Positions 1 to 64,000 of a stretch of 64,000 nt of DNA are shown here, piece by piece. Position 1 is the stretch's first letter; every line of letters begins with the position of its first letter. The position numbers and the translations under genes are program-made. The notes under the pieces were generated by a model, which saw nothing but the letters and a program-made list of their open reading frames with translations, was not told the DNA's origin and did no database searches. The stretch covers positions 16,153-80,152 of the forward strand of contig CAWAGZ010000008.1 of the NCBI GenBank assembly GCA_963781755.1, in the 5' to 3' direction. The stretch comes from an uncultured Acidobacteriota bacterium. GTDB lineage: Bacteria; Acidobacteriota; Thermoanaerobaculia; Multivoradales; JAGPDF01.

Positions 1-1
1 C

Positions 2-1207
2 GTCTACCAGATCCTCAACCAGGACCCGACCCCGCTGGTGGTGCGCCGGCCGGACCTCGGACCGCGGCTCGAGCAGCTGGTGATGAAGATGCTGCACAAG
101 GACCGCGATCAGCGCTTCGCCAACGCCGCCGAGGTGGTGCGCGAGATCGCGGCCTGCGAGCGCGAGCTGAGCCCGACCCTGCTCGCCGGCGCCGCCATGC
201 CCGGCGACGCCGTCGAGGGCGCCACGACGCGGATGCCCGAGGACGTCTCGACGACCGTGCGGCCCGCGGGAGCGCCCCCGCCGCCTCCGCCGCCGGGCGC
301 CGCAGCGCCGGCGGTTCCGCAGCCGGCCCAGTCGGCGGCCGCGGCGCCGAAGTCGCGCTTCGCGCTGGTGGCCGTGATCGTGGTCGTGATCCTCGCCGTG
401 CTGGTCGCGGGCGGACTGGCCGCCCGCAGCTTCGTCGGCCACTGGCTGGCGAAGCGCGCGGAGGCCCGGCTCGCGGCGGCGGCCGAGAGCAGCGCGCAGG
501 AGACGTCTCCGGCGACGGTTCCCGCGAGCGGCCCCGAGGCGACGCAGCCGGCAGCGAAGCCTCCGGTCTCGAACCCGCCGACGGCCGCGGATTCGGTCCC
601 GGCCGCGACCCCTTCGCAGGGTGCGGCGACGGCCGCCCCGACGAGTCCCGAACCGGCTCCGACCTCGAGCCCGGAGTCGAGCCCGATCCTGACGCCGGGG
701 ACGCGGGTGAAGGTGCCGCAGCCGACCCCCGCCGAGGTGCAGCCCCGGACCGAGCCGGAGCCGGCGCGTCCGGTGCGGCCGCGGCCGCAGGTCGAGGAGA
801 GCCACGCGACCTCCGCACCGAAGCCCGAGCCGCGCGTCGAGCAGCCCCCGGCGGAGCCGCCGCCCGATCCGCGCGAGATGCGCGAGGCGGTGATCGAGCG
901 CCTGCCGGTCGACCGCGAGATGACGACGGCGATGAACCTCTCCTTCGACGTCCAGCCGAAGGCCGCGGCCGAGCGCCTGATCGTGCGCCTCGACAAGATC
1001 GTGATCGGGACTCCCGCCGACTGGAACGCCGGCAAGCGCGGCGGTCGCTCCTACGGCGTGCCCGATCCCGGCCTCCACATCGTCTCGTTCCTGCTCGACG
1101 GCAACGAGATCTACCGCATCCGGATCCGCGCCCAGGTCGGCGGCGCGCCCAGCCCGACCACGATCTCGGTCTCGCTGCCCCAGGCCGGGGGGCGCCGCCG
1201 GCCCTGA
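2..1207 (+). CDS. Ser/Thr protein kinase, 5'-truncated at window edge. Kinase-domain tail, Pro/Ala-rich linker, one TM helix, C-terminal extracytoplasmic domain.
   Basis: Frame continues upstream of the ORF-track Met at 38 (VYQILNQDPTPLVVRRPDLGPRLEQLVMKMLHKDRDQRF, typical kinase subdomain XI end). Hydrophobic stretch FALVAVIVVVILAVLVAGGLAA. Confidence 0.6.
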   Translation, partial: VYQILNQDPTPLVVRRPDLGPRLEQLVMKMLHKDRDQRFANAAEVVREIAACERELSPTLLAGAAMPGDAVEGATTRMPEDVSTTVRPAGAPPPPPPPGAAAPAVPQPAQSAAAAPKSRFALVAVIVVVILAVLVAGGLAARSFVGHWLAKRAEARLAAAAESSAQETSPATVPASGPEATQPAAKPPVSNPPTAADSVPAATPSQGAATAAPTSPEPAPTSSPESSPILTPGTRVKVPQPTPAEVQPRTEPEPARPVRPRPQVEESHATSAPKPEPRVEQPPAEPPPDPREMREAVIERLPVDREMTTAMNLSFDVQPKAAAERLIVRLDKIVIGTPADWNAGKRGGRSYGVPDPGLHIVSFLLDGNEIYRIRIRAQVGGAPSPTTISVSLPQAGGRRRP

Positions 1208-1210
1208 GCC

Positions 1211-2485
1211 TTGGCTGCGCAGCCCGCCCCACCGCGTCCGCCGGCGCTCGCCGGCGAGATCGAGGTCTCGAAGCTCGCCAACGGGCTCGACCTGTGCCTG
1301 GTGCGCAATCCGCAGGCGCCGCTCGTGACCTCGGCGATCTTCTACCGGGTCGGCGCCCGCGACGAGGATCCGGGGCGCGGCGGACTGGCCCACTTCCTCG
1401 AGCACCTGATGTTCAAGGGCTCCGAGGACTACGGCCCGGGTGAGATCGACCGCCGCACCCAGGCGCTGGGCGGCTCGAACAACGCCTTCACCAGCCACGA
1501 CGTCACCGCCTACTGGTTCACCTTCGCCTCGGATCGCTGGACCGAGGCGCTGGCCATCGAGGCCGACCGCATGCGCGGGCTCAGGCTGGACCCGCGAGAG
1601 GTGGACGCCGAGCGGCGGGTGATCGTCGAGGAGATCGCGATGTACCGCGACGAGCCGTGGGACGCGCTCGAGCTCGACGTTCTGGCGGCGCTGTTCCCCG
1701 GCCACCCCTACGGCCGGCCGGTCCTGGGCACCGCCGAAGAGCTCGCGGGCGAGGGCCCGGAGATCCTGGCGGCGTTCCACCGGCGCTACTACCGGCCCTC
1801 CAACGCGGTGCTGGTGGTCGCCGGAGATGTCGAGAGCACGGCGCGCGAGCGCGTCGAGGCGGCCTTCGCCGGACTCGACGGCCCGCCGCCGCGGCGTACG
1901 CCGCCACCGCCGGCGCCGCGCAGCGCGGCGCGGGTCCGCATCGAGCGCCGTCACGGCGAAGTGGCGCGGTTGCTGCTCTCGCTGCCCGCTCCTCCGCCCG
2001 ACGAATCCGACCACGCCGGGCTGCGGCTGCTCGCGACGCTGCTCGCTTCGGGCCGCTCGAGCCGGTTGCAGCGGTCGCTGGTCGAGGAGGGGCACCACTG
2101 CCTCTCGGTCTCGGCCTCGCTGGCGGACAGCGAGGGCGACGGGTTCTTCTCGATCGCAGCGGAGCTCTTGCCGGGAGCCGATCCCGGTGAGGTCGAGCGC
2201 AGGGTCACCGCCGAGCTCGCCGAGCTCGCCACCGTGCCGGTGCCGACCGAGGAGCTCGAGCGCGCGCGGCAGGTCTTCCAGGCCGACTGGGCCTGGGGGC
2301 AGGAGCGCATCCATCAGCAGGCCGTGGCGGTCGGGCTGGCGCGGACGCAGTTCGACCTCGGCCAGCCGGGCCGGCTGCTCGACGCGGCGCTCGCCGCCGG
2401 TCCGAACCGCCTCGCGGCGCTCGCCGGCCGTTGGCTCGACCCGGTCGCCGGCGGCGTGCTGGGCGTCTCCCTGCCCGAGGTCTGA
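1211..2485 (+). CDS. M16 family zinc metallopeptidase (pitrilysin/insulinase-like), catalytic subunit
   Basis: HxxEH zinc motif in HFLEHLMFKG near N-terminus; 424 aa; TTG start 4 nt after upstream stop. Confidence 0.85.
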   Translation: MAAQPAPPRPPALAGEIEVSKLANGLDLCLVRNPQAPLVTSAIFYRVGARDEDPGRGGLAHFLEHLMFKGSEDYGPGEIDRRTQALGGSNNAFTSHDVTAYWFTFASDRWTEALAIEADRMRGLRLDPREVDAERRVIVEEIAMYRDEPWDALELDVLAALFPGHPYGRPVLGTAEELAGEGPEILAAFHRRYYRPSNAVLVVAGDVESTARERVEAAFAGLDGPPPRRTPPPPAPRSAARVRIERRHGEVARLLLSLPAPPPDESDHAGLRLLATLLASGRSSRLQRSLVEEGHHCLSVSASLADSEGDGFFSIAAELLPGADPGEVERRVTAELAELATVPVPTEELERARQVFQADWAWGQERIHQQAVAVGLARTQFDLGQPGRLLDAALAAGPNRLAALAGRWLDPVAGGVLGVSLPEV

Positions 2486-2488
2486 AGC

Positions 2489-3745
2489 GTGCGCCGCACC
2501 AGCGCGGGGGGCGCGACGAGCGGGACGGAAGCGACGGGGACCGCGCGGCGCGTCCGCCGCGTCTCGGGCGCACCGGTCGTGGCCGTCCGGGTCGTGCTGG
2601 CCGGCGGAGCGCGCGCCGAGGAGATCCCGGGCACGGCGCTGGTCGCCGGGCGCGCGCTGGCCGAAGGCACGACCCGGCGCGACTGGCGCGTGATCGCCGC
2701 CGAGGCCGAATCGCGCGGCACCAGTGTCGCCGGCTTCGGCGCTTTCGAGACGACGGGGGTCGCGGTCGACGCGTTGGCCACGGAGTGGCAACGGGCGCTC
2801 GCACTGGCCGCCGAGCTGGTCTTCGACCCCGCCTTCCCGGCGGAGCGGTTGGAGTGGCTGACCCGGCAGGCCGGCGCCGAGCTCGAAACCCTGGCCGACG
2901 AAGCCGACGTCCTGACCGGACGCGCCTTCGCCGAGCTGCTCTACGGGGCGCACCCGATGGGCCGGCCGCTGCAGGGGAGCCGGGAAAGCCTGGCCCGGAT
3001 CGACCGCGAGACCTGCGCCCGCTTCCACGCCCGCGCTCTGGAGCGGGGTGGCTGCGTCGCGGTGGCGGGCGTCATCGACGAGGACGCCGTCGCCGCCGAG
3101 CTGGAGCGGCTCTTCGGCCGCCTCTCTCCACCCGGCGGCGCGGACGCGACGCCGCCCGCGCCGCCCGAGCGCGGCGCGCGGCGCCGGGAGATCCGCACCC
3201 GCGCCCGCGATCAGGCGCACCTGTTCGTGGGCCAGCTGACGGTCGAGCGCCGCCACCCCGACTGCGCCGCGCTCGAGCTGGCAGCGGTGGCGCTGGGCGC
3301 CGGCTCCGGGCTGTCGGGGAGGATCCCGAACCGGATCCGCGATCGCGAGGGGCTCGCCTACCACTCGTGGGCCGACGCCGTCGCCGGCGCGGGGCTCGAC
3401 CGCGGCCGGTTCGTGGCCTACGTCGGAACGGCGCCCGCGAGCGTGGCCCGCGCGGAGCGCGCGATCACCGAGGAGACGCGGCGCCTGGTCGAGTCGGGGC
3501 TGACGCCGCGCGAGATCGCGGAGGCGCGCTCCTACCTGCTCGGTCGCGAGCCGTTCCGGCTCGAGACGGCGCGGCAGTGGGCGGACCTCGCCGCCCTGGG
3601 CGAGATCGAGGATCTGCCGCTCGCCGATCCGGACTGGGCGCGGGACCGGATCGAGCGGACGACCGACGCCGAGGTCGAGGCGGCGCTCCGCCGCCACCTC
3701 GACGCCGACCGCCTCGCGGTCGCGGTCGGTCTGCCAGGACGCTGA
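2489..3745 (+). CDS. M16 family peptidase, second (non-catalytic-type) subunit
   Basis: GTG start 4 nt after the preceding M16 gene. M16 fold similarity without HxxEH. The paired arrangement is typical of two-subunit M16B peptidases. Confidence 0.75.
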   Translation: MRRTSAGGATSGTEATGTARRVRRVSGAPVVAVRVVLAGGARAEEIPGTALVAGRALAEGTTRRDWRVIAAEAESRGTSVAGFGAFETTGVAVDALATEWQRALALAAELVFDPAFPAERLEWLTRQAGAELETLADEADVLTGRAFAELLYGAHPMGRPLQGSRESLARIDRETCARFHARALERGGCVAVAGVIDEDAVAAELERLFGRLSPPGGADATPPAPPERGARRREIRTRARDQAHLFVGQLTVERRHPDCAALELAAVALGAGSGLSGRIPNRIRDREGLAYHSWADAVAGAGLDRGRFVAYVGTAPASVARAERAITEETRRLVESGLTPREIAEARSYLLGREPFRLETARQWADLAALGEIEDLPLADPDWARDRIERTTDAEVEAALRRHLDADRLAVAVGLPGR

Positions 3746-3754
3746 GCTCGGGTT

Positions 3755-3771
3755 CCCGCGCCGGGCGCGGG
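3755..3771. terminator. GC-rich inverted repeat (CCCGCGCC-G-GGCGCGGG) between convergent genes; candidate bidirectional terminator
   Basis: Perfect 8-bp inverted repeat in the 27-bp gap between the 3' ends of the M16 gene (+) and the TPR/cNMP gene (-). Confidence 0.45.
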
Positions 3772-3772
3772 T

Positions 3773-5542
3773 TCAGACGGAGACGCTCTCGTCGCGCACG
3801 CCGCCGGCGAAGATGCGCCAAGTGGTGACCTTCTCGTCGATCTCGCGCAGGCGCTTGGCGATCAGCCGGCAGAGCAGCTTCAGGAACTCGAGCGAGGCCT
3901 CGGGGTCGAGCGCGAGCATCTCCTGAATCGTCCCCTGGTCGAGGGAGAGGACCGTGACCGGTCCGCCGTGGGCGCGGGCGTCGGCCGACCGGGGCTCGCC
4001 GTCGATCAGCGACATCTCGCCGAAGAAGTCGCCGCGCTCGAGGATCGCGAGGGCCTCCTCGCCGGCCCCCGGGATGTACTTCGAGATCAGCACCTTGCCG
4101 TCGAGCACGACGTACATCTCGTGGCCCTCGTCGCCCTCCTCGAACAACGCGCTGCCGGATTCGAAGCGCAGCTCGCGCGAGAAGTTGGCGAGCGTGGTCA
4201 GCTCTTTGCCCGAGAGCCCCTGCTCGCGCAGCATGCGCATCTTCTCCTCGCTCGGGACGTCGATGGTGCCGGAGACCGTCTCCCGCGCGCGCCGCAGGCG
4301 CAGGAAGTTCTCCGGCTGCTTGTCCGAAGCGAAGAAGGTCTTGAGCTGCTCGTTCGTGGCCCGCAGCTTGCCGGCCAGCGAGTGCCACAGGCCCCAGTAG
4401 ATCTGGACCCCGAACTCTGCCCAGTGCTGCGCCTGGCCGGCCATCGCCTCGCCGTCGAAGCGCAGCATGCGCGCGGCCTTGGAGACCAGCGCGTCGCCCG
4501 AGCGCGGACCCGACGCCACGAATCCGACCTCGCCGAACACCGAGCCCGGCTTGAGGATGGCGAGCGGGAAGGTGCCGTAGGGCGTCGGGCGCTGGATGGC
4601 GACCTCGCCCTCGTCGAGCAGGTAGAAGTCGGTTCCCACCGAGAGGTGGGCGAAGACGAGCGTACCCGCCTCGAGCGATTCCTCGCTCACCGAGGAGGAG
4701 AGCTTGAAGATCTGCTCGTCGGTCAGGTGCGACCAGGTCTCGCAGCGGCGCAGGCGCGAGGCGATCGAGAGTCGCCCCTGGGATCCCTCGGAAGTGGGCG
4801 ACGGCACGTCGGCCAGCGCGTCGGCGTCGTGGAAGCGCTCGCGCCGCCACTGCAACCGGTCGAAAGCGATGTGCAGGACGTCCTCGCGGTCGCGGAGCAG
4901 GCCGCTGACCTGGTGCGACTGCCACCCGAGCAGGTGGCGCAGGGTGCGAATGCGCCGGCGAAGACGAATGGCGCGCTCCTCTTCGGTCGAGGGCAGGAGG
5001 AGGAAGGCGTCGATGGTCGCGGACATGGCGTCGACATACTGTCGCCGCTCGTATTCGACCTGTCCCAGCAGCTCGGCGGCCTCTCGGTCGAAGGGGTTGA
5101 AGCGCAGCGCCTGGCGCAGCTGCTCGGCGGCGGCGTCGAAGTCCTGCAGGTGGTAGTGCAGGCGGCCGGCGAGCTTGAAGGCGCTGGGGGAGATGGGGTC
5201 CTTCGCGCGCGCGATCTCGAGGCACTCGAGAGCGCGGTACTCCTCCCCCTTCTCCGCGTAGAGCCAGGCCAGCCCGACGAAGTGCGAGGCGTCGATCGCC
5301 GCCCGCCTCAGCTCGTCACGCAGGACGTCGACCGGGTCCTTGTCGCTGTTGGTGTGGGACTGGGCGCGCTTGAGCTTGCGCAGCCGGGCGACCGCCAACC
5401 GGAGCCCGAGGTCCTGTGGCTCGAGGCGCAGCGCGAGGCCGAACAGCTCGATCGCCTCCTCGAATCGCTTGCGGTCGGCGAAGCGTCTCGCGAGGGCGAC
5501 GAGCTCTTCCAGGTCGGGAGAGCCGGTGGGTCGTTCGGTCAT
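3773..5542 (-). CDS. TPR-repeat protein with two C-terminal cyclic-nucleotide-binding (cNMP/CAP-type) domains
   Basis: ORF-track frame 3773..5713. Start chosen at internal Met (MTERPTGSPDLEEL) at 5540-5542 because the longer form would run into the divergent gene. Two FGE(M/V)...GxxRSA-like cNMP-binding signatures (FGEVGFV..., FGEMSLIDGEPRSADARA). Confidence 0.7.
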   Translation of the reverse strand: MTERPTGSPDLEELVALARRFADRKRFEEAIELFGLALRLEPQDLGLRLAVARLRKLKRAQSHTNSDKDPVDVLRDELRRAAIDASHFVGLAWLYAEKGEEYRALECLEIARAKDPISPSAFKLAGRLHYHLQDFDAAAEQLRQALRFNPFDREAAELLGQVEYERRQYVDAMSATIDAFLLLPSTEEERAIRLRRRIRTLRHLLGWQSHQVSGLLRDREDVLHIAFDRLQWRRERFHDADALADVPSPTSEGSQGRLSIASRLRRCETWSHLTDEQIFKLSSSVSEESLEAGTLVFAHLSVGTDFYLLDEGEVAIQRPTPYGTFPLAILKPGSVFGEVGFVASGPRSGDALVSKAARMLRFDGEAMAGQAQHWAEFGVQIYWGLWHSLAGKLRATNEQLKTFFASDKQPENFLRLRRARETVSGTIDVPSEEKMRMLREQGLSGKELTTLANFSRELRFESGSALFEEGDEGHEMYVVLDGKVLISKYIPGAGEEALAILERGDFFGEMSLIDGEPRSADARAHGGPVTVLSLDQGTIQEMLALDPEASLEFLKLLCRLIAKRLREIDEKVTTWRIFAGGVRDESVSV

Positions 5543-5600
5543 CGCGAGCTCGGCCGCGGGGTTCCTCGAAATAGTGTCGAAAGTGTAGCATGGACGAAGG

Positions 5601-6074
5601 ATGTCGAACGAGTCCGTGGACGCCTCGGCCCTGGCCGCGAAAGGGGTCTCCCTGTGTCGCGAGGGGGACTGGGACCGCGGTCTCGCGCTGCTCAGCGCCG
5701 CGGCCGAGGGCAAGAGCTCCGGCGAGGAGCTGCCGGGCGTCGTCTACTCGTTCCTGGGATACGGGATCGCCGCCCATCAGCGCCGCGCCAAGGACGGGCT
5801 GCGGCTGTGCGAGCACGCGGTCAAGATCCAGTACTACGAGCCCGACAATCACATGAACCTGGCGCGGGTCCAGCTCCTGATGTCGGACCGCAAGGCGGCG
5901 GTCAGCTCGATCGCCCGCGGCCTCAAGCTCAACCCCAACCACAGAGGTCTCAAGGATCTGCGGGTCGAGATCGGCGTGCGCAAGCGCCCGGTCCTGCGCT
6001 TCCTCTCGCGCACCAATCCGATCAACGTCCTGCTCGGCCAGCTGCGCAACTTCCTGCGCTCCAGGAACGACTGA
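5601..6074 (+). CDS. small TPR-like protein, divergent from the TPR/cNMP gene
   Basis: 157-aa ORF with helical-repeat composition; 58-bp divergent intergenic region. Confidence 0.45.
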   Translation: MSNESVDASALAAKGVSLCREGDWDRGLALLSAAAEGKSSGEELPGVVYSFLGYGIAAHQRRAKDGLRLCEHAVKIQYYEPDNHMNLARVQLLMSDRKAAVSSIARGLKLNPNHRGLKDLRVEIGVRKRPVLRFLSRTNPINVLLGQLRNFLRSRND

Positions 6075-6123
6075 ATCCGGTGCGCCTGACGGTGGGGCCG
6101 CGGCGCACTCTTCGCCGCGAAGG

Positions 6124-6218
6124 CCTTTTTGAAGGGAAAGGCTCCCGAGCCGAGACGCCTCGGGACCGGGAGCGCAGGCGGAGGTCCCGGTCCTTCCCTT
6201 CCATGGCAGCTTCTGTCG
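6124..6218. repeat. ~95-bp structured intergenic repeat (copy 1): inverted arms TGAAGGGAAAGG / CCTTCCCTTCCA around an internal hairpin, followed by GCAGCTTCTGTC tail
   Basis: Seen directly. Same architecture recurs at 31178-31275, with partial copies at 12541-12805 and 39572-39601. Sits between convergent 3' ends (TPR gene + / pstB -). Confidence 0.6.
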
Positions 6219-6265
6219 GATCGGACTCCAGGATGCGATCGACGGAGTGGCCCGACTCGGTCGCC

Positions 6266-7174
6266 TCAGCCGAAGCGGCCGGTGACGTAGTCCTCGGTCT
6301 TCTTCTGGGCGGGGTTGGTCATCACCGTGGCGGTGTCGTTGAACTCGATCAACTCGCCCAGAAAGAGGAAGGCCGTGTAGTCGGAGATGCGCCCGGCCTG
6401 TTGCAGGTTGTGGGTGACGATCGCGACGGTGTAGTCCGCCGCCAGCTCGCGTACCAGCTCCTCGATCGCGGCGGTCGCGATGGGGTCGAGGGCCGAGGTC
6501 GGCTCGTCGAGCAGGAGGACTTCGGGCTTGACCGCGATCGCGCGCGCGACGCACAGCCGCTGTTGCTGACCGCCCGACAAGCCGCGGCCGGTCTGCTTGA
6601 GCTTGTCCTTGACCTCCTCCCACAGCGCCGCCTTGCGCAGCGCCCATTCCACGCGCTCGTCCATGTCGGCCGGGCGCAGGCGCTCGTAGAGCCGCACGCC
6701 GAATGCGATGTTGTCGTAGATCGACATCGGAAACGGAGTGGGCGCCTGGAAAACCATGCCGACCTTGCGTCGCAGCAGGTTGAGGTCGTAGCCGGAGTCG
6801 AGGACGTTCTCGCCGTCGAGCAGGACCCGGCCCTCGGCGCGCTGTCTGGGATAGAGCTCGAACATCCGGTTCATGGTCCGTAGCAGCGTCGACTTGCCGC
6901 AGCCGGAGGGGCCGATGAAAGCGGTGACCCGGCGCGTGTAGATCGTCAGGTCGATGCCCTTGAGCACCTGCTGCTTGCCGTAGAAGAACTTCAGCGCGTC
7001 GACGACGATTCTCGGCTCGAGCGGGCCGGCGTCGGTGACGAGCGGAGCGGCTCCGAGCGAATCGGGAGCGGGAGCGGCCGATTCGACGCGGTTGCCGAGC
7101 TCCGTCGGCGACACCCCGTCGGCGCCTGCTCCGGGTGCCCGGGGCTCGGTCCGGTTCTCGAGAGGGGAAGCCAT
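6266..7174 (-). CDS. pstB: phosphate ABC transporter ATP-binding protein PstB, with a low-complexity N-terminal extension
   Basis: Walker [10 protein letters not shown], signature LSGGQQQRL, Walker [12 protein letters not shown]; very PstB-like over ~250 aa. Confidence 0.95.
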
Positions 7175-7177
7175 CGT

Positions 7178-8047
7178 TCAGCCGTTCCTTTCTGGGCGCA
7201 GGGTGGCCCGGGCCACGATGCTGAGAACCAGGACGCTCAGCGTGATCAGCACCGCTCCCGCCCAGGCGAGGTGGTGCCAGTCCTCGTAGGGGCTCATGGC
7301 GAACTGGAAGATGACCACGGGGAGGTTCGCCATCGGCCGGTTCATGTTCGTGCTCCAGAACTGATTGTTCAAGGCGGTGAAGAGCAACGGCGCCGTCTCG
7401 CCGCTGATCCTCGCCACCGCGAGCAGGACCCCGGTCAGGATACCCGACCTCGCCGCCCGGAACGTGATCAGGACGATCACCTTCCAGCGTGGCGCACCGA
7501 GAGCTGCCGCCGCCTCGCGCAGGGAGGTCGGCACCAGCCGCAGCATGTCTTCCGAGGTGCGGACGATGATCGGGATCGCGATGATCGCGAGCGAAGCGAC
7601 GCCGGCCCAGCCGGAGAAGTGCCCCATGGTGACGACCATCACCTCGTAGACGAACAGGCCGACGATGATCGAAGGCGCCGAGAGCAGGACATCGTTGACG
7701 AAACGGACCAGGTTGGCGAAACGCCCGGAGCCGCCGTACTCGGACAGGTAGGTTGCGGCCAGGATGCCGATCGGGGCGGCGAGTCCGATCGCCAGCCCGG
7801 TCATCGCCAGACTGCCGACGATGGCGTTGGCGAGACCACCGTCGCTGCCCGGAGGGGGCGTCATCTTCACCAGGACGTCGGGCCGCAGCGCGCCGAGGCC
7901 GCGGGCCGCCAGGGTCCAGAGGATCCAGAGCAGGACGAAGAGCCCGGCGGCGGTGGCGGTCACCGAGAGGCCCAGCGCGATCCAGTTGACCAGACGGCGC
8001 CGGCGGTAGAGCCGCCTCGAGACCCCGGGAATGGCCGCGACCGCCAT
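7178..8047 (-). CDS. pstA: phosphate ABC transporter permease PstA
   Basis: Six-TM permease with EAA-like loop; 4-nt gap to pstB; 1-nt start/stop overlap with pstC. Confidence 0.95.
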
Positions 8048-9042
8048 CAGCTCGTCGTTCCCTGACGCTTCTCCAGCCGGTTGAGCATCAGCTTCGAGAG
8101 GCTGATCACGATGCAGGTGATGACGAACAGAATCAGACCGAGCTCGATGAGCGAGGACGTGTAGAGATCGCCCACCGCCTCGGTGAACTCGTTGGCGAGG
8201 TTGGAGGAGATCGTGTTGCCCGGCATGAACAGCGAGGCATGCAAGTGGTGCGCGTTACCGATGACGAAGGTCACCGCCATCGTCTCGCCCATCGCGCGCC
8301 CGAGGCCGAGCATGATGCCGCCGGCCACGCCGACCTTGGCGTAGGGCAGGACGACGTTCCAGTTCACCTCCCAGGTCGTCGCGCCGAGGGCGTAGCTCGA
8401 CTCCTTGAGCACGCCGGGGACGGTGAGGAAGACGTCGCGCATGACCGACGAGATGAACGGGATGACCATGATGGCCAGGATCAGGCCGGCGGTGAAGATG
8501 CCGATACCCATCGGTGGACCCTGGAAGAGCGCTCCGACCACGGGCCAGTTGCCGAGGTGCGAGGTCATCCAGGGCTGGACGTGGTCGGCGAGGTAGGGAG
8601 CGAGCACGAACAGTCCCCACATGCCGTAGATGATGCTCGGGATCGCCGCCAGCAGCTCGACCGCGGTCGACAGCGGCCGGCGCAGCCACCGCGGACAGAG
8701 CTCGGTGATGAACAGCGCGATGCCGAAGGAGAGCGGGACGCCGATCAGCATCGCGATCAGCGACGTGACCAGGGTGCCGTAGATCGTCACTCCGGCGCCG
8801 AACTCCTCGGTCACGGGGTTCCAGCGCACGCTGGTCAGGAAGCCGGTCCCGAACCTGCGAATCGCCGGCAGGCTGCCCTCGAAGAGGGTGACCAGAACGG
8901 CGAACAGCACGCTCAGGACGAGCAGGGCGAAGAACAGCGTCGTGCCGCGGAACAGGCGGTCGCCCAAGCGGGCGGCGCGCGCGTTGCCGCCGGCGGAGAG
9001 GTCCGCCGCGGGCGGGTCGGTCTGGGCGATGGGCGGGGTCAC
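8047..9042 (-). CDS. pstC: phosphate ABC transporter permease PstC
   Basis: PstC-type permease (…[12 protein letters not shown]…), upstream of pstA in the operon. Confidence 0.95.
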
Positions 9043-9122
9043 GAGGTCAATGGGGGCAGCCCCCGCGGACGGGAGCTGCCCCTCCGGTTGGAAGCGTGAG
9101 CTCGGGCTCGAGGGCTACGGGC

Positions 9123-10175
9123 TCAGCGCCCGGTCCAGACGGCCTTGCCTCCGCTCTTGATCTCGTTGTGCCAGGCATCTTCGACCAGCTGGACCACCGA
9201 GTCGGGCATCGGCACGTAGTCCAGCGAGTTGGCCATGTCGTCGCCGTTCTTGTAGGCCCAGTCGAAGAATTTTAGCACCTCGCGCGCGGTGTCCGCGTTG
9301 GCCTGATCCTTGTAGAAGAGGATGAACGTGGCGCCGGTGATCGGCCAGCTGTCCTTGCCGGGCTGGTCGGTGAGCAGGAGGTGGAAGCCGGGGGCCTTCG
9401 CCCAGTCGGCGTTGGCCGCGGCGGCCTGGAAGCTCTCGGCCGAGGGCGCCACGAAATTGCCCTCGCTGTTCTTCATCAGGACGAAGGCGAGCTTGTTCTG
9501 CAGGGCGTAGGCGTACTCGACATAGCCGATGGCGCCGTTGATCCGGCCGGTGAACGCGGCGACGCCCTCGTTGCCCTTGCCGCCCACTCCGGTCGGCCAC
9601 TCGACCGAGGTGTTCTCGCCGACCTTCTCCTGCCAGGTCGGGCTGACCTGCGACAGGTAGTGGGTGAAGATGAACGAGGTGCCCGAGCCGTCGGAACGGT
9701 GGACGACCGAAATCGCCTGGTCGGGCAGGTTCACGCCGGGATTGAGCGCCTTGAGAGCGGGGTCGTTCCACTTCGTGATCTTGCCGAGGTAGACGTCGGC
9801 GAGGGTGGGCCCGTCGAGCCGGATCTGCCCGGCGGCGATGCCCTCGATGTGGACCACCGGGACGACGCCGCCCATCACGGTCGGGAACTGCATCAGGCCG
9901 CTCGCGTCGAGGTCCTTGACCTCCAACGGCATGTCGGATGCGCCGAAGTCGACGGTCTTGGCCTGGATCTGCTTGATGCCGCCGCCCGAGCCGATCGACT
10001 GGTAGTTCATGCCGACGCCGGTCTTCGCCCTGTAGGCCTCGGCCCACTTGGCGTAGATCGGGTAGGGGAAGGTGGCTCCGGCGCCGGACAGGTCGGTCGC
10101 CGCGAGCGGGGCCGCGGCGACGGTCGCGGCCGCGAGCAGGGTGAGTCCGAGAATCAGGGAGCTCCTGCGGTGCAT
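9123..10175 (-). CDS. pstS: phosphate-binding protein PstS (periplasmic SBP) with signal peptide
   Basis: ORF-track frame 9123..10292. Start set at Met of MHRRSSLILGLTLLAAATVAAAPLAA (signal peptide) at 10175, preceded by GGAGGAG-type RBS. PstS motifs ATFPYPIYAKWA, SGGGI. Confidence 0.9.
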   Translation of the reverse strand: MHRRSSLILGLTLLAAATVAAAPLAATDLSGAGATFPYPIYAKWAEAYRAKTGVGMNYQSIGSGGGIKQIQAKTVDFGASDMPLEVKDLDASGLMQFPTVMGGVVPVVHIEGIAAGQIRLDGPTLADVYLGKITKWNDPALKALNPGVNLPDQAISVVHRSDGSGTSFIFTHYLSQVSPTWQEKVGENTSVEWPTGVGGKGNEGVAAFTGRINGAIGYVEYAYALQNKLAFVLMKNSEGNFVAPSAESFQAAAANADWAKAPGFHLLLTDQPGKDSWPITGATFILFYKDQANADTAREVLKFFDWAYKNGDDMANSLDYVPMPDSVVQLVEDAWHNEIKSGGKAVWTGR

Positions 10176-10242
10176 GCGCTTTCTCCTCCTTTTGGGGTTG
10201 CTCGGGATCGGTACCTTGCGCGGAGAACTATCTCGTGCCGTT

Positions 10243-10258
10243 GTCACACCCGTGTGAC
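10243..10258. promoter_or_regulatory. perfect palindrome GTCACAC-GG-GTGTGAC ~70-85 bp upstream of pstS start; candidate operator
   Basis: Seen directly between the phoU terminator and the pstS start. Half-site TGTCAC resembles Pho-box half sites, but the arrangement is inverted, not direct. Confidence 0.4.
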
Positions 10259-10381
10259 CGAGCGCAGAAGATCGGGCGACCGGAGGGCGCAATTCCGGCG
10301 GGGTCCGGCGGCGCGGCGGGAAACTGGCGCGAGCCGCCGGCCGGCGGGTCCCCGACGCAGGCTCCCGCGGCGCGCGGCAAA

Positions 10382-10397
10382 CCCGCCTTCGGGCGGG
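10382..10397 (-). terminator. hairpin CCCGCC-TTCG-GGCGGG immediately downstream of the phoU stop; candidate intrinsic terminator
   Basis: 6-bp GC stem with tetraloop; on the minus strand followed by TTTG. Confidence 0.5.
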
Positions 10398-11078
10398 TCA
10401 GTTGGTCGTCTTGGAGGGCTCTGGGCGCGCGCTGTGGCGGATGTCGCGTCCCTCGACGAAGAAGATCACGTCTTCGGCGATGTTGGTGGCGTGATCGGCG
10501 ATCCGCTCGTAGTTGCGGGCGATCAGGAGCAGGTGGAGCGCCCGGGTGGTGGTCCGGGGGTCTTCGACCATGAAGCTCAACAGCTCGCGGAAGAGCTGCT
10601 TGTAGAGACCGTCGACGTCGTCGTCGCGGCGGCAGACGTCGATCGCGGCCCGCGCGTCCCGGCGGACGAAGCTGTCGAGGGCGTCGCGCACCATTCCCTG
10701 GGTGATCTCGGCCAGCCGCGGCAGGTCGATGTAGGGCTTGAGCGGCGGCTCGCGGTTGAGGACCGTCGCGGCCTGGGCGACGTTGACCGCCGAGTCCCCC
10801 ATGCGCTCGAGGTCGGTCGCGATCTTCATCGTCGAGACCAGGAAGCGCAGGTCGACGGCGGCCGGCTGCTGGGTCGCGAGCATCCGTGCGCACAGGCCGT
10901 CGATCTCCTTCTGCAGCTCGTCGACCTCGTCGTCGGTGCGGAGGACCGCCTCGATCCGGTCGGCGTCGCGCTCGACCAACGCCTGCATCGCCTCCCTGGT
11001 CATGCGCTCGACCAGTCCCCCCATGCGCAGCAGGGTCTGCCGGATCTTGTCGAGCTCCTGGTCCTGATGTCGTTCCAT
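10398..11078 (-). CDS. phoU: phosphate signalling/transport regulator PhoU
   Basis: 226 aa, two PhoU repeats (…ATDLERMGD…, …ARNYERIADHATNIAE…). Confidence 0.95.
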   Translation of the reverse strand: MERHQDQELDKIRQTLLRMGGLVERMTREAMQALVERDADRIEAVLRTDDEVDELQKEIDGLCARMLATQQPAAVDLRFLVSTMKIATDLERMGDSAVNVAQAATVLNREPPLKPYIDLPRLAEITQGMVRDALDSFVRRDARAAIDVCRRDDDVDGLYKQLFRELLSFMVEDPRTTTRALHLLLIARNYERIADHATNIAEDVIFFVEGRDIRHSARPEPSKTTN

Positions 11079-11130
11079 GGCGGGTTCTCATGATAGCGCC
11101 GAATCCGGAAGCGGAGCTCGGCGGGGTGGG

Positions 11131-11164
11131 GAAAAATGCGGGGGAGGCCCCGAGGCGAGGGGCC
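11131..11164 (-). terminator. candidate intrinsic terminator downstream of the porin gene (GGCCCC-loop-GGGGCC stem followed by T5 on minus strand)
   Basis: Seen directly ~70 nt downstream of the porin stop. Confidence 0.45.
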
Positions 11165-11232
11165 CCCCCCGACCGAGGGAGGGCGTCGGTGCGGCGACGG
11201 GCGGACCGCCGCCGCACCGGCGAGCCCGAGGA

Positions 11233-12294
11233 TCAGAAGTTGTAGACGAACCAGGCGCCGACCTCGCTGTACTTGCCCTTGGCGCCGGCGACCGTCGAGC
11301 CGACCGAGCCGTTGCTCGTCCCGGTCACGCCGCCCTTGCCTTCGGCGTACTTGTAGGCGAGCGAGGCGGCGAGCACCTTGTTGAACTTCTTCTGGATTCC
11401 GAGGTTGTAGTAGGTCAGCTCGCGGTCGGGAGCCAAGGTCTTGCTCGGCTTGGCGTCGTCGTAGCGCAGGAAGATCGTCAGGTCCTGGGCGGGGTCGAAA
11501 TGCGCCCAGATCGAGTAGCCGTCGGCCTTGTCGGTGGTATCCGTGTCCACGTTCTTCCAGTTCTTGGCCTCGAACCACTCGCCGCCGATGCCGAAGCGGT
11601 CGTTCTTCCAGTTGATCAGGGCGTTGGTGCGCTCGGCGGTGTGCTTGGCCGGCGAGGCGTCGGTGTCCTTGCCGAGCTTGCCCGAGTACCCGCCGACGGC
11701 GAGAGTCAGACCCTGGACCGGGGTGATGGCCAGCCGGCCCTCGAAGTCCATGCTCTTGGTGCGGTCGGGATTGCTGTAGCCCTTGCCGTTGACGGCGCTG
11801 ACCTGGTACGACACGACGCCGCTCTTGCCGAGCAGGTGGATGCCCCAGTCCGCGGAGGTCCCGAAGCCCAACGAATCGGTGGTGGTGTTCTCCAGGTAGC
11901 GCATGCCGTACATGCCTTCGGCGAACGGAATCCAGGCCATGTCGGCGGAGCCCAAACGCACCGTGAAGGCGTCGGAGAACTTGCCCTGCAGGAAGGCCTT
12001 CTTGACGAAGACGTCGTAGCGCTTGGTGCCGTGATCGCCGATGTCCGACTGGAACTGCGCCGACCAGGTGTCGTCGATCTTGTGGGTGACGGTGAAATAG
12101 AACCGCTTGACGTCCACCCCGATTCCGCTGTCGGAGCTCTTGGTGCCGGTGCCGTCGTCCTTGTTCTCCTTGCTGGAGAAGTCGGTGTAGAGACGGCCCT
12201 GGATCGTGGTCGATGACGACTGGGCATGGGCCGCGACCGTCCCGGCCACCAGGGCCAGGGCCGTGAGGCCGGCGACGACGTGGGTCTTGCGCAT
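11233..12294 (-). CDS. phosphate-selective porin O/P family (OprO/OprP-like) outer-membrane beta-barrel
   Basis: ORF-track frame 11233..12417. Start set at Met of MRKTHVVAGLTALALVAGTVAAHA (signal peptide) at 12294 with upstream GGAGGAGG RBS. Alternating amphipathic composition, C-terminal aromatic (…VYNF). Sits in the Pho context. Confidence 0.8.
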   Translation of the reverse strand: MRKTHVVAGLTALALVAGTVAAHAQSSSTTIQGRLYTDFSSKENKDDGTGTKSSDSGIGVDVKRFYFTVTHKIDDTWSAQFQSDIGDHGTKRYDVFVKKAFLQGKFSDAFTVRLGSADMAWIPFAEGMYGMRYLENTTTDSLGFGTSADWGIHLLGKSGVVSYQVSAVNGKGYSNPDRTKSMDFEGRLAITPVQGLTLAVGGYSGKLGKDTDASPAKHTAERTNALINWKNDRFGIGGEWFEAKNWKNVDTDTTDKADGYSIWAHFDPAQDLTIFLRYDDAKPSKTLAPDRELTYYNLGIQKKFNKVLAASLAYKYAEGKGGVTGTSNGSVGSTVAGAKGKYSEVGAWFVYNF

Positions 12295-12540
12295 GACTCT
12301 CCTCCTCCGATGTGAGGTCGAAATCCGGGGGTTCGCGTCGGCCGCCGCCGTCGGGCGCGCGGCCGTCGTCGGATCGGGAGAGACACTAGGCCGGACGCGC
12401 GATCGGCGCGGCGACACCCGAGTGACAGGCCTGCGACACGCGGACGCGCCGCCTCTCCGCTCGCCGGGTCCGGAGACCCGGCGGAAGGCTTGGTGCGGGA
12501 GTCAGCCCCTGGCGGTGGACGCCGCGCCGTTGTCGTCGCT

Positions 12541-12805
12541 GACAAGACTTTCTGATGAAGGGAAAGACCTGCGGGAAGATCGCTTCGGGTCCGGAGCCGG
12601 CGGCCGGAGCCCGCGCTCCTCCCTGGAAAGACCTTCTGTTGAAGGGAAAGGAACCCGGGATCGTTGCCTCGGAGCCCGCGGCGGGGCCAGTGCCCGAGGC
12701 CTTCCGCTCCTGGAGAACAGCGATCGGACCTGGCTTCGCGGCCTGCGGTGCCGGCCCCGGTTCCTAGCCGTTCCGATCGATGGAAGCTTCTACTTCGTCT
12801 CTTCT
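12541..12805. repeat. cluster of partial copies of the TGAAGGGAAAG(G)ACC / GGAAGCTTCT intergenic repeat family (copies at ~12553-12569, ~12636-12654, ~12775-12800)
   Basis: Seen directly in the 557-bp gap between the phoR-like 3' end and the porin 5' end. Confidence 0.5.
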
Positions 12806-12851
12806 GGAGGCTGAACGCGAAGCGGCGGGACCGTCTTCCTGGCTCGGGCCT

Positions 12852-14621
12852 TCAGCCGCGGGTCATGGGCAGCAGGACGCGGAAGGTGGAGCCGGTGCCG
12901 GGCTCGCTCTCGACCTCGACTCTCCCCTGGTGGGCCTGGGCGACGTGCTTGACGATCGCCAGCCCGAGGCCGGTGCCGCCCTCCTCGCGCGCCCGCCCCT
13001 TGTCCACCCGGTAGAAGCGCTCGAAGATGCGCGCGACGTGCGAGGCCGAGATGCCGATGCCGGTGTCCACCACCTCGAGCGCGGCCTGGCCCTCCCGCTC
13101 GGCGAGCCGCACCTCGACGCCGCCCCCCGGCCGGTTGTACTTGATGGCGTTGTCGAGCAGGTTGGCGAGGAGCCGCAGGAGCCCGTCCGCGTCGCCCTCG
13201 ACCACCAGCGGGGGGCCGTCCTGGACGCGGACCGTGACCGAGCGGGTTGCCGCGGCGGCGGCGACCATCTCGACCGCCTCGGCGACGATCTCGCGCAGGT
13301 CGACCCGCTCGACGGCCCGGAAGGGCTCCGTCCCCTCCAGTCGCGAGAGGGTGAGCAGGTCGTCGAGCAGGTCGCCCAGCCGGCGGCACTGATCCAGGAT
13401 TCGGGTGCTGAAGCGCAGCGCGGTGTCGCGCTCGTCCACGGCGCCGTCGACCAGAGTCTCGGCGTAGCCGCGGATCGCGGCCAGGGGCGTCTTGAGCTCG
13501 TGCGAGACGTTGGCGACGAAGTCCTTGCGCGTCCTCGACAGCCGCTCGGCCTCGGTGACGTCTCGCGCCACTACGACCAGCCCCTCACCGGCGGCCAACG
13601 AGGAGGAGAGCAGCGTCAGGCTGCGCGGCTCGGGCTCGAGCAACTCGAGCTCGGTCGCGCCGCCGCTCCCGGACTGGAGCGAAGCCGCGATGAGGTCGGT
13701 CAGCCGGGGTTGCCGGACCAGCTCGAGGACGGTCGCGGCGCCGGCGTCGGCGGGCAGGCCGAACAGATCACGAAACGCCGGGTTGACGATCTTCACCCGG
13801 CCCTGCCGGTCGGTGACCAGGACGCCCTCGTTCATGCTCGCCATGGTCGAGCGCAGGTGGTCCCGTTCGGCCTCGACTGCCGCGATCTGCCGCTCGGCGC
13901 GCGTGGCGATGCGCTCGAGCGCCCGCCCCAGGGTCGCCAGCTCGCTCTCGTCCGGGATCTCGGGACGGGCCGAGTAATCGCCCTCGCCGAGGCGGTGCGC
14001 CGTCGCGATGAGCTCCGAGAGCGGCTGGAAGAGGGAGCGCGTCAGCCACCAGGACAACGCCAGGGTGAGCACGGCGGCGACCGCGGCGGAGAGCAGCAGC
14101 ACCCCCCAGAGCCGCCGGCGCAGCGCGCCGAGCGAGCGCAGCGGCAGACCCAGGCGGACGACCGCGGCGCGGCCATCGTCCCGGCGCACGACGCGCGCGG
14201 CGTAGGCGGTCTCGAGGCCCGTCGTCTTGCTCGTGCGGACCGACCGTCCTTCGCCCGATTCGAGCGCCGCGACGACCTCCGGCCGGGTGCGGTGGTTGTC
14301 CATCACGCCGACCTGTTGCGGGGTCCGGTCGCTGTCGGCGACCACGCCGCCGTCGAGCTCGATGACCGTGATGCGGTAGGGGGTCTCGTCGGCGAGCGCG
14401 GTGATCCGCTCCTGGATCGCGGCGTCGGGACGGTCCCCGCCGGGACCGGGCAGCGGAACCGAGGGGGCGACGATCCGCAGCGCGGCCTGGAGCGACTCGG
14501 CTTCGCCGTGGGCGAGGGTCCCTGGCAGCAGGGCGATCGCCAGACCCGCGACCAAGACCAGCGCAGCCGCCGCCGGGATGAGCGGGGCGAGCCGCAGCTT
14601 GGGGGAATAGGGGATCGACAT
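12852..14621 (-). CDS. phoR: PhoR-like sensor histidine kinase: signal/TM, periplasmic domain, HAMP, PAS, HisKA, HATPase
   Basis: ORF-track frame 12852..14774. Start set at Met of MSIPYSPKLRLAPLIPAAAALVLVAGLAIALL at 14621. HisKA H-box VANVSHELKTPL; G-boxes DTGIGI, GGTGLGLAIV. Confidence 0.85.
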   Translation of the reverse strand: MSIPYSPKLRLAPLIPAAAALVLVAGLAIALLPGTLAHGEAESLQAALRIVAPSVPLPGPGGDRPDAAIQERITALADETPYRITVIELDGGVVADSDRTPQQVGVMDNHRTRPEVVAALESGEGRSVRTSKTTGLETAYAARVVRRDDGRAAVVRLGLPLRSLGALRRRLWGVLLLSAAVAAVLTLALSWWLTRSLFQPLSELIATAHRLGEGDYSARPEIPDESELATLGRALERIATRAERQIAAVEAERDHLRSTMASMNEGVLVTDRQGRVKIVNPAFRDLFGLPADAGAATVLELVRQPRLTDLIAASLQSGSGGATELELLEPEPRSLTLLSSSLAAGEGLVVVARDVTEAERLSRTRKDFVANVSHELKTPLAAIRGYAETLVDGAVDERDTALRFSTRILDQCRRLGDLLDDLLTLSRLEGTEPFRAVERVDLREIVAEAVEMVAAAAATRSVTVRVQDGPPLVVEGDADGLLRLLANLLDNAIKYNRPGGGVEVRLAEREGQAALEVVDTGIGISASHVARIFERFYRVDKGRAREEGGTGLGLAIVKHVAQAHQGRVEVESEPGTGSTFRVLLPMTRG

Positions 14622-14699
14622 CGGGGCGGGCGGCGCAGTGTAGCAGCGCCGCGACGGGGCTCCGCGCGGGCTCCGGGCATTCTCCGCAGCGGGTGCGGA

Positions 14700-14790
14700 A
14701 AAGCTTGTCGAAAACCGGTTCCGGAAGCCGCCGGCGCGCGCTCGGCGTGGGTCCCGCGCGCGTTCTGCACCCATTCTTGTGCAGGCGACG
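14700..14790 (-). promoter_or_regulatory. conserved promoter block upstream of phoR: TGCGGAAAAG ... GGGTCCCG ... GCGTTcTGCACcCATTCTTGTGCA (palindrome TGCACC-N6-TGTGCA at ~14766-14783)
   Basis: Near-identical block (24/26 in the core) upstream of the phoB-like gene at 30485-30570. Confidence 0.55.
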
Positions 14791-14950
14791 TAAGCCCCGT
14801 GATGTCAGAGGTTCCGGCCTGGAGATCGCGCCGGTCGTGGACCGGCGCGGGGGCGCTGCTGTGGGGTTTTCCGCAGGGGGCCGCGGCAGGCACCGGATCG
14901 GCGTCGGTTAACTCTCTGCGACAGAGCGACTTGGGCGGGTGGGACCGGGC

Positions 14951-16582
14951 TCAGCGCGGGCGTCGCCGCGAGCGCTCGAGGCCGGGCCGGTACTCGATCC
15001 GGCGGCCGAACACCTTCTCGAACAGGTCCGAGCGGTGGCGCGCCGCGTCCAGCTCGAGCGTGACCTGGTAGGGGGAGAGCACCTCCACCACCACCCGCCG
15101 GCGCCGGGCCAGCGAAGCGTAGAGCTCGACCACGCGCGCGGCGTGCGTCCGGTCGAGCGCGTTGGCGATGCGCAGCAGCGCGCCGAGCGCGAGCACCACC
15201 TGGCGCTGCCAGGGCTCGAGCGCGGCGAAGTCCTCGTGCCGCCCCTTGGGCAGGGCGCCGCGGTGATAGCGGGCCACGTTGGCGACGACCTCGATCTCGC
15301 GCGGATCGAAGGCGTCGAGCTCGGCGCTCGAGATCAGGTAGAGAGAGTGCTTGTGATGGCGTTGGAAGTGGATCGAGTAGCCGACGTCGTGGAGCAGCGC
15401 GGCGTACTCGAGCCACTCGCGCTCGCGGGAGCCGAGGTTGTGAACGGGAGCGGTCAGGTCGAACAGCCTCACCGCGAGCTTCGCCACCTGGCGGGCGTGC
15501 CCGGCGATCGAAGGCGCCCGCTGCGCCAGCTCGGAGACCTGGCGACGACGGACGTTGGCCGGCGTCGCACCGTCGCCCGCGGGGGCGCCCAGGGCTTCGA
15601 GCAGCAGACCCTCGCGCAAGGCCCGGTCGCACAGGTGGAGCCGTTCGACTCCGGCGTGGCGGGCGAGCTCCTCGAGCAGGATCGCGCCAGCCAGGATCGA
15701 ACCGGCGCGCCGGGGACCGACCGCCGGCAGCGCCGCGATCTGGCGGCGCCGGAGCGCGCGCAGCCGCTCCACGACCTCGCCCAGCTCGCGCAGCCGGAGC
15801 TCGCGCAGGCCGCCTGCGGCCAGCCGGCGGTCCCGCCCCGCGAAATGGTCGGCCAGGTCGCCGCAGCACATCGCGGTCCCCGAGGTCGCGATCAGTCGCT
15901 CGACCCGCGCCGGCGCCCGCAGCGAAGAGATCGTCGCCCGGAGCTTGCGGCGCAGACGGTCGATCGAGGCGGTCGCCGGCGGGTCGCCGTCGAGAGCGCC
16001 GGCGCAGCGCAACGACCCCAGGCGAAGGCTGCGCACCGCGCGCAGCTTGCCGGCGCGCGCGGTGCACCACTCGGTCGAGCCGCCGCCGACGTCGACCAGC
16101 ACCGACCAGCCCCTCCCCAGGTCGACCGCGTGCCGCACGGCGCGGAAGACCAGCGCGCCCTCTTCGTTGCCGGTCAGCTTGCGCACCTCGACCCCGGTCA
16201 GGGCGCGGACCTGGTCGAGGAACTCGGAGCCGTTCGACGCCTCCCGGACGGCGCTCGTCGCGACCGCTTCGATCCGGAGGGCGCCCTTGAGCCGGGCCAG
16301 CGTGGTCATCCGCAGCAGCGCCTCGAGGCCGTCGCGCACGGCGCGTTGGGAGAGCGATCCGTGCGCCAGCGCGCTCTTGCCCAGCCGCACCATCTCGCGC
16401 TCGCGGGCGAGGACGCGATAGGCGCCGGCGCCGTCCCCCTCGGCGACGATCATGTGGATCGAGTTGGACCCGATGTCGATCGCCGCCACCCGCTCGCCGT
16501 CGGTCGCGGCGGCCGGAACGGCAGGCGCGGCGCTCCGGGTCGCCCCGGACCCCGACACGGTGCGGGCAGCGCGCTCTCTCAT
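14951..16582 (-). CDS. ppx: exopolyphosphatase / guanosine pentaphosphate phosphohydrolase (Ppx/GppA) with C-terminal HD domain
   Basis: N-terminal VAAIDIGSNSIHMIV, Ppx-GppA fold; HD-like LLHDVGYSIHFQRHHKH. Confidence 0.9.
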   Translation of the reverse strand: MRERAARTVSGSGATRSAAPAVPAAATDGERVAAIDIGSNSIHMIVAEGDGAGAYRVLAREREMVRLGKSALAHGSLSQRAVRDGLEALLRMTTLARLKGALRIEAVATSAVREASNGSEFLDQVRALTGVEVRKLTGNEEGALVFRAVRHAVDLGRGWSVLVDVGGGSTEWCTARAGKLRAVRSLRLGSLRCAGALDGDPPATASIDRLRRKLRATISSLRAPARVERLIATSGTAMCCGDLADHFAGRDRRLAAGGLRELRLRELGEVVERLRALRRRQIAALPAVGPRRAGSILAGAILLEELARHAGVERLHLCDRALREGLLLEALGAPAGDGATPANVRRRQVSELAQRAPSIAGHARQVAKLAVRLFDLTAPVHNLGSREREWLEYAALLHDVGYSIHFQRHHKHSLYLISSAELDAFDPREIEVVANVARYHRGALPKGRHEDFAALEPWQRQVVLALGALLRIANALDRTHAARVVELYASLARRRRVVVEVLSPYQVTLELDAARHRSDLFEKVFGRRIEYRPGLERSRRRPR

Positions 16583-16630
16583 CGGGAATATTGGATCACG
16601 GCCGGGTCTCGGCGCCGTGACGCCCGTGCG

Positions 16631-17623
16631 TCAGGCGCCGCCGGCGAGAAAGGTGACGACGTAGTACGCCAGGGCCGAGACCAGGCCGGCGATCGGAATG
16701 GTCAGGATCCAGGCCCAGACGATGCGGCCGGCGATCCCCCAGCGCACCGCCGAGAGGCGGCGGGTGGCGCCGACGCCCATGATCGCGCCGGTGATCGTGT
16801 GGGTGGTCGAGACCGGGATGCCGCCCAGGGTGGCGCCGATGATGGTCAGGGCGCCCGCCGTCTCGGCGCAGAAGCCGCCGATCGGGTGCAGCTTGGTGAT
16901 CTTCGTGCCCATCGTGCGGACGATCCTCCAGCCGCCGAACAGCGTGCCCATGGCGATCGCGAAGTGCGACAGGAGGATGACCCAGATCGGGACCTCGAAC
17001 CGCTCGAGATACCCGGTGGCCACGAGCAGGCCGGTGATGATGCCCATCGTCTTCTGGGCGTCGTTGCCGCCGTGGCCGAGACTGTAGAAAGCGGCCGAGA
17101 CCAGCTGTCCCTTGCGGAAGAAGCGGTCGATCCGGCCCGGGTGCCAGTGGCGGAAGATCCAGGTCACGGTGATCATCAGGATCAAGCCCAGGACCAGCCC
17201 GAGCACCGGCGCGACGACGATGAACACCAACGGCTTGATCCAGCCGGAGACCAGGATCGCCCCGAAGCCGGCCTTGGCGATCGCGGCCCCGGCGTAGCCG
17301 CCGACCAGGGCGTGGGACGACGACACCGGGATGCCGTAGTACCAGGTGAAGAGGTCCCAGAGGATCGCGCCGATCAGGCCGGCGAGGATGACCTGCTGGG
17401 TGACCAACGACAGGTCGATCATTCCCTTGCCCATCGTCTTGGCGACGTGCGTGCCGAGCACGAAGGCGGCCAGGAAGTTGAAGAACGCGGCCCAGGCGAC
17501 GGCCAGGCGCGGCGACAGCACCCGGGTCGAGACCACCGTCGCGATCGAGTTCGCGGCGTCGTGGAAGCCGTTGAGGAAGTCGAAGACCAGCGCGACGAGG
17601 ATGATGCCGACGAGCCAGGTCAT
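16631..17623 (-). CDS. pit: low-affinity inorganic phosphate transporter (PiT/PHO4 family)
   Basis: MTWLVGIILVALVFDFLNGFHDAANSIATVVSTRVL (GFHDxANS signature), polytopic membrane protein. Confidence 0.9.
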   Translation of the reverse strand: MTWLVGIILVALVFDFLNGFHDAANSIATVVSTRVLSPRLAVAWAAFFNFLAAFVLGTHVAKTMGKGMIDLSLVTQQVILAGLIGAILWDLFTWYYGIPVSSSHALVGGYAGAAIAKAGFGAILVSGWIKPLVFIVVAPVLGLVLGLILMITVTWIFRHWHPGRIDRFFRKGQLVSAAFYSLGHGGNDAQKTMGIITGLLVATGYLERFEVPIWVILLSHFAIAMGTLFGGWRIVRTMGTKITKLHPIGGFCAETAGALTIIGATLGGIPVSTTHTITGAIMGVGATRRLSAVRWGIAGRIVWAWILTIPIAGLVSALAYYVVTFLAGGA

Positions 17624-17639
17624 CGCTCGCGCCGCAGGG

Positions 17640-18293
17640 TCAGGCGTTCTTGATCACCACGTTGCCGAGGACGTGGGTGAAGTCCTTGCACTTGTCGCAG
17701 GCGTCCTCGAGGTCCTGGTAGATCTTGTTCCACTTCATGACCTCGAGCGCGTCCAGTCCGTTGTCCTTGCGGAACAGCGCGCCGAGCGAGGTCAGGTAGA
17801 GGGCATCGGCCTGATTCTCGAGGTCGGAGATGTGGACCATCCCCTCCTGGATCCGCTCCGCGTTGGACAGGTCCCAGATCAGGTGGGTGAGCTCCTCGAT
17901 CTGGCGGCAGAGGTCGCGCAGGATCTCGGCGAACCGGGTCAGCGGCTCCGGCGCGTCGCCGATCTCGAAGAGAACGATGAACTGGGCGATCCCCTCCAGG
18001 TAGTCGAGGGCGTCGTCGACGTCGACCGCGATGGCGCGGATGTCCTCGCGGTCGAAGGGCGTGATGAAAGTGGAGTTGAGCGCCTCGAAGATCCGGCGGG
18101 TGATCTTGTCGCCCTGGTGCTCGACGGCCTTGAGCTCGACCAGCTTGACCTTGCGCTCGGCGACGTCGCGCGCGCGGGCGATGGCCAGGAACAACTCGGC
18201 GGCTTTGACCAAGTTGGCCGAGGCCTGCTCGAGCAGCTCCCGGAAGCGGCCCTCGCGCGGGAGCAGGAAGCGGAGGATCGAAGCGAATCCCAT
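17640..18293 (-). CDS. DUF47/TIGR00153 PhoU-like phosphate-transport regulator, companion of Pit
   Basis: 217 aa, PhoU-like helical protein 17 nt upstream of pit; canonical DUF47-Pit pair. Confidence 0.85.
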   Translation of the reverse strand: MGFASILRFLLPREGRFRELLEQASANLVKAAELFLAIARARDVAERKVKLVELKAVEHQGDKITRRIFEALNSTFITPFDREDIRAIAVDVDDALDYLEGIAQFIVLFEIGDAPEPLTRFAEILRDLCRQIEELTHLIWDLSNAERIQEGMVHISDLENQADALYLTSLGALFRKDNGLDALEVMKWNKIYQDLEDACDKCKDFTHVLGNVVIKNA

Positions 18294-18468
18294 GGCTCGA
18301 ATGGCTCGGATCGGTCGGTTCGGAAGGTCGAAGACGGCGCGGGGAAACTAGCATCCCCGTCACACCTCCGTCACACCCCCCGAGGTGGGCCCCGGCGCGA
18401 GGGTGGGGCGCCGCCTGGTCGCGCCCTCGCAGCCCCGCTGCTGGCCCGGCTTGCATAGACTCTGCGAA

Positions 18469-19197
18469 ATGTCCTCCTCTCCTCTGGCCGGCCGAGTAGC
18501 GATCGTCACCGGCGCGAGCTCGGGCATCGGCCGGGCGACCGCGGTCGAGCTGGCGCGGGCGGGCGCCTCGGTGGCCCTCGTCGCGCGCCGCCGGGAGTTG
18601 CTCGACGCGCTCGCGGCCGAGCTCTCGACCGCCGGCCCGGGCCGCGCCGTCGCGGCGCCCGCGGACGTCGCGGACGAGGCGGCGATCGAGAAGATGGTGC
18701 GCGCGACGCTCGGGGCTTTCGGCGCGCTCGACATCCTGGTCAGCGCCGCCGGCGTCGGCGCCTTCGCGCCGGTCGCCAAGATCTCGGCCGCCGCCCTGGA
18801 CCGGCTCTGGACGGTCAACGCGCGCGGAGCGATCCTGTGCGCCAAGCACGTCGCGCCGATCCTCGCAGCGCAGGGGCGCGGCGCGCTGGTCCACGTCGGG
18901 TCGGTCTCCTCGAAGCGCGGCTGGGCGCAGGGCACGGCGTACGTGGCCTCGAAGTTCGCCCTGCGCGGCGCGACGGAATGCCTGCGGGCGGAGCTGCGGC
19001 CGCACGGCGTGCGCGTGATCCACGTCTGCCCGGATCTGGTGGACACCGGCTTCTTCGCCGCCAGCGGCGTGGCTCTGTCCGGCGGCGAGGCCCTGCTCGC
19101 CGCCGCCGACGTGGCGCGCACGATCCGCTTCGCGCTCGAGCTTCCCGAGAGCGCAGAGCTGGCCGAGCTCGACCTGCTCCCGGTGCGTCGGGGGTGA
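18469..19197 (+). CDS. short-chain dehydrogenase/reductase (SDR) family oxidoreductase
   Basis: ORF-track frame from 18385. Start set at ATG ~18469 (MSSSPLAGRVAIVTGASSGIG = TGxxxGIG cofactor motif). Catalytic YxxxK region (YVASKFALRG). Confidence 0.8.
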   Translation: MSSSPLAGRVAIVTGASSGIGRATAVELARAGASVALVARRRELLDALAAELSTAGPGRAVAAPADVADEAAIEKMVRATLGAFGALDILVSAAGVGAFAPVAKISAAALDRLWTVNARGAILCAKHVAPILAAQGRGALVHVGSVSSKRGWAQGTAYVASKFALRGATECLRAELRPHGVRVIHVCPDLVDTGFFAASGVALSGGEALLAAADVARTIRFALELPESAELAELDLLPVRRG

Positions 19198-19201
19198 CCG
19201 G

Positions 19202-19945
19202 GTGACGCCCTCGTCGGCGCGGCTCGCCGGCAAGCTCGCCCTGGTCACCGGCGGCGTGCGCGGCATCGGACGGGCCACCGCCGAGCGGTTCCTCGCCGCG
19301 GGCGCGCGGGTTGCGGTCTGGGACGTGGAGCCGGGGGAGGCCGACTCGTGGCCGGAGCCGCGGCCGGAGGTCGCGCGGGTGGACGTCGCGGATCCCGCTT
19401 CGGTGGCCGCGGCGGCAGCCCGGCTCGAGGAGGACTTCGGAGGGATCGACGTCCTGGTCAACAACGCCGGGATCAACCTGGCGCGGTCGCCGGCGCTCGG
19501 CGACGTCCGCGAGGACGAATGGAGGCGGGTCCTCGACGTCAATCTCTCGGGCACCCTCCACGTCACTCAGGCCGTGCTGCCGCTGATGCTCAGGCGGGGC
19601 GGAGGGCGGATCATCAACTTCTCCTCGGTGCTGGCGCTCGCGGGCTTTCCCGGCCAGACCGCTTATGCGGCGAGCAAGGCGGGGATCCTGGGACTGACCC
19701 GGGTCTGGGCGCGGGAGCTGGGGCCGCGGGGGATCACGGTGAACTGCCTGGTCCCCGGCTACATCGAGACCGCGATGAACAACGCGGCGGCGGTGGAGTT
19801 TCGCCGTGCCGTCGTGGCGCGCACGGCACTGCGCCGCCTCGGAACACCCGACGACGTCGCCCGCGTCTGCCTGTTCCTCGCCTCCGAGGACGCCGCGTTC
19901 GTCACCGGAACCGCGATTCCGGTCGACGGCGGCCTCGCGACCTGA
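19202..19945 (+). CDS. SDR family oxidoreductase (FabG/3-oxoacyl reductase-like)
   Basis: LVTGGVRGIG, NNAG, YAASKAG motifs; 4-nt gap after the preceding SDR. Confidence 0.8.
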   Translation: MTPSSARLAGKLALVTGGVRGIGRATAERFLAAGARVAVWDVEPGEADSWPEPRPEVARVDVADPASVAAAAARLEEDFGGIDVLVNNAGINLARSPALGDVREDEWRRVLDVNLSGTLHVTQAVLPLMLRRGGGRIINFSSVLALAGFPGQTAYAASKAGILGLTRVWARELGPRGITVNCLVPGYIETAMNNAAAVEFRRAVVARTALRRLGTPDDVARVCLFLASEDAAFVTGTAIPVDGGLAT

Positions 19946-20016
19946 GCCCGGCAGGGCAGCACCCCTCGGCGGCGAGGGCGCCGGGGTTTCTCGGAACGAC
20001 GCCGCGCGGACCGTCT

Positions 20017-22434
20017 TCAGGTGAGCGCGGCCACGGCCTCCGCTTCCGACTCGACCGAGACCGAGGCGGGCGGCGAGCCGAACAGTGCGCTCAGGAAGGC
20101 GTCCCAGCCCCGGTTCTCGGCGCTCCGGCGGGCGGCGCGGCCGAGCACGTGCCGCAACGTGTCGTCGTGCAGCAGCCGCGAGAGGGCGGCGGCCAGGGGC
20201 GCCGCCGCGGCCGCGTCCACCACCAGGCCCTCGCACCCGTCCTCGATCTGCTCGGCCGGCCCCCCCTCGCGGGCGACCACCACCGGCAACCCCGAGGCCA
20301 TGGCCTCGAGCACGGCGTTGCCGAAGGTCTCCGTGCGGCTGGGGAAGACGAACAGGTCGGCGGAGGCGTAGGCGGTCGCCAGCGCGTCGCCGCCGCGCAC
20401 GCCCGCGAAGGTCACCCCCGGACCCGACCGGCGCTCGAGGCCGTCGCGCGCGGGTCCGTCGCCCACCAACACCAGGCGCGCGCCGGGGTGGCTCTCGCGC
20501 GCCCGGGCGAAGGCGTCGAGCAGGACCTCGAGGTTCTTCTCGGGCGCCAGCCGGCCGACGTAGAGAGCGACCGGGCCGCCCTCGACGCCGAGCCCCGGGA
20601 AGTAGTCGCGCCTCCGGCGGTCGGGGTGGAAGCGGTCGGTGTCGACGCCGCGCGGCAGGTGCGCGAGGCGGCCCGGCTCGACGCCGAGCTCGAGCAGCTG
20701 CGCCCGCGAGCTGGCCGAGGAGACCCAGACCCGGTCCATCTGGCCATAGAACCACTTCAGGTAGCCGGCGGCGAAGCCGGCCAGCTTGACGCCGCCGCCC
20801 AGGGCGGCGACGTAGCGCGGGAAGTCGGTGTGGTGGATGCCCACCGCCGGCAGGTCCAGGAGTCGCGCGGCCGCCAGCGCGGCCAAGCCCACCGGTCCGG
20901 GGGTCGACACGACGATCTCGCCGATCTGCTCGCGCTCGACCCACTCGACCACCTCGAGCAGTGGCGGGAAGCTCAGGACGAGCTCCTCGTAGCGCGGCAC
21001 CGGCATCTGCCAGATCGGCGGGAAGTTCTCGAGCTCGAAGTCGGTGCGCGGTGTCGCTGGCAGGCAGGTGAGCACCGTCACCGGGAAGTCGCGCCGGCGG
21101 GCGAGCCCGGCCGCGGTCGCCACCGTGCGCGCGACGCCGTTGACATCGACCAGGGTGTCGGTGGCCCAGACCCGGCGCGGGCTCTTGGCGCGCAACGGCG
21201 CGAGCTCGGGGAAGGCGTCGGCCACCTCGCGGTGGAACGGCTCGTCCTTGTGCTGGAAGCGGAACGCCGCGAGATAGGGCGACGCGGCGACCAGCCCCGT
21301 GGCCAGCGTCGAGAGCGCCGGGAGCGCTGACAGCGGCCGCCCCGCTTCGAGCGCGGCGGCGCCGGCGTCGAGCGAGCGGGCGAGGGCCCGTTGCGCCAGC
21401 CGGGCCGAGCCCTCGAACACCGCCCTCTCCTCCTCCCGGGCCAGCGTGGGCTCCGCGGCCCGCCGCGTGCGAGCGACGATCGCGGCCAGCGGGCGCGGCG
21501 GACCGAAGCTGGGCAGGAAGGCGGCGAGAGCGCGCAGCGACTGGCTCCAGGCGCTGCCCTCCGGGTTGCGTGGATCGATCTCGCCCGCGGCCATTCGCCG
21601 CAGCAGAGCGGCGATCGGGTCGTTGCGCCAGCGCGAGCCGGCGAGAACCTTCTGACGGTAGTAGTCGTGCGCCAGCGCCTGGAAGGCGCGGGCGAGCTTG
21701 AGCGAGGAACCCACCTCGCCGCCCGGGGCGTGGTCGCCGGCGGCCAGACGCGCGAGGTACTCGGAAACCGTGGCGGCCGGCGGCGTCTCGGTCCAGGTCG
21801 TGCCGACGTAGAGGCCGCAGTGGTCGTCGCTGCCGCCGACGAAGCGCTTGATCCACGGCTCCGGTCCCGACGGCTCGAGGCCGTGGCGGTCGGCGAGCTC
21901 GGCGATGCGCAGCGGCGTCAGGGCGTCGACCACCGCGGAGAACAGGGTCGTGGCGCGCGGGTCCCGCGTGCCGTTGACCAGCTCGAAGGTGCGGAACAGG
22001 AGCAGGCAGCGCTCGAGCTGGCCCAGAGTGAGCCGGTCGTCGACGCGGAAGAGCGGGTGGGCCAGAGCGTGCGCGATGCCGCGCTCGCACAGGTAGGCGA
22101 CGAGCGCGTAGAGGTCGCGGCGCAGATCCTGGGTCTCGCGGTGCTCGGCTTCGGTGATTCCCCAGACCAGAACGTGGACCTCGGTCCCATCCTCGGGAAA
22201 CGCGGCGGTGATCTCGCACGACAGGAAGGTGCCGGGCAGGTGCGCGATCTCGAGACCGCCGTCGATCGAATCGTGATCAGTGACGGTGACGAAGTCCATG
22301 CCGCGAGCGCGCGCGATGCGCACGATGTCGAGTGTCTCGGTGAAGCTCTCGGGCGCTCCGATGCGCTCCAGGTACCACTCGCTGGGTCGGTCGGAGCGGC
22401 GGCTGTGGACATGCAGGTCGCAGCGGCTCGGCAT
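20017..22434 (-). CDS. fusion protein: N-terminal PHP (polymerase/histidinol-phosphatase-type metal-dependent phosphoesterase) domain, ~300-aa central region of unknown function, C-terminal GT4 (group 1) glycosyltransferase
   Basis: N-term MPSRCDLHVHSRRSD...VTVTDHDSIDG (PHP His/Asp metal ligands). C-term EX7E-type GT4 motif (FPSRTETFGNAVLEAMASGLPVVV). 805 aa. Confidence 0.8.
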   Translation of the reverse strand: MPSRCDLHVHSRRSDRPSEWYLERIGAPESFTETLDIVRIARARGMDFVTVTDHDSIDGGLEIAHLPGTFLSCEITAAFPEDGTEVHVLVWGITEAEHRETQDLRRDLYALVAYLCERGIAHALAHPLFRVDDRLTLGQLERCLLLFRTFELVNGTRDPRATTLFSAVVDALTPLRIAELADRHGLEPSGPEPWIKRFVGGSDDHCGLYVGTTWTETPPAATVSEYLARLAAGDHAPGGEVGSSLKLARAFQALAHDYYRQKVLAGSRWRNDPIAALLRRMAAGEIDPRNPEGSAWSQSLRALAAFLPSFGPPRPLAAIVARTRRAAEPTLAREEERAVFEGSARLAQRALARSLDAGAAALEAGRPLSALPALSTLATGLVAASPYLAAFRFQHKDEPFHREVADAFPELAPLRAKSPRRVWATDTLVDVNGVARTVATAAGLARRRDFPVTVLTCLPATPRTDFELENFPPIWQMPVPRYEELVLSFPPLLEVVEWVEREQIGEIVVSTPGPVGLAALAAARLLDLPAVGIHHTDFPRYVAALGGGVKLAGFAAGYLKWFYGQMDRVWVSSASSRAQLLELGVEPGRLAHLPRGVDTDRFHPDRRRRDYFPGLGVEGGPVALYVGRLAPEKNLEVLLDAFARARESHPGARLVLVGDGPARDGLERRSGPGVTFAGVRGGDALATAYASADLFVFPSRTETFGNAVLEAMASGLPVVVAREGGPAEQIEDGCEGLVVDAAAAAPLAAALSRLLHDDTLRHVLGRAARRSAENRGWDAFLSALFGSPPASVSVESEAEAVAALT

Positions 22435-22659
22435 CGGTCTCGTCTCCTCGCGGCAGCGGGCCGGAGCCCGGACGGTTCTTCCCGGCGAGCGGCGGACAGC
22501 TGGCCTCCACGCCGGGCCGGGAACACGCTAGGCGCCCGGTGCGGCGGCGGCGTCACCGACGCGCGGCGCCGGGGCGACGTTCGCGAGCTGGCGCGTACCG
22601 TCACCGGCTCGTCGATGCGCCGCCACCGCCCGGTCGGCACCGGGCGATAGAACGCGTCC

Positions 22660-24130
22660 ATGGAGACTCCGACCGCGGTACTCGAGCTCGGCCCTCTGCG
22701 CTGCCTGTCCCTGAATCTGCGACGGCTCGAGAGGTGGCTTTCGGCGCGCGGCGCTGCGCGGCGTCCTCGCACTGTCGGGCGGCGCGGTCCGCGTCGAGGG
22801 CGCGGACCGGCTCGCGGCGGCGCCGGAGCCGTCGATCTTCGCCCTGACCCACCACAACGTCTGGGAGGCGCTGCTCGCGCCCGCGGCGTTGATGGCGGCG
22901 CGCCGCGGCCGCCCGGTCCGGTTCCTCATCGACTGGATGTTCGTCGACCTGCCGTGGACTGGGTGGCTCCTGCGTCGCTTCGCGCCGATACCGGTCTACG
23001 CCAAGCCCGCACGCTTCCGGCTACGCGAGCGCCATCGCCGCGAGCGGCGGCGCGATTCGGCGTTCGACGCCGCGGTGGCGGCGCTCGGCGAGGGTCAGGA
23101 CGTCGGCCTCTATCCGGAGGGACGGCGCAATCCGGATCCCTGGTTGCTCGGCGCGCCGCGCCGCGGCCTGGCGCGCCTGGCGTTGCGCGCGGGCGCGCCG
23201 GTCGTGCCGATCGGCATCGACTTTCCCGCCCGCGACCGGCTCCAGCGCACCCCCCGAGCCGGCCGTCTCGTGCTGCGCGTCGGCGAGCCGCTTTCGTTCG
23301 GGGCGGAGCACGCGGCCTGGCGGGACGCGCCTTCGGGAGGAGAGCGGCGCCGGGTCGAGAAGCGGCTGGGGCCCGAGATCGCCGACCGGGTCCACGAAGA
23401 GCTGGCGCGCCTCGCGCGCAAGGTCTACGTCCGCAGAAGCCGGCCGGAGAAGGAGGCCACGGTGGCGGGGGCGGCGATCGAGAGCGGGCTGTCGGTGGCG
23501 AAGGTCCTGGATCCGGCGATGCGCGAGGCCGCGCTGGGCGTGATCGCGGAGGTCTACGGCGAGGAGAAGCGCTGGCTGGCGGACGCGGCGCCGGAGATCC
23601 CGGTCGATCCGACGGCGGACTCCAGAGTCAGCTGGTTCCTCGCCCGTTCGGCGGGCGAGCCGGTGGGCGTCGTGCGCCTGTCCTACGATCCGCCGCTCGA
23701 GCTGCCGCGGGACTTCGAAGTCGAGATCGACTCCGGGATCGATCTCGAGCGGCTGGCCGCGGGCGGCCGGTTCGTCGAGGTCGGCAGGCTCATGATCCGC
23801 TCGAGCTGGCGCTCGCGTCCGGCGGCCGTCCTGGCGCTGATGCGGTCGGCGCTCGCCGAGGTCGTCGGGCGGGGCTACACCCACCTGTTCACGGCGGTGT
23901 TCGAGGACGACCCGCATTCGCCCTATCGATTTCACACCCGTCAATTGGGTTTCGAGCGCGTCGGCACCCATCGCCACGGCGAGTTGGAATGCGAGAGCCG
24001 CAGGATCCTGCTCGTGCTCGACCTGGCGCGCGCCTGGCGCCGTCTGAGGGCGCGCCGGGCGGCAGTGGTCGGTCACCTGGCGCGCGGTCTCGAGGAGCGA
24101 CTCGAAGGGCTCGCGGTCGCTTCATCGTGA
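22660..24130 (+). CDS. bifunctional acyltransferase (N-terminal PlsC/LPLAT-like O-acyltransferase with HHNVWE box, C-terminal GNAT/OlsB-like N-acyltransferase; OlsF-like). N-terminus unresolved (apparent frameshift or non-canonical start).
   Basis: ORF track calls 22889..24130 (TTG start). The LPLAT domain (LRGVLALSGGAVRVEGADRLAAAPEPSIFALTHHNVWEALL, then EGRRNPD, PVVPIGI) continues upstream in the same frame to ~22715 with no ATG/GTG/TTG. An ATG at 22660 opens a different frame (METPTAVLELGPLRCLSLNLRRLERWLS) that would join with a 1-nt indel near 22740. C-terminal domain carries an OlsB-like VGVVRLSY box. Confidence 0.65.
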
Positions 24131-24206
24131 CGCCGCCGACGCGCCGAGTTGACGCCCGAGGCGCAAGCTCTGGACGCGGCGGAGAAGCGTCCGGAGGCCG
24201 GCGACC

Positions 24207-24743
24207 ATGAACCTCGACACCAGAACCCTCGGACCCCGGCTGCAGGAGCTGGAGGTCGGGCTCTGCCAGCGCGCCGTCCGCATCCAGGAGCGCCGCGCGG
24301 TCCTGGCTTTCTTCCGCACGGTCTCGCGCCTCGGCGACGGCGGGCTCTGGATCGCGTTGGCGGGTTTGCTGGCGGTCGTCGGCGGCGAGCGGACGCTGGC
24401 GACGGTGGCGCGGATGGCGGCGGTCGGCCTGGCTTCGACGGTCGCGAGCAAGCTGCTCAAGAGGTGGGCGTGCCGGCCGCGGCCGTGCACCGTCGCGGCG
24501 GGCATTGCGGCCGGCGCGGCGCCGCTCGATCCCTGGAGCTTCCCCTCGGGCCACACCCTCCACGCGGTGGCCTTCACCGCGGTCGTGGGCGCCGAGCTGC
24601 CGACGCTCGCCCTGCTGCTGTTGCCGTTCACCCTCGCCGTCGCCGCGTCGCGCGTCGTCCTCGGCCTGCACTATCCGAGCGACGTCGCGGCGGGCGCCGC
24701 GATCGGACTGGCTCTCGCCGGCGCGGTCCTGGCTTTCTCGTGA
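24207..24743 (+). CDS. PAP2 superfamily phosphatase (phosphatidic-acid / lipid-phosphate phosphatase type)
   Basis: All three PAP2 motifs: KLLKRWACRPRP (KxxxxxxRP), PSGHT, SRVVLGLHYPSDV (SRxxxxxHxxxD). Membrane protein, 178 aa. Confidence 0.85.
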   Translation: MNLDTRTLGPRLQELEVGLCQRAVRIQERRAVLAFFRTVSRLGDGGLWIALAGLLAVVGGERTLATVARMAAVGLASTVASKLLKRWACRPRPCTVAAGIAAGAAPLDPWSFPSGHTLHAVAFTAVVGAELPTLALLLLPFTLAVAASRVVLGLHYPSDVAAGAAIGLALAGAVLAFS

Positions 24744-25981
24744 ACCCGCGCGTCCTCTTCCTCTCCGACGTCTACTTCCCGCGCGTCAACGGCGTCTCGA
24801 CGTCGATCGGTGTCTTCCGCCGCGAGCTGGCGGCCCACGGCGTCGAGGTCGAGCTGATCGCGCCGGCCTACGGCCGTACCGCCGGTGATGGAGAGGAGGC
24901 GGGGATCACGCGGGTGCCGGGGCGGAGCTTGCCGTTCGACCCCGAGGACCGGCTGGTCGCGGCGCGGCGCATGACCCGGGCGGCCGCGGCCCTGGAGTTC
25001 GACCTGGTCCACGTCCAGACCCCTTTCGCGGCCCACCGCGCGGGAGTCCACCTGGCCCGGCTCCGGCGGGTGCCGTTGGTCGAGACCTGGCACACCGACT
25101 TCGAGCACTACTTCGAGCACTACGTGCGCTGGGTCCCGGCGCCGCTCGCCCGCGCGCTGGCGCGGACCCTGGCGCGCCGCGTCGCCCGGCGGGTGGACCT
25201 GCTCGTCGTGCCCTCGGCGGCGATCGACCGCGCCCTGGCCGCGATCGGCGTCGCGACCCCGCGCGCCGTGATCCCGACCGGGCTCGCTCCGGGCGAGCTC
25301 GGCGCGGGGGACGGCGCGCGCTTCCGCGCCGCCCACGGCATCCCGGCCGACCGCAAGGTGGCGGTCCACGTCGGCCGCGTCGCGCGCGAGAAGAACATCG
25401 GCTTCCTGCTCGAGGCCGCAGACCGGGCGCGCCGCGAGATCCCCGACCTCTTGCTGGTCGTCGCCGGCGAGGGACCGGCGCGCAGCGAGCTCGAGCGGCG
25501 CGCCCGGGAGCTCGGGCTGGGATCGAACGTCTTGTTCGTCGGTTACCTCGGTCGTTGCGGCGAGCTCGCCGACTGCTATTGCGCCGGCGACTGCTTCGTC
25601 TTCGCCTCGCGGACCGAGACCCAGGGCCTCGTGCTGCTCGAGGCGATGTCGCTCGGGGTACCGGTCGTGGCGCTCGCCGAGCAGGGGACGGTGGACCTGC
25701 TCGTGGCGCGGCGCGGCGCCCTGGTGCCGGCAGCGGAGCCCGGCGACTTCGCCGCCGCGATCGTCCGCCTGCTGCGTGACCCCGCGCTCGCCTCCCGCCT
25801 CGGGCGCGAGGGACGCGAGGTCGCGGCGGAGTGGTCGGCGCCGGCGCTCGCCGGCCGTCTGGCGGCCCGCTACCGGGAGCTGCTCCCGGCACCGCTAGGG
25901 GCCGGAGAGGGTGTGGTGGGCGCGCCGGGCGCCGCGGTGGCAGGCGAGCTCCGTCACGTCGCCGTCACCGCCCGGGACTAG
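24740..25981 (+). CDS. GT4 (group 1) glycosyltransferase
   Basis: GTG start at ~24740 overlapping the PAP2 stop (GTGA). VNPRVLFLSDVYFPRVNGV N-terminal GT-B fold; EX7E-like FASRTETQGLVLLEAMSLGVPVVA. The long ORF-track N-terminal extension (from 24149) overlaps PAP2 and is rejected. Confidence 0.85.
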   Translation: MNPRVLFLSDVYFPRVNGVSTSIGVFRRELAAHGVEVELIAPAYGRTAGDGEEAGITRVPGRSLPFDPEDRLVAARRMTRAAAALEFDLVHVQTPFAAHRAGVHLARLRRVPLVETWHTDFEHYFEHYVRWVPAPLARALARTLARRVARRVDLLVVPSAAIDRALAAIGVATPRAVIPTGLAPGELGAGDGARFRAAHGIPADRKVAVHVGRVAREKNIGFLLEAADRARREIPDLLLVVAGEGPARSELERRARELGLGSNVLFVGYLGRCGELADCYCAGDCFVFASRTETQGLVLLEAMSLGVPVVALAEQGTVDLLVARRGALVPAAEPGDFAAAIVRLLRDPALASRLGREGREVAAEWSAPALAGRLAARYRELLPAPLGAGEGVVGAPGAAVAGELRHVAVTARD

Positions 25982-25993
25982 ACTCCGGAGGCG

Positions 25994-28207
25994 ATGACGT
26001 CCGAGACGACGGCCCTCGGGGGCCCGGCCGGGGAAGTTGGAGCATCCGCCCGCGAGCCCGGCGGCGCCGCGGCGGACGGTGGTCCGGGGGCCGGCGCGGA
26101 ATCGCCGTTCTTCGACCGCGAGCTGTCCTGGCTCGAGTTCAACCGGCGCGTGCTCCACCAGGCCGAGGACGACTCCCTGCCGCTGCTCGAGCGGCTGAAG
26201 TTCGTCGCCATCTTCGGCGGCAACCTCGACGAGTTCTTCATGAAGCGGGTGGGGGGCCTCAAGCTGCAGCTGCTGTCCGGCCGTTCGACCCGGTCGCCGG
26301 AGGGCCGCACCCCGGCCGAGCAGCTCGACGCTGTCGCCGCGGCGGTGCGGCCGCTGGCCGACCGCGCCCGGGAGGTGCTGGTCGGCGACCTGCTCCCCCT
26401 GCTGCGGCAGCGGGGCGTCGAGCTGGTGAGCTGGCGCGAGCTGGGACCCGAGGAGCGTCGCTGGGCGCGCGATTACTTTCTGCGCACGGTCTTCCCCATC
26501 CTGACGCCTCTCGGTCTCGACACCTCGCACCCCTTCCCGTTCATCTCCAACCTGTCGCTGTCGCTGGCGGTCGCGATCCGCAGCCCGGCGTCGAGCGAGG
26601 TGCGGTTCGCGCGCGTCAAGGTCCCGCCGTCGCTGCCGCGCTGGGTCCAGCTGCCGGAGGGCAACCGGTTCCTGGCGCTCGAGGACCTCATCGCGCAGCA
26701 TCTGGAGAAGCTCTTCCCCGGTCTCGAGCTGCTCGAGACCTACGCCTTCCGGGTCACCCGGGCGGCCGACGTCGAGCGTCACGAGGAGCCGGCCGAGGAC
26801 CTGCTCGAGTCGATCCAGGAGGAGCTGCGCGAGCGCCGCTTCGCCGCGGTGGTGCGGCTGGAGGTGGTGCCCGAGATGCCGGCGTGGATGCGCGCCCTGC
26901 TCGCCGACGAGCTCGAGATCGAGGCCACCGATCTCTACGAGACCCGGCCGCCCCTGGCCGCCCGAGACCTGTTCCAGCTCGCCGCGTTGCCCGTGCCGGG
27001 TCTCGTCGAGCCGCCCTGGCAGTCGGTGACGCACCCGCGCCTGGCGCCGGGCGCCGACGGGCGCGAGCCCGACCTGTTCCGCGTCCTGCGCGGAGGGGAT
27101 CTCCTGGTCCACCATCCCTACGACTCGTTCACGAACTCCGTCCAGAGGTTCCTCCAGGTGGCGGCAGAGGACCCGGCGGTACTCGCCATCAAGCAGACCC
27201 TGTACCGGACCTCGCGCAGCTCGCCCGTGGTGCGGGCGCTGATCGAGGCGGCCGAGCGCGGCAAGCAGGTGGCCGTGCTCGTCGAGCTGCGGGCGAGCTT
27301 CGACGAGGCGCGCAACATCGAGTGGGCCGAGGCGCTGGAGCAGGCGGGAGCTCACGTGGCCTACGGCGTGGTCGGGTACAAGACGCACGCCAAGGTCTCG
27401 CTCGTGGTGCGTCAGGAGAGCGACGGACTGCGCGCCTACAGCCACTTGGCGACCGGCAACTACAACACCGACACGGCGGAGCTCTACACCGACATCGGGC
27501 TGTTCACCTGCGATCCGGAGATCGGCGACGACAACGCCCAGCTGTTCAATCTCCTGACCTCCGGCCACCTCGCGGACCAGAGCTTCTCGAAGATGCTGGT
27601 CGCGCCGGTCAACATGCGCCGCGGGATCCTCGAGCGCATCCAGCGCGAGATCGAGCACGTCCGGGCCGGCAGGGGCGGACGCATCCAGGCCAAGATGAAC
27701 GCCCTGGAGGACGCGGAGATCGTCCTCGCGCTCTACGACGCGTCGGCCGCCGGAGTCGAGATCGACCTGCTGGTGCGCGGCGTCTGCCGGCTGCGCCCTG
27801 GGCTGGCCGGGCGGAGCGAGAACGTCCGGGTGATCTCGATCGTGGGCCGCTTCCTCGAGCACGCGCGGATCACCTGCTTCGGCAACGGCGGCGAGCCCGA
27901 GTACTTCATCGGATCGGCGGACTGGATGTCGCGCAACCTCGATCGCCGGGTCGAGGCGATGGTTCCCGTCAACGCGCCGCCGCTGCGCCGCGAGCTGCAG
28001 GAGATCCTCGACCTCCAGCTGGCCGACAACCGCAACGCCTGGGAGCTCGGGCCGGACGGCTCCTGGCGGCGCAAGCTCCCGGCTCCGGGCGAGCCCGAGT
28101 GCGCCAGCCAGCGAGTCCTGATGGAGCGGTCGCGCGCCCGCGTCGCCCGCGTCGAACGCTTCCCGGCCCCTGGCGACGAAACGCCCGGCGGGTCGCCCGT
28201 GCGCTAG
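25994..28207 (+). CDS. ppk: polyphosphate kinase 1
   Basis: 737 aa; N-domain FFDRELSWLEFNRRVL, PLD-like HKD motifs (GYKTHAKVSLVV, …), full PPK1 architecture. Confidence 0.95.
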   Translation: MTSETTALGGPAGEVGASAREPGGAAADGGPGAGAESPFFDRELSWLEFNRRVLHQAEDDSLPLLERLKFVAIFGGNLDEFFMKRVGGLKLQLLSGRSTRSPEGRTPAEQLDAVAAAVRPLADRAREVLVGDLLPLLRQRGVELVSWRELGPEERRWARDYFLRTVFPILTPLGLDTSHPFPFISNLSLSLAVAIRSPASSEVRFARVKVPPSLPRWVQLPEGNRFLALEDLIAQHLEKLFPGLELLETYAFRVTRAADVERHEEPAEDLLESIQEELRERRFAAVVRLEVVPEMPAWMRALLADELEIEATDLYETRPPLAARDLFQLAALPVPGLVEPPWQSVTHPRLAPGADGREPDLFRVLRGGDLLVHHPYDSFTNSVQRFLQVAAEDPAVLAIKQTLYRTSRSSPVVRALIEAAERGKQVAVLVELRASFDEARNIEWAEALEQAGAHVAYGVVGYKTHAKVSLVVRQESDGLRAYSHLATGNYNTDTAELYTDIGLFTCDPEIGDDNAQLFNLLTSGHLADQSFSKMLVAPVNMRRGILERIQREIEHVRAGRGGRIQAKMNALEDAEIVLALYDASAAGVEIDLLVRGVCRLRPGLAGRSENVRVISIVGRFLEHARITCFGNGGEPEYFIGSADWMSRNLDRRVEAMVPVNAPPLRRELQEILDLQLADNRNAWELGPDGSWRRKLPAPGEPECASQRVLMERSRARVARVERFPAPGDETPGGSPVR

Positions 28208-29223
28208 CCGGCAGCCTCGCCGGACTGGCCGGCCACGGCGAGAGCGTCCACCAGTCCGGCGATTCCGGACTCGAGCGCCGCCGCCTCCGGGGCCTCCTCG
28301 GCCAGCCAGCGTTCCGCGAACTCGGCGGCGAGCCGGTCGCGGCGTTCGGCGATCCGGCGCGCCAGCGCCGAGCGGCCGGCGCGACCGCCGGGCAGCCGCG
28401 GCCGTCGGCTCCCCCCCGTGGCGGCCAGAACCCGGCTGCGCTCGCCCTCCGCGGCCTCGGCCGCGAGCTCGGCGGCGAGCACCGCGAGATCGTTGGCGGC
28501 GCCGAGCAGGTCCTGGAGATGGCGCAGCCGCGCGACCACGGCGCGGGCGGCCGGCAGCCGCGGCGTCACCGGCTCGAGCAGGTAGCGCAGTCGCTTGGCC
28601 GCGATGCGGACGCGGTGGATCCGGACCGGCTCCGGGGACTCCCGCGCGAGGTCCAACGCGGCGAGCAGCGCGTCGGCGTGGCGGGCGAGCTGGGCGCCCA
28701 GGGCGGCGCGGAACGGACGCTCGGGCTCGGTCTCTCCGTCGAGGCGGATCTCGACCCGCCAGATGCCGAGCGTCTCGCGCAACCCCGCGATCAGCCCGTC
28801 GAGCTCGCCCAGCCTCTGCTCGCGGACGTGACGGTAGACCTGTTCGCGGCGGTCGCTCAGCCGGCCGGCGAGGACGCCGGCCGCACGGCGCTCGCTGCCC
28901 TCGGCGCCGTCGGCGAGCTGGGCGAGCAGAGCCGCGCCCACCTCGGCGTCGCGCCCGGGGTTGGTCGCCGCCGCCAGGCGGCGCACCCGGCGCCGGAGCT
29001 TGCGTCCCACGGCGTCGCCGAGCTCGGGGCGGAAGGCGCGCAGGTCGCTGCGCAGGCGGCGCAGGGCCACCCGAAGGTCGTGCAGAGCCTCCGGGTCCCC
29101 GCCGCGCTCGAGCGCGAGCCGGGCCTGCTCGGCCCGCGCGACCTCGGCGAGCGCGATCCGGCGCGCCGCCTCGCCCGCCGGACGCTCGAGTAGATCGCGC
29201 GGCAGCGCGGGCTCGCGGATCAC
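28204..29223 (-). CDS. CHAD domain protein (conserved histidine alpha-helical domain; polyphosphate-associated)
   Basis: Repeated HDLRVALRRLR / HRVRIAAKRLRY CHAD signatures; 3' end overlaps ppk1 3' end by 4 nt (convergent). Confidence 0.8.
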   Translation of the reverse strand: MIREPALPRDLLERPAGEAARRIALAEVARAEQARLALERGGDPEALHDLRVALRRLRSDLRAFRPELGDAVGRKLRRRVRRLAAATNPGRDAEVGAALLAQLADGAEGSERRAAGVLAGRLSDRREQVYRHVREQRLGELDGLIAGLRETLGIWRVEIRLDGETEPERPFRAALGAQLARHADALLAALDLARESPEPVRIHRVRIAAKRLRYLLEPVTPRLPAARAVVARLRHLQDLLGAANDLAVLAAELAAEAAEGERSRVLAATGGSRRPRLPGGRAGRSALARRIAERRDRLAAEFAERWLAEEAPEAAALESGIAGLVDALAVAGQSGEAAG

Positions 29224-29720
29224 GGCGCGAGGTCCCGCGCCTGACCGGCGGTCAGGTGCCAGAGGAGACGTCCGCCCCCGGCCCGGATCGAAGTCCGGAA
29301 ATCGACCAACGCGGCGCCGCCCTTGCGCATCGCCGCGATCGACTGCGCCCGGCCGGTGACCATCAGTCCTTCGAGCCGGGAGAGCCCGGGCTCGTGGCCG
29401 ACCAGCGCGATCGCGGCGAGCTCCCGGCGTTCGGCAAGGAAGCGCAGCAAGGGCGCGCCGCCGCCGCCGGGCGCGAGCGCCCCGAGATCGACGATCTCGG
29501 GATGGCGGGGGTGGGCGTCGCGCAGGAGCTCCGCGGTCTGCCGGGCGCGACGCAGGGGACTCGTCGCGATCAACGCCAGCCCCGGAACGTGAGCCGAGAG
29601 CCCGCGGGCGCCGCGTCGGAAGCGACGCTTGCCCTCGGGCGTCAACGGCCGGGCCCGGTCGTCGTCGGGAGAGGCGCCGCGCTCCGCGGCGATGGCATGA
29701 CGCACCAACAGCACGCGCAC
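29220..29720 (-). CDS. histidine-phosphatase superfamily protein, SixA-like phosphohistidine phosphatase
   Basis: LVRHAIA (RHG-type motif), PLTPEG, GHEP; 166 aa; 4-nt overlap with CHAD gene. Confidence 0.75.
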   Translation of the reverse strand: MRVLLVRHAIAAERGASPDDDRARPLTPEGKRRFRRGARGLSAHVPGLALIATSPLRRARQTAELLRDAHPRHPEIVDLGALAPGGGGAPLLRFLAERRELAAIALVGHEPGLSRLEGLMVTGRAQSIAAMRKGGAALVDFRTSIRAGGGRLLWHLTAGQARDLAP

Positions 29721-29760
29721 GGCGCGCGACGCTAGCAGAGAGGTGTGACGGTTCGCGGCG

Positions 29761-30441
29761 TCAGGCGCGCAGGCGGTAGCCGACGCCGATCACGGTCTCG
29801 ATCCGGTCGGCTTCGGCGCCGAGCTTGCGGCGCAGCCGGCGCACGTGGGTGTCCACCGTCCGACTGTCGACGTCCTCGGCGTATCCCCACACGTCCGAGA
29901 GCAGCCGCGAGCGGGTCTGGACGCGTCCCTGCCGTTCGAGCAGGACCTTGAGCAGGCGGAACTCGGTCGCCGTCAGGGTGACCTCCTTGCCCCGCGCCTC
30001 GACCCGGTGCGCCGATGCGTCGAGCCGGAGGCCACCCGCCTCGATCACGTCGCCGGCGTCCTCTCCGGCGTGACGGCGCAGGACCGCCTTGATCCGGAGC
30101 ACGACTTCGCGTGGGCTGAACGGCTTCGGGATGTAGTCGTCGGCGCCCAGTTCGAGTCCCACGATGCGGTCGACCTCCTCGCCCTTGGCGGTGAGCATGA
30201 CCAGGGGGACCCGGGCGGTCGCCGGGTCGCGCTTGAGCAGGCGGGTGAGCTCGAGACCGTCCAGGCCCGGGAGCATCAGATCGAGCACGATGAGGTCGGG
30301 CGGCTGGCGCCGGATGGCCTCCAGGGCGCCGTCGCCGCGACGCAGGACCTCGACCCCGAAGCCCGCCTTCTCGAGGTTGAACTGCAGCACTTCGGCGATG
30401 TCGGGCTCGTCCTCGACGACGTAGATCCGCTGTTCGGCCAT
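29761..30441 (-). CDS. phoB: OmpR/PhoB-family two-component response regulator (PhoB-like)
   Basis: REC domain (VVEDEPDI…DLIVLDLMLPGLDG…K) plus winged-helix trans_reg_C (…RTVDTHVRRLRRKL…GVGYRL); 226 aa. Confidence 0.85.
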   Translation of the reverse strand: MAEQRIYVVEDEPDIAEVLQFNLEKAGFGVEVLRRGDGALEAIRRQPPDLIVLDLMLPGLDGLELTRLLKRDPATARVPLVMLTAKGEEVDRIVGLELGADDYIPKPFSPREVVLRIKAVLRRHAGEDAGDVIEAGGLRLDASAHRVEARGKEVTLTATEFRLLKVLLERQGRVQTRSRLLSDVWGYAEDVDSRTVDTHVRRLRRKLGAEADRIETVIGVGYRLRA

Positions 30442-30484
30442 GCGCAGCGGACGCTAGCACGGGCCTTCCGCAGGCCATGCGGAA

Positions 30485-30570
30485 ATGTCTGCGGAAAAGG
30501 ATCCTCCACCGGGGTCCCGGTGCCCGTCTCGGCGGGCTTTGGAGCGTTTTGCACACATTCTTGTGCATCG
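30485..30570 (-). promoter_or_regulatory. conserved promoter block upstream of the phoB-like operon: TGCGGAAAAG ... GGGGTCCCGG ... GCGTTtTGCACaCATTCTTGTGCA (palindrome TGCACA-N6-TGTGCA at ~30550-30567)
   Basis: Same block as upstream of phoR (14700-14790); ~110 bp upstream of the phoB-like start. Confidence 0.55.
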
Positions 30571-30778
30571 AAGGCAACTCCATGGTGCTCAACGCGTTAC
30601 GCTCAAGTCCGTGGACCGATTGAAGAAAGCGCTGCGCAACCGGGCACCACTTTTCCACAGCGACCGGTGACGGGCCGGTAACGGCGGCCGTAAATCTTTG
30701 CAACGCTTCGTCTTGACAGCCCGAGCGGGCGGCGGTTACCGTCCCGTCAGTGGTCCCCGGACCGGCGGAGGCTGGAGC

Positions 30779-31096
30779 ATGACGATGACGACGCTCGCGA
30801 CGATCCGCTCGTATCTGATCTTCACCGGCACCGGTCCGATCCTCGTGCTGTCGACCTATCCCGAGCTGCGCGACCCGCGGCTGCTCGCCAAGCTCCAGTA
30901 CAAGGGCATCTCGAAGTTCATCGCCTACGAGGTCGCGCTCGACGCGGTCAAGAACCGCTACGAGCACGCCTACGGCAACATCGCGCACGATCTCGACGAG
31001 GTCGAGGACATCCGCGTGCTCGACTTCAACGGCCACCAGATCATGGCCAACTTCTCGCTCGACGAGCTCGGCGACCCGATCAAGTTCGGCGGCTGA
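30779..31096 (+). CDS. hypothetical small protein (105 aa), no recognised domain
   Basis: ATG at ~30779 preceded by GGAGG; N-terminal hydrophobic stretch; ORF-track frame 30698..31096. Confidence 0.4.
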   Translation: MTMTTLATIRSYLIFTGTGPILVLSTYPELRDPRLLAKLQYKGISKFIAYEVALDAVKNRYEHAYGNIAHDLDEVEDIRVLDFNGHQIMANFSLDELGDPIKFGG

Positions 31097-31177
31097 CCGC
31101 CGCCGGGTGCTGGCGGCACTCCGCGCGAACCCGCGGCGCATCGCGATCCACGGTCTCGCAGGCTCGCAGCAGCGACT

Positions 31178-31275
31178 TCCATTGAAGAGAAGACCTCGGG
31201 TCCAGGCCCGCGCCGCGAGACTCGAGGCGCCGTTCCGGCTGCGGTCCTTTCCATCATTGGAAGCTTCTGTCTCTC
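31178..31275. repeat. ~95-bp structured intergenic repeat (copy 2): arms TGAAGAGAAGACC / GGTCCTTTCCATCA + TTGGAAGCTTCTGTC tail
   Basis: Collinear with the copy at 6124-6218; sits between convergent 3' ends (hypothetical + / maf -). Confidence 0.6.
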
Positions 31276-31306
31276 TCGGCACGAAGGCGCGATCCGCTTG
31301 GCGGAC

Positions 31307-31945
31307 TCAGGTTGCGCGGCTCGATCTCCGCCGGCCCCGTCCGGGGCCGGCGGCCGAAAAGCCCATCTCGGCCAGCAGCTGCCCGACCAGCGTGAGCGGC
31401 AGGCCGACGACGTTGTCGTAGTCCCCGTCGACGTGGTCGACGAAGGCGGCGGCGCCGCCCTGGATGGCGTAGGCGCCGGCCTTGTCGAGCGGCTCCCGAC
31501 CGGCTGCGTAGGCCGCGATCTCCTTTGCGCCGAGGCGGCGGAATGTGACCTCGGTGCGGCAGGCGCGGGCGAGCTCGCGGGCGACGGTGCCCGGGGCGCC
31601 GGACCGGACGACGGCGACGCCGGTCCAGACGTCGTGGCGGCGGCCCGAGAGCCGGTGCAGCATCCGCTCGGCCTCGGCCGCGTCGGCCGGCTTGCCGAGC
31701 AGCTCGCCGTCGACGGCGACCACCGTGTCGGCGCCGATCACGATCTCGCCGGTCCGGGCCGCGGCGATCGCCTTGGCGCGGGCCAGACGCAGGGCGAGAC
31801 GCTCGGGCGGTTCACCGGCTCGCGGAGTCTCGTCGGCGTCCACCGGGCGGACCTCGAACTCGAGGCCGAGTCGGAGGAGCAGGTCGCGCCGGCGGGGCGA
31901 CGCCGAGGCCAGGACGAGCCGCGGCGGACCGGGACTTCCGCTCAC
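31307..31945 (-). CDS. maf: Maf-like nucleoside triphosphate pyrophosphatase (septum formation protein Maf)
   Basis: GTG start (VSGSPGPPRLVLASASPRRRDLL…); Maf signature LASASPRR; start overlaps the stop of the upstream VWA gene (GTGA). Confidence 0.85.
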   Translation of the reverse strand: MSGSPGPPRLVLASASPRRRDLLLRLGLEFEVRPVDADETPRAGEPPERLALRLARAKAIAAARTGEIVIGADTVVAVDGELLGKPADAAEAERMLHRLSGRRHDVWTGVAVVRSGAPGTVARELARACRTEVTFRRLGAKEIAAYAAGREPLDKAGAYAIQGGAAAFVDHVDGDYDNVVGLPLTLVGQLLAEMGFSAAGPGRGRRRSSRAT

Positions 31946-33745
31946 GGGTAGTAGCCGGTCGCGGTGCGCACCGTGACGCCGGGCCGGTCGACCGCGACCT
32001 CGACCTTGCGGTACCCGTCGCCCCCGGGCGAGTCCGACTGGTAGGCGAGCAGATACTGCGAGCGCAGGTCCTTCTCGATCTCCTCGTAGATCGGCCCCAG
32101 GCGACTGGCGCGGTCGACGCGGAAGGAGCGCCCCCCGGTCTCGCGTGCCAGGCGGTCGAGGGCGACGCCCGCGGTGGGCGGATGGGTCGGGACGTCGAGG
32201 CCGATGGCGTAGATCGCCACGCCGCTGCGCCGGGCGTAGTCGAGGACGTCGTCGAACCGGGTGCGGCTGTTCGAATCCTGGCCGTCGGAGATCAGGATCA
32301 GGGCGCGCTTGCCGCTCAGTCCCGCGAAGTAGTGGAGGGTGAAGGCGAGGCTGTCGTAGAGGGTGGTCTCGCCCTCCGCACGGAGGTCGGCGAGCCCTCC
32401 CGCGAGCCGGTCCAACCGGCCCGTGAACTTGACCGCGAGGCGCGGCGAATCCGCGAACGTGATCACCGCGGCCCGGTCGAGGGGGGTCAGGACCTGCTCG
32501 AAGAAGCGCAGCGCCGCGCGCTCGGCCTCCTGGAGCTCGGCCGCCATCGAGCCGGAGGTGTCGAGCATGACCGCGGCGTGGATCGGCACGTCGCCGATCT
32601 TCTCCAGGCGCAGCAGCTTCTCGGGACGTCCGTCCTCGCGGATCTCGACCTCCTCGGGCCGGAGATCGTCGACGGGTCGGCCGTGACGGGCGAGGACGGT
32701 GGCGAACAGCTCGACGAGGTCGACGTCCACCTGATCGTTCGTCGCCCCCGCGGCGCCGAGCGTGCGCACGGCCTCCGCCGCGCCGCCGCCGGCGAGGAAG
32801 GCGACGGCGCGGATCCACGTGATCGGAGCTTCGGCGGGCGTCTCGAGTTGCTGGACGAAGGGCGGTTGGAAGAGCGTGGCGCGCAGCTCGCCGCCGACGC
32901 GGAACTCGACCCGGTCGAGCGTCCTCGCCCTCGGGCACCGCGACGGCGGCGCGCGCCTCGACGGCGCCGGGGGCCGGCACGGCGGGTTCCGCCAGCGACA
33001 GCCGGACCGCGAAGCGTTGCGGTCCGGCGTTGAGCGTCGCCTCGTCGCGCGCCAGCTCGGCGCCGCCGGAGTCGAGCGCGACCGCCGCGACCCGATGCAG
33101 CCTGGGGCTCGACCCGAGGTCCAGCTCGACGGTCCACGGCGGACGGCTCCGGGTCATCACGCGGTGGCCGTCGAGCTCGAAGCCGACGCGGTCCACCCGG
33201 TCCCCCCGCACGTCGGCGTCGAATCGGACCTTGCCGGTCAGCAGCTCGCCGACCGGCGCGAGGAGGCGGACGGCTGCTCCCTCCCCGGTGGCCGTCGTCG
33301 CCGTGGCGGGCGCACCCGGGACGTCGAGCTCGCGCGACTCGCGGTGGCACCTCCCGGTCGCCTCCTCCTCGAGCGCCAGCTGCATCCGGTAGTGGCCGGC
33401 CGGCAGCCGGCGCAGGAATTCCAGTCGCACCGGATCGGCGGACGGCGGCGGCGAGAAGCGGTAGCGGAAGCCCTCGATCCGGCGGTCGCCGCGGACGATC
33501 TCGCCGTCGAGACGGTAGGCGCCCGGCCCGGCCTCCGCCTCCCGGCCGGCCGTGCCGGTCAGCGTCAGCGTGCCTTCGACCCGGGTGCTGGCGGAGCCGC
33601 GGTCGGTGAAGGCGACCGAGAGGACGGCGTCGAGCTTCGGGGCGTTGGCGGGGCAGGGTCCGGCGGTGGGCTCCGGCGCGGTCGTCGCCGCCGGGAGCCG
33701 ACCCGGTACCGCCAGCAGGAGCAGCAGGGTGACGAGGGCGCGCAT
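31942..33745 (-). pseudogene. VWA-domain secreted protein (Acidobacterial VWFA-related family, paralog of 33803..36340), with an apparent +1 frameshift near 32915-32930
   Basis: N-terminal part in frame of ORF 31307..33745 (signal peptide MRALVTLLLLLAVPG…), C-terminal VWA part in frame of ORF 31942..32769. Alignment to the intact paralog (…VEVPEDSSLDRVEF…) shows the shift at PEGEDA|LDRVEF. Confidence 0.7.
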
Positions 33746-33802
33746 GCCCCGATCCTAAGCAAATCCGGCGTCCCCGTGGGGGGGCCGCGGTCGGAGCCGC
33801 CG

Positions 33803-36340
33803 TCAGGGGTAGTAGCCGCGCATGGTCTTGGCCTCCAGGCCGGGGCGGTCGACCTTGACCTCGACGGTGCGGAACTTCGTGTCCTGGTTGGTGTTGGTGG
33901 ACTGATAGGCGAGCAGGAAGCGGGAGCGCAGCTCCTTCTGGATCGCGTCGTAGACCGGCGGCAGGTCGCTCGCCTTCTTGACGAAGAAGCTGCGCCCGCC
34001 GGTCTCGTCGGCGAGGCTCTTGAGCACCTTGCGGGTCTCGAACTCGGTGCGCCCGATGTCCAGGCCGATGGTGTAGATCGCCACCCCGGCGTGGCGCGCG
34101 AAGTCGAGCGTCTGGTCGAAGGTGAAGCGGCTGTTCTCGTCCTTGCCGTCGGAGAGCACGAGCAACGCGCGCTGGCCCTTGAGGCCGTTGAAGTAGAACA
34201 GGCCGAAGACGACCGAGTCGTAGAGCGACGTGCCGCGTTCCGCCTTGAGGCCCGCCAGGCCGCCGGCCAGATCCTCGATCCGGTTGGTCATCTTGACCGC
34301 CAGGGTCGGCCGGTCGTTGAACGGGATCAGGGCGGCGCGGTCGCGCGGCGTGATGGCCTGCTGGAAGAAGCCCAGGGCGGCCTGGCGCGCGACGTCGAGG
34401 CTGGGCTCCATCGAGGCCGAGGTGTCGAGCAGCACGGCGACGTGGATGGGCAGGTTCTGGAGCTGCTCGAAGCGGACGAGCTTCTGCGGCACGCCGTCCT
34501 CGGCGACGGCGAAGGCGTCGCGGGGCAGGTCGGAGACCGGGTGTTTCGCTCGGTCCACCACGGTGGTGTAGAGCTCGACGAACTGGACGTCGACCTCCTC
34601 GAGGTTCTCGGGCGCGTTGACGAAGACCAGGTCCTCGGTCGAGTTGCCGTCGGTCAGGTAGGCGACCGCGCGGACGTAGGCGATCTGACTCTCGGGGGGC
34701 AGGACGATCGGTTGGGTGAACGGCTCCTGGTAGAGCGTCGCGACCAGCGTCTCGTTGAGGTAGAACTCGACCCGGTCGAGCGAGGAGTCCTCGGGGACCT
34801 CGACCTGGGCTTCGGCGCGCAGGCTCGAGCGGTAGCGCTTCCCGCGCCGGGGCTCGATCAGGCGGATCGAGAAGCGGTGCGCGCTGGCGTTCAGCAGGGC
34901 CTGGTCGGAGGCGACCTCGTGGCCGGCGGCGTCGTAGGCGGTGGCGGTCAGGGTCCGCGTGCGGGGCACCTGTCCGAGGTCGAGCTCGACCGAGAACGGC
35001 GGGCGGTTCTTGCGCAGGATCGGCTTACCGTCGATCGCGAACTCGACCTCGGAGATGTCCGGTCCGGTGGTCAGCGTGTCGAAGCGCTCGAGGCCCGACT
35101 GCATCTGACCGCTGGGCTCGACGATCTTGATCGTGTTGTCCAGCGTCGAGAGCGCGGCGTTGGCCTCGGTCAGGAGACGGGCGGTCTGGTCGTCGGCCGG
35201 CGGCGGCAGCGGCTCCGTGGACTCGGGCACCGCGAGCGGACGCTCGGCGCGGAAGTACTTGTCGCCGTTCAGGTCCTCGACCTTGACGATCAGGGTGTAG
35301 TCCTCGCCGGGGCGCAGGAAGCGCTCGAAGACGAGCGGTATCGAGTCGGATTCGATCTGCGAGGCGGGGAAGTCGAACTTGTAGCGGAAGGTGTCGAACA
35401 GCTTGCCGCGCAGCAGGACCTCGCCGTTGAGCAGGAAGTTGTAGGAGTGGCTGCCCGCGATGTCGGCGGTGCCCGCGGCGTCGGCGGGGATCGCCACCGT
35501 GCCCTGGACGACGGTCCGGCTCTGGCGACGGCCGGGGAAGGCGAGGGTGAGGTCGCCGGGCAGCTCGCCGGCTCCCTCCGGGACGTCGGTCGAGTAGGAG
35601 TTGAAGGTCGAGACCCACTCTCGCGAGGGCCCCTGGATCGGCTTCAGCGCCACCGCGATGAGATTGGCGTAGTCGAGCTGTCCGCGATTCAGGACGGCGC
35701 TGACCGCAGCGGCCATCCGGTCGGCGCGCACGCAGCTATTGCTGATCTGGTCGATCAGGTCGTACGCCGAGGTGTTGGGAGCGGCTGCCTGGAAGAGCTT
35801 GCCGACGCCGTCGGCGGGCATCCAGAGCCGCCAGTCCCCGCGGCCGAAGGGCTGGTAGAAGACCAGCACCAGCACCTCCCGGACCCGCTCGCTGGGCGGG
35901 TAGATCCAGGCTTCCGTGGGCCACAGCAGCACGCCGCAGGTGTCCACCTGGCGTAGCGCCGGCGCACCGTTGAGCAGGTACATCCGAGCGCGCACGTCGT
36001 CGAGGGTGCCGAACTCCTGCCGGGCCTCCTCGACGCGCGCGGACCAGCTCTCGCGCAGCTCGTTGCGGGCGGTGTCCGGGTAGGGGTCGCGGACCCGCCA
36101 GAAGCTCTCGATGAAGGCGTCGCGCTGGTAGTCCTTCTCGAGCTTGAGGAACGCCTCGCGCTCCTCCTTGGTGATCAGCGGCGCCACCTCCTGGAGCCAC
36201 TCCCGATAGGTCTGCGGGAGGTTGGCTACCGCCTGGCGCTCCTCGGCCTTCTTGCCCGCACCGGCGGGCACGACGACGACGAGGGCGGCCACCGCGGCCA
36301 GAGCCGCGACGGCGCGCCGGATCCGCGCGCGCGATCGCAT
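33803..36340 (-). CDS. VWA-domain secreted protein with large N-terminal Acidobacterial VWFA-related domain (TIGR03436-like)
   Basis: Signal peptide MRSRARIRRAVAALAAVAALVVVVPAGA; C-terminal VWA with MIDAS DTSASM…; ends …KTMRGYYP like its paralog. Confidence 0.8.
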   Translation of the reverse strand: MRSRARIRRAVAALAAVAALVVVVPAGAGKKAEERQAVANLPQTYREWLQEVAPLITKEEREAFLKLEKDYQRDAFIESFWRVRDPYPDTARNELRESWSARVEEARQEFGTLDDVRARMYLLNGAPALRQVDTCGVLLWPTEAWIYPPSERVREVLVLVFYQPFGRGDWRLWMPADGVGKLFQAAAPNTSAYDLIDQISNSCVRADRMAAAVSAVLNRGQLDYANLIAVALKPIQGPSREWVSTFNSYSTDVPEGAGELPGDLTLAFPGRRQSRTVVQGTVAIPADAAGTADIAGSHSYNFLLNGEVLLRGKLFDTFRYKFDFPASQIESDSIPLVFERFLRPGEDYTLIVKVEDLNGDKYFRAERPLAVPESTEPLPPPADDQTARLLTEANAALSTLDNTIKIVEPSGQMQSGLERFDTLTTGPDISEVEFAIDGKPILRKNRPPFSVELDLGQVPRTRTLTATAYDAAGHEVASDQALLNASAHRFSIRLIEPRRGKRYRSSLRAEAQVEVPEDSSLDRVEFYLNETLVATLYQEPFTQPIVLPPESQIAYVRAVAYLTDGNSTEDLVFVNAPENLEEVDVQFVELYTTVVDRAKHPVSDLPRDAFAVAEDGVPQKLVRFEQLQNLPIHVAVLLDTSASMEPSLDVARQAALGFFQQAITPRDRAALIPFNDRPTLAVKMTNRIEDLAGGLAGLKAERGTSLYDSVVFGLFYFNGLKGQRALLVLSDGKDENSRFTFDQTLDFARHAGVAIYTIGLDIGRTEFETRKVLKSLADETGGRSFFVKKASDLPPVYDAIQKELRSRFLLAYQSTNTNQDTKFRTVEVKVDRPGLEAKTMRGYYP

Positions 36341-36398
36341 CGCCCGGGATTGTTGCAGATCCGGTGCCCAGCGCCGCCGGCGCTACAATCGCCCGACC

Positions 36399-37598
36399 GT
36401 GACGCGCGTCTACCTCGATCACAACGCCACCACGCCGCTCGACCCGCGGGTGCGCGAGTCGATGCTGCCCTGGCTCGGCGACCGCTGGGGCAATCCGTCC
36501 TCCGCGCACCGCGCCGGGCAGGAGGCGAGCGCCGCCGTCGAGGAGGCCCGCGAGCAGGTGGCGCGGTTGATCGGCGCGCGGGCTCCCGAGATCGTCTTCA
36601 CCGCCTCGGGAACCGAGGCCAACAACGCGGTGGTCCGCTCGGCGCTGCTCGGCGATCCGGAAATCTGGACCCGGAGCCGCGAGCGTGCCGCCGGCGCCCC
36701 CCACCTGGTGATCTCGGCCTTCGAGCATCCCTCGGTGGAGGTCGCGGCGGCCGATTGGGCCCGGGCTTCGGGCGCCGAGGTGACCCGGGTGCGGCCGGAC
36801 CGGCACGGCGTGGTCGATCCCGAAGCGGTCGTCGCGGCGCTGCGTCCGGAGACCCGGCTGGTGGCGCTGATGCTCGCCCAGAACGAGGTCGGGACGCTGC
36901 AGCCGGTGGCCGAGACCGCCCGGCTCTGCCGCGAGCGCGGCGTGCGGGTGCTGTGCGACGCGGTCCAGGCGCTGGGCAAGGTGCCGGTCTCGGTGGCGGA
37001 TCTCGGCGCCGATTACCTGACCCTGGGGGCGCACAAGTTCCACGGCCCGCTCGGCGCCGGAGGGTTGTGGATCCGCGCCGACGCGCCGCTCGAGCCGCTC
37101 CTGGTCGGCGGCGGACAGGAGCGGCGCCGGCGGGCGGGCACGGTCAACGTCGCCGCGGTGGTCGGGTTCGGGCGCGCCGCGGAGCTCGCCCGGACCGAGC
37201 TCGCGCGGCGCGCCGAGCGGCTGACGGAGCTGCGCGACCGCTTCGAGGCCGGGCTGTCGTCGGCCGTTCCCGACGCGATCGTCCACGGCGCCGGGGCGCC
37301 GCGCCTGCCCCACACCTCGCACGTCGCCCTGCCGGGCACGGTCAACTCCGAGCTGATGATCCGCCTGGACCTCGCGGGGTTCGCGGTCTCGACCGGCGCC
37401 GCCTGCTCGTCGGGGGTGGTCGAGCCGGGTCCGGCGATGGTCGCGATGGGCGTGCCGCACGAGCAGGCCGTGGCCTCGATTCGCGTCTCCTTCGGTATCG
37501 GCAACACGCCGGCCGAGGTCGACGCCTTCCTCGCGGCGCTGGCGGCCGAGGTCGCGACGTTGCGCCGGGACGTCGCGGCGTCACGGGCGGGGCGATGA
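36399..37598 (+). CDS. iscS: cysteine desulfurase (IscS/NifS class V aminotransferase)
   Basis: GTG start (VTRVYLDHNATTPLDPRV…); PLP-lysine region LTLGAHKFHGPLGAGGLW; active-site loop STGAACSSG; directly coupled to mnmA. Confidence 0.85.
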   Translation: MTRVYLDHNATTPLDPRVRESMLPWLGDRWGNPSSAHRAGQEASAAVEEAREQVARLIGARAPEIVFTASGTEANNAVVRSALLGDPEIWTRSRERAAGAPHLVISAFEHPSVEVAAADWARASGAEVTRVRPDRHGVVDPEAVVAALRPETRLVALMLAQNEVGTLQPVAETARLCRERGVRVLCDAVQALGKVPVSVADLGADYLTLGAHKFHGPLGAGGLWIRADAPLEPLLVGGGQERRRRAGTVNVAAVVGFGRAAELARTELARRAERLTELRDRFEAGLSSAVPDAIVHGAGAPRLPHTSHVALPGTVNSELMIRLDLAGFAVSTGAACSSGVVEPGPAMVAMGVPHEQAVASIRVSFGIGNTPAEVDAFLAALAAEVATLRRDVAASRAGR

Positions 37599-38705
37599 GC
37601 GCCGATCCCGCGACGACGCGCGGCCTGACCGCGGTGGCGATGAGCGGCGGCCTCGACTCGAGCGTCGCCGCCTGGTTGCTGGCGCGCGAAGGGGAGCCGG
37701 TGATCGGTCTCTCGATGCTGCTCTGGGACCGCTCGGGCGAGGCCCGCCACGGCCGCTGCTGCGGCGCGCTCGACCTCGGCGACGCGCGCCGGGTGGCGAC
37801 CCAGGCCGGCATCCCGCACTACACGCTGAGGCTGGACGAGGAGTTCCGCCGTCACGTCGTCGACCCCTTCGTCGCGGACTACCTCGCGGGGCGCACACCG
37901 TCGCCGTGCGTGCGCTGCAACACCTTCGTCAAGTTCGACCTGTTGATCGAGCGCGCGCGGCGGCTGGGCGCGACGCGGCTGGCGACCGGCCACTACGCGC
38001 GCATCGTGGAAGGCGGGGACGGTCCGGAGCTGCACGCGGCCGTGGACGCCGCCAAGGACCAGAGCTACTTCCTGTTCGAGCTCGACCGCGCGCAGCTCGC
38101 CTTCAGCCGCTTCCCTCTGGGTGAACGGACGAAGCCCGAGGTGCGCGAGCTGGCGCGCGAGGCGGGGCTCGCGGTGGCCGGCAAGGGCGAGTCGATGGAG
38201 GTCTGCTTCGTCGACGGCACGGTGCGCGAGTTCGTCGAGAAGGAGGCGGGTGAGCGCCCGGCGGCGCACGGGCCGCTCCCGGCCGCCGGGGCGCGGGTGA
38301 TCGACCGCGAGGGCCACGAGCTGGGGCACGGCGACCCCTATTTCCGCTACACGGTGGGCCAGCGCCGCGGTCTCCACATCGCCGCGGGCGAGCGCCGCTA
38401 CGTGCTCGAGGTGCTGCCCGCCGAAAACGCGGTGGTGGTCGGCGCGGAGGCGGACCTCTACGCCCCGGGTCTGGCCGGCGAGCGCCTGCACTGGATCGGC
38501 CCGCCGCCGCCCGGCCCGGTGGAGGCCACCGTCAAGATCCGCTCCCGCCACCCGGGCGTCGCCGCCCGGATCCGCCCGAAGAGCGACGGCGAGGTCGAAG
38601 TCGACTTCGCCGAGCCCCAGCGCGGCGTCGCCCCCGGCCAAGCCGCCGTCTTCTACCAGGCCACGAAGGTCCTCGGCGGCTGCTGGATCACGGGGCAGGC
38701 TGTGA
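37595..38705 (+). CDS. mnmA: tRNA-specific 2-thiouridylase MnmA. 3' end uncertain: no in-frame stop before the downstream gene.
   Basis: ATG overlapping the iscS stop (ATGA). PP-loop AVAMSGGLDSSVAA; catalytic Cys regions; C-terminal …GQAAVFYQATKVLGGCWITGQ matches the MnmA tail. A TGA in the +1 frame overlaps a GTG at ~38702 (GTGA). Confidence 0.85.
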
Positions 38706-39457
38706 GTCGGCGTCGGCCCGAGCTGCCGCTCCTCCTTCTCGCCTGGGTCCTCGCCTGCGCGCTGCCGCCACGCCCCGCGAGGGCCAGCGCGGTCAAGTCT
38801 TTCCAGAAGGACCTCCAGCGCATCGAGGACCGACTGCACCGGGGGGAGTGGCGCCAAGCGAGCGATTCCTGCGATCGCGTGATCCGGGACCTGGTCAACG
38901 AGGGCGCGCACGGCAAGGGGGCGCGACCGCTCTATGGTCTCGCCTTCGCCTTCCGCGCCATCGCCGAGAGTGATCTCGGGGACGAAGCCGCCGCCGTCTG
39001 GGATTGGTCCGTCGCCGGCCAGATGTCGCCGCAGACGACGACTTTCGACCTCGCCCGTTTCGGAGCGGCGGGGAGCCACCTCGCGGCGATCCTCGCCGAG
39101 CGCGCCGCCGATCCCGATCCCGTCTACGTATTCGACGAATCCGACGACACCCTGAAGGGTCCGAAGAAGATCTCGGCCGAGCAGCCGGAATACCCGAGAT
39201 GGGCGAGGCAGGCGGGCATCCAGGCAGTGATCCGCACCAAGGTGGAGATCGACCGGTCGGGGCGACCCGCACGAGTGCTGGAGATGGATCCGTCCGAGCT
39301 CGACGCCCATGCGGCCATCGCGGTCCTGACCTTGAAGGCGATTCGCACCTGGCGCTTCGAGCCCGCGACGCGCGACGGCCAGCCGGTCCGGATCTCCTAC
39401 GAGCTCACGGTCTCCTTCAGCCTGTGGGATGCGTGGGGGAGGCCGGTCTCCCACTGA
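38702..39457 (+). CDS. secreted protein with Sec signal peptide and C-terminal TonB-C-like domain
   Basis: Same frame as mnmA with no intervening stop. Textbook signal peptide (M/V)SRRRPELPLLLLAWVLACALPPRPARA|SAV starting at GTG ~38702. C-terminal EYPRWARQAGIQAVIRTKVEIDRSGRPARVLEMDPSELDAHAAIAVLTLKAIRTWRFEPATRDGQPVRISYELTVSF resembles TonB_C. Confidence 0.6.
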   Translation: MSRRRPELPLLLLAWVLACALPPRPARASAVKSFQKDLQRIEDRLHRGEWRQASDSCDRVIRDLVNEGAHGKGARPLYGLAFAFRAIAESDLGDEAAAVWDWSVAGQMSPQTTTFDLARFGAAGSHLAAILAERAADPDPVYVFDESDDTLKGPKKISAEQPEYPRWARQAGIQAVIRTKVEIDRSGRPARVLEMDPSELDAHAAIAVLTLKAIRTWRFEPATRDGQPVRISYELTVSFSLWDAWGRPVSH

Positions 39458-39740
39458 AGCTGGGCGCAGCACGCGGACGCCGCCGCGCGGCGGCGCGACA
39501 GAGACTTGCAGTGATGGTGGGGGGTGACCGGTCGCCGGCGGTGGCTGGCGGCAGCTCGCCGGGCGCACTCTCCGTTCCCTTCATTGGAGGTTTCGTTCTC
39601 GAGGGCGCGCACGGATTCGTTGCGGCGCCTCGAATCGAAGCGCGCTGGGAGGAGCTGTTTCCGGAGGACCCGCGCACCGGCGGGTCCGGCGCGCCGGGCT
39701 TCGTGACGGCGGTCTCGGGCCGGGATAGGGTGAGGCTCCG

Positions 39741-40688
39741 ATGAGCGTCGCTCCGAGAGGATGGTCCCCTGTGGCAGCGGGACTAGCGCTCGCGCTGGCG
39801 TGCGCGCTCGCGGCGGCGCCTTCGGCGCGAGGGCAGGCGACGGCGGAGCAGAGAGAGTGGAACCGGCCGGTGGAGCCGTTCAAGATCATCGGGAACATCT
39901 GGTACGTCGGGGCGAGCGACATCACCTCGTTCCTGATCACCACGCCCGAAGGGCACATCCTGATCGACGGCGGCTTCGTCGAGACCGCGCCGCAGATCCT
40001 GGCCAACATCGAGAAGCTCGGGTTCCGGTCCGAGGACGTCAAGTTCCTGCTCAACAGCCACGCCCACTTCGACCACGCCGGCGGGCTGGCCGAGCTCGAG
40101 AAGGTCACCGGCGCGCGCATGGTGGCGAGCGCCGAGGACGCGATCCAGCTCGAGCGCGGCGGCAAGGGGGACTTCGCCTTCGGCGACGAAGCGACCTTTC
40201 CGCCCGTCGCCGTCGACCGGGTGATCGCCGACGGCGACACCGTCGAGCTGGGCGGCACCACCCTGGTCGCCCACCTGACCCCCGGGCACACCCAGGGCTG
40301 CACCACCTGGACGATGCGGGTCGGTCCCGCGCCCGGGCTGGCGGTGGTCTTCCTGTGCAGCGTCTCGGTCCCGGGCTACCAGCTCGTGGACAACCCGCGC
40401 TGGCCGGGGATCGTCGAAGCCTACGAATCGACCTTCGAGAAGCTCGAGGCGCTGCCCTGCGACGTCTTCCTGGCGGCCCACGGCTCCTTCTTCGGCCTCG
40501 AGGCCAAGCGCCGACGGGCGCTGATGGGGATGAGCGCGGGTGGCCGGGGACCGGCGCGCGGTCCCGCCGCCGGCGCCGGGCCGGCCAATCCGTTCGTCGA
40601 CCCGCAGGGCTACCGCGACCACCTGGCGAGGATGGAGAAGGCTTTCCACGCCGAGCTCGAACGCCAGCGGCGCGCCGCCGGGCACTGA
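39741..40688 (+). CDS. subclass B3 metallo-beta-lactamase-fold hydrolase (L1/GOB-like) with signal peptide
   Basis: HAHFDHAGG (HxHxDH), later H…; signal peptide with AxA; 315 aa. Confidence 0.8.
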   Translation: MSVAPRGWSPVAAGLALALACALAAAPSARGQATAEQREWNRPVEPFKIIGNIWYVGASDITSFLITTPEGHILIDGGFVETAPQILANIEKLGFRSEDVKFLLNSHAHFDHAGGLAELEKVTGARMVASAEDAIQLERGGKGDFAFGDEATFPPVAVDRVIADGDTVELGGTTLVAHLTPGHTQGCTTWTMRVGPAPGLAVVFLCSVSVPGYQLVDNPRWPGIVEAYESTFEKLEALPCDVFLAAHGSFFGLEAKRRRALMGMSAGGRGPARGPAAGAGPANPFVDPQGYRDHLARMEKAFHAELERQRRAAGH

Positions 40689-40695
40689 GCCGGCG

Positions 40696-41403
40696 TCAGC
40701 CCGGTTCGCTCTCGGGGCTCTCGCCCGCCACGACCAGCACGAACTCCCCCTTGAGCGCGGGGCGGGCGCCGAGCTCCGCGCGCAATCCGCCGAGCGTGCC
40801 GCGCAGCACCTCCTCGTGCAGCTTCGTCAGCTCGCGCGCGACGGCGGCCGGGCGCTCCGGTCCCAGCTCGGCGATCGCGTCGTCGAGGCTGGCGAGAAGA
40901 CGGTGGGGAGACTCGAAGACCACGAGGGTGTGCCCGAGCGCGCCCAGCCCGGCCCAGAACCGGCGCCGCCGGCCGCTCTTGGGCGGTGAGAAGCCCGCGA
41001 AGGTGAACGGGTAGGGCGGCAGGCCCGAGACCACCAGGGCGGCGAGGATCGCCGAGGGCCCCGGGATCGGCTCGACCCGGATCCCCCGCGCCGCCGCTTC
41101 CCGGACCAGCGGGAAGCCGGGGTCCGAGACCAGGGGCGTGCCGGCGTCCGAGGCGACCGCCACCGTCTTGCCCGCCTCGAGAGCCGCGATCAGCTCCGGC
41201 ACGCGCCGCCGCTCGTTGTGCTCGTGGAGCGAGACCAGGGTCTTGGCGAGGCCCAGGTGACGCAGCAGCTTGCCGGTGTGACGGGTGTCCTCGCAGGCGA
41301 CCAGGTCGGCCTCGGCCAGGGCGCGCGCGGCGCGCGGCGAGAGGTCCTCGAGATGGCCGATCGGGGTGGCGACGAGCAGGAGCCGGCCGGGCACGGAGGG
41401 CAT
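40696..41403 (-). CDS. rsmI: 16S rRNA (cytidine1402-2'-O)-methyltransferase RsmI
   Basis: LLLVATPIGHLEDLSPRA…EDTRHTGKLL…YEGPHRL-type TP-methylase motifs; 235 aa. Confidence 0.9.
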   Translation of the reverse strand: MPSVPGRLLLVATPIGHLEDLSPRAARALAEADLVACEDTRHTGKLLRHLGLAKTLVSLHEHNERRRVPELIAALEAGKTVAVASDAGTPLVSDPGFPLVREAAARGIRVEPIPGPSAILAALVVSGLPPYPFTFAGFSPPKSGRRRRFWAGLGALGHTLVVFESPHRLLASLDDAIAELGPERPAAVARELTKLHEEVLRGTLGGLRAELGARPALKGEFVLVVAGESPESEPG

Positions 41404-41508
41404 CCTATCGGCGGCGGGCGCGAGCGTCGCTCGGAAGGTCTCCGGGAGCGCGGATTCGACGTCCAGAATCCGGTGGACGGCGCCGGCGGGTCAGAATACG
41501 GTCACGGC

Positions 41509-42597
41509 ATGAACGGAGCCCTTCCCCCCCGCCCCGAGATGGACCGGGCGTGCCGGTCCCGCGACGCGTCCTACGACGGCGTCTTCTTCCTCGCCGTGCG
41601 CACCACCGGGATCTTCTGCCGCCCGTCCTGTCCGGCGCGCCAGCCGCGGCCGGAGAACGTCGAGTACTTCGGCGACGTCCGCTCGGCGCTGTTCGCCGGC
41701 TACCGGCCCTGCCTGCGTTGCCGTCCGCTCGAAGCCGACGGCCGGCCGCCCGACTGGGCCGCGGCTCTGATCGCCGAGATCGACCGCGACCCCGCGGCGC
41801 GGATCGACGACGCCGAGCTGCGCCGGCGCGGGCTCGAACCGGCGCGCGTGCGCCGCTTCTTCCGCAAGGAGTACGGGATGACCTTTCACGCCTTCCGACG
41901 CGCGCGCCGCCTGAGCGGCGCCCTGGACGAGATCCGCCGCGGCGGCGGTCTCGACGACGCCGGCTGGGACGCCGGATACGAGTCGTCGAGCGGATTCCGG
42001 GAAGCCTTCGCCCGCACCTTCGGCGACGCCCCGGGGCGCAGCCGCGACGCCGACTGCATCCGGATCGGCTGGATCGAGAGCCCGGTCGGCCCGCTGTTGG
42101 CGGGGACGACCGCCGAAGCCGTGTGCCTGCTCGAGTTCACCGACCGGCGGGCGCTCGAGCGCCAGATCGCCACCCTGCGCCGCCGCTTCGACCGGGCGAT
42201 GGTGCCGGGCGAGCACCCGCTCCTGGACCGGCTGCGCGCGCAGCTGGGCGAGTACTTCGAGGGCCGGCGCGAGCGCTTCGATCTCCCGCTCGAGACCCCC
42301 GGAACGGAGTTCGAGAGCTCGGTCTGGAGCGAGCTGCGGCGCATCCCGTACGGCGAGACCCTGTCCTACGAAGAGCTCGCGACGCGGGTCGGCCGGCCCG
42401 GCGCCCAGCGCGCCGTCGGCAGCGCGAACGGCCGCAACCGGGTGGCCATCGTCGTGCCCTGTCATCGGGTCGTCAACAAGAGCGGCCAGCTCGGCGGCTA
42501 CGGCGGCGGGCTGTGGCGCAAGAGCTACCTGCTCGACCTCGAGCGCCGCCACTCGGGCCTGTTCGCTGCGCGCGCTCCGATCGAGCCGGTGGCGTAG
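41509..42597 (+). CDS. ada: Ada-type bifunctional regulator/methyltransferase (N-terminal Zn/Cys4 methylphosphotriester acceptor + AraC HTH + C-terminal O6-methylguanine-DNA methyltransferase)
   Basis: Start at internal Met (MNGALPPRPEMDRACRSRD…) of ORF 41218..42597. FCRPSCPAR / CLRCRP Zn-Cys4; C-terminal PCHRVV active site. Confidence 0.85.
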   Translation: MNGALPPRPEMDRACRSRDASYDGVFFLAVRTTGIFCRPSCPARQPRPENVEYFGDVRSALFAGYRPCLRCRPLEADGRPPDWAAALIAEIDRDPAARIDDAELRRRGLEPARVRRFFRKEYGMTFHAFRRARRLSGALDEIRRGGGLDDAGWDAGYESSSGFREAFARTFGDAPGRSRDADCIRIGWIESPVGPLLAGTTAEAVCLLEFTDRRALERQIATLRRRFDRAMVPGEHPLLDRLRAQLGEYFEGRRERFDLPLETPGTEFESSVWSELRRIPYGETLSYEELATRVGRPGAQRAVGSANGRNRVAIVVPCHRVVNKSGQLGGYGGGLWRKSYLLDLERRHSGLFAARAPIEPVA

Positions 42598-42637
42598 GCC
42601 GCGGCCGCTCCGCGGCGGCCGTGCTAGGGTCCCGCCG

Positions 42638-43120
42638 ATGCGGCGAGTCTCGTTGCTGCTGCTCGCGCTGGTCTTCTTCGCCGGCGGCTCGCCGGCCGAA
42701 TTCCTCCTGTGTCCGGTCGTCCACGGAAGCTGCGCCCGCGCGGCCTCGACGACGACCCCGCACGGCTGCGCGCGCGGAGCGGGGGACCAACGTCCGCGTG
42801 CGGCGATGCCGGCGTGCCCCTACCTGGCGCGCGCCGCGCGGGCGGCCGCCTCGGCGTGCCCGTACCTGCGGTCCGTCGCGGGATCGCTCGACAGCCGCTG
42901 TCGGATGCGGCCCGCGCCGCCGGCGAACTCTCCCGAGGCGCCGGCCTCGGTCCATCCCCCGCGGCTGATCCGGGTCGCCTCGACGTCCTCGCCGGACCCG
43001 GCTCCCCTGCGGCGTGTGCTCGCGCCGCAGCGGATCCGTCCGCGGATCGGCTCGCCGCCCGGGAACCCCCCGGACTCTCCGCGGCCGCCCCCGGCCACCT
43101 TCGTTTCTCCCGCGCGCTGA
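42638..43120 (+). CDS. putative small secreted Cys-rich protein (N-terminal half convincing, C-terminal Pro/Arg-rich half doubtful)
   Basis: Signal peptide MRRVSLLLLALVFFAGGSPA. Mature part has CPVVHGSC, HGC, two ACPYL repeats. High-GC chance ORF not excluded. Confidence 0.3.
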   Translation: MRRVSLLLLALVFFAGGSPAEFLLCPVVHGSCARAASTTTPHGCARGAGDQRPRAAMPACPYLARAARAAASACPYLRSVAGSLDSRCRMRPAPPANSPEAPASVHPPRLIRVASTSSPDPAPLRRVLAPQRIRPRIGSPPGNPPDSPRPPPATFVSPAR

Positions 43121-43182
43121 AGTCGTACGTCCACGCAGGAGAACCGCCGGAGGGCGAGGTCCCTCCGGCAGGGAGAGAGACC

Positions 43183-43686
43183 ATGAGCTCCACCGATCGA
43201 AATCGTTGGCTGTTCGCCGGGGCGGCGATGACCGTCGCGCTCGCGGCCTGGTTCGCGCTGTCGCCGCTGAGGGCCGCGGAGTCGCAGGCCGTCCCGGCCG
43301 CGGGGACGGCGACCACGGCGTCGCCGGCACCGGAGTCCGGCGAGGCCGGTTGCTGCTGCTGTCGTCACCGGGCGGCGGAGGGGAAGGCCGCCGACTGCCC
43401 GCGTCACGGCGAGGGGAAGGCGATGGATTGCCCGCGTCAGGGCGAGGGGAAGGGGATGGACTGCCCGCGCCACGGCGCAGAGAAGGGCATGGACTGCCCG
43501 CGGCACGACGCAAAGGGTGAGGCCGGTGCGGGGATGCACCACCGCCACCACGCCGCGCAGGCGGCGAAGGCCGACGGAGGTTGCTGCCGCTGTGCGGGGC
43601 ACGGCGGCGAAGGCTGCGATCGCAAGGGCGGCGCGGACACCGGCGGGAAGCCGGCGGCACCCGCTCCGCCGGCCGCGCCGAACTGA
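43183..43686 (+). CDS. secreted Cys/His/Met-rich tandem-repeat protein (putative metal-binding)
   Basis: ATG ~43183 after GGGAGAGAGA. Signal/TM MSSTDRNRWLFAGAAMTVALAAWFALSPLRA. CCCC, then 4 x 11-aa repeats (A/M)DCPR(H/Q)G(E/A)xKGM, then HHRHH and GGCCRCAGHGGEGCDRKG. 12 Cys, >10 His in ~130 mature residues. Confidence 0.6.
   Translation: MSSTDRNRWLFAGAAMTVALAAWFALSPLRAAESQAVPAAGTATTASPAPESGEAGCCCCRHRAAEGKAADCPRHGEGKAMDCPRQGEGKGMDCPRHGAEKGMDCPRHDAKGEAGAGMHHRHHAAQAAKADGGCCRCAGHGGEGCDRKGGADTGGKPAAPAPPAAPN
43393..43521 (+). repeat. 4 x 33-bp perfect-to-near-perfect tandem direct repeats (gactgcccgcgtcacggcgaggggaaggcgatg …) inside the Cys/His-rich CDS
   Basis: Seen directly; in-frame, no spacers (not CRISPR). 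Confidence 0.85.
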
Positions 43687-43789
43687 GTCTCGAGAGGTCG
43701 ATTCACGGGCGGGGGGCGCTCGGCGCCTCCCGCCCCTTCGCGATCGGGCCGCTCCGTCGTAACCTCGGCGCGACAGATCCGGAGCGCAG

Positions 43790-45898
43790 ATGGACGACCG
43801 CGAAGAATCCCACGACGGCGAGGCATCGGCCGATCCGGCGTACGCGCCGACCGAGGCCCTGTCGGCGCCCACCGCCCCGACGCTGCACCTCTCCGACCCG
43901 GCTCCGCCGGCCGCCGGCACGGCGCCGACGGTCCTGCTGCCGGAGCCGCCGGCGGCCGCGGGCGCGGAAGGCTCCGCCGCGACCGGCGGCTCGACCGCCG
44001 ACGAGGCGTTGCCCGCGGGACCGGGAGCCGACCGCGATCTCGAGCTGCTCTCCCGGCAGACGCGCTTCCGGATCGAGAAGCTGCTCGGCGAGGGCGGGAT
44101 GGGCAAGGTCTACCGCGCGTTCGACACCGAGCTCGCGCGGCCGGTGGCGCTCAAGGTGCTCTTCGCCTCCGATGGCGAGGCGGATGCCCGTTTCGCGCGC
44201 GAAGCCCAGGCCCAGGCGCGGGTCGACCACCCGCACGTCGGCAAGGTCTACGAGACCGGCGCGATCGGCGGTCGGCGCTACATCGTCATGCAGCTGATCC
44301 CGGGCGAGACCCTCGACCGCGCCGGCGCCGCGATGACCCTCGAGCAGAAGGTCCTGGCCGTGCGGCGGGTCTGCGAGGGCGTCCACGCGGCGCACCGGAT
44401 CGGCCTCGTCCACCGCGACATCAAGCCGTCGAACATCCTCGTGGCGCGCACCGAGGAAGGGGAACATCACCCCTACGTCCTCGACTTCGGCATCGCCCGC
44501 GACCTCGAGGCGGGGCAGACGGCGACCTCGGCGGTCGTCGGCACGCCCTGGTACATGGCGCCCGAGCAGGTCGCCGCCGGCGCCGTCGACCGGCGCACCG
44601 ACGTCTACGCGCTCGGGGTCACGCTCTACCAGCTGCTCAGCGGCAAGCTGCCGATCACCGGCACCGGGTCGGTGGACGTTCTGGTGCGGGTGCTCCGCGA
44701 AGAGCCGGTGCCGCTGATGGTGGCGGACCCGAAGCTGCCCGCGGATCTCCAGACCGTGGTCATGAAGTGCCTCGAGAAGGACCCCGTCCGCCGCTACGAC
44801 TCGGCGCGCGCCTTGGCCGAAGACCTCGGCCGGTTCCTCGACGGCGAGCCGGTGGCGGCGCGTCCGGCGACCTTCGGCTACCGGCTGGCCAAGAAGGTGC
44901 GCAAGCACCGCACGCTGGTCGCGGTGGCGGCGTCGGCGCTGGCCGTGGTCGCGGTGGTGGGCGTCCTCGCGCTGCGCGACTCCTTCCGCGCGCGGCGCCT
45001 CGAGTCGCTCTCGGCGAGCTACGGCGCGGAGGCGGAGCGCTTCGAGTGGATGCTGCGCGCCGAGCGCCAGATGCCCCTGCACGACACTCGTCCGCTCGAG
45101 ACCCGGCTGCACGAGCGCCTGAGCGGCGTCCGCTCGGAGGTCGACCAGCTTCCACCTTCAGAGCGCGGACCCGGGCTCTACGCCCTGGGGCGCGGCGAGC
45201 TGGCGCTGGGCAACGTGGCCGAAGCCGAGGACCTGCTGGACCAAGCGTGGAAGCTGGGCAACCGGGGGCCCATGGTGGCCTACTGGCGCGGCAAGGCGAA
45301 GGCCTTGACGCTCAAGCGCGACCTCGACCACGCGCGATCGCGGACGCACGGCGAGGAGCGGGCCCAGGCGATCGAGGAGGTGATGCGCCGGGACCGCGAA
45401 GCGGCGGTGGCGTCGCTCCAGGCCGGAGGCGCGAGCTCGCTCGAGGGCGAGGACTACGGCCGGGCGCTGCTCGAGTGGGCCGAGGGGCGGCCGCGCGTGG
45501 CGATCGACCTCGCGGCGCGGCAGCTCGAGCGGCTGCCCTTCTTCTACGACGCCCGGATCCTGATCGGCGACGCCGAGCTGGAGCTCGCCCGCGCCGAAGG
45601 AGCCTCGGCCGAAGAGAGCTCGGCTGCGCTGGAACGGGCGCGGGAGGCCTACGGCGCCGCCGCGGCGATCGGGGCCAGCGACCCCCGCCCCTACCAGCGC
45701 CTGTGCGAGCTCGGCCTCGAGCGGGCCCGGACCGCCACCGCGGCGGACGAGCGGCGGAGCGCGGCCGAGGAGGCGCTGGCGAGCTGCGACCGGGCGCTGG
45801 TCGCCGACGCCACCGACGAGCTGGCGATCGAGACGCGCAGCGCGGTGCGGGAGTTCCTGGACGGGGTCAGTCGCGCGGAATCTCGCGGTCCAGGTTGA
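43790..45898 (+). CDS. Ser/Thr protein kinase with one TM helix and C-terminal helical-repeat (TPR-like) domain
   Basis: GxGxxG-like LLGEGGMGKVYRA, VALK, HRDIKPSNIL, DFGIA, GTPWYMAPE; TM TLVAVAASALAVVAVVGVLAL. Confidence 0.85.
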   Translation: MDDREESHDGEASADPAYAPTEALSAPTAPTLHLSDPAPPAAGTAPTVLLPEPPAAAGAEGSAATGGSTADEALPAGPGADRDLELLSRQTRFRIEKLLGEGGMGKVYRAFDTELARPVALKVLFASDGEADARFAREAQAQARVDHPHVGKVYETGAIGGRRYIVMQLIPGETLDRAGAAMTLEQKVLAVRRVCEGVHAAHRIGLVHRDIKPSNILVARTEEGEHHPYVLDFGIARDLEAGQTATSAVVGTPWYMAPEQVAAGAVDRRTDVYALGVTLYQLLSGKLPITGTGSVDVLVRVLREEPVPLMVADPKLPADLQTVVMKCLEKDPVRRYDSARALAEDLGRFLDGEPVAARPATFGYRLAKKVRKHRTLVAVAASALAVVAVVGVLALRDSFRARRLESLSASYGAEAERFEWMLRAERQMPLHDTRPLETRLHERLSGVRSEVDQLPPSERGPGLYALGRGELALGNVAEAEDLLDQAWKLGNRGPMVAYWRGKAKALTLKRDLDHARSRTHGEERAQAIEEVMRRDREAAVASLQAGGASSLEGEDYGRALLEWAEGRPRVAIDLAARQLERLPFFYDARILIGDAELELARAEGASAEESSAALERAREAYGAAAAIGASDPRPYQRLCELGLERARTATAADERRSAAEEALASCDRALVADATDELAIETRSAVREFLDGVSRAESRGPG

Positions 45899-46703
45899 CC
45901 GCGCTGCCCGACAGGCGGGCGATGAGCATGAGGCGGCGCTTGAACCGGTTGGCGCGCTCGAGCGCCTCGATGCGCGCGACCACCGCGTCCGGATAGCCGC
46001 GCTCGACGATCTCGGCGGCGGCGAGCCCCTGGTCGAACATCAGGTAGAGCACCTCGTCGGCGATCCGGTAGTCGAAGCCGAGCTCGCCCTCCGAGGTCTG
46101 GCCCGGCCACAGGTCCGCCGACGGCGGCTTGTCCACCACCGCGCCCGGCACGCCGAGATCGCGGGCGAGCTGCCAGACCTGCTGCTTGTACAGGTCGCCG
46201 TTGGGGTTGATCGACGAGGCGTTGTCGCCGAAGACGGTGGAGTAGCCGAGCAGGATCTCGGTCTTGTTCGAGGTGCCGAGCACCAGGCAGCCGAGCTTCT
46301 TGGCCTGGTCGAAGAGAACGCTCATCCGCTCGCGCGCCATCTTGTTGCCCCGCCGCACGCGGTCGGCATCGGGCTCCTCGCGCTCGAAGTAGGCGTCGAC
46401 CTGGGGGGTGACGTCGATCGTGCGCAGCTCCAGGCCGAGCGCCGTCGCGACCTCGCGCGCGTGCCCCGCCGAGGCCGCGTCGGAGGTCCGGTAGGGGAGG
46501 AAGAAGGCGTGGACGCGGGCGGCGCCGAGGCCCCGGACCGCGAGCGCGGCAGCGAGCGCCGAATCGACGCCGCCCGAGAGGCCGACCACGACGCCTTGGG
46601 AACCGGCGGTGCCGACGGCGTCGGCGATGAACCGGGAGAGCGCCGCCACGGCCAGCTCGGGGTCGAGACGCAGCCGGGCCGCCACCTCTTCGCGCCGGAT
46701 CAT
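45867..46703 (-). CDS. nadE: ammonia-dependent NAD+ synthetase
   Basis: PP-loop VVGLSGGVDSALAAAL; NadE motifs; 278 aa; 3' end overlaps the kinase 3' end by ~32 nt. Confidence 0.9.
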   Translation of the reverse strand: MIRREEVAARLRLDPELAVAALSRFIADAVGTAGSQGVVVGLSGGVDSALAAALAVRGLGAARVHAFFLPYRTSDAASAGHAREVATALGLELRTIDVTPQVDAYFEREEPDADRVRRGNKMARERMSVLFDQAKKLGCLVLGTSNKTEILLGYSTVFGDNASSINPNGDLYKQQVWQLARDLGVPGAVVDKPPSADLWPGQTSEGELGFDYRIADEVLYLMFDQGLAAAEIVERGYPDAVVARIEALERANRFKRRLMLIARLSGSAVNLDREIPRD

Positions 46704-46727
46704 TCCGTGCTCCTCACCCTATCCGCC

Positions 46728-47585
46728 TCACTCCGGACCGACGATGTCGGCGCGCTCGGCGGCCAGGATCGGCAGCCGCCAGCGCAGCCGGTCGGCCTCG
46801 CGCAGGTCGATCTCGGCGACCAGCAGGTGCTCGTCGAAGTAGGGCGCGCGGACCAGCACCTCGCCCCCCGGGCGCACGACGTGGCTGCCGCCGGTGTAGA
46901 AGGACCCTTCCTCCCAGCCGACGCGTCCGCAGTAGATCACCCATGCGGTGTTGAGCAGCGCCGAGGCGCGGGTCAGCGACTCCCACTCCTCCTGGGAAGG
47001 CGGCATCGGACCGGGGCCGACCCGGCCCGGCGAGGCCGAGACGACGCACAGCAGCTTGGCTCCGGCGCGCGCCAGGCGCTCGGCCGGGTCGGAGTGCCAG
47101 AAGTCCTCGCAGATCAGGATCCCGAACGGGTTGCCGGCGACCTCGGCGAGCGCCAGCCGCCGGCCCTGGCCGAAGAACCGCCCCTCCTGGAAGATGCCGT
47201 AGGTGGGCAGGTAGAGCTTGCGGTGGACGTGGGCGATCTCGCCTCCCGCCAGCAGCAGCGCGCTGTTGAACAGGAAGCCCCGCTCGTCCTCCTCGACGCA
47301 TCCCACGACGATCTCCATCTCCGGAGCCGCTTCGCGCAGGCGGGAGATCAGGGGCGAACGGTGGGGCTGGAGCGCGACCCGGGGGGTCAGGTGGAGCAGC
47401 CGGTAGCCGGTCAGGGAGAGCTCGGGGAAGACCAGCAGCTCGACCCCCTCGCCGCGGGCGCGCCCGATCCACTCCAGATGGTGCGCGAGGTTGTGCTCGA
47501 GGTCGCCCAGGCGGGCGTCGATCTGGGCGAGGCCGACCCGGATCCGCGTTCTGCGCTCGGCGGTCACCGTCGCGGATGCTAGCAT
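46728..47585 (-). CDS. carbon-nitrogen hydrolase (nitrilase superfamily) protein, likely the glutaminase partner of NadE
   Basis: E-K-C triad context: FPELSLTGY, …KLYLP…, ILICED; start set at MLASATVTAERRTRIRVGLAQ (ORF-track frame 46728..47624). Same reading frame as nadE but separated by two stops and a GGTGAGGAG RBS. Confidence 0.75.
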   Translation of the reverse strand: MLASATVTAERRTRIRVGLAQIDARLGDLEHNLAHHLEWIGRARGEGVELLVFPELSLTGYRLLHLTPRVALQPHRSPLISRLREAAPEMEIVVGCVEEDERGFLFNSALLLAGGEIAHVHRKLYLPTYGIFQEGRFFGQGRRLALAEVAGNPFGILICEDFWHSDPAERLARAGAKLLCVVSASPGRVGPGPMPPSQEEWESLTRASALLNTAWVIYCGRVGWEEGSFYTGGSHVVRPGGEVLVRAPYFDEHLLVAEIDLREADRLRWRLPILAAERADIVGPE

Positions 47586-47601
47586 CCCCGCCGGTCCGCA
47601 C

Positions 47602-48369
47602 GTGTTCCGACGAACCGCTCCCAAGCTGCTTCCAGCCCTGCTCCTGGCGCTCGTCGCCGGGCTCGTCGCCGCCTCGTACCGGCCGCTCCGGGCCCTGCCG
47701 CAGAGCGCCGCGGACGTCGCGAAGCCGGCCGACCTCGAGCTGGTCGACCGCGTGGTCGCCGTGGTGGACGAGGACCCGATCCTGCTCTCGGACGTCGAGC
47801 GGGTGATCGGCCTGCGGCTGGTCGAGGCGCGGCCGGACGAGAGCCGCCGGGCGCTCGAGAGTCGGGTCCTCGACGGCCTGATCGAGCAGCGCCTGCGACT
47901 GCACGAGATCGCCCGCTTCGGCTTCGAGGAGGCGCCGCTCGAGGATGTCGAGAAGCAGTTCGAGAACCTGCGCTCCCAGTTCCCCGACGAGGCGTCCTTC
48001 CGCGCCGAGCTCGACCGCCTCGGCCTCGACGAGTCGGCGGTGCGCCAGGTGCTCGCGCGGCAGCTGTCGATCCTCGCCTACGTCGAGGAGCGTCTCGGGC
48101 CGCGGGTCTTCGTCGGCGTCGACGACATCCGCCGCTACTACGAGGAGACGCTGACGCCGGAGCTGCGCAAGCAGGGCAAGCCCGTGCCGCCGCTCGACGA
48201 CGTGCGCGAGCAGATCCGCGCCGTGCTGCGCGAGAGCCGCCTGAACGACGAGATCGACCGCTGGACCGACGACCTGCGCAAGAAGGCCGACGTCGTCGAC
48301 CTGCTCGACGCTCCCGAGCGCCCGCTGCCCCCCGTCGTCGACACCGTCCCGCCGCAGTCGCCGGGCTGA
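47602..48369 (+). CDS. SurA-N-domain-like periplasmic chaperone (no PPIase domain evident)
   Basis: GTG start giving signal peptide (V)FRRTAPKLLPALLLALVAGLVAASY; helical SurA_N-like composition; ORF-track frame from 47491. Confidence 0.55.
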   Translation: MFRRTAPKLLPALLLALVAGLVAASYRPLRALPQSAADVAKPADLELVDRVVAVVDEDPILLSDVERVIGLRLVEARPDESRRALESRVLDGLIEQRLRLHEIARFGFEEAPLEDVEKQFENLRSQFPDEASFRAELDRLGLDESAVRQVLARQLSILAYVEERLGPRVFVGVDDIRRYYEETLTPELRKQGKPVPPLDDVREQIRAVLRESRLNDEIDRWTDDLRKKADVVDLLDAPERPLPPVVDTVPPQSPG

Positions 48370-48394
48370 GCGGCCGAAAGGCGGCGTCGCCCGC

Positions 48395-49780
48395 TCAGGG
48401 CGTGCCGCCCCAGGCGCTGCGATCGCCGGTCTCGAATCCGTCGCCGAAGACCGGGTCGCCGACGCCGAGGTCGGTGCCGGTGACGACGCCCAGCGGCGAG
48501 TAGCCGGCGTAGCCGGGGAAGACGAGGTCGACGCGGCCGTTGCCCAGGCGGCGCACGACGATCTCGGCGAGGACGCGGCGGAAGTCGTTGGTCACCTCGA
48601 CGTCGCCCTCGTTCAGGAGCTCTTCGCGCAGCCCGGGCCAGGTGCCGTGCAGGCCGCCGATGGCGTGCCCGGAGAGCACCATCAGGTTGTTGCCGTGGCC
48701 GTGGTCGGTGCCGTTGTCCTCGTTCTGGCCGGCGCGGCGGCCGAACTCCGACATCACGACCACGGTCAACCGTTGCGCCGGGTTGCCCGCCGCCGGGTCG
48801 CCCAGATCCTCCCAGAGCGCCGCCAGGCCGCGCGAGAGCTCGTCGACCAGGTCGCCGAAGATCCCCTGCTGCGGATTGCCGGGGTTGGCTTCGTTCTCGT
48901 GGTGGTCCCAGCCGCCGAGGTCCAGCGTGGCGATGCGCAGGCCGAGGTCGAGCTTGACCAGCTGCGCGATCGAGGCCAGGTTGTCGCCGAACCAGGTCGT
49001 CGGGTAGACGACGCCCGGGCGCGGCGTGTAGCCGCCCGAGGCGTAGAGCTCGACGATGTCCACCGCGTCGAGCGCCTGGAGTCCGGCCTGGTGGAGCCAC
49101 GTGGTGTCGCCCTCGTAGAGGTTGCGCAGCGCCACCCGCTGGCCGGTGCGCGCCGACCAGGGGCCGGTGGCGAGCGCGAAGTCGTCCGGGCTGCCCATGC
49201 TCACGGTCTCGTAGCTGCCGAGCTGCGAGACCGCCTGCAGACCGCCGATCGAGAGCGAGGGCATCAGGATCTGAGGCGGCAGGTTGCCCGCGCTGGTCAG
49301 GTGCCGGGTCAGCCAGCCGGTGGTGCCGTTGTTCACTCCCGGGGTGCCCAGCTCCATCCAGTTCATCGATTCGAAATGGCTGCGCTCGTTGGCGGCCATG
49401 CCGGCGGCCACCACCACCGCGAGGTTGCCGTCCAGGAAGATCTCGTGGAGCGGCGCCGCGGCCGGGTGGAAGCCGAACGGGGTCTCGCCGTCGGGGCCGG
49501 TCAGGGAACCCAGCGGGTAGCCCTCGGCCAGGTTCGCCGGGATCCCGATCTGCGGCCGCAGGAGGTCGTAGCGGGAGCGGTCGTAGCCGGCGGTCGGCAC
49601 GACCAGATTGAGGCCGTCCTGGCCGCCGCGCAGGAAGAGGACGACCAGAATCTCGTCGTTCCAGCTCCCGCCCTGCGCGAATGCCAGCGAGTTGAATCGC
49701 GATCCGGCCAGCGCGGCGATCGCCGCCGAGCAGCCGGTGACGAATCCGCGTCGGGTGATCTGACAGTGGCATCGGGACAT
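48395..49780 (-). CDS. DUF1501 family protein (sulfatase-fold) with Tat signal
   Basis: Twin-arginine motif TRRGFVTGCSAAIAALAG; DUF1501-typical length and downstream DUF1800 partner. Confidence 0.8.
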   Translation of the reverse strand: MSRCHCQITRRGFVTGCSAAIAALAGSRFNSLAFAQGGSWNDEILVVLFLRGGQDGLNLVVPTAGYDRSRYDLLRPQIGIPANLAEGYPLGSLTGPDGETPFGFHPAAAPLHEIFLDGNLAVVVAAGMAANERSHFESMNWMELGTPGVNNGTTGWLTRHLTSAGNLPPQILMPSLSIGGLQAVSQLGSYETVSMGSPDDFALATGPWSARTGQRVALRNLYEGDTTWLHQAGLQALDAVDIVELYASGGYTPRPGVVYPTTWFGDNLASIAQLVKLDLGLRIATLDLGGWDHHENEANPGNPQQGIFGDLVDELSRGLAALWEDLGDPAAGNPAQRLTVVVMSEFGRRAGQNEDNGTDHGHGNNLMVLSGHAIGGLHGTWPGLREELLNEGDVEVTNDFRRVLAEIVVRRLGNGRVDLVFPGYAGYSPLGVVTGTDLGVGDPVFGDGFETGDRSAWGGTP

Positions 49781-49798
49781 TCGTTCCTCCGCTCCCGT

Positions 49799-51517
<1,719 letters not shown>

Positions 51518-51747
51518 CGGGTACTCGCCGCCCGGCAGCTCCCGGCGCAGGCGGAAACGGCCGTCCCGCGGACGATCGAACGGGCGCGGCGGACGCCGCG
51601 CGGGGGCGAAGAACATGGTGTCTCCTCCGGGGATCGAGGTTGCGCCCCCACCCTAGCGGGGGGTGACCGGCGGCGAAGCGGAGCGCGGCACACCGCCCCG
51701 GCGGAAGGGGTCACGGAAGCGCGCCCTGCGATAGAGTTTTTTCGACT

Positions 51748-52848
<1,101 letters not shown>

Positions 52849-52939
52849 GATCCGGCCCGAAGCCGGCCCGGACCCGTCGCAACCCGGTCAGGTTCCGATC
52901 GAGAGCCCTTACCCCCATCCCCGGAAGGAGAGACCAGGC

Positions 52940-53323
52940 ATGTACCCGAGCGATTGCCGCTACACGCGGGAGCACGAGTGGGTGCGGATCGAGGACGATC
53001 TCTGCGTCCTCGGCATCACCGATTTCGCCCAGAACGAGCTGGGCGAGGTGGTCTACGTCGAGCTGCCCGAGATCGGACACATGTTCGACGCCGGCGACGA
53101 GCTGGGGACGATCGAATCGGTGAAGGCGGTGGCCGAGGTCTACACGCCCGTGGCCGGCGAGATCGTCGAGATCAACGAATCCTTGCGCGACGACCCGCAG
53201 TCGATCAACGAGGACCCGCACGGCGACGGCTGGCTGGTCAAGATCAAGTACTCGGCCTCCTCCGATTTCGAGGAGCTGATGAAGGCGGATCAGTACGAGA
53301 AATACACCCAAGAAGGGACGTGA
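52940..53323 (+). CDS. gcvH: glycine cleavage system H protein (lipoyl carrier)
   Basis: Lipoyl-lysine context ESVKAVAEVYTPV; 127 aa. Confidence 0.95.
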   Translation: MYPSDCRYTREHEWVRIEDDLCVLGITDFAQNELGEVVYVELPEIGHMFDAGDELGTIESVKAVAEVYTPVAGEIVEINESLRDDPQSINEDPHGDGWLVKIKYSASSDFEELMKADQYEKYTQEGT

Positions 53324-53327
53324 ACCC

Positions 53328-56225
<2,898 letters not shown>

Positions 56226-56226
<1 letters not shown>

Positions 56227-56600
56227 TGCTGCGTACGGAGGCGGTGCTCGGAGGCTTCTTCCTCGCGACCTGGATCGTCGCGCTGATCTACGGGGTGGGG
56301 TGGCTCGAGGCGCCCGGCCTCGCGCTGTCGCTCTACGGTCTGTTCAGCTTCGCCGCCGCGTTCGGCTGGGTGATCGGCAACCTCTACGTCCTGCGCCTGC
56401 GCTCGTTGCCCGCCGAGCCGCGCCGTCTCAGGCGCCGGTTCGGCGTCCTCTACCTCGCGGTCTCCGCGGGCGTCGTCGCTCTCGCCCGCGCCATGGCGCC
56501 CCCCGAGCTGCGCCTCGCGGCGCCGCTCGCCGAGCCGCTGGCGCTGGGCGTCTACGCCATCTTCTTCATGGTTCCGCTGACGCTGCGACGGCGGGCGTGA
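56226..56600 (+). CDS. small integral membrane protein (3-4 TM), translationally coupled to gcvP (taGTG)
   Basis: GTG overlapping the gcvP TAG stop; hydrophobic segments FFLATWIVALIYGVGW, LSLYGLFSFAAAFGWVIGNLYVL, VLYLAVSAGVVALA, LGVYAIFFMVPL. Confidence 0.4.
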
Positions 56601-56711
56601 CATCGACGTCGCACCGCGGTCGCCGGGCGCTCGGTTAGACTCGAAGGCGTTCGCGGCGGCGCATGAGGGCCGGCGGCCGCCGAAAGCGGATCGGACGGGA
56701 AGGAGAGGCAC

Positions 56712-57062
56712 GTGACCTACGAATACGGAGTCGTGATCCGTCGTCAGAAGAAGGGCGAGCCGATCGTCTGGCAGTTCTGGGTGGGCGCCGGACACGTCCA
56801 CGAGGAGTCCAGTTTCCTGGCGATGATGAACTGGGCCGGAGCGCGGGGATTCGAGGCCTTCGCCGCCGGCAACTTCGACGAGATGGGGGTTCCCGAGGTG
56901 ATCCTCAAGCGCGCGATCGCCTCGCCCCCGCCGCCGCCGACCGGCGAGCACGCCGCGACGCCGGGCTCGACCGGCCGCGAGCTCGCGAGGACGCCGGCCA
57001 AGGCGCGGACCGGATCCCGGACCGCGCGCCCGCGCAAGAAGACTTCCAAGCCGTCGGGCTGA
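56712..57062 (+). CDS. hypothetical small protein with Pro-rich, basic C-terminal tail
   Basis: Strong RBS GGAAGGAGAGG 7 nt before GTG; N-terminal 70 aa look globular ([32 protein letters not shown]…). Confidence 0.45.
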
Positions 57063-57066
57063 GCCG

Positions 57067-57672
57067 GTGGCCGAATTGCGCTCGGTGGCGGTCTTCTGCG
57101 GCTCCCGGCTCGGGAGCCGGCCCGCCTACCGACGGGCCGCGGAGGATTTCGGCCGCACGGCCGCCCGGCGCGGGCTGACCGTCGTCTACGGCGGCGGCAA
57201 CGTCGGCCTGATGGGCGTGCTCGCGGACGCCGCACTGGCCGAGGGCGGGGAGGTGGTCGGCGTCATCCCGCGCTTTCTGGTCGAGCGGGAGGTCGGCCAC
57301 GGCGGCGTGACGCGCCTGCTCCTGGTCGACTCGATGCACGAGCGCAAGGCACGGATGGCGGAGATGGCCGACGCCTTCGTGGCTCTGCCCGGCGGTCTGG
57401 GGACGCTCGAGGAGCTGTTCGAGGCCTGGACGTGGAACCTGCTCGGCCTGCACGCCAAGCCGTGCGGCCTGCTCGACTCGGAGGGCTACTTCTCGCCCCT
57501 GGTCGGTTTCCTCGACCGGACGGTCGAGGAGGGCTTCGTCTCGGCCGGACACCGCGGCATCCTGGTGGTGGAGCGCGAGCCCGGCCTTCTGCTCGATCGC
57601 CTGGCCGCGGCGCCGGCGCCGCCGGCCGCGAAGTGGACCGAGCCGGGCAGCGTCGACCTCGAGCGCAGTTGA
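57067..57672 (+). CDS. LOG family protein (TIGR00730; cytokinin riboside 5'-monophosphate phosphoribohydrolase-like)
   Basis: VFCGSRLG…, [12 protein letters not shown] (PGGxGTxxE motif); 201 aa. Confidence 0.85.
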
Positions 57673-57688
57673 GCCCGCGGCGCCGGGT

Positions 57689-58723
57689 TCAGCCCGCCGG
57701 ACGCCGTTCGAGCAGCATGGCGTCGCCGTAGGAGAAGAACGAGTAGCCCTCGGCCACGGCGTCGCGGTACGCGTCGAGCACCCGCTCGCGCCCGGCGAAG
57801 GCGGCCACCAGCATGAGCAGCGTCGAGCGCGGCAGGTGGAAGTTCGTTATCAGCGCGTCGACGACCTGGAAGCGGAAGCCGGGGACGATGAACAGCTCGG
57901 TCGAGCCGGCGCCCGCGCGGACCTCCCCCGCGTCGGCCAGGGCGGCGCTCTCGAGGGTGCGGACGACGGTGGTGCCGACGGCGACGACACGACGGTTCGC
58001 GGCGCGGGCGCGGGCGATGGCGGCGGCGGTGGCCGCCGACACCGACCAGCGCTCGGCGTCCATCCGGTGCTCGTGGACCAGCTCGGCCGTGACCGGCTTG
58101 AAGGTCCCGAGGCCGACGTGGAGGGTCACCGCCACTCGTTCGACCCCACGCGCATCGAGCTCGGCCAGCAGCTCGCCCGAGAAGTGCAGGCCGGCGGTCG
58201 GCGCCGCGATGGCGCCCGGCTCGCGCGCCCAGACGGTCTGGTACCGCTCGCGGTCCTCGGGCTCGTCCGGGCGGTCGATGTAGGGCGGGAGCGGAACATG
58301 GCCGAGAGTGTCGAGATGGGGCTCGACCGGGCCGGAGAAGCACAGGCGCCGCCGTCCCTCGGCGCCCCGCGAGATCACCTCGGCGTCGAGCTCCGGCGAG
58401 AAGACCAGCCGCACGCCGGGTCGCGCCTTGCGTCCCGGGCGCACGAGGCAGTCCCAGGTGCGCGCGTCGACCCGCTGGGCGAGCAGGACCTCGATCCGGC
58501 CGCCGCCGGGCTCGCGCCGGGCGAAGAGACGAGCCGGCAGCACCCGGGTGTCGTTGACCACCAGCAGGTCGCCGGGACGCAGGATCGACGGCAGAGCCGA
58601 GACCCGGCGGTGGCGGGAGCCGGCAGGCGCGTCGAGGACGAGGAGCCGGCTGGCGCCCCGCGGTTGCGGTTTCTGGGCGATCCTTCCGGCGGGCAGCTCG
58701 TAGTCGAAGTCGCGGACCAGCAT
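57689..58723 (-). CDS. queA: S-adenosylmethionine:tRNA ribosyltransferase-isomerase
   Basis: Start at MLVRDFDYELP within ORF 57689..59260; full QueA similarity (…NDTRVLPARL…, …GTTVVRTLES…). Confidence 0.9.
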   Translation of the reverse strand: MLVRDFDYELPAGRIAQKPQPRGASRLLVLDAPAGSRHRRVSALPSILRPGDLLVVNDTRVLPARLFARREPGGGRIEVLLAQRVDARTWDCLVRPGRKARPGVRLVFSPELDAEVISRGAEGRRRLCFSGPVEPHLDTLGHVPLPPYIDRPDEPEDRERYQTVWAREPGAIAAPTAGLHFSGELLAELDARGVERVAVTLHVGLGTFKPVTAELVHEHRMDAERWSVSAATAAAIARARAANRRVVAVGTTVVRTLESAALADAGEVRAGAGSTELFIVPGFRFQVVDALITNFHLPRSTLLMLVAAFAGRERVLDAYRDAVAEGYSFFSYGDAMLLERRPAG

Positions 58724-58746
58724 GGCGGTTCCCGGCGGCCGGAGGA

Positions 58747-59733
58747 TCAAGGGGCGGTCGTGCCGGAGCGCGGGTCGAGACGGTCGCGCAGGGCGTCTCC
58801 GATCAGACCGCAGGCCAGGACGGTCGCGACCAGGGCCAGGCCCGGGAAGAGCGAGATCCACCAGGCGCTGGCGGCGACCTCGCGGCCGTCCGCGATCAGG
58901 TTGCCCCAGGAGGGCACGGGCGGCGGGACCCCCAGGCCGAGGAAGGAGAGCGCGGCCTCGGTGGTCACGGCCGCCCCCATCGCCAGCGACGCCTCGATCG
59001 CGACCGGCGCCGCCACGTTGGGCAGCAGATGGCGCCGCGCCAGGCGCAGCGGCGGGACGCCGGCGGAGCGCGCCGCGAGCACGAAATCGCTGCCGCGGAT
59101 CTTGCGCGTCTCGGCGCGCACGAAGCGGGCGACCGGCATCCACCCGGAGAGTCCCAGCACGACCACGGTCGTGGTGACGCCGGCGGGCACGACGGCGACC
59201 AGGGCGACGAGCAGGAAGAGTCGGGGGAAGGCCTGCGCCGCCTCGATCGCACCCAGCCATGTCCGGTCGCCGATGCCGTGCGAGAGGCCGGCGACGAGGC
59301 CGACGGGGACGCCGACCGCGAGGGAGAGCGCGACGGCCAGCAGACCGACGGTCAGCGAGACCCGGGCCCCGGCCAGCAGCCGCGCCGCGACGTCGCGGCC
59401 GAGCGCGTCGGTCCCGAGCCAGAACCGCCGCACGCCGACCGGCCGCCGGGTGTCGACGGCGTCGGTGGCGACCTCCCGGGTGCCGTGCGGACCTTCGAGC
59501 CGGAATCCGTCCGCCTCCCGCTCGATCCTCTCGGCGGCCAGGTCGTAGCCGGCGGACAGGCGCAGGGTCTCGAAGCGCGCTCCGGGGGGCGCCAGCGCCG
59601 TCGCCCCCGGGTCCAGCGTCAGCTCGGGGTCGCCCCCTTCGAGCGCGGGCCCGACCAGCGCCAGCGCCGCGAGCAGCGCCAGGGTGGCCACACCCGCCGT
59701 CAGGGACGCGGAGCGGCGGCGCGCTTCAGGCAT
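58747..59733 (-). CDS. ABC transporter permease, OppC/DppC-type (oligopeptide/dipeptide family)
   Basis: Start at MPEARRRSASLTAGVATLALLAAL (ORF-track frame to 59847); EAA-like loop …AARSAGVPPLRLARRHLLPN…. Confidence 0.85.
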   Translation of the reverse strand: MPEARRRSASLTAGVATLALLAALALVGPALEGGDPELTLDPGATALAPPGARFETLRLSAGYDLAAERIEREADGFRLEGPHGTREVATDAVDTRRPVGVRRFWLGTDALGRDVAARLLAGARVSLTVGLLAVALSLAVGVPVGLVAGLSHGIGDRTWLGAIEAAQAFPRLFLLVALVAVVPAGVTTTVVVLGLSGWMPVARFVRAETRKIRGSDFVLAARSAGVPPLRLARRHLLPNVAAPVAIEASLAMGAAVTTEAALSFLGLGVPPPVPSWGNLIADGREVAASAWWISLFPGLALVATVLACGLIGDALRDRLDPRSGTTAP

Positions 59734-60688
59734 TGCGGACCCTCGGATCGAGGGCGGCGTGCGCCAGCTCGGCGATCGCGCTTCCCACCACGACCGCGGC
59801 GGCGGCCAGCGCGGCGCTGGCGACCAGGACCGGGTAGTCGCGTGCACCGAGCGCGTCGTAGGCCACGCGCCCCAGCCCCGGCCAGGCGAAGACCACCTCG
59901 ACGGCGAGCGAGCCGGAGAGCAGCGCGCCGATCGAGAAGCCGACGAGCTGCATCAAGGGAGCCGCGGCGGCGCGCAGGGCGTGGCCGAACAGGACCCTCG
60001 AGGCGCTCAGACCGCGCGCCCGGGCGGCCACCAGGAAGGGCTCGCCGGCGATCTCGAGCAGCGCCGCGCGAACGAAGCGCGCGGTGCCGGCCGCGGCCGG
60101 AAGCCCCACCGCGAGCGCCGGCAGAGCGAGGTGCGCGAGCAGGTCGGTGAAAGCGCCGAAGGGTCCCGTCCCGGGCGCGCCCGAGGCCACGCCGCCGGCG
60201 GGCGCGATCCGCCAGCGGACCGCGAAGGTGCCGAGCAGGAGCAGGGCGAGCCAGAACCCGGGGACGGCGCGCAGCGTGAGGGTCGAGGCGCGCAGCATCC
60301 AGTCGAGCGGGCCGTCCGGCCGGCGGGCCGCGAGCAGCCCCAGCGCGAGGCCGCCGACGAGCTCGATGCCGAGCGCGGAACCGGAGAGCAGCAGGGTCCA
60401 GGGCAGGGCCTCTCCGATCACCGCCACGACCGGCCGGTGCTGCGCCAGGGACGGCCCCCAGTCGCCGCGCGCGGCGGCGGCGAGGAAGAGCAGGTAGCGC
60501 TCGCCCAGCGGCCGGTCGAGGCCCCAGGCCGCGCGCACGCGCGCGGCCTGGTCGGGCGGGACGCGCGGATCCTCCGGGATGACGCCCGGACCGCCGGGAA
60601 GCGAGTGAACGAGCACGAACGACGCGCTGACGACCACGAACAGCAGGGTGGCCACGACGGCCAGGCGGCGGACGAGGAGCCGGGCCAA
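59726..60688 (-). CDS. ABC transporter permease, OppB/DppB-type
   Basis: MARLLVRRLAVVATLLFVVVSASFVLVHSLPG (typical DppB N-terminus), EAA loop …AARARGLSASRVLFGHALR…; overlaps the next gene by 8 nt. Confidence 0.85.
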   Translation of the reverse strand: MARLLVRRLAVVATLLFVVVSASFVLVHSLPGGPGVIPEDPRVPPDQAARVRAAWGLDRPLGERYLLFLAAAARGDWGPSLAQHRPVVAVIGEALPWTLLLSGSALGIELVGGLALGLLAARRPDGPLDWMLRASTLTLRAVPGFWLALLLLGTFAVRWRIAPAGGVASGAPGTGPFGAFTDLLAHLALPALAVGLPAAAGTARFVRAALLEIAGEPFLVAARARGLSASRVLFGHALRAAAAPLMQLVGFSIGALLSGSLAVEVVFAWPGLGRVAYDALGARDYPVLVASAALAAAAVVVGSAIAELAHAALDPRVRNA

Positions 60689-60691
60689 GGT

Positions 60692-62365
60692 TCAGCGCGC
60701 GGGCGGCCGGCGCGACCAGCGGTCGAGGGTGCGCAGCGCGGAGATCGCGTCGGTCTCGATGCCCTCGATGTCGCGGGCGGCCGCGCTCAGCCGCTTCGGC
60801 TCCCACAGAAAGGTGTAGGGCTGCTCGCGGTGGAGGATGCGCTGGAGACGGATCAGCTGGGGCCGCGCGGCTTCGAGATCGGGGGCGTCGCGGATCTGGT
60901 CGAGGAGCCGGTCCACCTCCGCGTTGCGGTAGGCGACGAAGTTGTGGCCGCGGTCGCCGATCTGAGAGGAGTGGAAGTCGGGTCGGAAGTCGAGCGTGGA
61001 AGGGATTCCCCAGCCGCCGATGACGGCGTCGTAGTCGCCGACGAGCTCCCGTTCCCACTCGACCTGGAACTCGAGCGTCGCGGGCTCGGCGTCGATCCCG
61101 ACGCGCCGCAGCTGGTCGCGGACCAGAACCGCCGCTTCGGCGCGCATCCGGTTGCCCGTGTTGGTGGTCAGGGTGAAGCGGAACGGCCGCCCGTCGCGTT
61201 CGAGGACGCCGTCGCCGTCGCCGTCGCGGAAGCCCTTGGCCGCCAGGATCGCGCGCGCCTGTTCGGGATCGTAGGGCCACGGCTCGAGGTCGGGATCCCG
61301 GGCCCACACGCCCGGCGGCACGGGCCCGGAGCAGATGCTGGCGAAACCGCGCATCAGGGTTTCGACGAGGCTCTTGCGGTCGATCGCGAGCGTCAGCGCG
61401 CGGCGGATCTCGGGATCGTCGAAGGGCGGGCGGCGGTTGTTCCAGCCGATGTACTCGAACTGCCGCACGTCGGTGACGATCAGACGCAACCGGTCCGAGG
61501 CGCGGACGCGCTCGGCGTCGCGCGGCGTCAGACCCTCGTAGAAGTCGAGATCGCCGGCCAGCAACCGTTCGACCAGCGCGGCGGAGTCCGGGATGACCCG
61601 GAAGACGACGCGTTCGAAGCGGGATCCGGCCGGCGGATCCGAACCCTCCGTGGCGGCGCTCGCGGCCGGCGCCCGGATCGCCGGATTGCGGATCAGCGTG
61701 AAGTCGGAGGACTTGGAGGTCCAGTCCGCGAGCAGGAAGGGGCCGCTGGTCACCAGATGCTGCCGGAACCAGGGCTCCGACACGCGCCAGCGCTCGAAGG
61801 GCAGCGGCTTCCAGGCGTGGCTCGGCAGCACCCGGCCGTCGTTGACGTCGATCACCGAGAACGGATAGGCCTCGCGAAAGCGGAAGCGCACGGTCCGCTC
61901 GTCGACGGCCTGGACCGACTCGATCTGGTGCTTCGAGTTGGCGAAGGGCCAGGCGATCTCGGGCGAGAGCTGCGCCTCGTAGGTGAAGCGGACGTCCTCG
62001 GCGGTCACCGGCGCGCCGTCGCTCCAGTGGGCGCCCGGTCGCAGGTGGAAGGTCAGCTCGAGACCGTCGGGCGAGATCTCCCAGCTCTCGGCCAGCTCCG
62101 GTTCCAGACTGGGCGGGTGCTGGGCCCAGTCGGTCTGCTCGGCGAGCAGGGAGAGGAAGAGCTGGTCGAGGACCTCGTTGGTCAGTCTCACGCCGCCGGA
62201 GAGCAGCGCGTTGACGCCCTCCAGTCCGACCGTCGCTCCGATGGTCACGGTGCGGGACCGCGCCGGATCGGCCGGGTTGCGACGCGCCGGTCCCGGACAG
62301 GCGCAGACGCACAGCGCCAGAACGGCGCCGGCGACGGGAGCGAGACGTCGCGCTGGAGGCCTCAT
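60692..62365 (-). CDS. ABC transporter substrate-binding protein, family 5 (peptide/opine/nickel type), probable lipoprotein
   Basis: 557 aa; signal plus LALCVCAC lipobox-like; SBP_bac_5 similarity throughout. Confidence 0.85.
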   Translation of the reverse strand: MRPPARRLAPVAGAVLALCVCACPGPARRNPADPARSRTVTIGATVGLEGVNALLSGGVRLTNEVLDQLFLSLLAEQTDWAQHPPSLEPELAESWEISPDGLELTFHLRPGAHWSDGAPVTAEDVRFTYEAQLSPEIAWPFANSKHQIESVQAVDERTVRFRFREAYPFSVIDVNDGRVLPSHAWKPLPFERWRVSEPWFRQHLVTSGPFLLADWTSKSSDFTLIRNPAIRAPAASAATEGSDPPAGSRFERVVFRVIPDSAALVERLLAGDLDFYEGLTPRDAERVRASDRLRLIVTDVRQFEYIGWNNRRPPFDDPEIRRALTLAIDRKSLVETLMRGFASICSGPVPPGVWARDPDLEPWPYDPEQARAILAAKGFRDGDGDGVLERDGRPFRFTLTTNTGNRMRAEAAVLVRDQLRRVGIDAEPATLEFQVEWERELVGDYDAVIGGWGIPSTLDFRPDFHSSQIGDRGHNFVAYRNAEVDRLLDQIRDAPDLEAARPQLIRLQRILHREQPYTFLWEPKRLSAAARDIEGIETDAISALRTLDRWSRRPPAR

Positions 62366-62490
62366 GGAGAGGCCCCGATGCTAGAGAAGGCGGGCGGAAA
62401 ACGAAAGCGGGAGCCCCTGGAGGGACTCCCGCGAGATCGGGCGACCGGGGCCGGAGGCGGGATCCGCCCCCACCTCCGGGTCACGCGCCG

Positions 62491-62943
62491 TCACTTGATC
62501 GCGATCTTGTGCGGCTTCGACTCCTCCTGCCTGGGCAGGGAGATGGTCAGCACGCCGTGCTCGAACCGGGCCGCGATCTGATCGGTCCGGACCGTCGCCG
62601 GCAGCGTGAAGGAGCGGCTGAAGCTCCCGTACGAGCGCTCCACGCGGTGGAAGGTCTCGCCCTTGGCCTCCTTCTCGAGCTTGCGCTCACCGGAGAGGGT
62701 CAACACGTTGTTCTCGACCGTGATCGAGACGTCGTCCTTGGTCAGTCCGGGCAGCTCGGCGGTGAGGGTCAGCGCCTCGCCGCTCTCACGGATGTCGACC
62801 GGCGGAGCCCAGACGTGAGCCGAGTACTCCTCGGAGCCGGCGCCCGGTCCCCAGAGGTCGTGCAGCATCTCGTTGAACATGCGGTCCATGCGCCCGCGGA
62901 CCAGGTTGGCCTCGGGGTTCCAGCGAATCAGTCCAGTCGTCAT
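62491..62943 (-). CDS. Hsp20/alpha-crystallin family small heat-shock protein
   Basis: Start at MTTGLIRWNPE… (cat at 62941-62943, AAGGAG RBS); alpha-crystallin domain …AELPGLTKDDVSITVENNVLTLSGER…GVLTISLP…. Confidence 0.9.
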   Translation of the reverse strand: MTTGLIRWNPEANLVRGRMDRMFNEMLHDLWGPGAGSEEYSAHVWAPPVDIRESGEALTLTAELPGLTKDDVSITVENNVLTLSGERKLEKEAKGETFHRVERSYGSFSRSFTLPATVRTDQIAARFEHGVLTISLPRQEESKPHKIAIK

Positions 62944-63024
62944 GGTTTTCTTTCTCCTTTCGGTTCGTATCGTCGGGCGCTCCCCGAATGGGGCCAACGC
63001 CTTTCATGCTCTTTTAACGCTTAG

Positions 63025-63076
63025 ATTTTCGCACACATTTCAGGCGGTGTCAAATTTCTTAGTAGAAGTCGCTAAG
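63025..63076 (-). promoter_or_regulatory. candidate sigma70-type promoter for hsp20 (-35 TTGACA at 63053..63048, 17-bp spacer, -10 GAAAAT at 63030..63025) with adjacent inverted repeat CTTAG-N9-CTAAG (63058-63076). Lies in the AT-richer divergent region shared with the downstream kinase gene.
   Basis: Seen directly on the minus strand; region is conspicuously AT-rich for this genome. Confidence 0.4.
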
Positions 63077-63137
63077 ATCATTTAAGTACAGCGTTTGGAA
63101 TGGTTTGTGCTTCCAGGACCGCCGGGAGAGTGGTATC

Positions 63138-64000
63138 TTGCCCTTCGTGCTGAGGATCGGTAACCGTCGGGCGACCCGCCGGTTCTGGCTCGTGGCCGGG
63201 TTGGTGGGGCTCTTCCTGGTCTTCGATCTGGCGCTGTTCGCTTGGCTGATCTTCCGCTCGCTGTCGCAGCGCGAGCTCGACCGGATCCTGCTCGAGACCC
63301 GGGCGGAGGCCCAGGACCTCGCCGGCCGGCTGAACCGGACGGCGGAGCAGACCGGCGGCGACCTGTTCACCGCGATCGCCCTCGAGCAGGAGACCCAGAC
63401 CTACATCGACTCGGTGCTGCGTCAGCGCCAGATCGTCCAGACGGTCGAGATCACCGACAAGAACGGCGTGCTGGTCATGAAGGAGCGGCGCGAGGCGGAG
63501 ATCTCGCCTCCGGCGCCGCCGCTCCAACCGTCGCAGGAGCTCGGCGCGCATCCGCCCAAGGTCGAGACCCGGACGATCCAGCGCCAGAAGACGCAGGACA
63601 TCCGGCTGCCGAGCAAGGAGCTCGGCACCCTCGACGTGACGGTTCCGATCGGCGAGTTCGGGTCCCTGCGCATCGGTATCAGCCAGGCCGAGATGGAGCG
63701 CCGGGTCGCGGTGCTGCGCCGGGAGCTGCTGCGCCAGACGACGGTGATCGGCGGCCTCACCTTCGTCATCGCGGGCTTCGCCTTCGCCTTGATCTCCGTT
63801 CTCATCCGCCGCGGCGAGAGGCTCGAGGCGCAGGCCGCCGAGGCCGAGCGTCTGGCCTACCTCGGCACGCTCGCGGCCGGGCTCGCGCACGAGATCCGGA
63901 ACCCGCTGAACTCGCTCAACCTCAACATGCAGATGCTCGAGGAGGACCTCGACGAGTCGGTCCGGCCGATCAGCGGCCGGCGCCTGCTGGCGATCACGCG
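63138..64000 (+). CDS. sensor histidine kinase, 3'-truncated at window end (two TM helices, HisKA H-box)
   Basis: Not in the ORF track (no stop inside the window). TTG ~63138 (or GTG ~63147) after GGGAGAG. Translation …FWLVAGLVGLFLVFDLALFAWLIF…TTVIGGLTFVIAGFAFALISVLI…LAAGLAHEIRNPLNSLNL… (H-box). Confidence 0.7.
   Translation, partial: MPFVLRIGNRRATRRFWLVAGLVGLFLVFDLALFAWLIFRSLSQRELDRILLETRAEAQDLAGRLNRTAEQTGGDLFTAIALEQETQTYIDSVLRQRQIVQTVEITDKNGVLVMKERREAEISPPAPPLQPSQELGAHPPKVETRTIQRQKTQDIRLPSKELGTLDVTVPIGEFGSLRIGISQAEMERRVAVLRRELLRQTTVIGGLTFVIAGFAFALISVLIRRGERLEAQAAEAERLAYLGTLAAGLAHEIRNPLNSLNLNMQMLEEDLDESVRPISGRRLLAIT

Follow-up and report, generated by a model that had tools for sequence, protein, structure and literature searches.

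A lineage-specific pair of predicted exported, Cys-rich proteins in uncultured Acidobacteriota, including a repeat-built candidate binder of thiophilic metals

Two neighbouring genes of an uncultured acidobacterium, here named ORF_A and ORF_B, appear to form an orphan pair. Both products carry predicted export signals, and ORF_B is predicted to be disordered. The pair lies in the window, the 64-kb stretch of DNA that was analysed. The explanation that we tentatively prefer, with a probability of about 0.45, is that ORF_B, a protein specific to its lineage, binds thiophilic metals in the periplasm in the manner of a metallothionein and without being modified. We infer metal binding from composition alone; the identity of the metal and the part that ORF_A may play are likewise suggestions drawn from the sequence.

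ORF_A and ORF_B are genuine genes. They were found where the first-pass annotation had placed them, ORF_A at 42638..43120 and ORF_B at 43183..43686 on the plus strand, and Pfam bears out its statement that the pair lies between ada upstream and a Ser/Thr kinase gene downstream. The ada gene (41512..42597, plus strand, as ORF_A) encodes a bifunctional Ada regulator and methyltransferase (Pfam Ada_Zn_binding 6.8e-28, HTH_18, Methyltransf_1N, DNA_binding_1 1.7e-32). Four genomes were compared, namely the window, the sister strains L001 and L085, and the most diverged relative, L002; the reading frames of ORF_A and ORF_B are maintained in all four. GC3 is 0.88 in ORF_A and 0.86 in ORF_B, and the GC3 peak falls exactly in these frames. 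Substitutions relative to L001 show a third-position bias, with 12, 8 and 25 at the first, second and third codon positions of ORF_A and 8, 4 and 11 at those of ORF_B. The dN/dS values are 0.35 and 0.38 for ORF_A and 0.34 and 0.41 for ORF_B (dS ~0.66-0.69), and synonymous changes occur within the conserved motifs of both. The constraint on the pair is weak, because these values lie 2-4 times above those of the neighbouring genes (0.06-0.22). The annotation had reasoned that homologs lacking the Cys/His repeat and conserving another frame would speak against ORF_B; the homologs retain the frame and the Cys motifs.

ORF_B encodes a 167-aa, Cys/His/Met/Gly-rich protein. Its ATG is preceded at a distance of 4 nt by a Shine-Dalgarno-like sequence, AGGGAGAGAG (43170..43179, plus strand), which is kept in L001 and reads GGGAGGAAG in L002. 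A hairpin abutting this ribosome-binding site (43146..43169) was dropped, since it is not significant (z = -1.2) and not conserved in L002. The putative signal peptide, for export by Sec or Tat, comprises residues 1-31 (43183..43275). Its hydrophobic core is preceded by an invariant R-N-R, and cleavage is expected between ALSPLRA and AE; the L002 homolog has a canonical site between ALA and AD. The signal peptides of both proteins were judged by eye. The mature chain begins its Cys motifs with CCCC followed by RH (43351..43362, residues 57-60). This run is CCCC in the window, L001 and L085 and C-P-C-C in L002, so the conserved pattern is CxCC. After the repeat units comes a His cluster, MHHRHH (43534..43551), of which MHHRH is invariant in the homologs, and then a second Cys run, CCRC (43582..43593), which is followed by AGHGGEGC and is CCCC in the homologs. 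The annotated order of signal peptide, CCCC, four DCPR units, MHHRHH and GGCCRCAGHGGEGCDRKG thus holds, as does the count of 12 Cys, but the protein has 9 His and not more than 10. The mature protein (~136 residues) contains 8.8% Cys against a background of 0.76% and 6.6% His against 1.9%. Only 1% of its residues are I, L, V, F, W or Y, which leaves it without a hydrophobic core. AlphaFold2 gives a mean pLDDT of 46.7, too poor for a fold search; only the signal helix (residues 3-31) is ordered, and the only helices predicted are at the signal peptide and at residues 58-65. Just past the stop codon lies a terminator-like element (43707..43735, plus strand), a 13-bp G+C-rich hairpin with a weak U tract (fold z = -1.8). 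Its stems are conserved in L001, L085 and L002, and the loop alone changes.

The repeat of ORF_B consists of four 33-bp tandem units at 43393..43524 (plus strand), which start at 43393, 43426, 43459 and 43492 and encode DCPRHGEGKAM, DCPRQGEGKGM, DCPRHGAEKGM and DCPRHDAKGEA. Tandem Repeats Finder reports a period of 33 bp over 43373..43507, with 4.1 copies and 84% matches. The units, once described as perfect repeats, are 79-91% identical; bases agree at 26-30 of 33 positions among units 1-3 and at 18-22 of 33 in unit 4. The proposed consensus DCPRHGxxKGM survives in part: the D-C-P-R core is conserved, but homologs have Q, R, G or D in place of the His that follows. The anticipated variation in copy number is real, with four units in the window and five in both L001 and L085, an exact in-frame difference of 33 bp. 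In L002 the array has decayed, and D-C-P-R alone persists at irregular spacing. The homologs of ORF_B are P0001, P0014 and L002:4597-5133. Across the ~64%-identical homologs, Cys is the best-conserved class of residue: 16 of 18 Cys are kept, whereas of all other residues 149 of 258 are (Fisher p = 0.011), and Asp is kept at 7 of 8 sites.

ORF_A encodes a 160-aa, predicted exported, Arg/Pro-rich protein with a pI of 11.6. Its putative signal peptide, MRRVSLLLLALVFFAGGSPA followed by E (42638..42697, plus strand), has a positive N-terminus, a 14-residue hydrophobic core and an S-P-A cleavage motif, and it is invariant across the four genomes. The protein has six invariant Cys and three invariant Cys-Pro motifs (LCPV, and ACPYL twice). 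The signal peptide, the CPxxHGxC motif (here CPVVHGSC) and the two ACPYL motifs are all present as annotated. The homolog in L002 (P0002) is 62-66% identical and is called there as a gene. The AlphaFold2 model of ORF_A is too poor for a fold search (mean pLDDT 50.7). A paralogous relationship between ORF_A and ORF_B was tested and ruled out.

The pair seems to be restricted to one narrow lineage of uncultured Acidobacteriota. It is absent from ~46 related Thermoanaerobaculia genomes, in which nadE adjoins rsmI or ada, and a blastn search of the outgroup loci with the whole 1.2-kb region found no trace of it. Profile searches of all ORFs of 80 nadE-anchored loci and of the window found no further members or paralogs. 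Searches of Pfam, NCBIfam, PHROGs and PADLOC with both ORFs gave no match, and neither a PDB sequence search, a plasmid tblastn search, nor profile and pattern scans of contig collections from genomes, metagenomes and viruses found relatives. Rfam gave chance-level matches only at the locus. The view that ORF_B is not a known CopC, CusF, HMA or metallothionein protein is upheld by Pfam and NCBIfam, which have no match at E <= 1. A phmmer search of ORF_B against 1.84 billion representative proteins returned, beyond P0001 and one possible analog (P0010), unrelated repeat proteins, several of them clearly of eukaryotic type.

A metal-binding ORF_B might work as follows. Removal of the signal peptide would leave a flexible chain of ~136 residues that has no hydrophobic core. 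The two CxCC-type Cys runs, the four to six D-C-P-R units with Met and His nearby, and MHHRH would jointly wrap metal ions, for which Cu(I), Zn, Cd and Pb are candidates and Hg or As(III) are possible. The protein may buffer these ions or hand them over in an anaerobic or micro-oxic envelope. Its capacity could be adjusted as 33-bp units are gained and lost via slippage or unequal recombination. ORF_A would be a co-inherited exported partner that may use its six invariant Cys in a redox or docking role. To our knowledge, exported Cys-based metal binders of bacteria have been recognised only recently (bufferins, oxazolins and CopG), and all of those known depend on modifying enzymes or are folded domains. 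If our reading is true, a stand-alone, disordered, repeat-built thiolate protein would offer a simpler and faster-evolving route to the same end, with a unit number that differs between near-identical strains. It would also exemplify a young orphan gene that gains a function in an uncultured phylum. The 11-residue unit MDCPRHGEGKA is short, synthesisable and suited to a direct test of metal or heme binding.

Several known metal-binding proteins have features that resemble those of ORF_B. The N-termini of ZntA proteins bind Zn, Cd and Pb through GXXCXXC (GMDCASC in Brucella) and CCCDGAC motifs (PMC10800456). ORF_B likewise combines G-M-D-C-x-x-(ligand) with a run of consecutive Cys in one polypeptide. 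However, this region of the P1B-ATPase is cytoplasmic and forms a folded HMA domain, whereas ORF_B is predicted to be exported and disordered, and the second ligand in ORF_B is His, Gln, Arg, Gly or Asp and not Cys. An HMA domain (ferredoxin-like fold, GMxCxxC, PF00403) was not found in ORF_B, which has no Pfam match at E <= 1 and a disordered AlphaFold2 model; the pattern G-M-D-C-x-x-H alone is alike. Periplasmic CopG holds a Cu4 cluster at a CxCC motif and has a part in copper resistance when oxygen is absent (PMC7558416). The putative location, the CxCC pattern (CCCC or CPCC at residues 57-60) with Met nearby and the relevance of anaerobiosis are shared with ORF_B. CopG differs in its folded, thioredoxin-like domain and in the linkage of its gene to cop, cus and cueO; ORF_B has no such fold, Pfam match or neighbours. 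The resemblance to ZntA and CopG is one of pattern only, without homology. Metallothioneins fold only upon metal binding (PMC7558416). The bacterial metallothioneins (SmtA/BmtA and MymT) and the copper storage proteins Csp1/Csp3 are, like ORF_B, small and Cys-rich, and they bind several ions through thiolates. They differ from it in that the metallothioneins are cytoplasmic and not built from repeats, and the Csps are rigid four-helix bundles. ORF_B has no sequence match to either group in Pfam, NCBIfam or the PDB, and neither a zinc-finger-like fold nor a four-helix bundle is predicted for it.

Some observations count against a metal binder, among them the weak constraint and the lack of homology to ZntA and CopG noted above. 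Once exported, the thiols of ORF_B would be oxidised, except in an anaerobic organism or if the protein were already loaded at the time of export. No metal-efflux, metal-sensor or metal-chaperone gene was found among the scanned ORFs of the 64-kb window or in the syntenic loci. The Pro-Arg that invariably follows the Cys of each unit is not explained by metal ligation, as neither residue is a metal ligand, and the next residue, His, is variable.

It is conceivable, though unlikely, that ORF_A and ORF_B form a periplasmic buffer or relay for heme or porphyrin. The thiolate of a Cys-Pro unit would ligate ferric heme, the Arg that follows would form a pair with one of the propionates, and the sixth ligand might be a His close by. 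The invariant Arg is explained more easily by heme propionates than by metal ions. Cys-Pro is strongly enriched in both proteins: in ORF_A, Pro follows 3-4 of 6-7 Cys, and in ORF_B it follows 4-6 of 12-14, compared with 5.6% of Cys in the other genes of the window, a 6- to 12-fold excess (binomial P 3e-3 to 2e-5). The homologs of ORF_A also gain new CP(R) motifs (HCPRAA, ACPRTA and ACPRLA). Cys-Pro motifs in flexible regions are known to bind Fe(III) heme; an aliphatic N-terminal flank is preferred, and a nearby His shifts the coordination (PMC10377097). Both proteins have multiple Cys-Pro motifs in regions predicted to be flexible, and LLCPV and ACPYL of ORF_A fit the description, the motif being preceded by aliphatic residues and followed by hydrophobic ones. 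ORF_B fits it poorly. Its units (A/M-D-C-P-R) have acidic and basic flanks, and it is Asp or Met, not an aliphatic or hydrophobic residue, that stands beside the motif. Its chain has almost no hydrophobic residues that could shield a porphyrin, and CCCC, CCRC and MHHRH are foreign to heme-regulatory motifs. Those motifs were defined in cytoplasmic and nuclear regulators, and their rules derive from mammalian proteins. Genes for heme transport or biogenesis were not found near the pair.

A role in signalling to the adjacent kinase also seems improbable. ORF_A and ORF_B would then act in envelope signalling as ligands or co-sensors, through which the kinase would detect redox, metal or thiol stress by its extracytoplasmic domain. 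In the product of the kinase gene (43790..45898, plus strand; Pfam Pkinase 3.3e-44), hydropathy places one TM helix at residues 375-396, between a cytoplasmic kinase domain and a helical extracytoplasmic domain of ~305 aa, which would share a compartment with the pair. The earlier description of a TPR-containing Ser/Thr kinase is right about the kinase; the TPR matches in Pfam are below threshold (the best has E = 0.017 and 16 bits, where the cut-off is 32.7). In the window, and likewise in the diverged L002, ORF_A, ORF_B and the kinase gene are collinear, and the whole block is missing from the outgroup genomes, where ada directly adjoins nadE. P0010, the only other CPR-repeat protein found, is encoded 39 nt upstream of an ECF sigma factor. 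However, L001 and L085 have deleted the kinase and keep both ORFs intact, so the kinase is a facultative neighbour and the link to it is not obligatory. The conserved terminator-like hairpin lies between ORF_B and the kinase, and relatives of the sensor domain (P0012 and P0013) have a different downstream context. Guilt by association through these relatives failed, as both are cut off upstream on short contigs. PADLOC matches of the kinase to PD-T4-6 were disregarded, since they cover the generic kinase domain only.

P0010 invites a broader conjecture, to which we give little weight. D-C-P-R and C-P-R arrays could be an unrecognised class of exported proteins with short linear motifs, built and resized as 33-bp repeats in at least two unrelated lineages and wired in each to a transmembrane signalling device (the Ser/Thr kinase here, the ECF sigma factor beside P0010). 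Cys-Pro-Arg would then be a recognition site for a ligand or an enzyme (heme, sulfur species, a protease or a Cys-modifying enzyme) and not a simple metal ligand. P0010 is an unannotated metagenomic protein (locus L083) that has, in the order of ORF_B, a signal peptide, a Cys cluster, repeats and then HGMHRG. Its repeats are six 11-residue units that end in C-P-R and are encoded by a 33-bp tandem repeat, and it aligns in register with ORF_B (45% over 47 residues) with a library-wide E-value of 2.3e-4 that is inflated by the repeats. It differs in coming from an unrelated organism of ~50-57% G+C, in its hydrophobic units (ADGSTF) and in its position beside a sigma factor gene rather than a kinase gene. 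Should this weak link prove sound, the C-P-R repeat would be the hallmark of a broader family, one that present databases fail to recognise.

The proposal that ORF_B is a precursor of a modified peptide or protein is distinctly doubtful. MNIO enzymes are iron oxidases that modify cysteines of copper-binding peptides, turning them into oxazolone/thioamide or thiooxazole. In loci of the bufferin and oxazolin type, the genes for MNIO (DUF692) and its partner DUF2063 lie next to the precursor gene, frequently together with DoxX. ORF_B could be a substrate of the bufferin or oxazolin type, or a multi-core precursor cut after each ...CPR, with the enzymes encoded elsewhere in the genome. Characteristic of MNIO substrates are a Sec signal and Cys motifs that recur, and some precursors are encoded by stand-alone genes (PMC12452194). 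The oxazolin HvfA, in which a Sec signal is combined with a repeat of 11 residues (AEGKCGEGKCG), already binds 2-3 Cu(I) in its unmodified form (PMC11252979), which is a precedent for the unmodified metal binder that we prefer. The layout of ORF_B is similar, with AEGKaaDCPRHGEGKamDCPR in place of AEGKCGEGKCG. Both HvfA/Buf_EGKCG and ORF_B have a Sec-type N-terminal signal (in ORF_B a putative one, with a charged N-terminus, a hydrophobic core and, by eye, cleavage after LRA in the window and ALA in L002, each before A), a Cys pair or cluster ahead of 11-residue tandem repeats, (A/G)EGK upstream of Cys, and a Gly-rich, unstructured chain that is periplasmic or predicted to be so. An invariant D-C-P-R at variable spacing also resembles an enzyme recognition site. 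Against this, the motif of ORF_B is EGK-x-x-D-C-P-R and not EGKCG, with Pro rather than Gly after each Cys. HMMER detects no relationship, as the search of ORF_B against the 1.84 billion representatives returned no EGKCG-type protein, and the bufferin and oxazolin signatures (DUF2282, Buf_6/12Cys, repeated EGKCG) have no match in Pfam or NCBIfam at E <= 1. No gene for MNIO/DUF692, DUF2063, DoxX or another maturase was found among the scanned ORFs of the 64-kb window or in the annotated syntenic flanks of L001, L002 and L085.

Least probable by far, and already disfavoured, is that ORF_A, ORF_B or both are open frames without a function in a genome of 72% G+C: although six of six frames are open at the locus, ORF_A is rich in Arg, Pro and Ala, has no Lys and lacks a gene call in L001 and L085, and no homolog is detectable beyond one lineage, the GC3 maximum coincides with the called frames, dN/dS stays below 0.42 at the dS given above, 21 of 42 changed codons are synonymous in the called frame compared with 7-17 in the other five, start, stop, length and Cys are kept in four genomes, and every indel of ORF_B is in frame.

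ORF_A (42638..43120, + strand, 160 aa) and ORF_B (43183..43686, + strand, 167 aa) encode an exported pair that falls outside every known family. ORF_A reads MRRVSLLLLALVFFAGGSPA, then EFLLCPVVHGSC...MPACPYLARAAR...ACPYLRSVAGSLDSRC... and ends in a tail rich in Pro and Arg; ORF_B reads MSSTDRNRWLFAGAAMTVALAAWFALSPLRA, then AESQ...GEAGCCCCRH...AADCPRHGEGKAMDCPRQGEGKGMDCPRHGAEKGMDCPRHDAKGEAGAGMHHRHHAAQAAKADGGCCRCAGHGGEGCDRKGG...PAAPN. Mature ORF_A has a pI of 11.4 and six invariant Cys residues. Mature ORF_B (~136 aa, 13.4 kDa, pI ~7) contains 24 Gly and 29 Ala, and Ile, Leu, Val, Phe, Trp and Tyr together make up 1% of it, a composition that by itself rules out a hydrophobic core. In its AlphaFold2 model (mean pLDDT 46.7) the signal helix is the sole ordered part, which taken alone is weak evidence of disorder because the alignment held two sequences. 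The ORF_A model (mean pLDDT 50.7) has helices predicted at low confidence. Of all Cys in the two proteins, 33-67% are part of a Cys-Pro, vs 5.6% in the other genes of the window. Ahead of the hydrophobic core, which is Ala/Gly-rich in the ORF_B signal, lies an invariant R-N-R in ORF_B (residues 6-8, 43198..43206) and an invariant R-R in ORF_A (residues 2-3, 42641..42646). Tat signals with R-N-R are known. Both proteins may use Tat instead of Sec, i.e., be exported following cofactor loading.

The favored reading, to which we give a probability of about 0.45, is that ORF_B could, once exported and without modification, chelate thiophilic metals in the manner of a metallothionein. Three precedents from the literature support it through likeness of motifs only. 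The N-termini of ZntA bind Zn, Cd and Pb through GXXCXXC (GMDCASC) and CCCDGAC motifs (PMC10800456), which the G-M-D-C-x-x-H unit and CCCC run of ORF_B resemble. Periplasmic CopG, which has a share in copper resistance under anaerobic conditions, holds a Cu4 cluster by a CxCC motif (PMC7558416) that is fitted by the C(C/P)CC of ORF_B. The oxazolin HvfA combines a Sec signal with an 11-residue AEGKCGEGKCG repeat, and in its unmodified form binds 2-3 Cu(I) (PMC11252979). Profiles of HMA, CopG, metallothionein, Csp and bufferin gave no match, which bears out the first-pass annotation that the repeat is no known CopC, CusF, metallothionein or HMA motif. Its observation was real and three of its statements went too far; metal binding by the pair is plausible but unproven. 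It had rightly counted 12 Cys in ORF_B and put His at more than ten, where there are nine. The chelator reading has weaknesses. Metal ligation does not explain the invariant Pro-Arg, and metal genes are absent nearby. No gene for a metal efflux pump or a sensor of metals, and none for MNIO/DUF692, DUF2063, DoxX or an ECF sigma factor, was found among the window ORFs scanned. As a metal binder, the pair would extend the theme of exported Cys-rich proteins to a stand-alone, disordered and repeat-built form.

Heme binding via the Cys-Pro motifs is unlikely: LLCPV and ACPYL of ORF_A match published flanking preferences (PMC10377097), but the flanks in ORF_B and its scarcity of hydrophobic residues do not fit. 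We also consider it improbable that the pair is a partner of envelope signaling. The Ser/Thr protein kinase gene 3' of ORF_B (43790..45898, + strand) encodes a catalytic domain in the cytoplasm, a single TM helix spanning residues 375-396 and, on the outside, a helical domain of ~305 aa; the TPRs once ascribed to it are sub-threshold matches only. This gene is found in the window and in L002, the most diverged of the relatives' loci. It is deleted from the loci L001 and L085, where ORF_A and ORF_B are intact and a short remnant of the kinase upstream sequence persists (10586-10625 in each). The presence of the gene in L002 as well as in the window marks the loss as a recent deletion, and the association is thus ancestral but dispensable. 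The missing segment is ~2.1 kb (vs window 43736..45866). The kinase has many matches to the PADLOC PD-T4-6 and mad6 defense-system models (E down to 9e-80); these span the generic kinase domain only, and we read them as similarity at the family level that gives no evidence for a defense role. Less probable again is a modified-peptide precursor with its enzymes encoded elsewhere; no MNIO cluster was found in the window.

With a window G+C of 72%, six of six frames are open around the two ORFs. Several independent lines of evidence establish both as real genes. GC3 maxima fall exactly in the two ORF frames (ORF_A 0.88, ORF_B 0.86). Substitutions relative to L001 (94% identical) are dominated by the third codon position (12, 8 and 25 for positions one to three in ORF_A; 8, 4 and 11 in ORF_B), and synonymous codon changes are commonest in the ORF frames; in ORF_A they make up 21 of 42 changed codons, vs 7-17 in the other five frames. 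L002 (dS ~0.66-0.69) retains start, stop, length and all ORF_A Cys. Its synonymous changes fall within conserved motifs, and the constraint is therefore on the protein. Cys is the best-conserved class between the window and L002 (16/18 vs 149/258 other residues, p = 0.011); mature ORF_B keeps 7/8 Asp and 6/9 His. That the ORFs are spurious is hardly credible. Nei-Gojobori dN/dS values (0.35 and 0.38 in ORF_A, 0.34 and 0.41 in ORF_B) exceed the 0.06-0.22 of Ada, NadE, RsmI and the kinase; the pair evolves two to four times faster than its neighbors.

Tandem Repeats Finder places the 33-bp repeat of ORF_B at 43373..43507 (4.1 copies, 84% matches). Counted with Asp as the first residue, the units begin at 43393, 43426, 43459 and 43492. 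The first three have 26-30 of 33 bases in common and the fourth shares 18-22, so the repeat is real but, contrary to the first-pass annotation, not perfect. The suggestion that copy number may vary holds: L001 and L085 have five units vs four in the window, the difference being an exact in-frame 33-bp block. In L002 the DNA tandem repeat is gone. Its protein array reads DCPRRAEGGKM-DCPRGEGGKMKGSHGAGAKTE-DCPRDASAK-DCPRHEGKG, with an additional DCPRG close to the C-terminus, and C(C/P)CC-RH, MHHRH and CCCC are kept. The survival of irregularly spaced D-C-P-R argues for independent short motifs and against a regular solenoid.

Among 5.8 billion proteins, a word-indexed search returned one relative each, P0001 (ORF_B) and P0002 (ORF_A). 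Exhaustive phmmer against 1.84 billion representatives found no further credible relative except P0010, a 190-aa metagenomic protein (L083:45-617) from an unrelated organism of ~50-57% G+C. Its signal peptide and Cys cluster are joined by six units of 11 residues, each with C-P-R at its end, and then HGMHRG; the units are encoded by a 33-bp DNA tandem repeat (L083:318-525, 6.3 copies, 85% matches), and an ECF sigma factor (L083:656-1141) lies 39 nt downstream. In register with ORF_B (RAAEGKAADCPR / RAADGFAFECPR) it is 45% identical over 47 residues. With a library-wide E-value no better than 2.3e-4, itself inflated by the repeats, homology is possible and no more; P0010 may be either convergent or a distant relative. 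The pair would gain interest if the C-P-R motif proved to mark a wider class or a novel ligand.

The pair occurs in four genomes: that of the window; that of L002, from a JGI metagenome; and those of two strains in ENA assemblies, L001 and L085, one of them on a contig of 3.87 Mb. Loci anchored on NadE assign the organism to Thermoanaerobaculia, a class of the Acidobacteriota (top NadE identity 81%). nadE adjoins rsmI directly in ~40 of these species genomes, and ada lies between them in four (L004, L012, L027, L047), ending within ~40 bp of nadE in L004 and L012. In the window, ada (41512..42597) is on the same strand, 40 bp upstream of ORF_A. Among the NadE-anchored loci compared, ORF_A, ORF_B and sometimes the kinase stand between ada and nadE in the window's lineage only. 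Profile searches of the other 80 loci gave no match to either protein, and blastn found no trace of the pair's DNA in those loci. The pair is a recent acquisition confined to one lineage, at a site of variable content. The nadE/rsmI junction varies across Thermoanaerobaculia (L003-L048, nadE at ~6001-6831). At this junction L047 has unrelated cargo, including a small ORF predicted as helical and a segment resembling SRPBCC; both its nadE and its ada are split or fused, with frameshifts typical of long-read assembly errors.

A 13-bp G+C-rich hairpin 3' of the ORF_B stop codon is kept in 4/4 genomes with loop-only changes. A ~20-nt block 5' of ORF_B, CACGC(A/T)GGAGAACCGCCGGAG (43134..43152; L002:4541-4562), differs little between loci whose overall identity is only 69% and is a candidate promoter or operator element; the hairpin immediately 3' of it is not conserved between the window and L002. 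The window otherwise encodes M16 peptidases, glycosyltransferase and lipid genes, VWA proteins, iscS/mnmA, gcvTHP, DUF1501/DUF1800, a peptide ABC importer, Hsp20 and a phosphate regulon (pst, phoU, phoR, ppx, pit, ppk, phoB). The regulon neighborhood (6266..30453) comprises pstB/pstC-like genes/PBP, phoU, a PAS-HAMP histidine kinase, ppx, a PHO4-family transporter with a PhoU_div protein, ppk and an OmpR-type regulator, with no apparent tie to the pair. Four sizeable ORFs with good coding signal lack a Pfam match (2..1204, 11236..12501, 30671..31093 and 47407..48366), and the last is a conserved 255-aa gene adjoining a CN_hydrolase gene in L001, L002 and L085.
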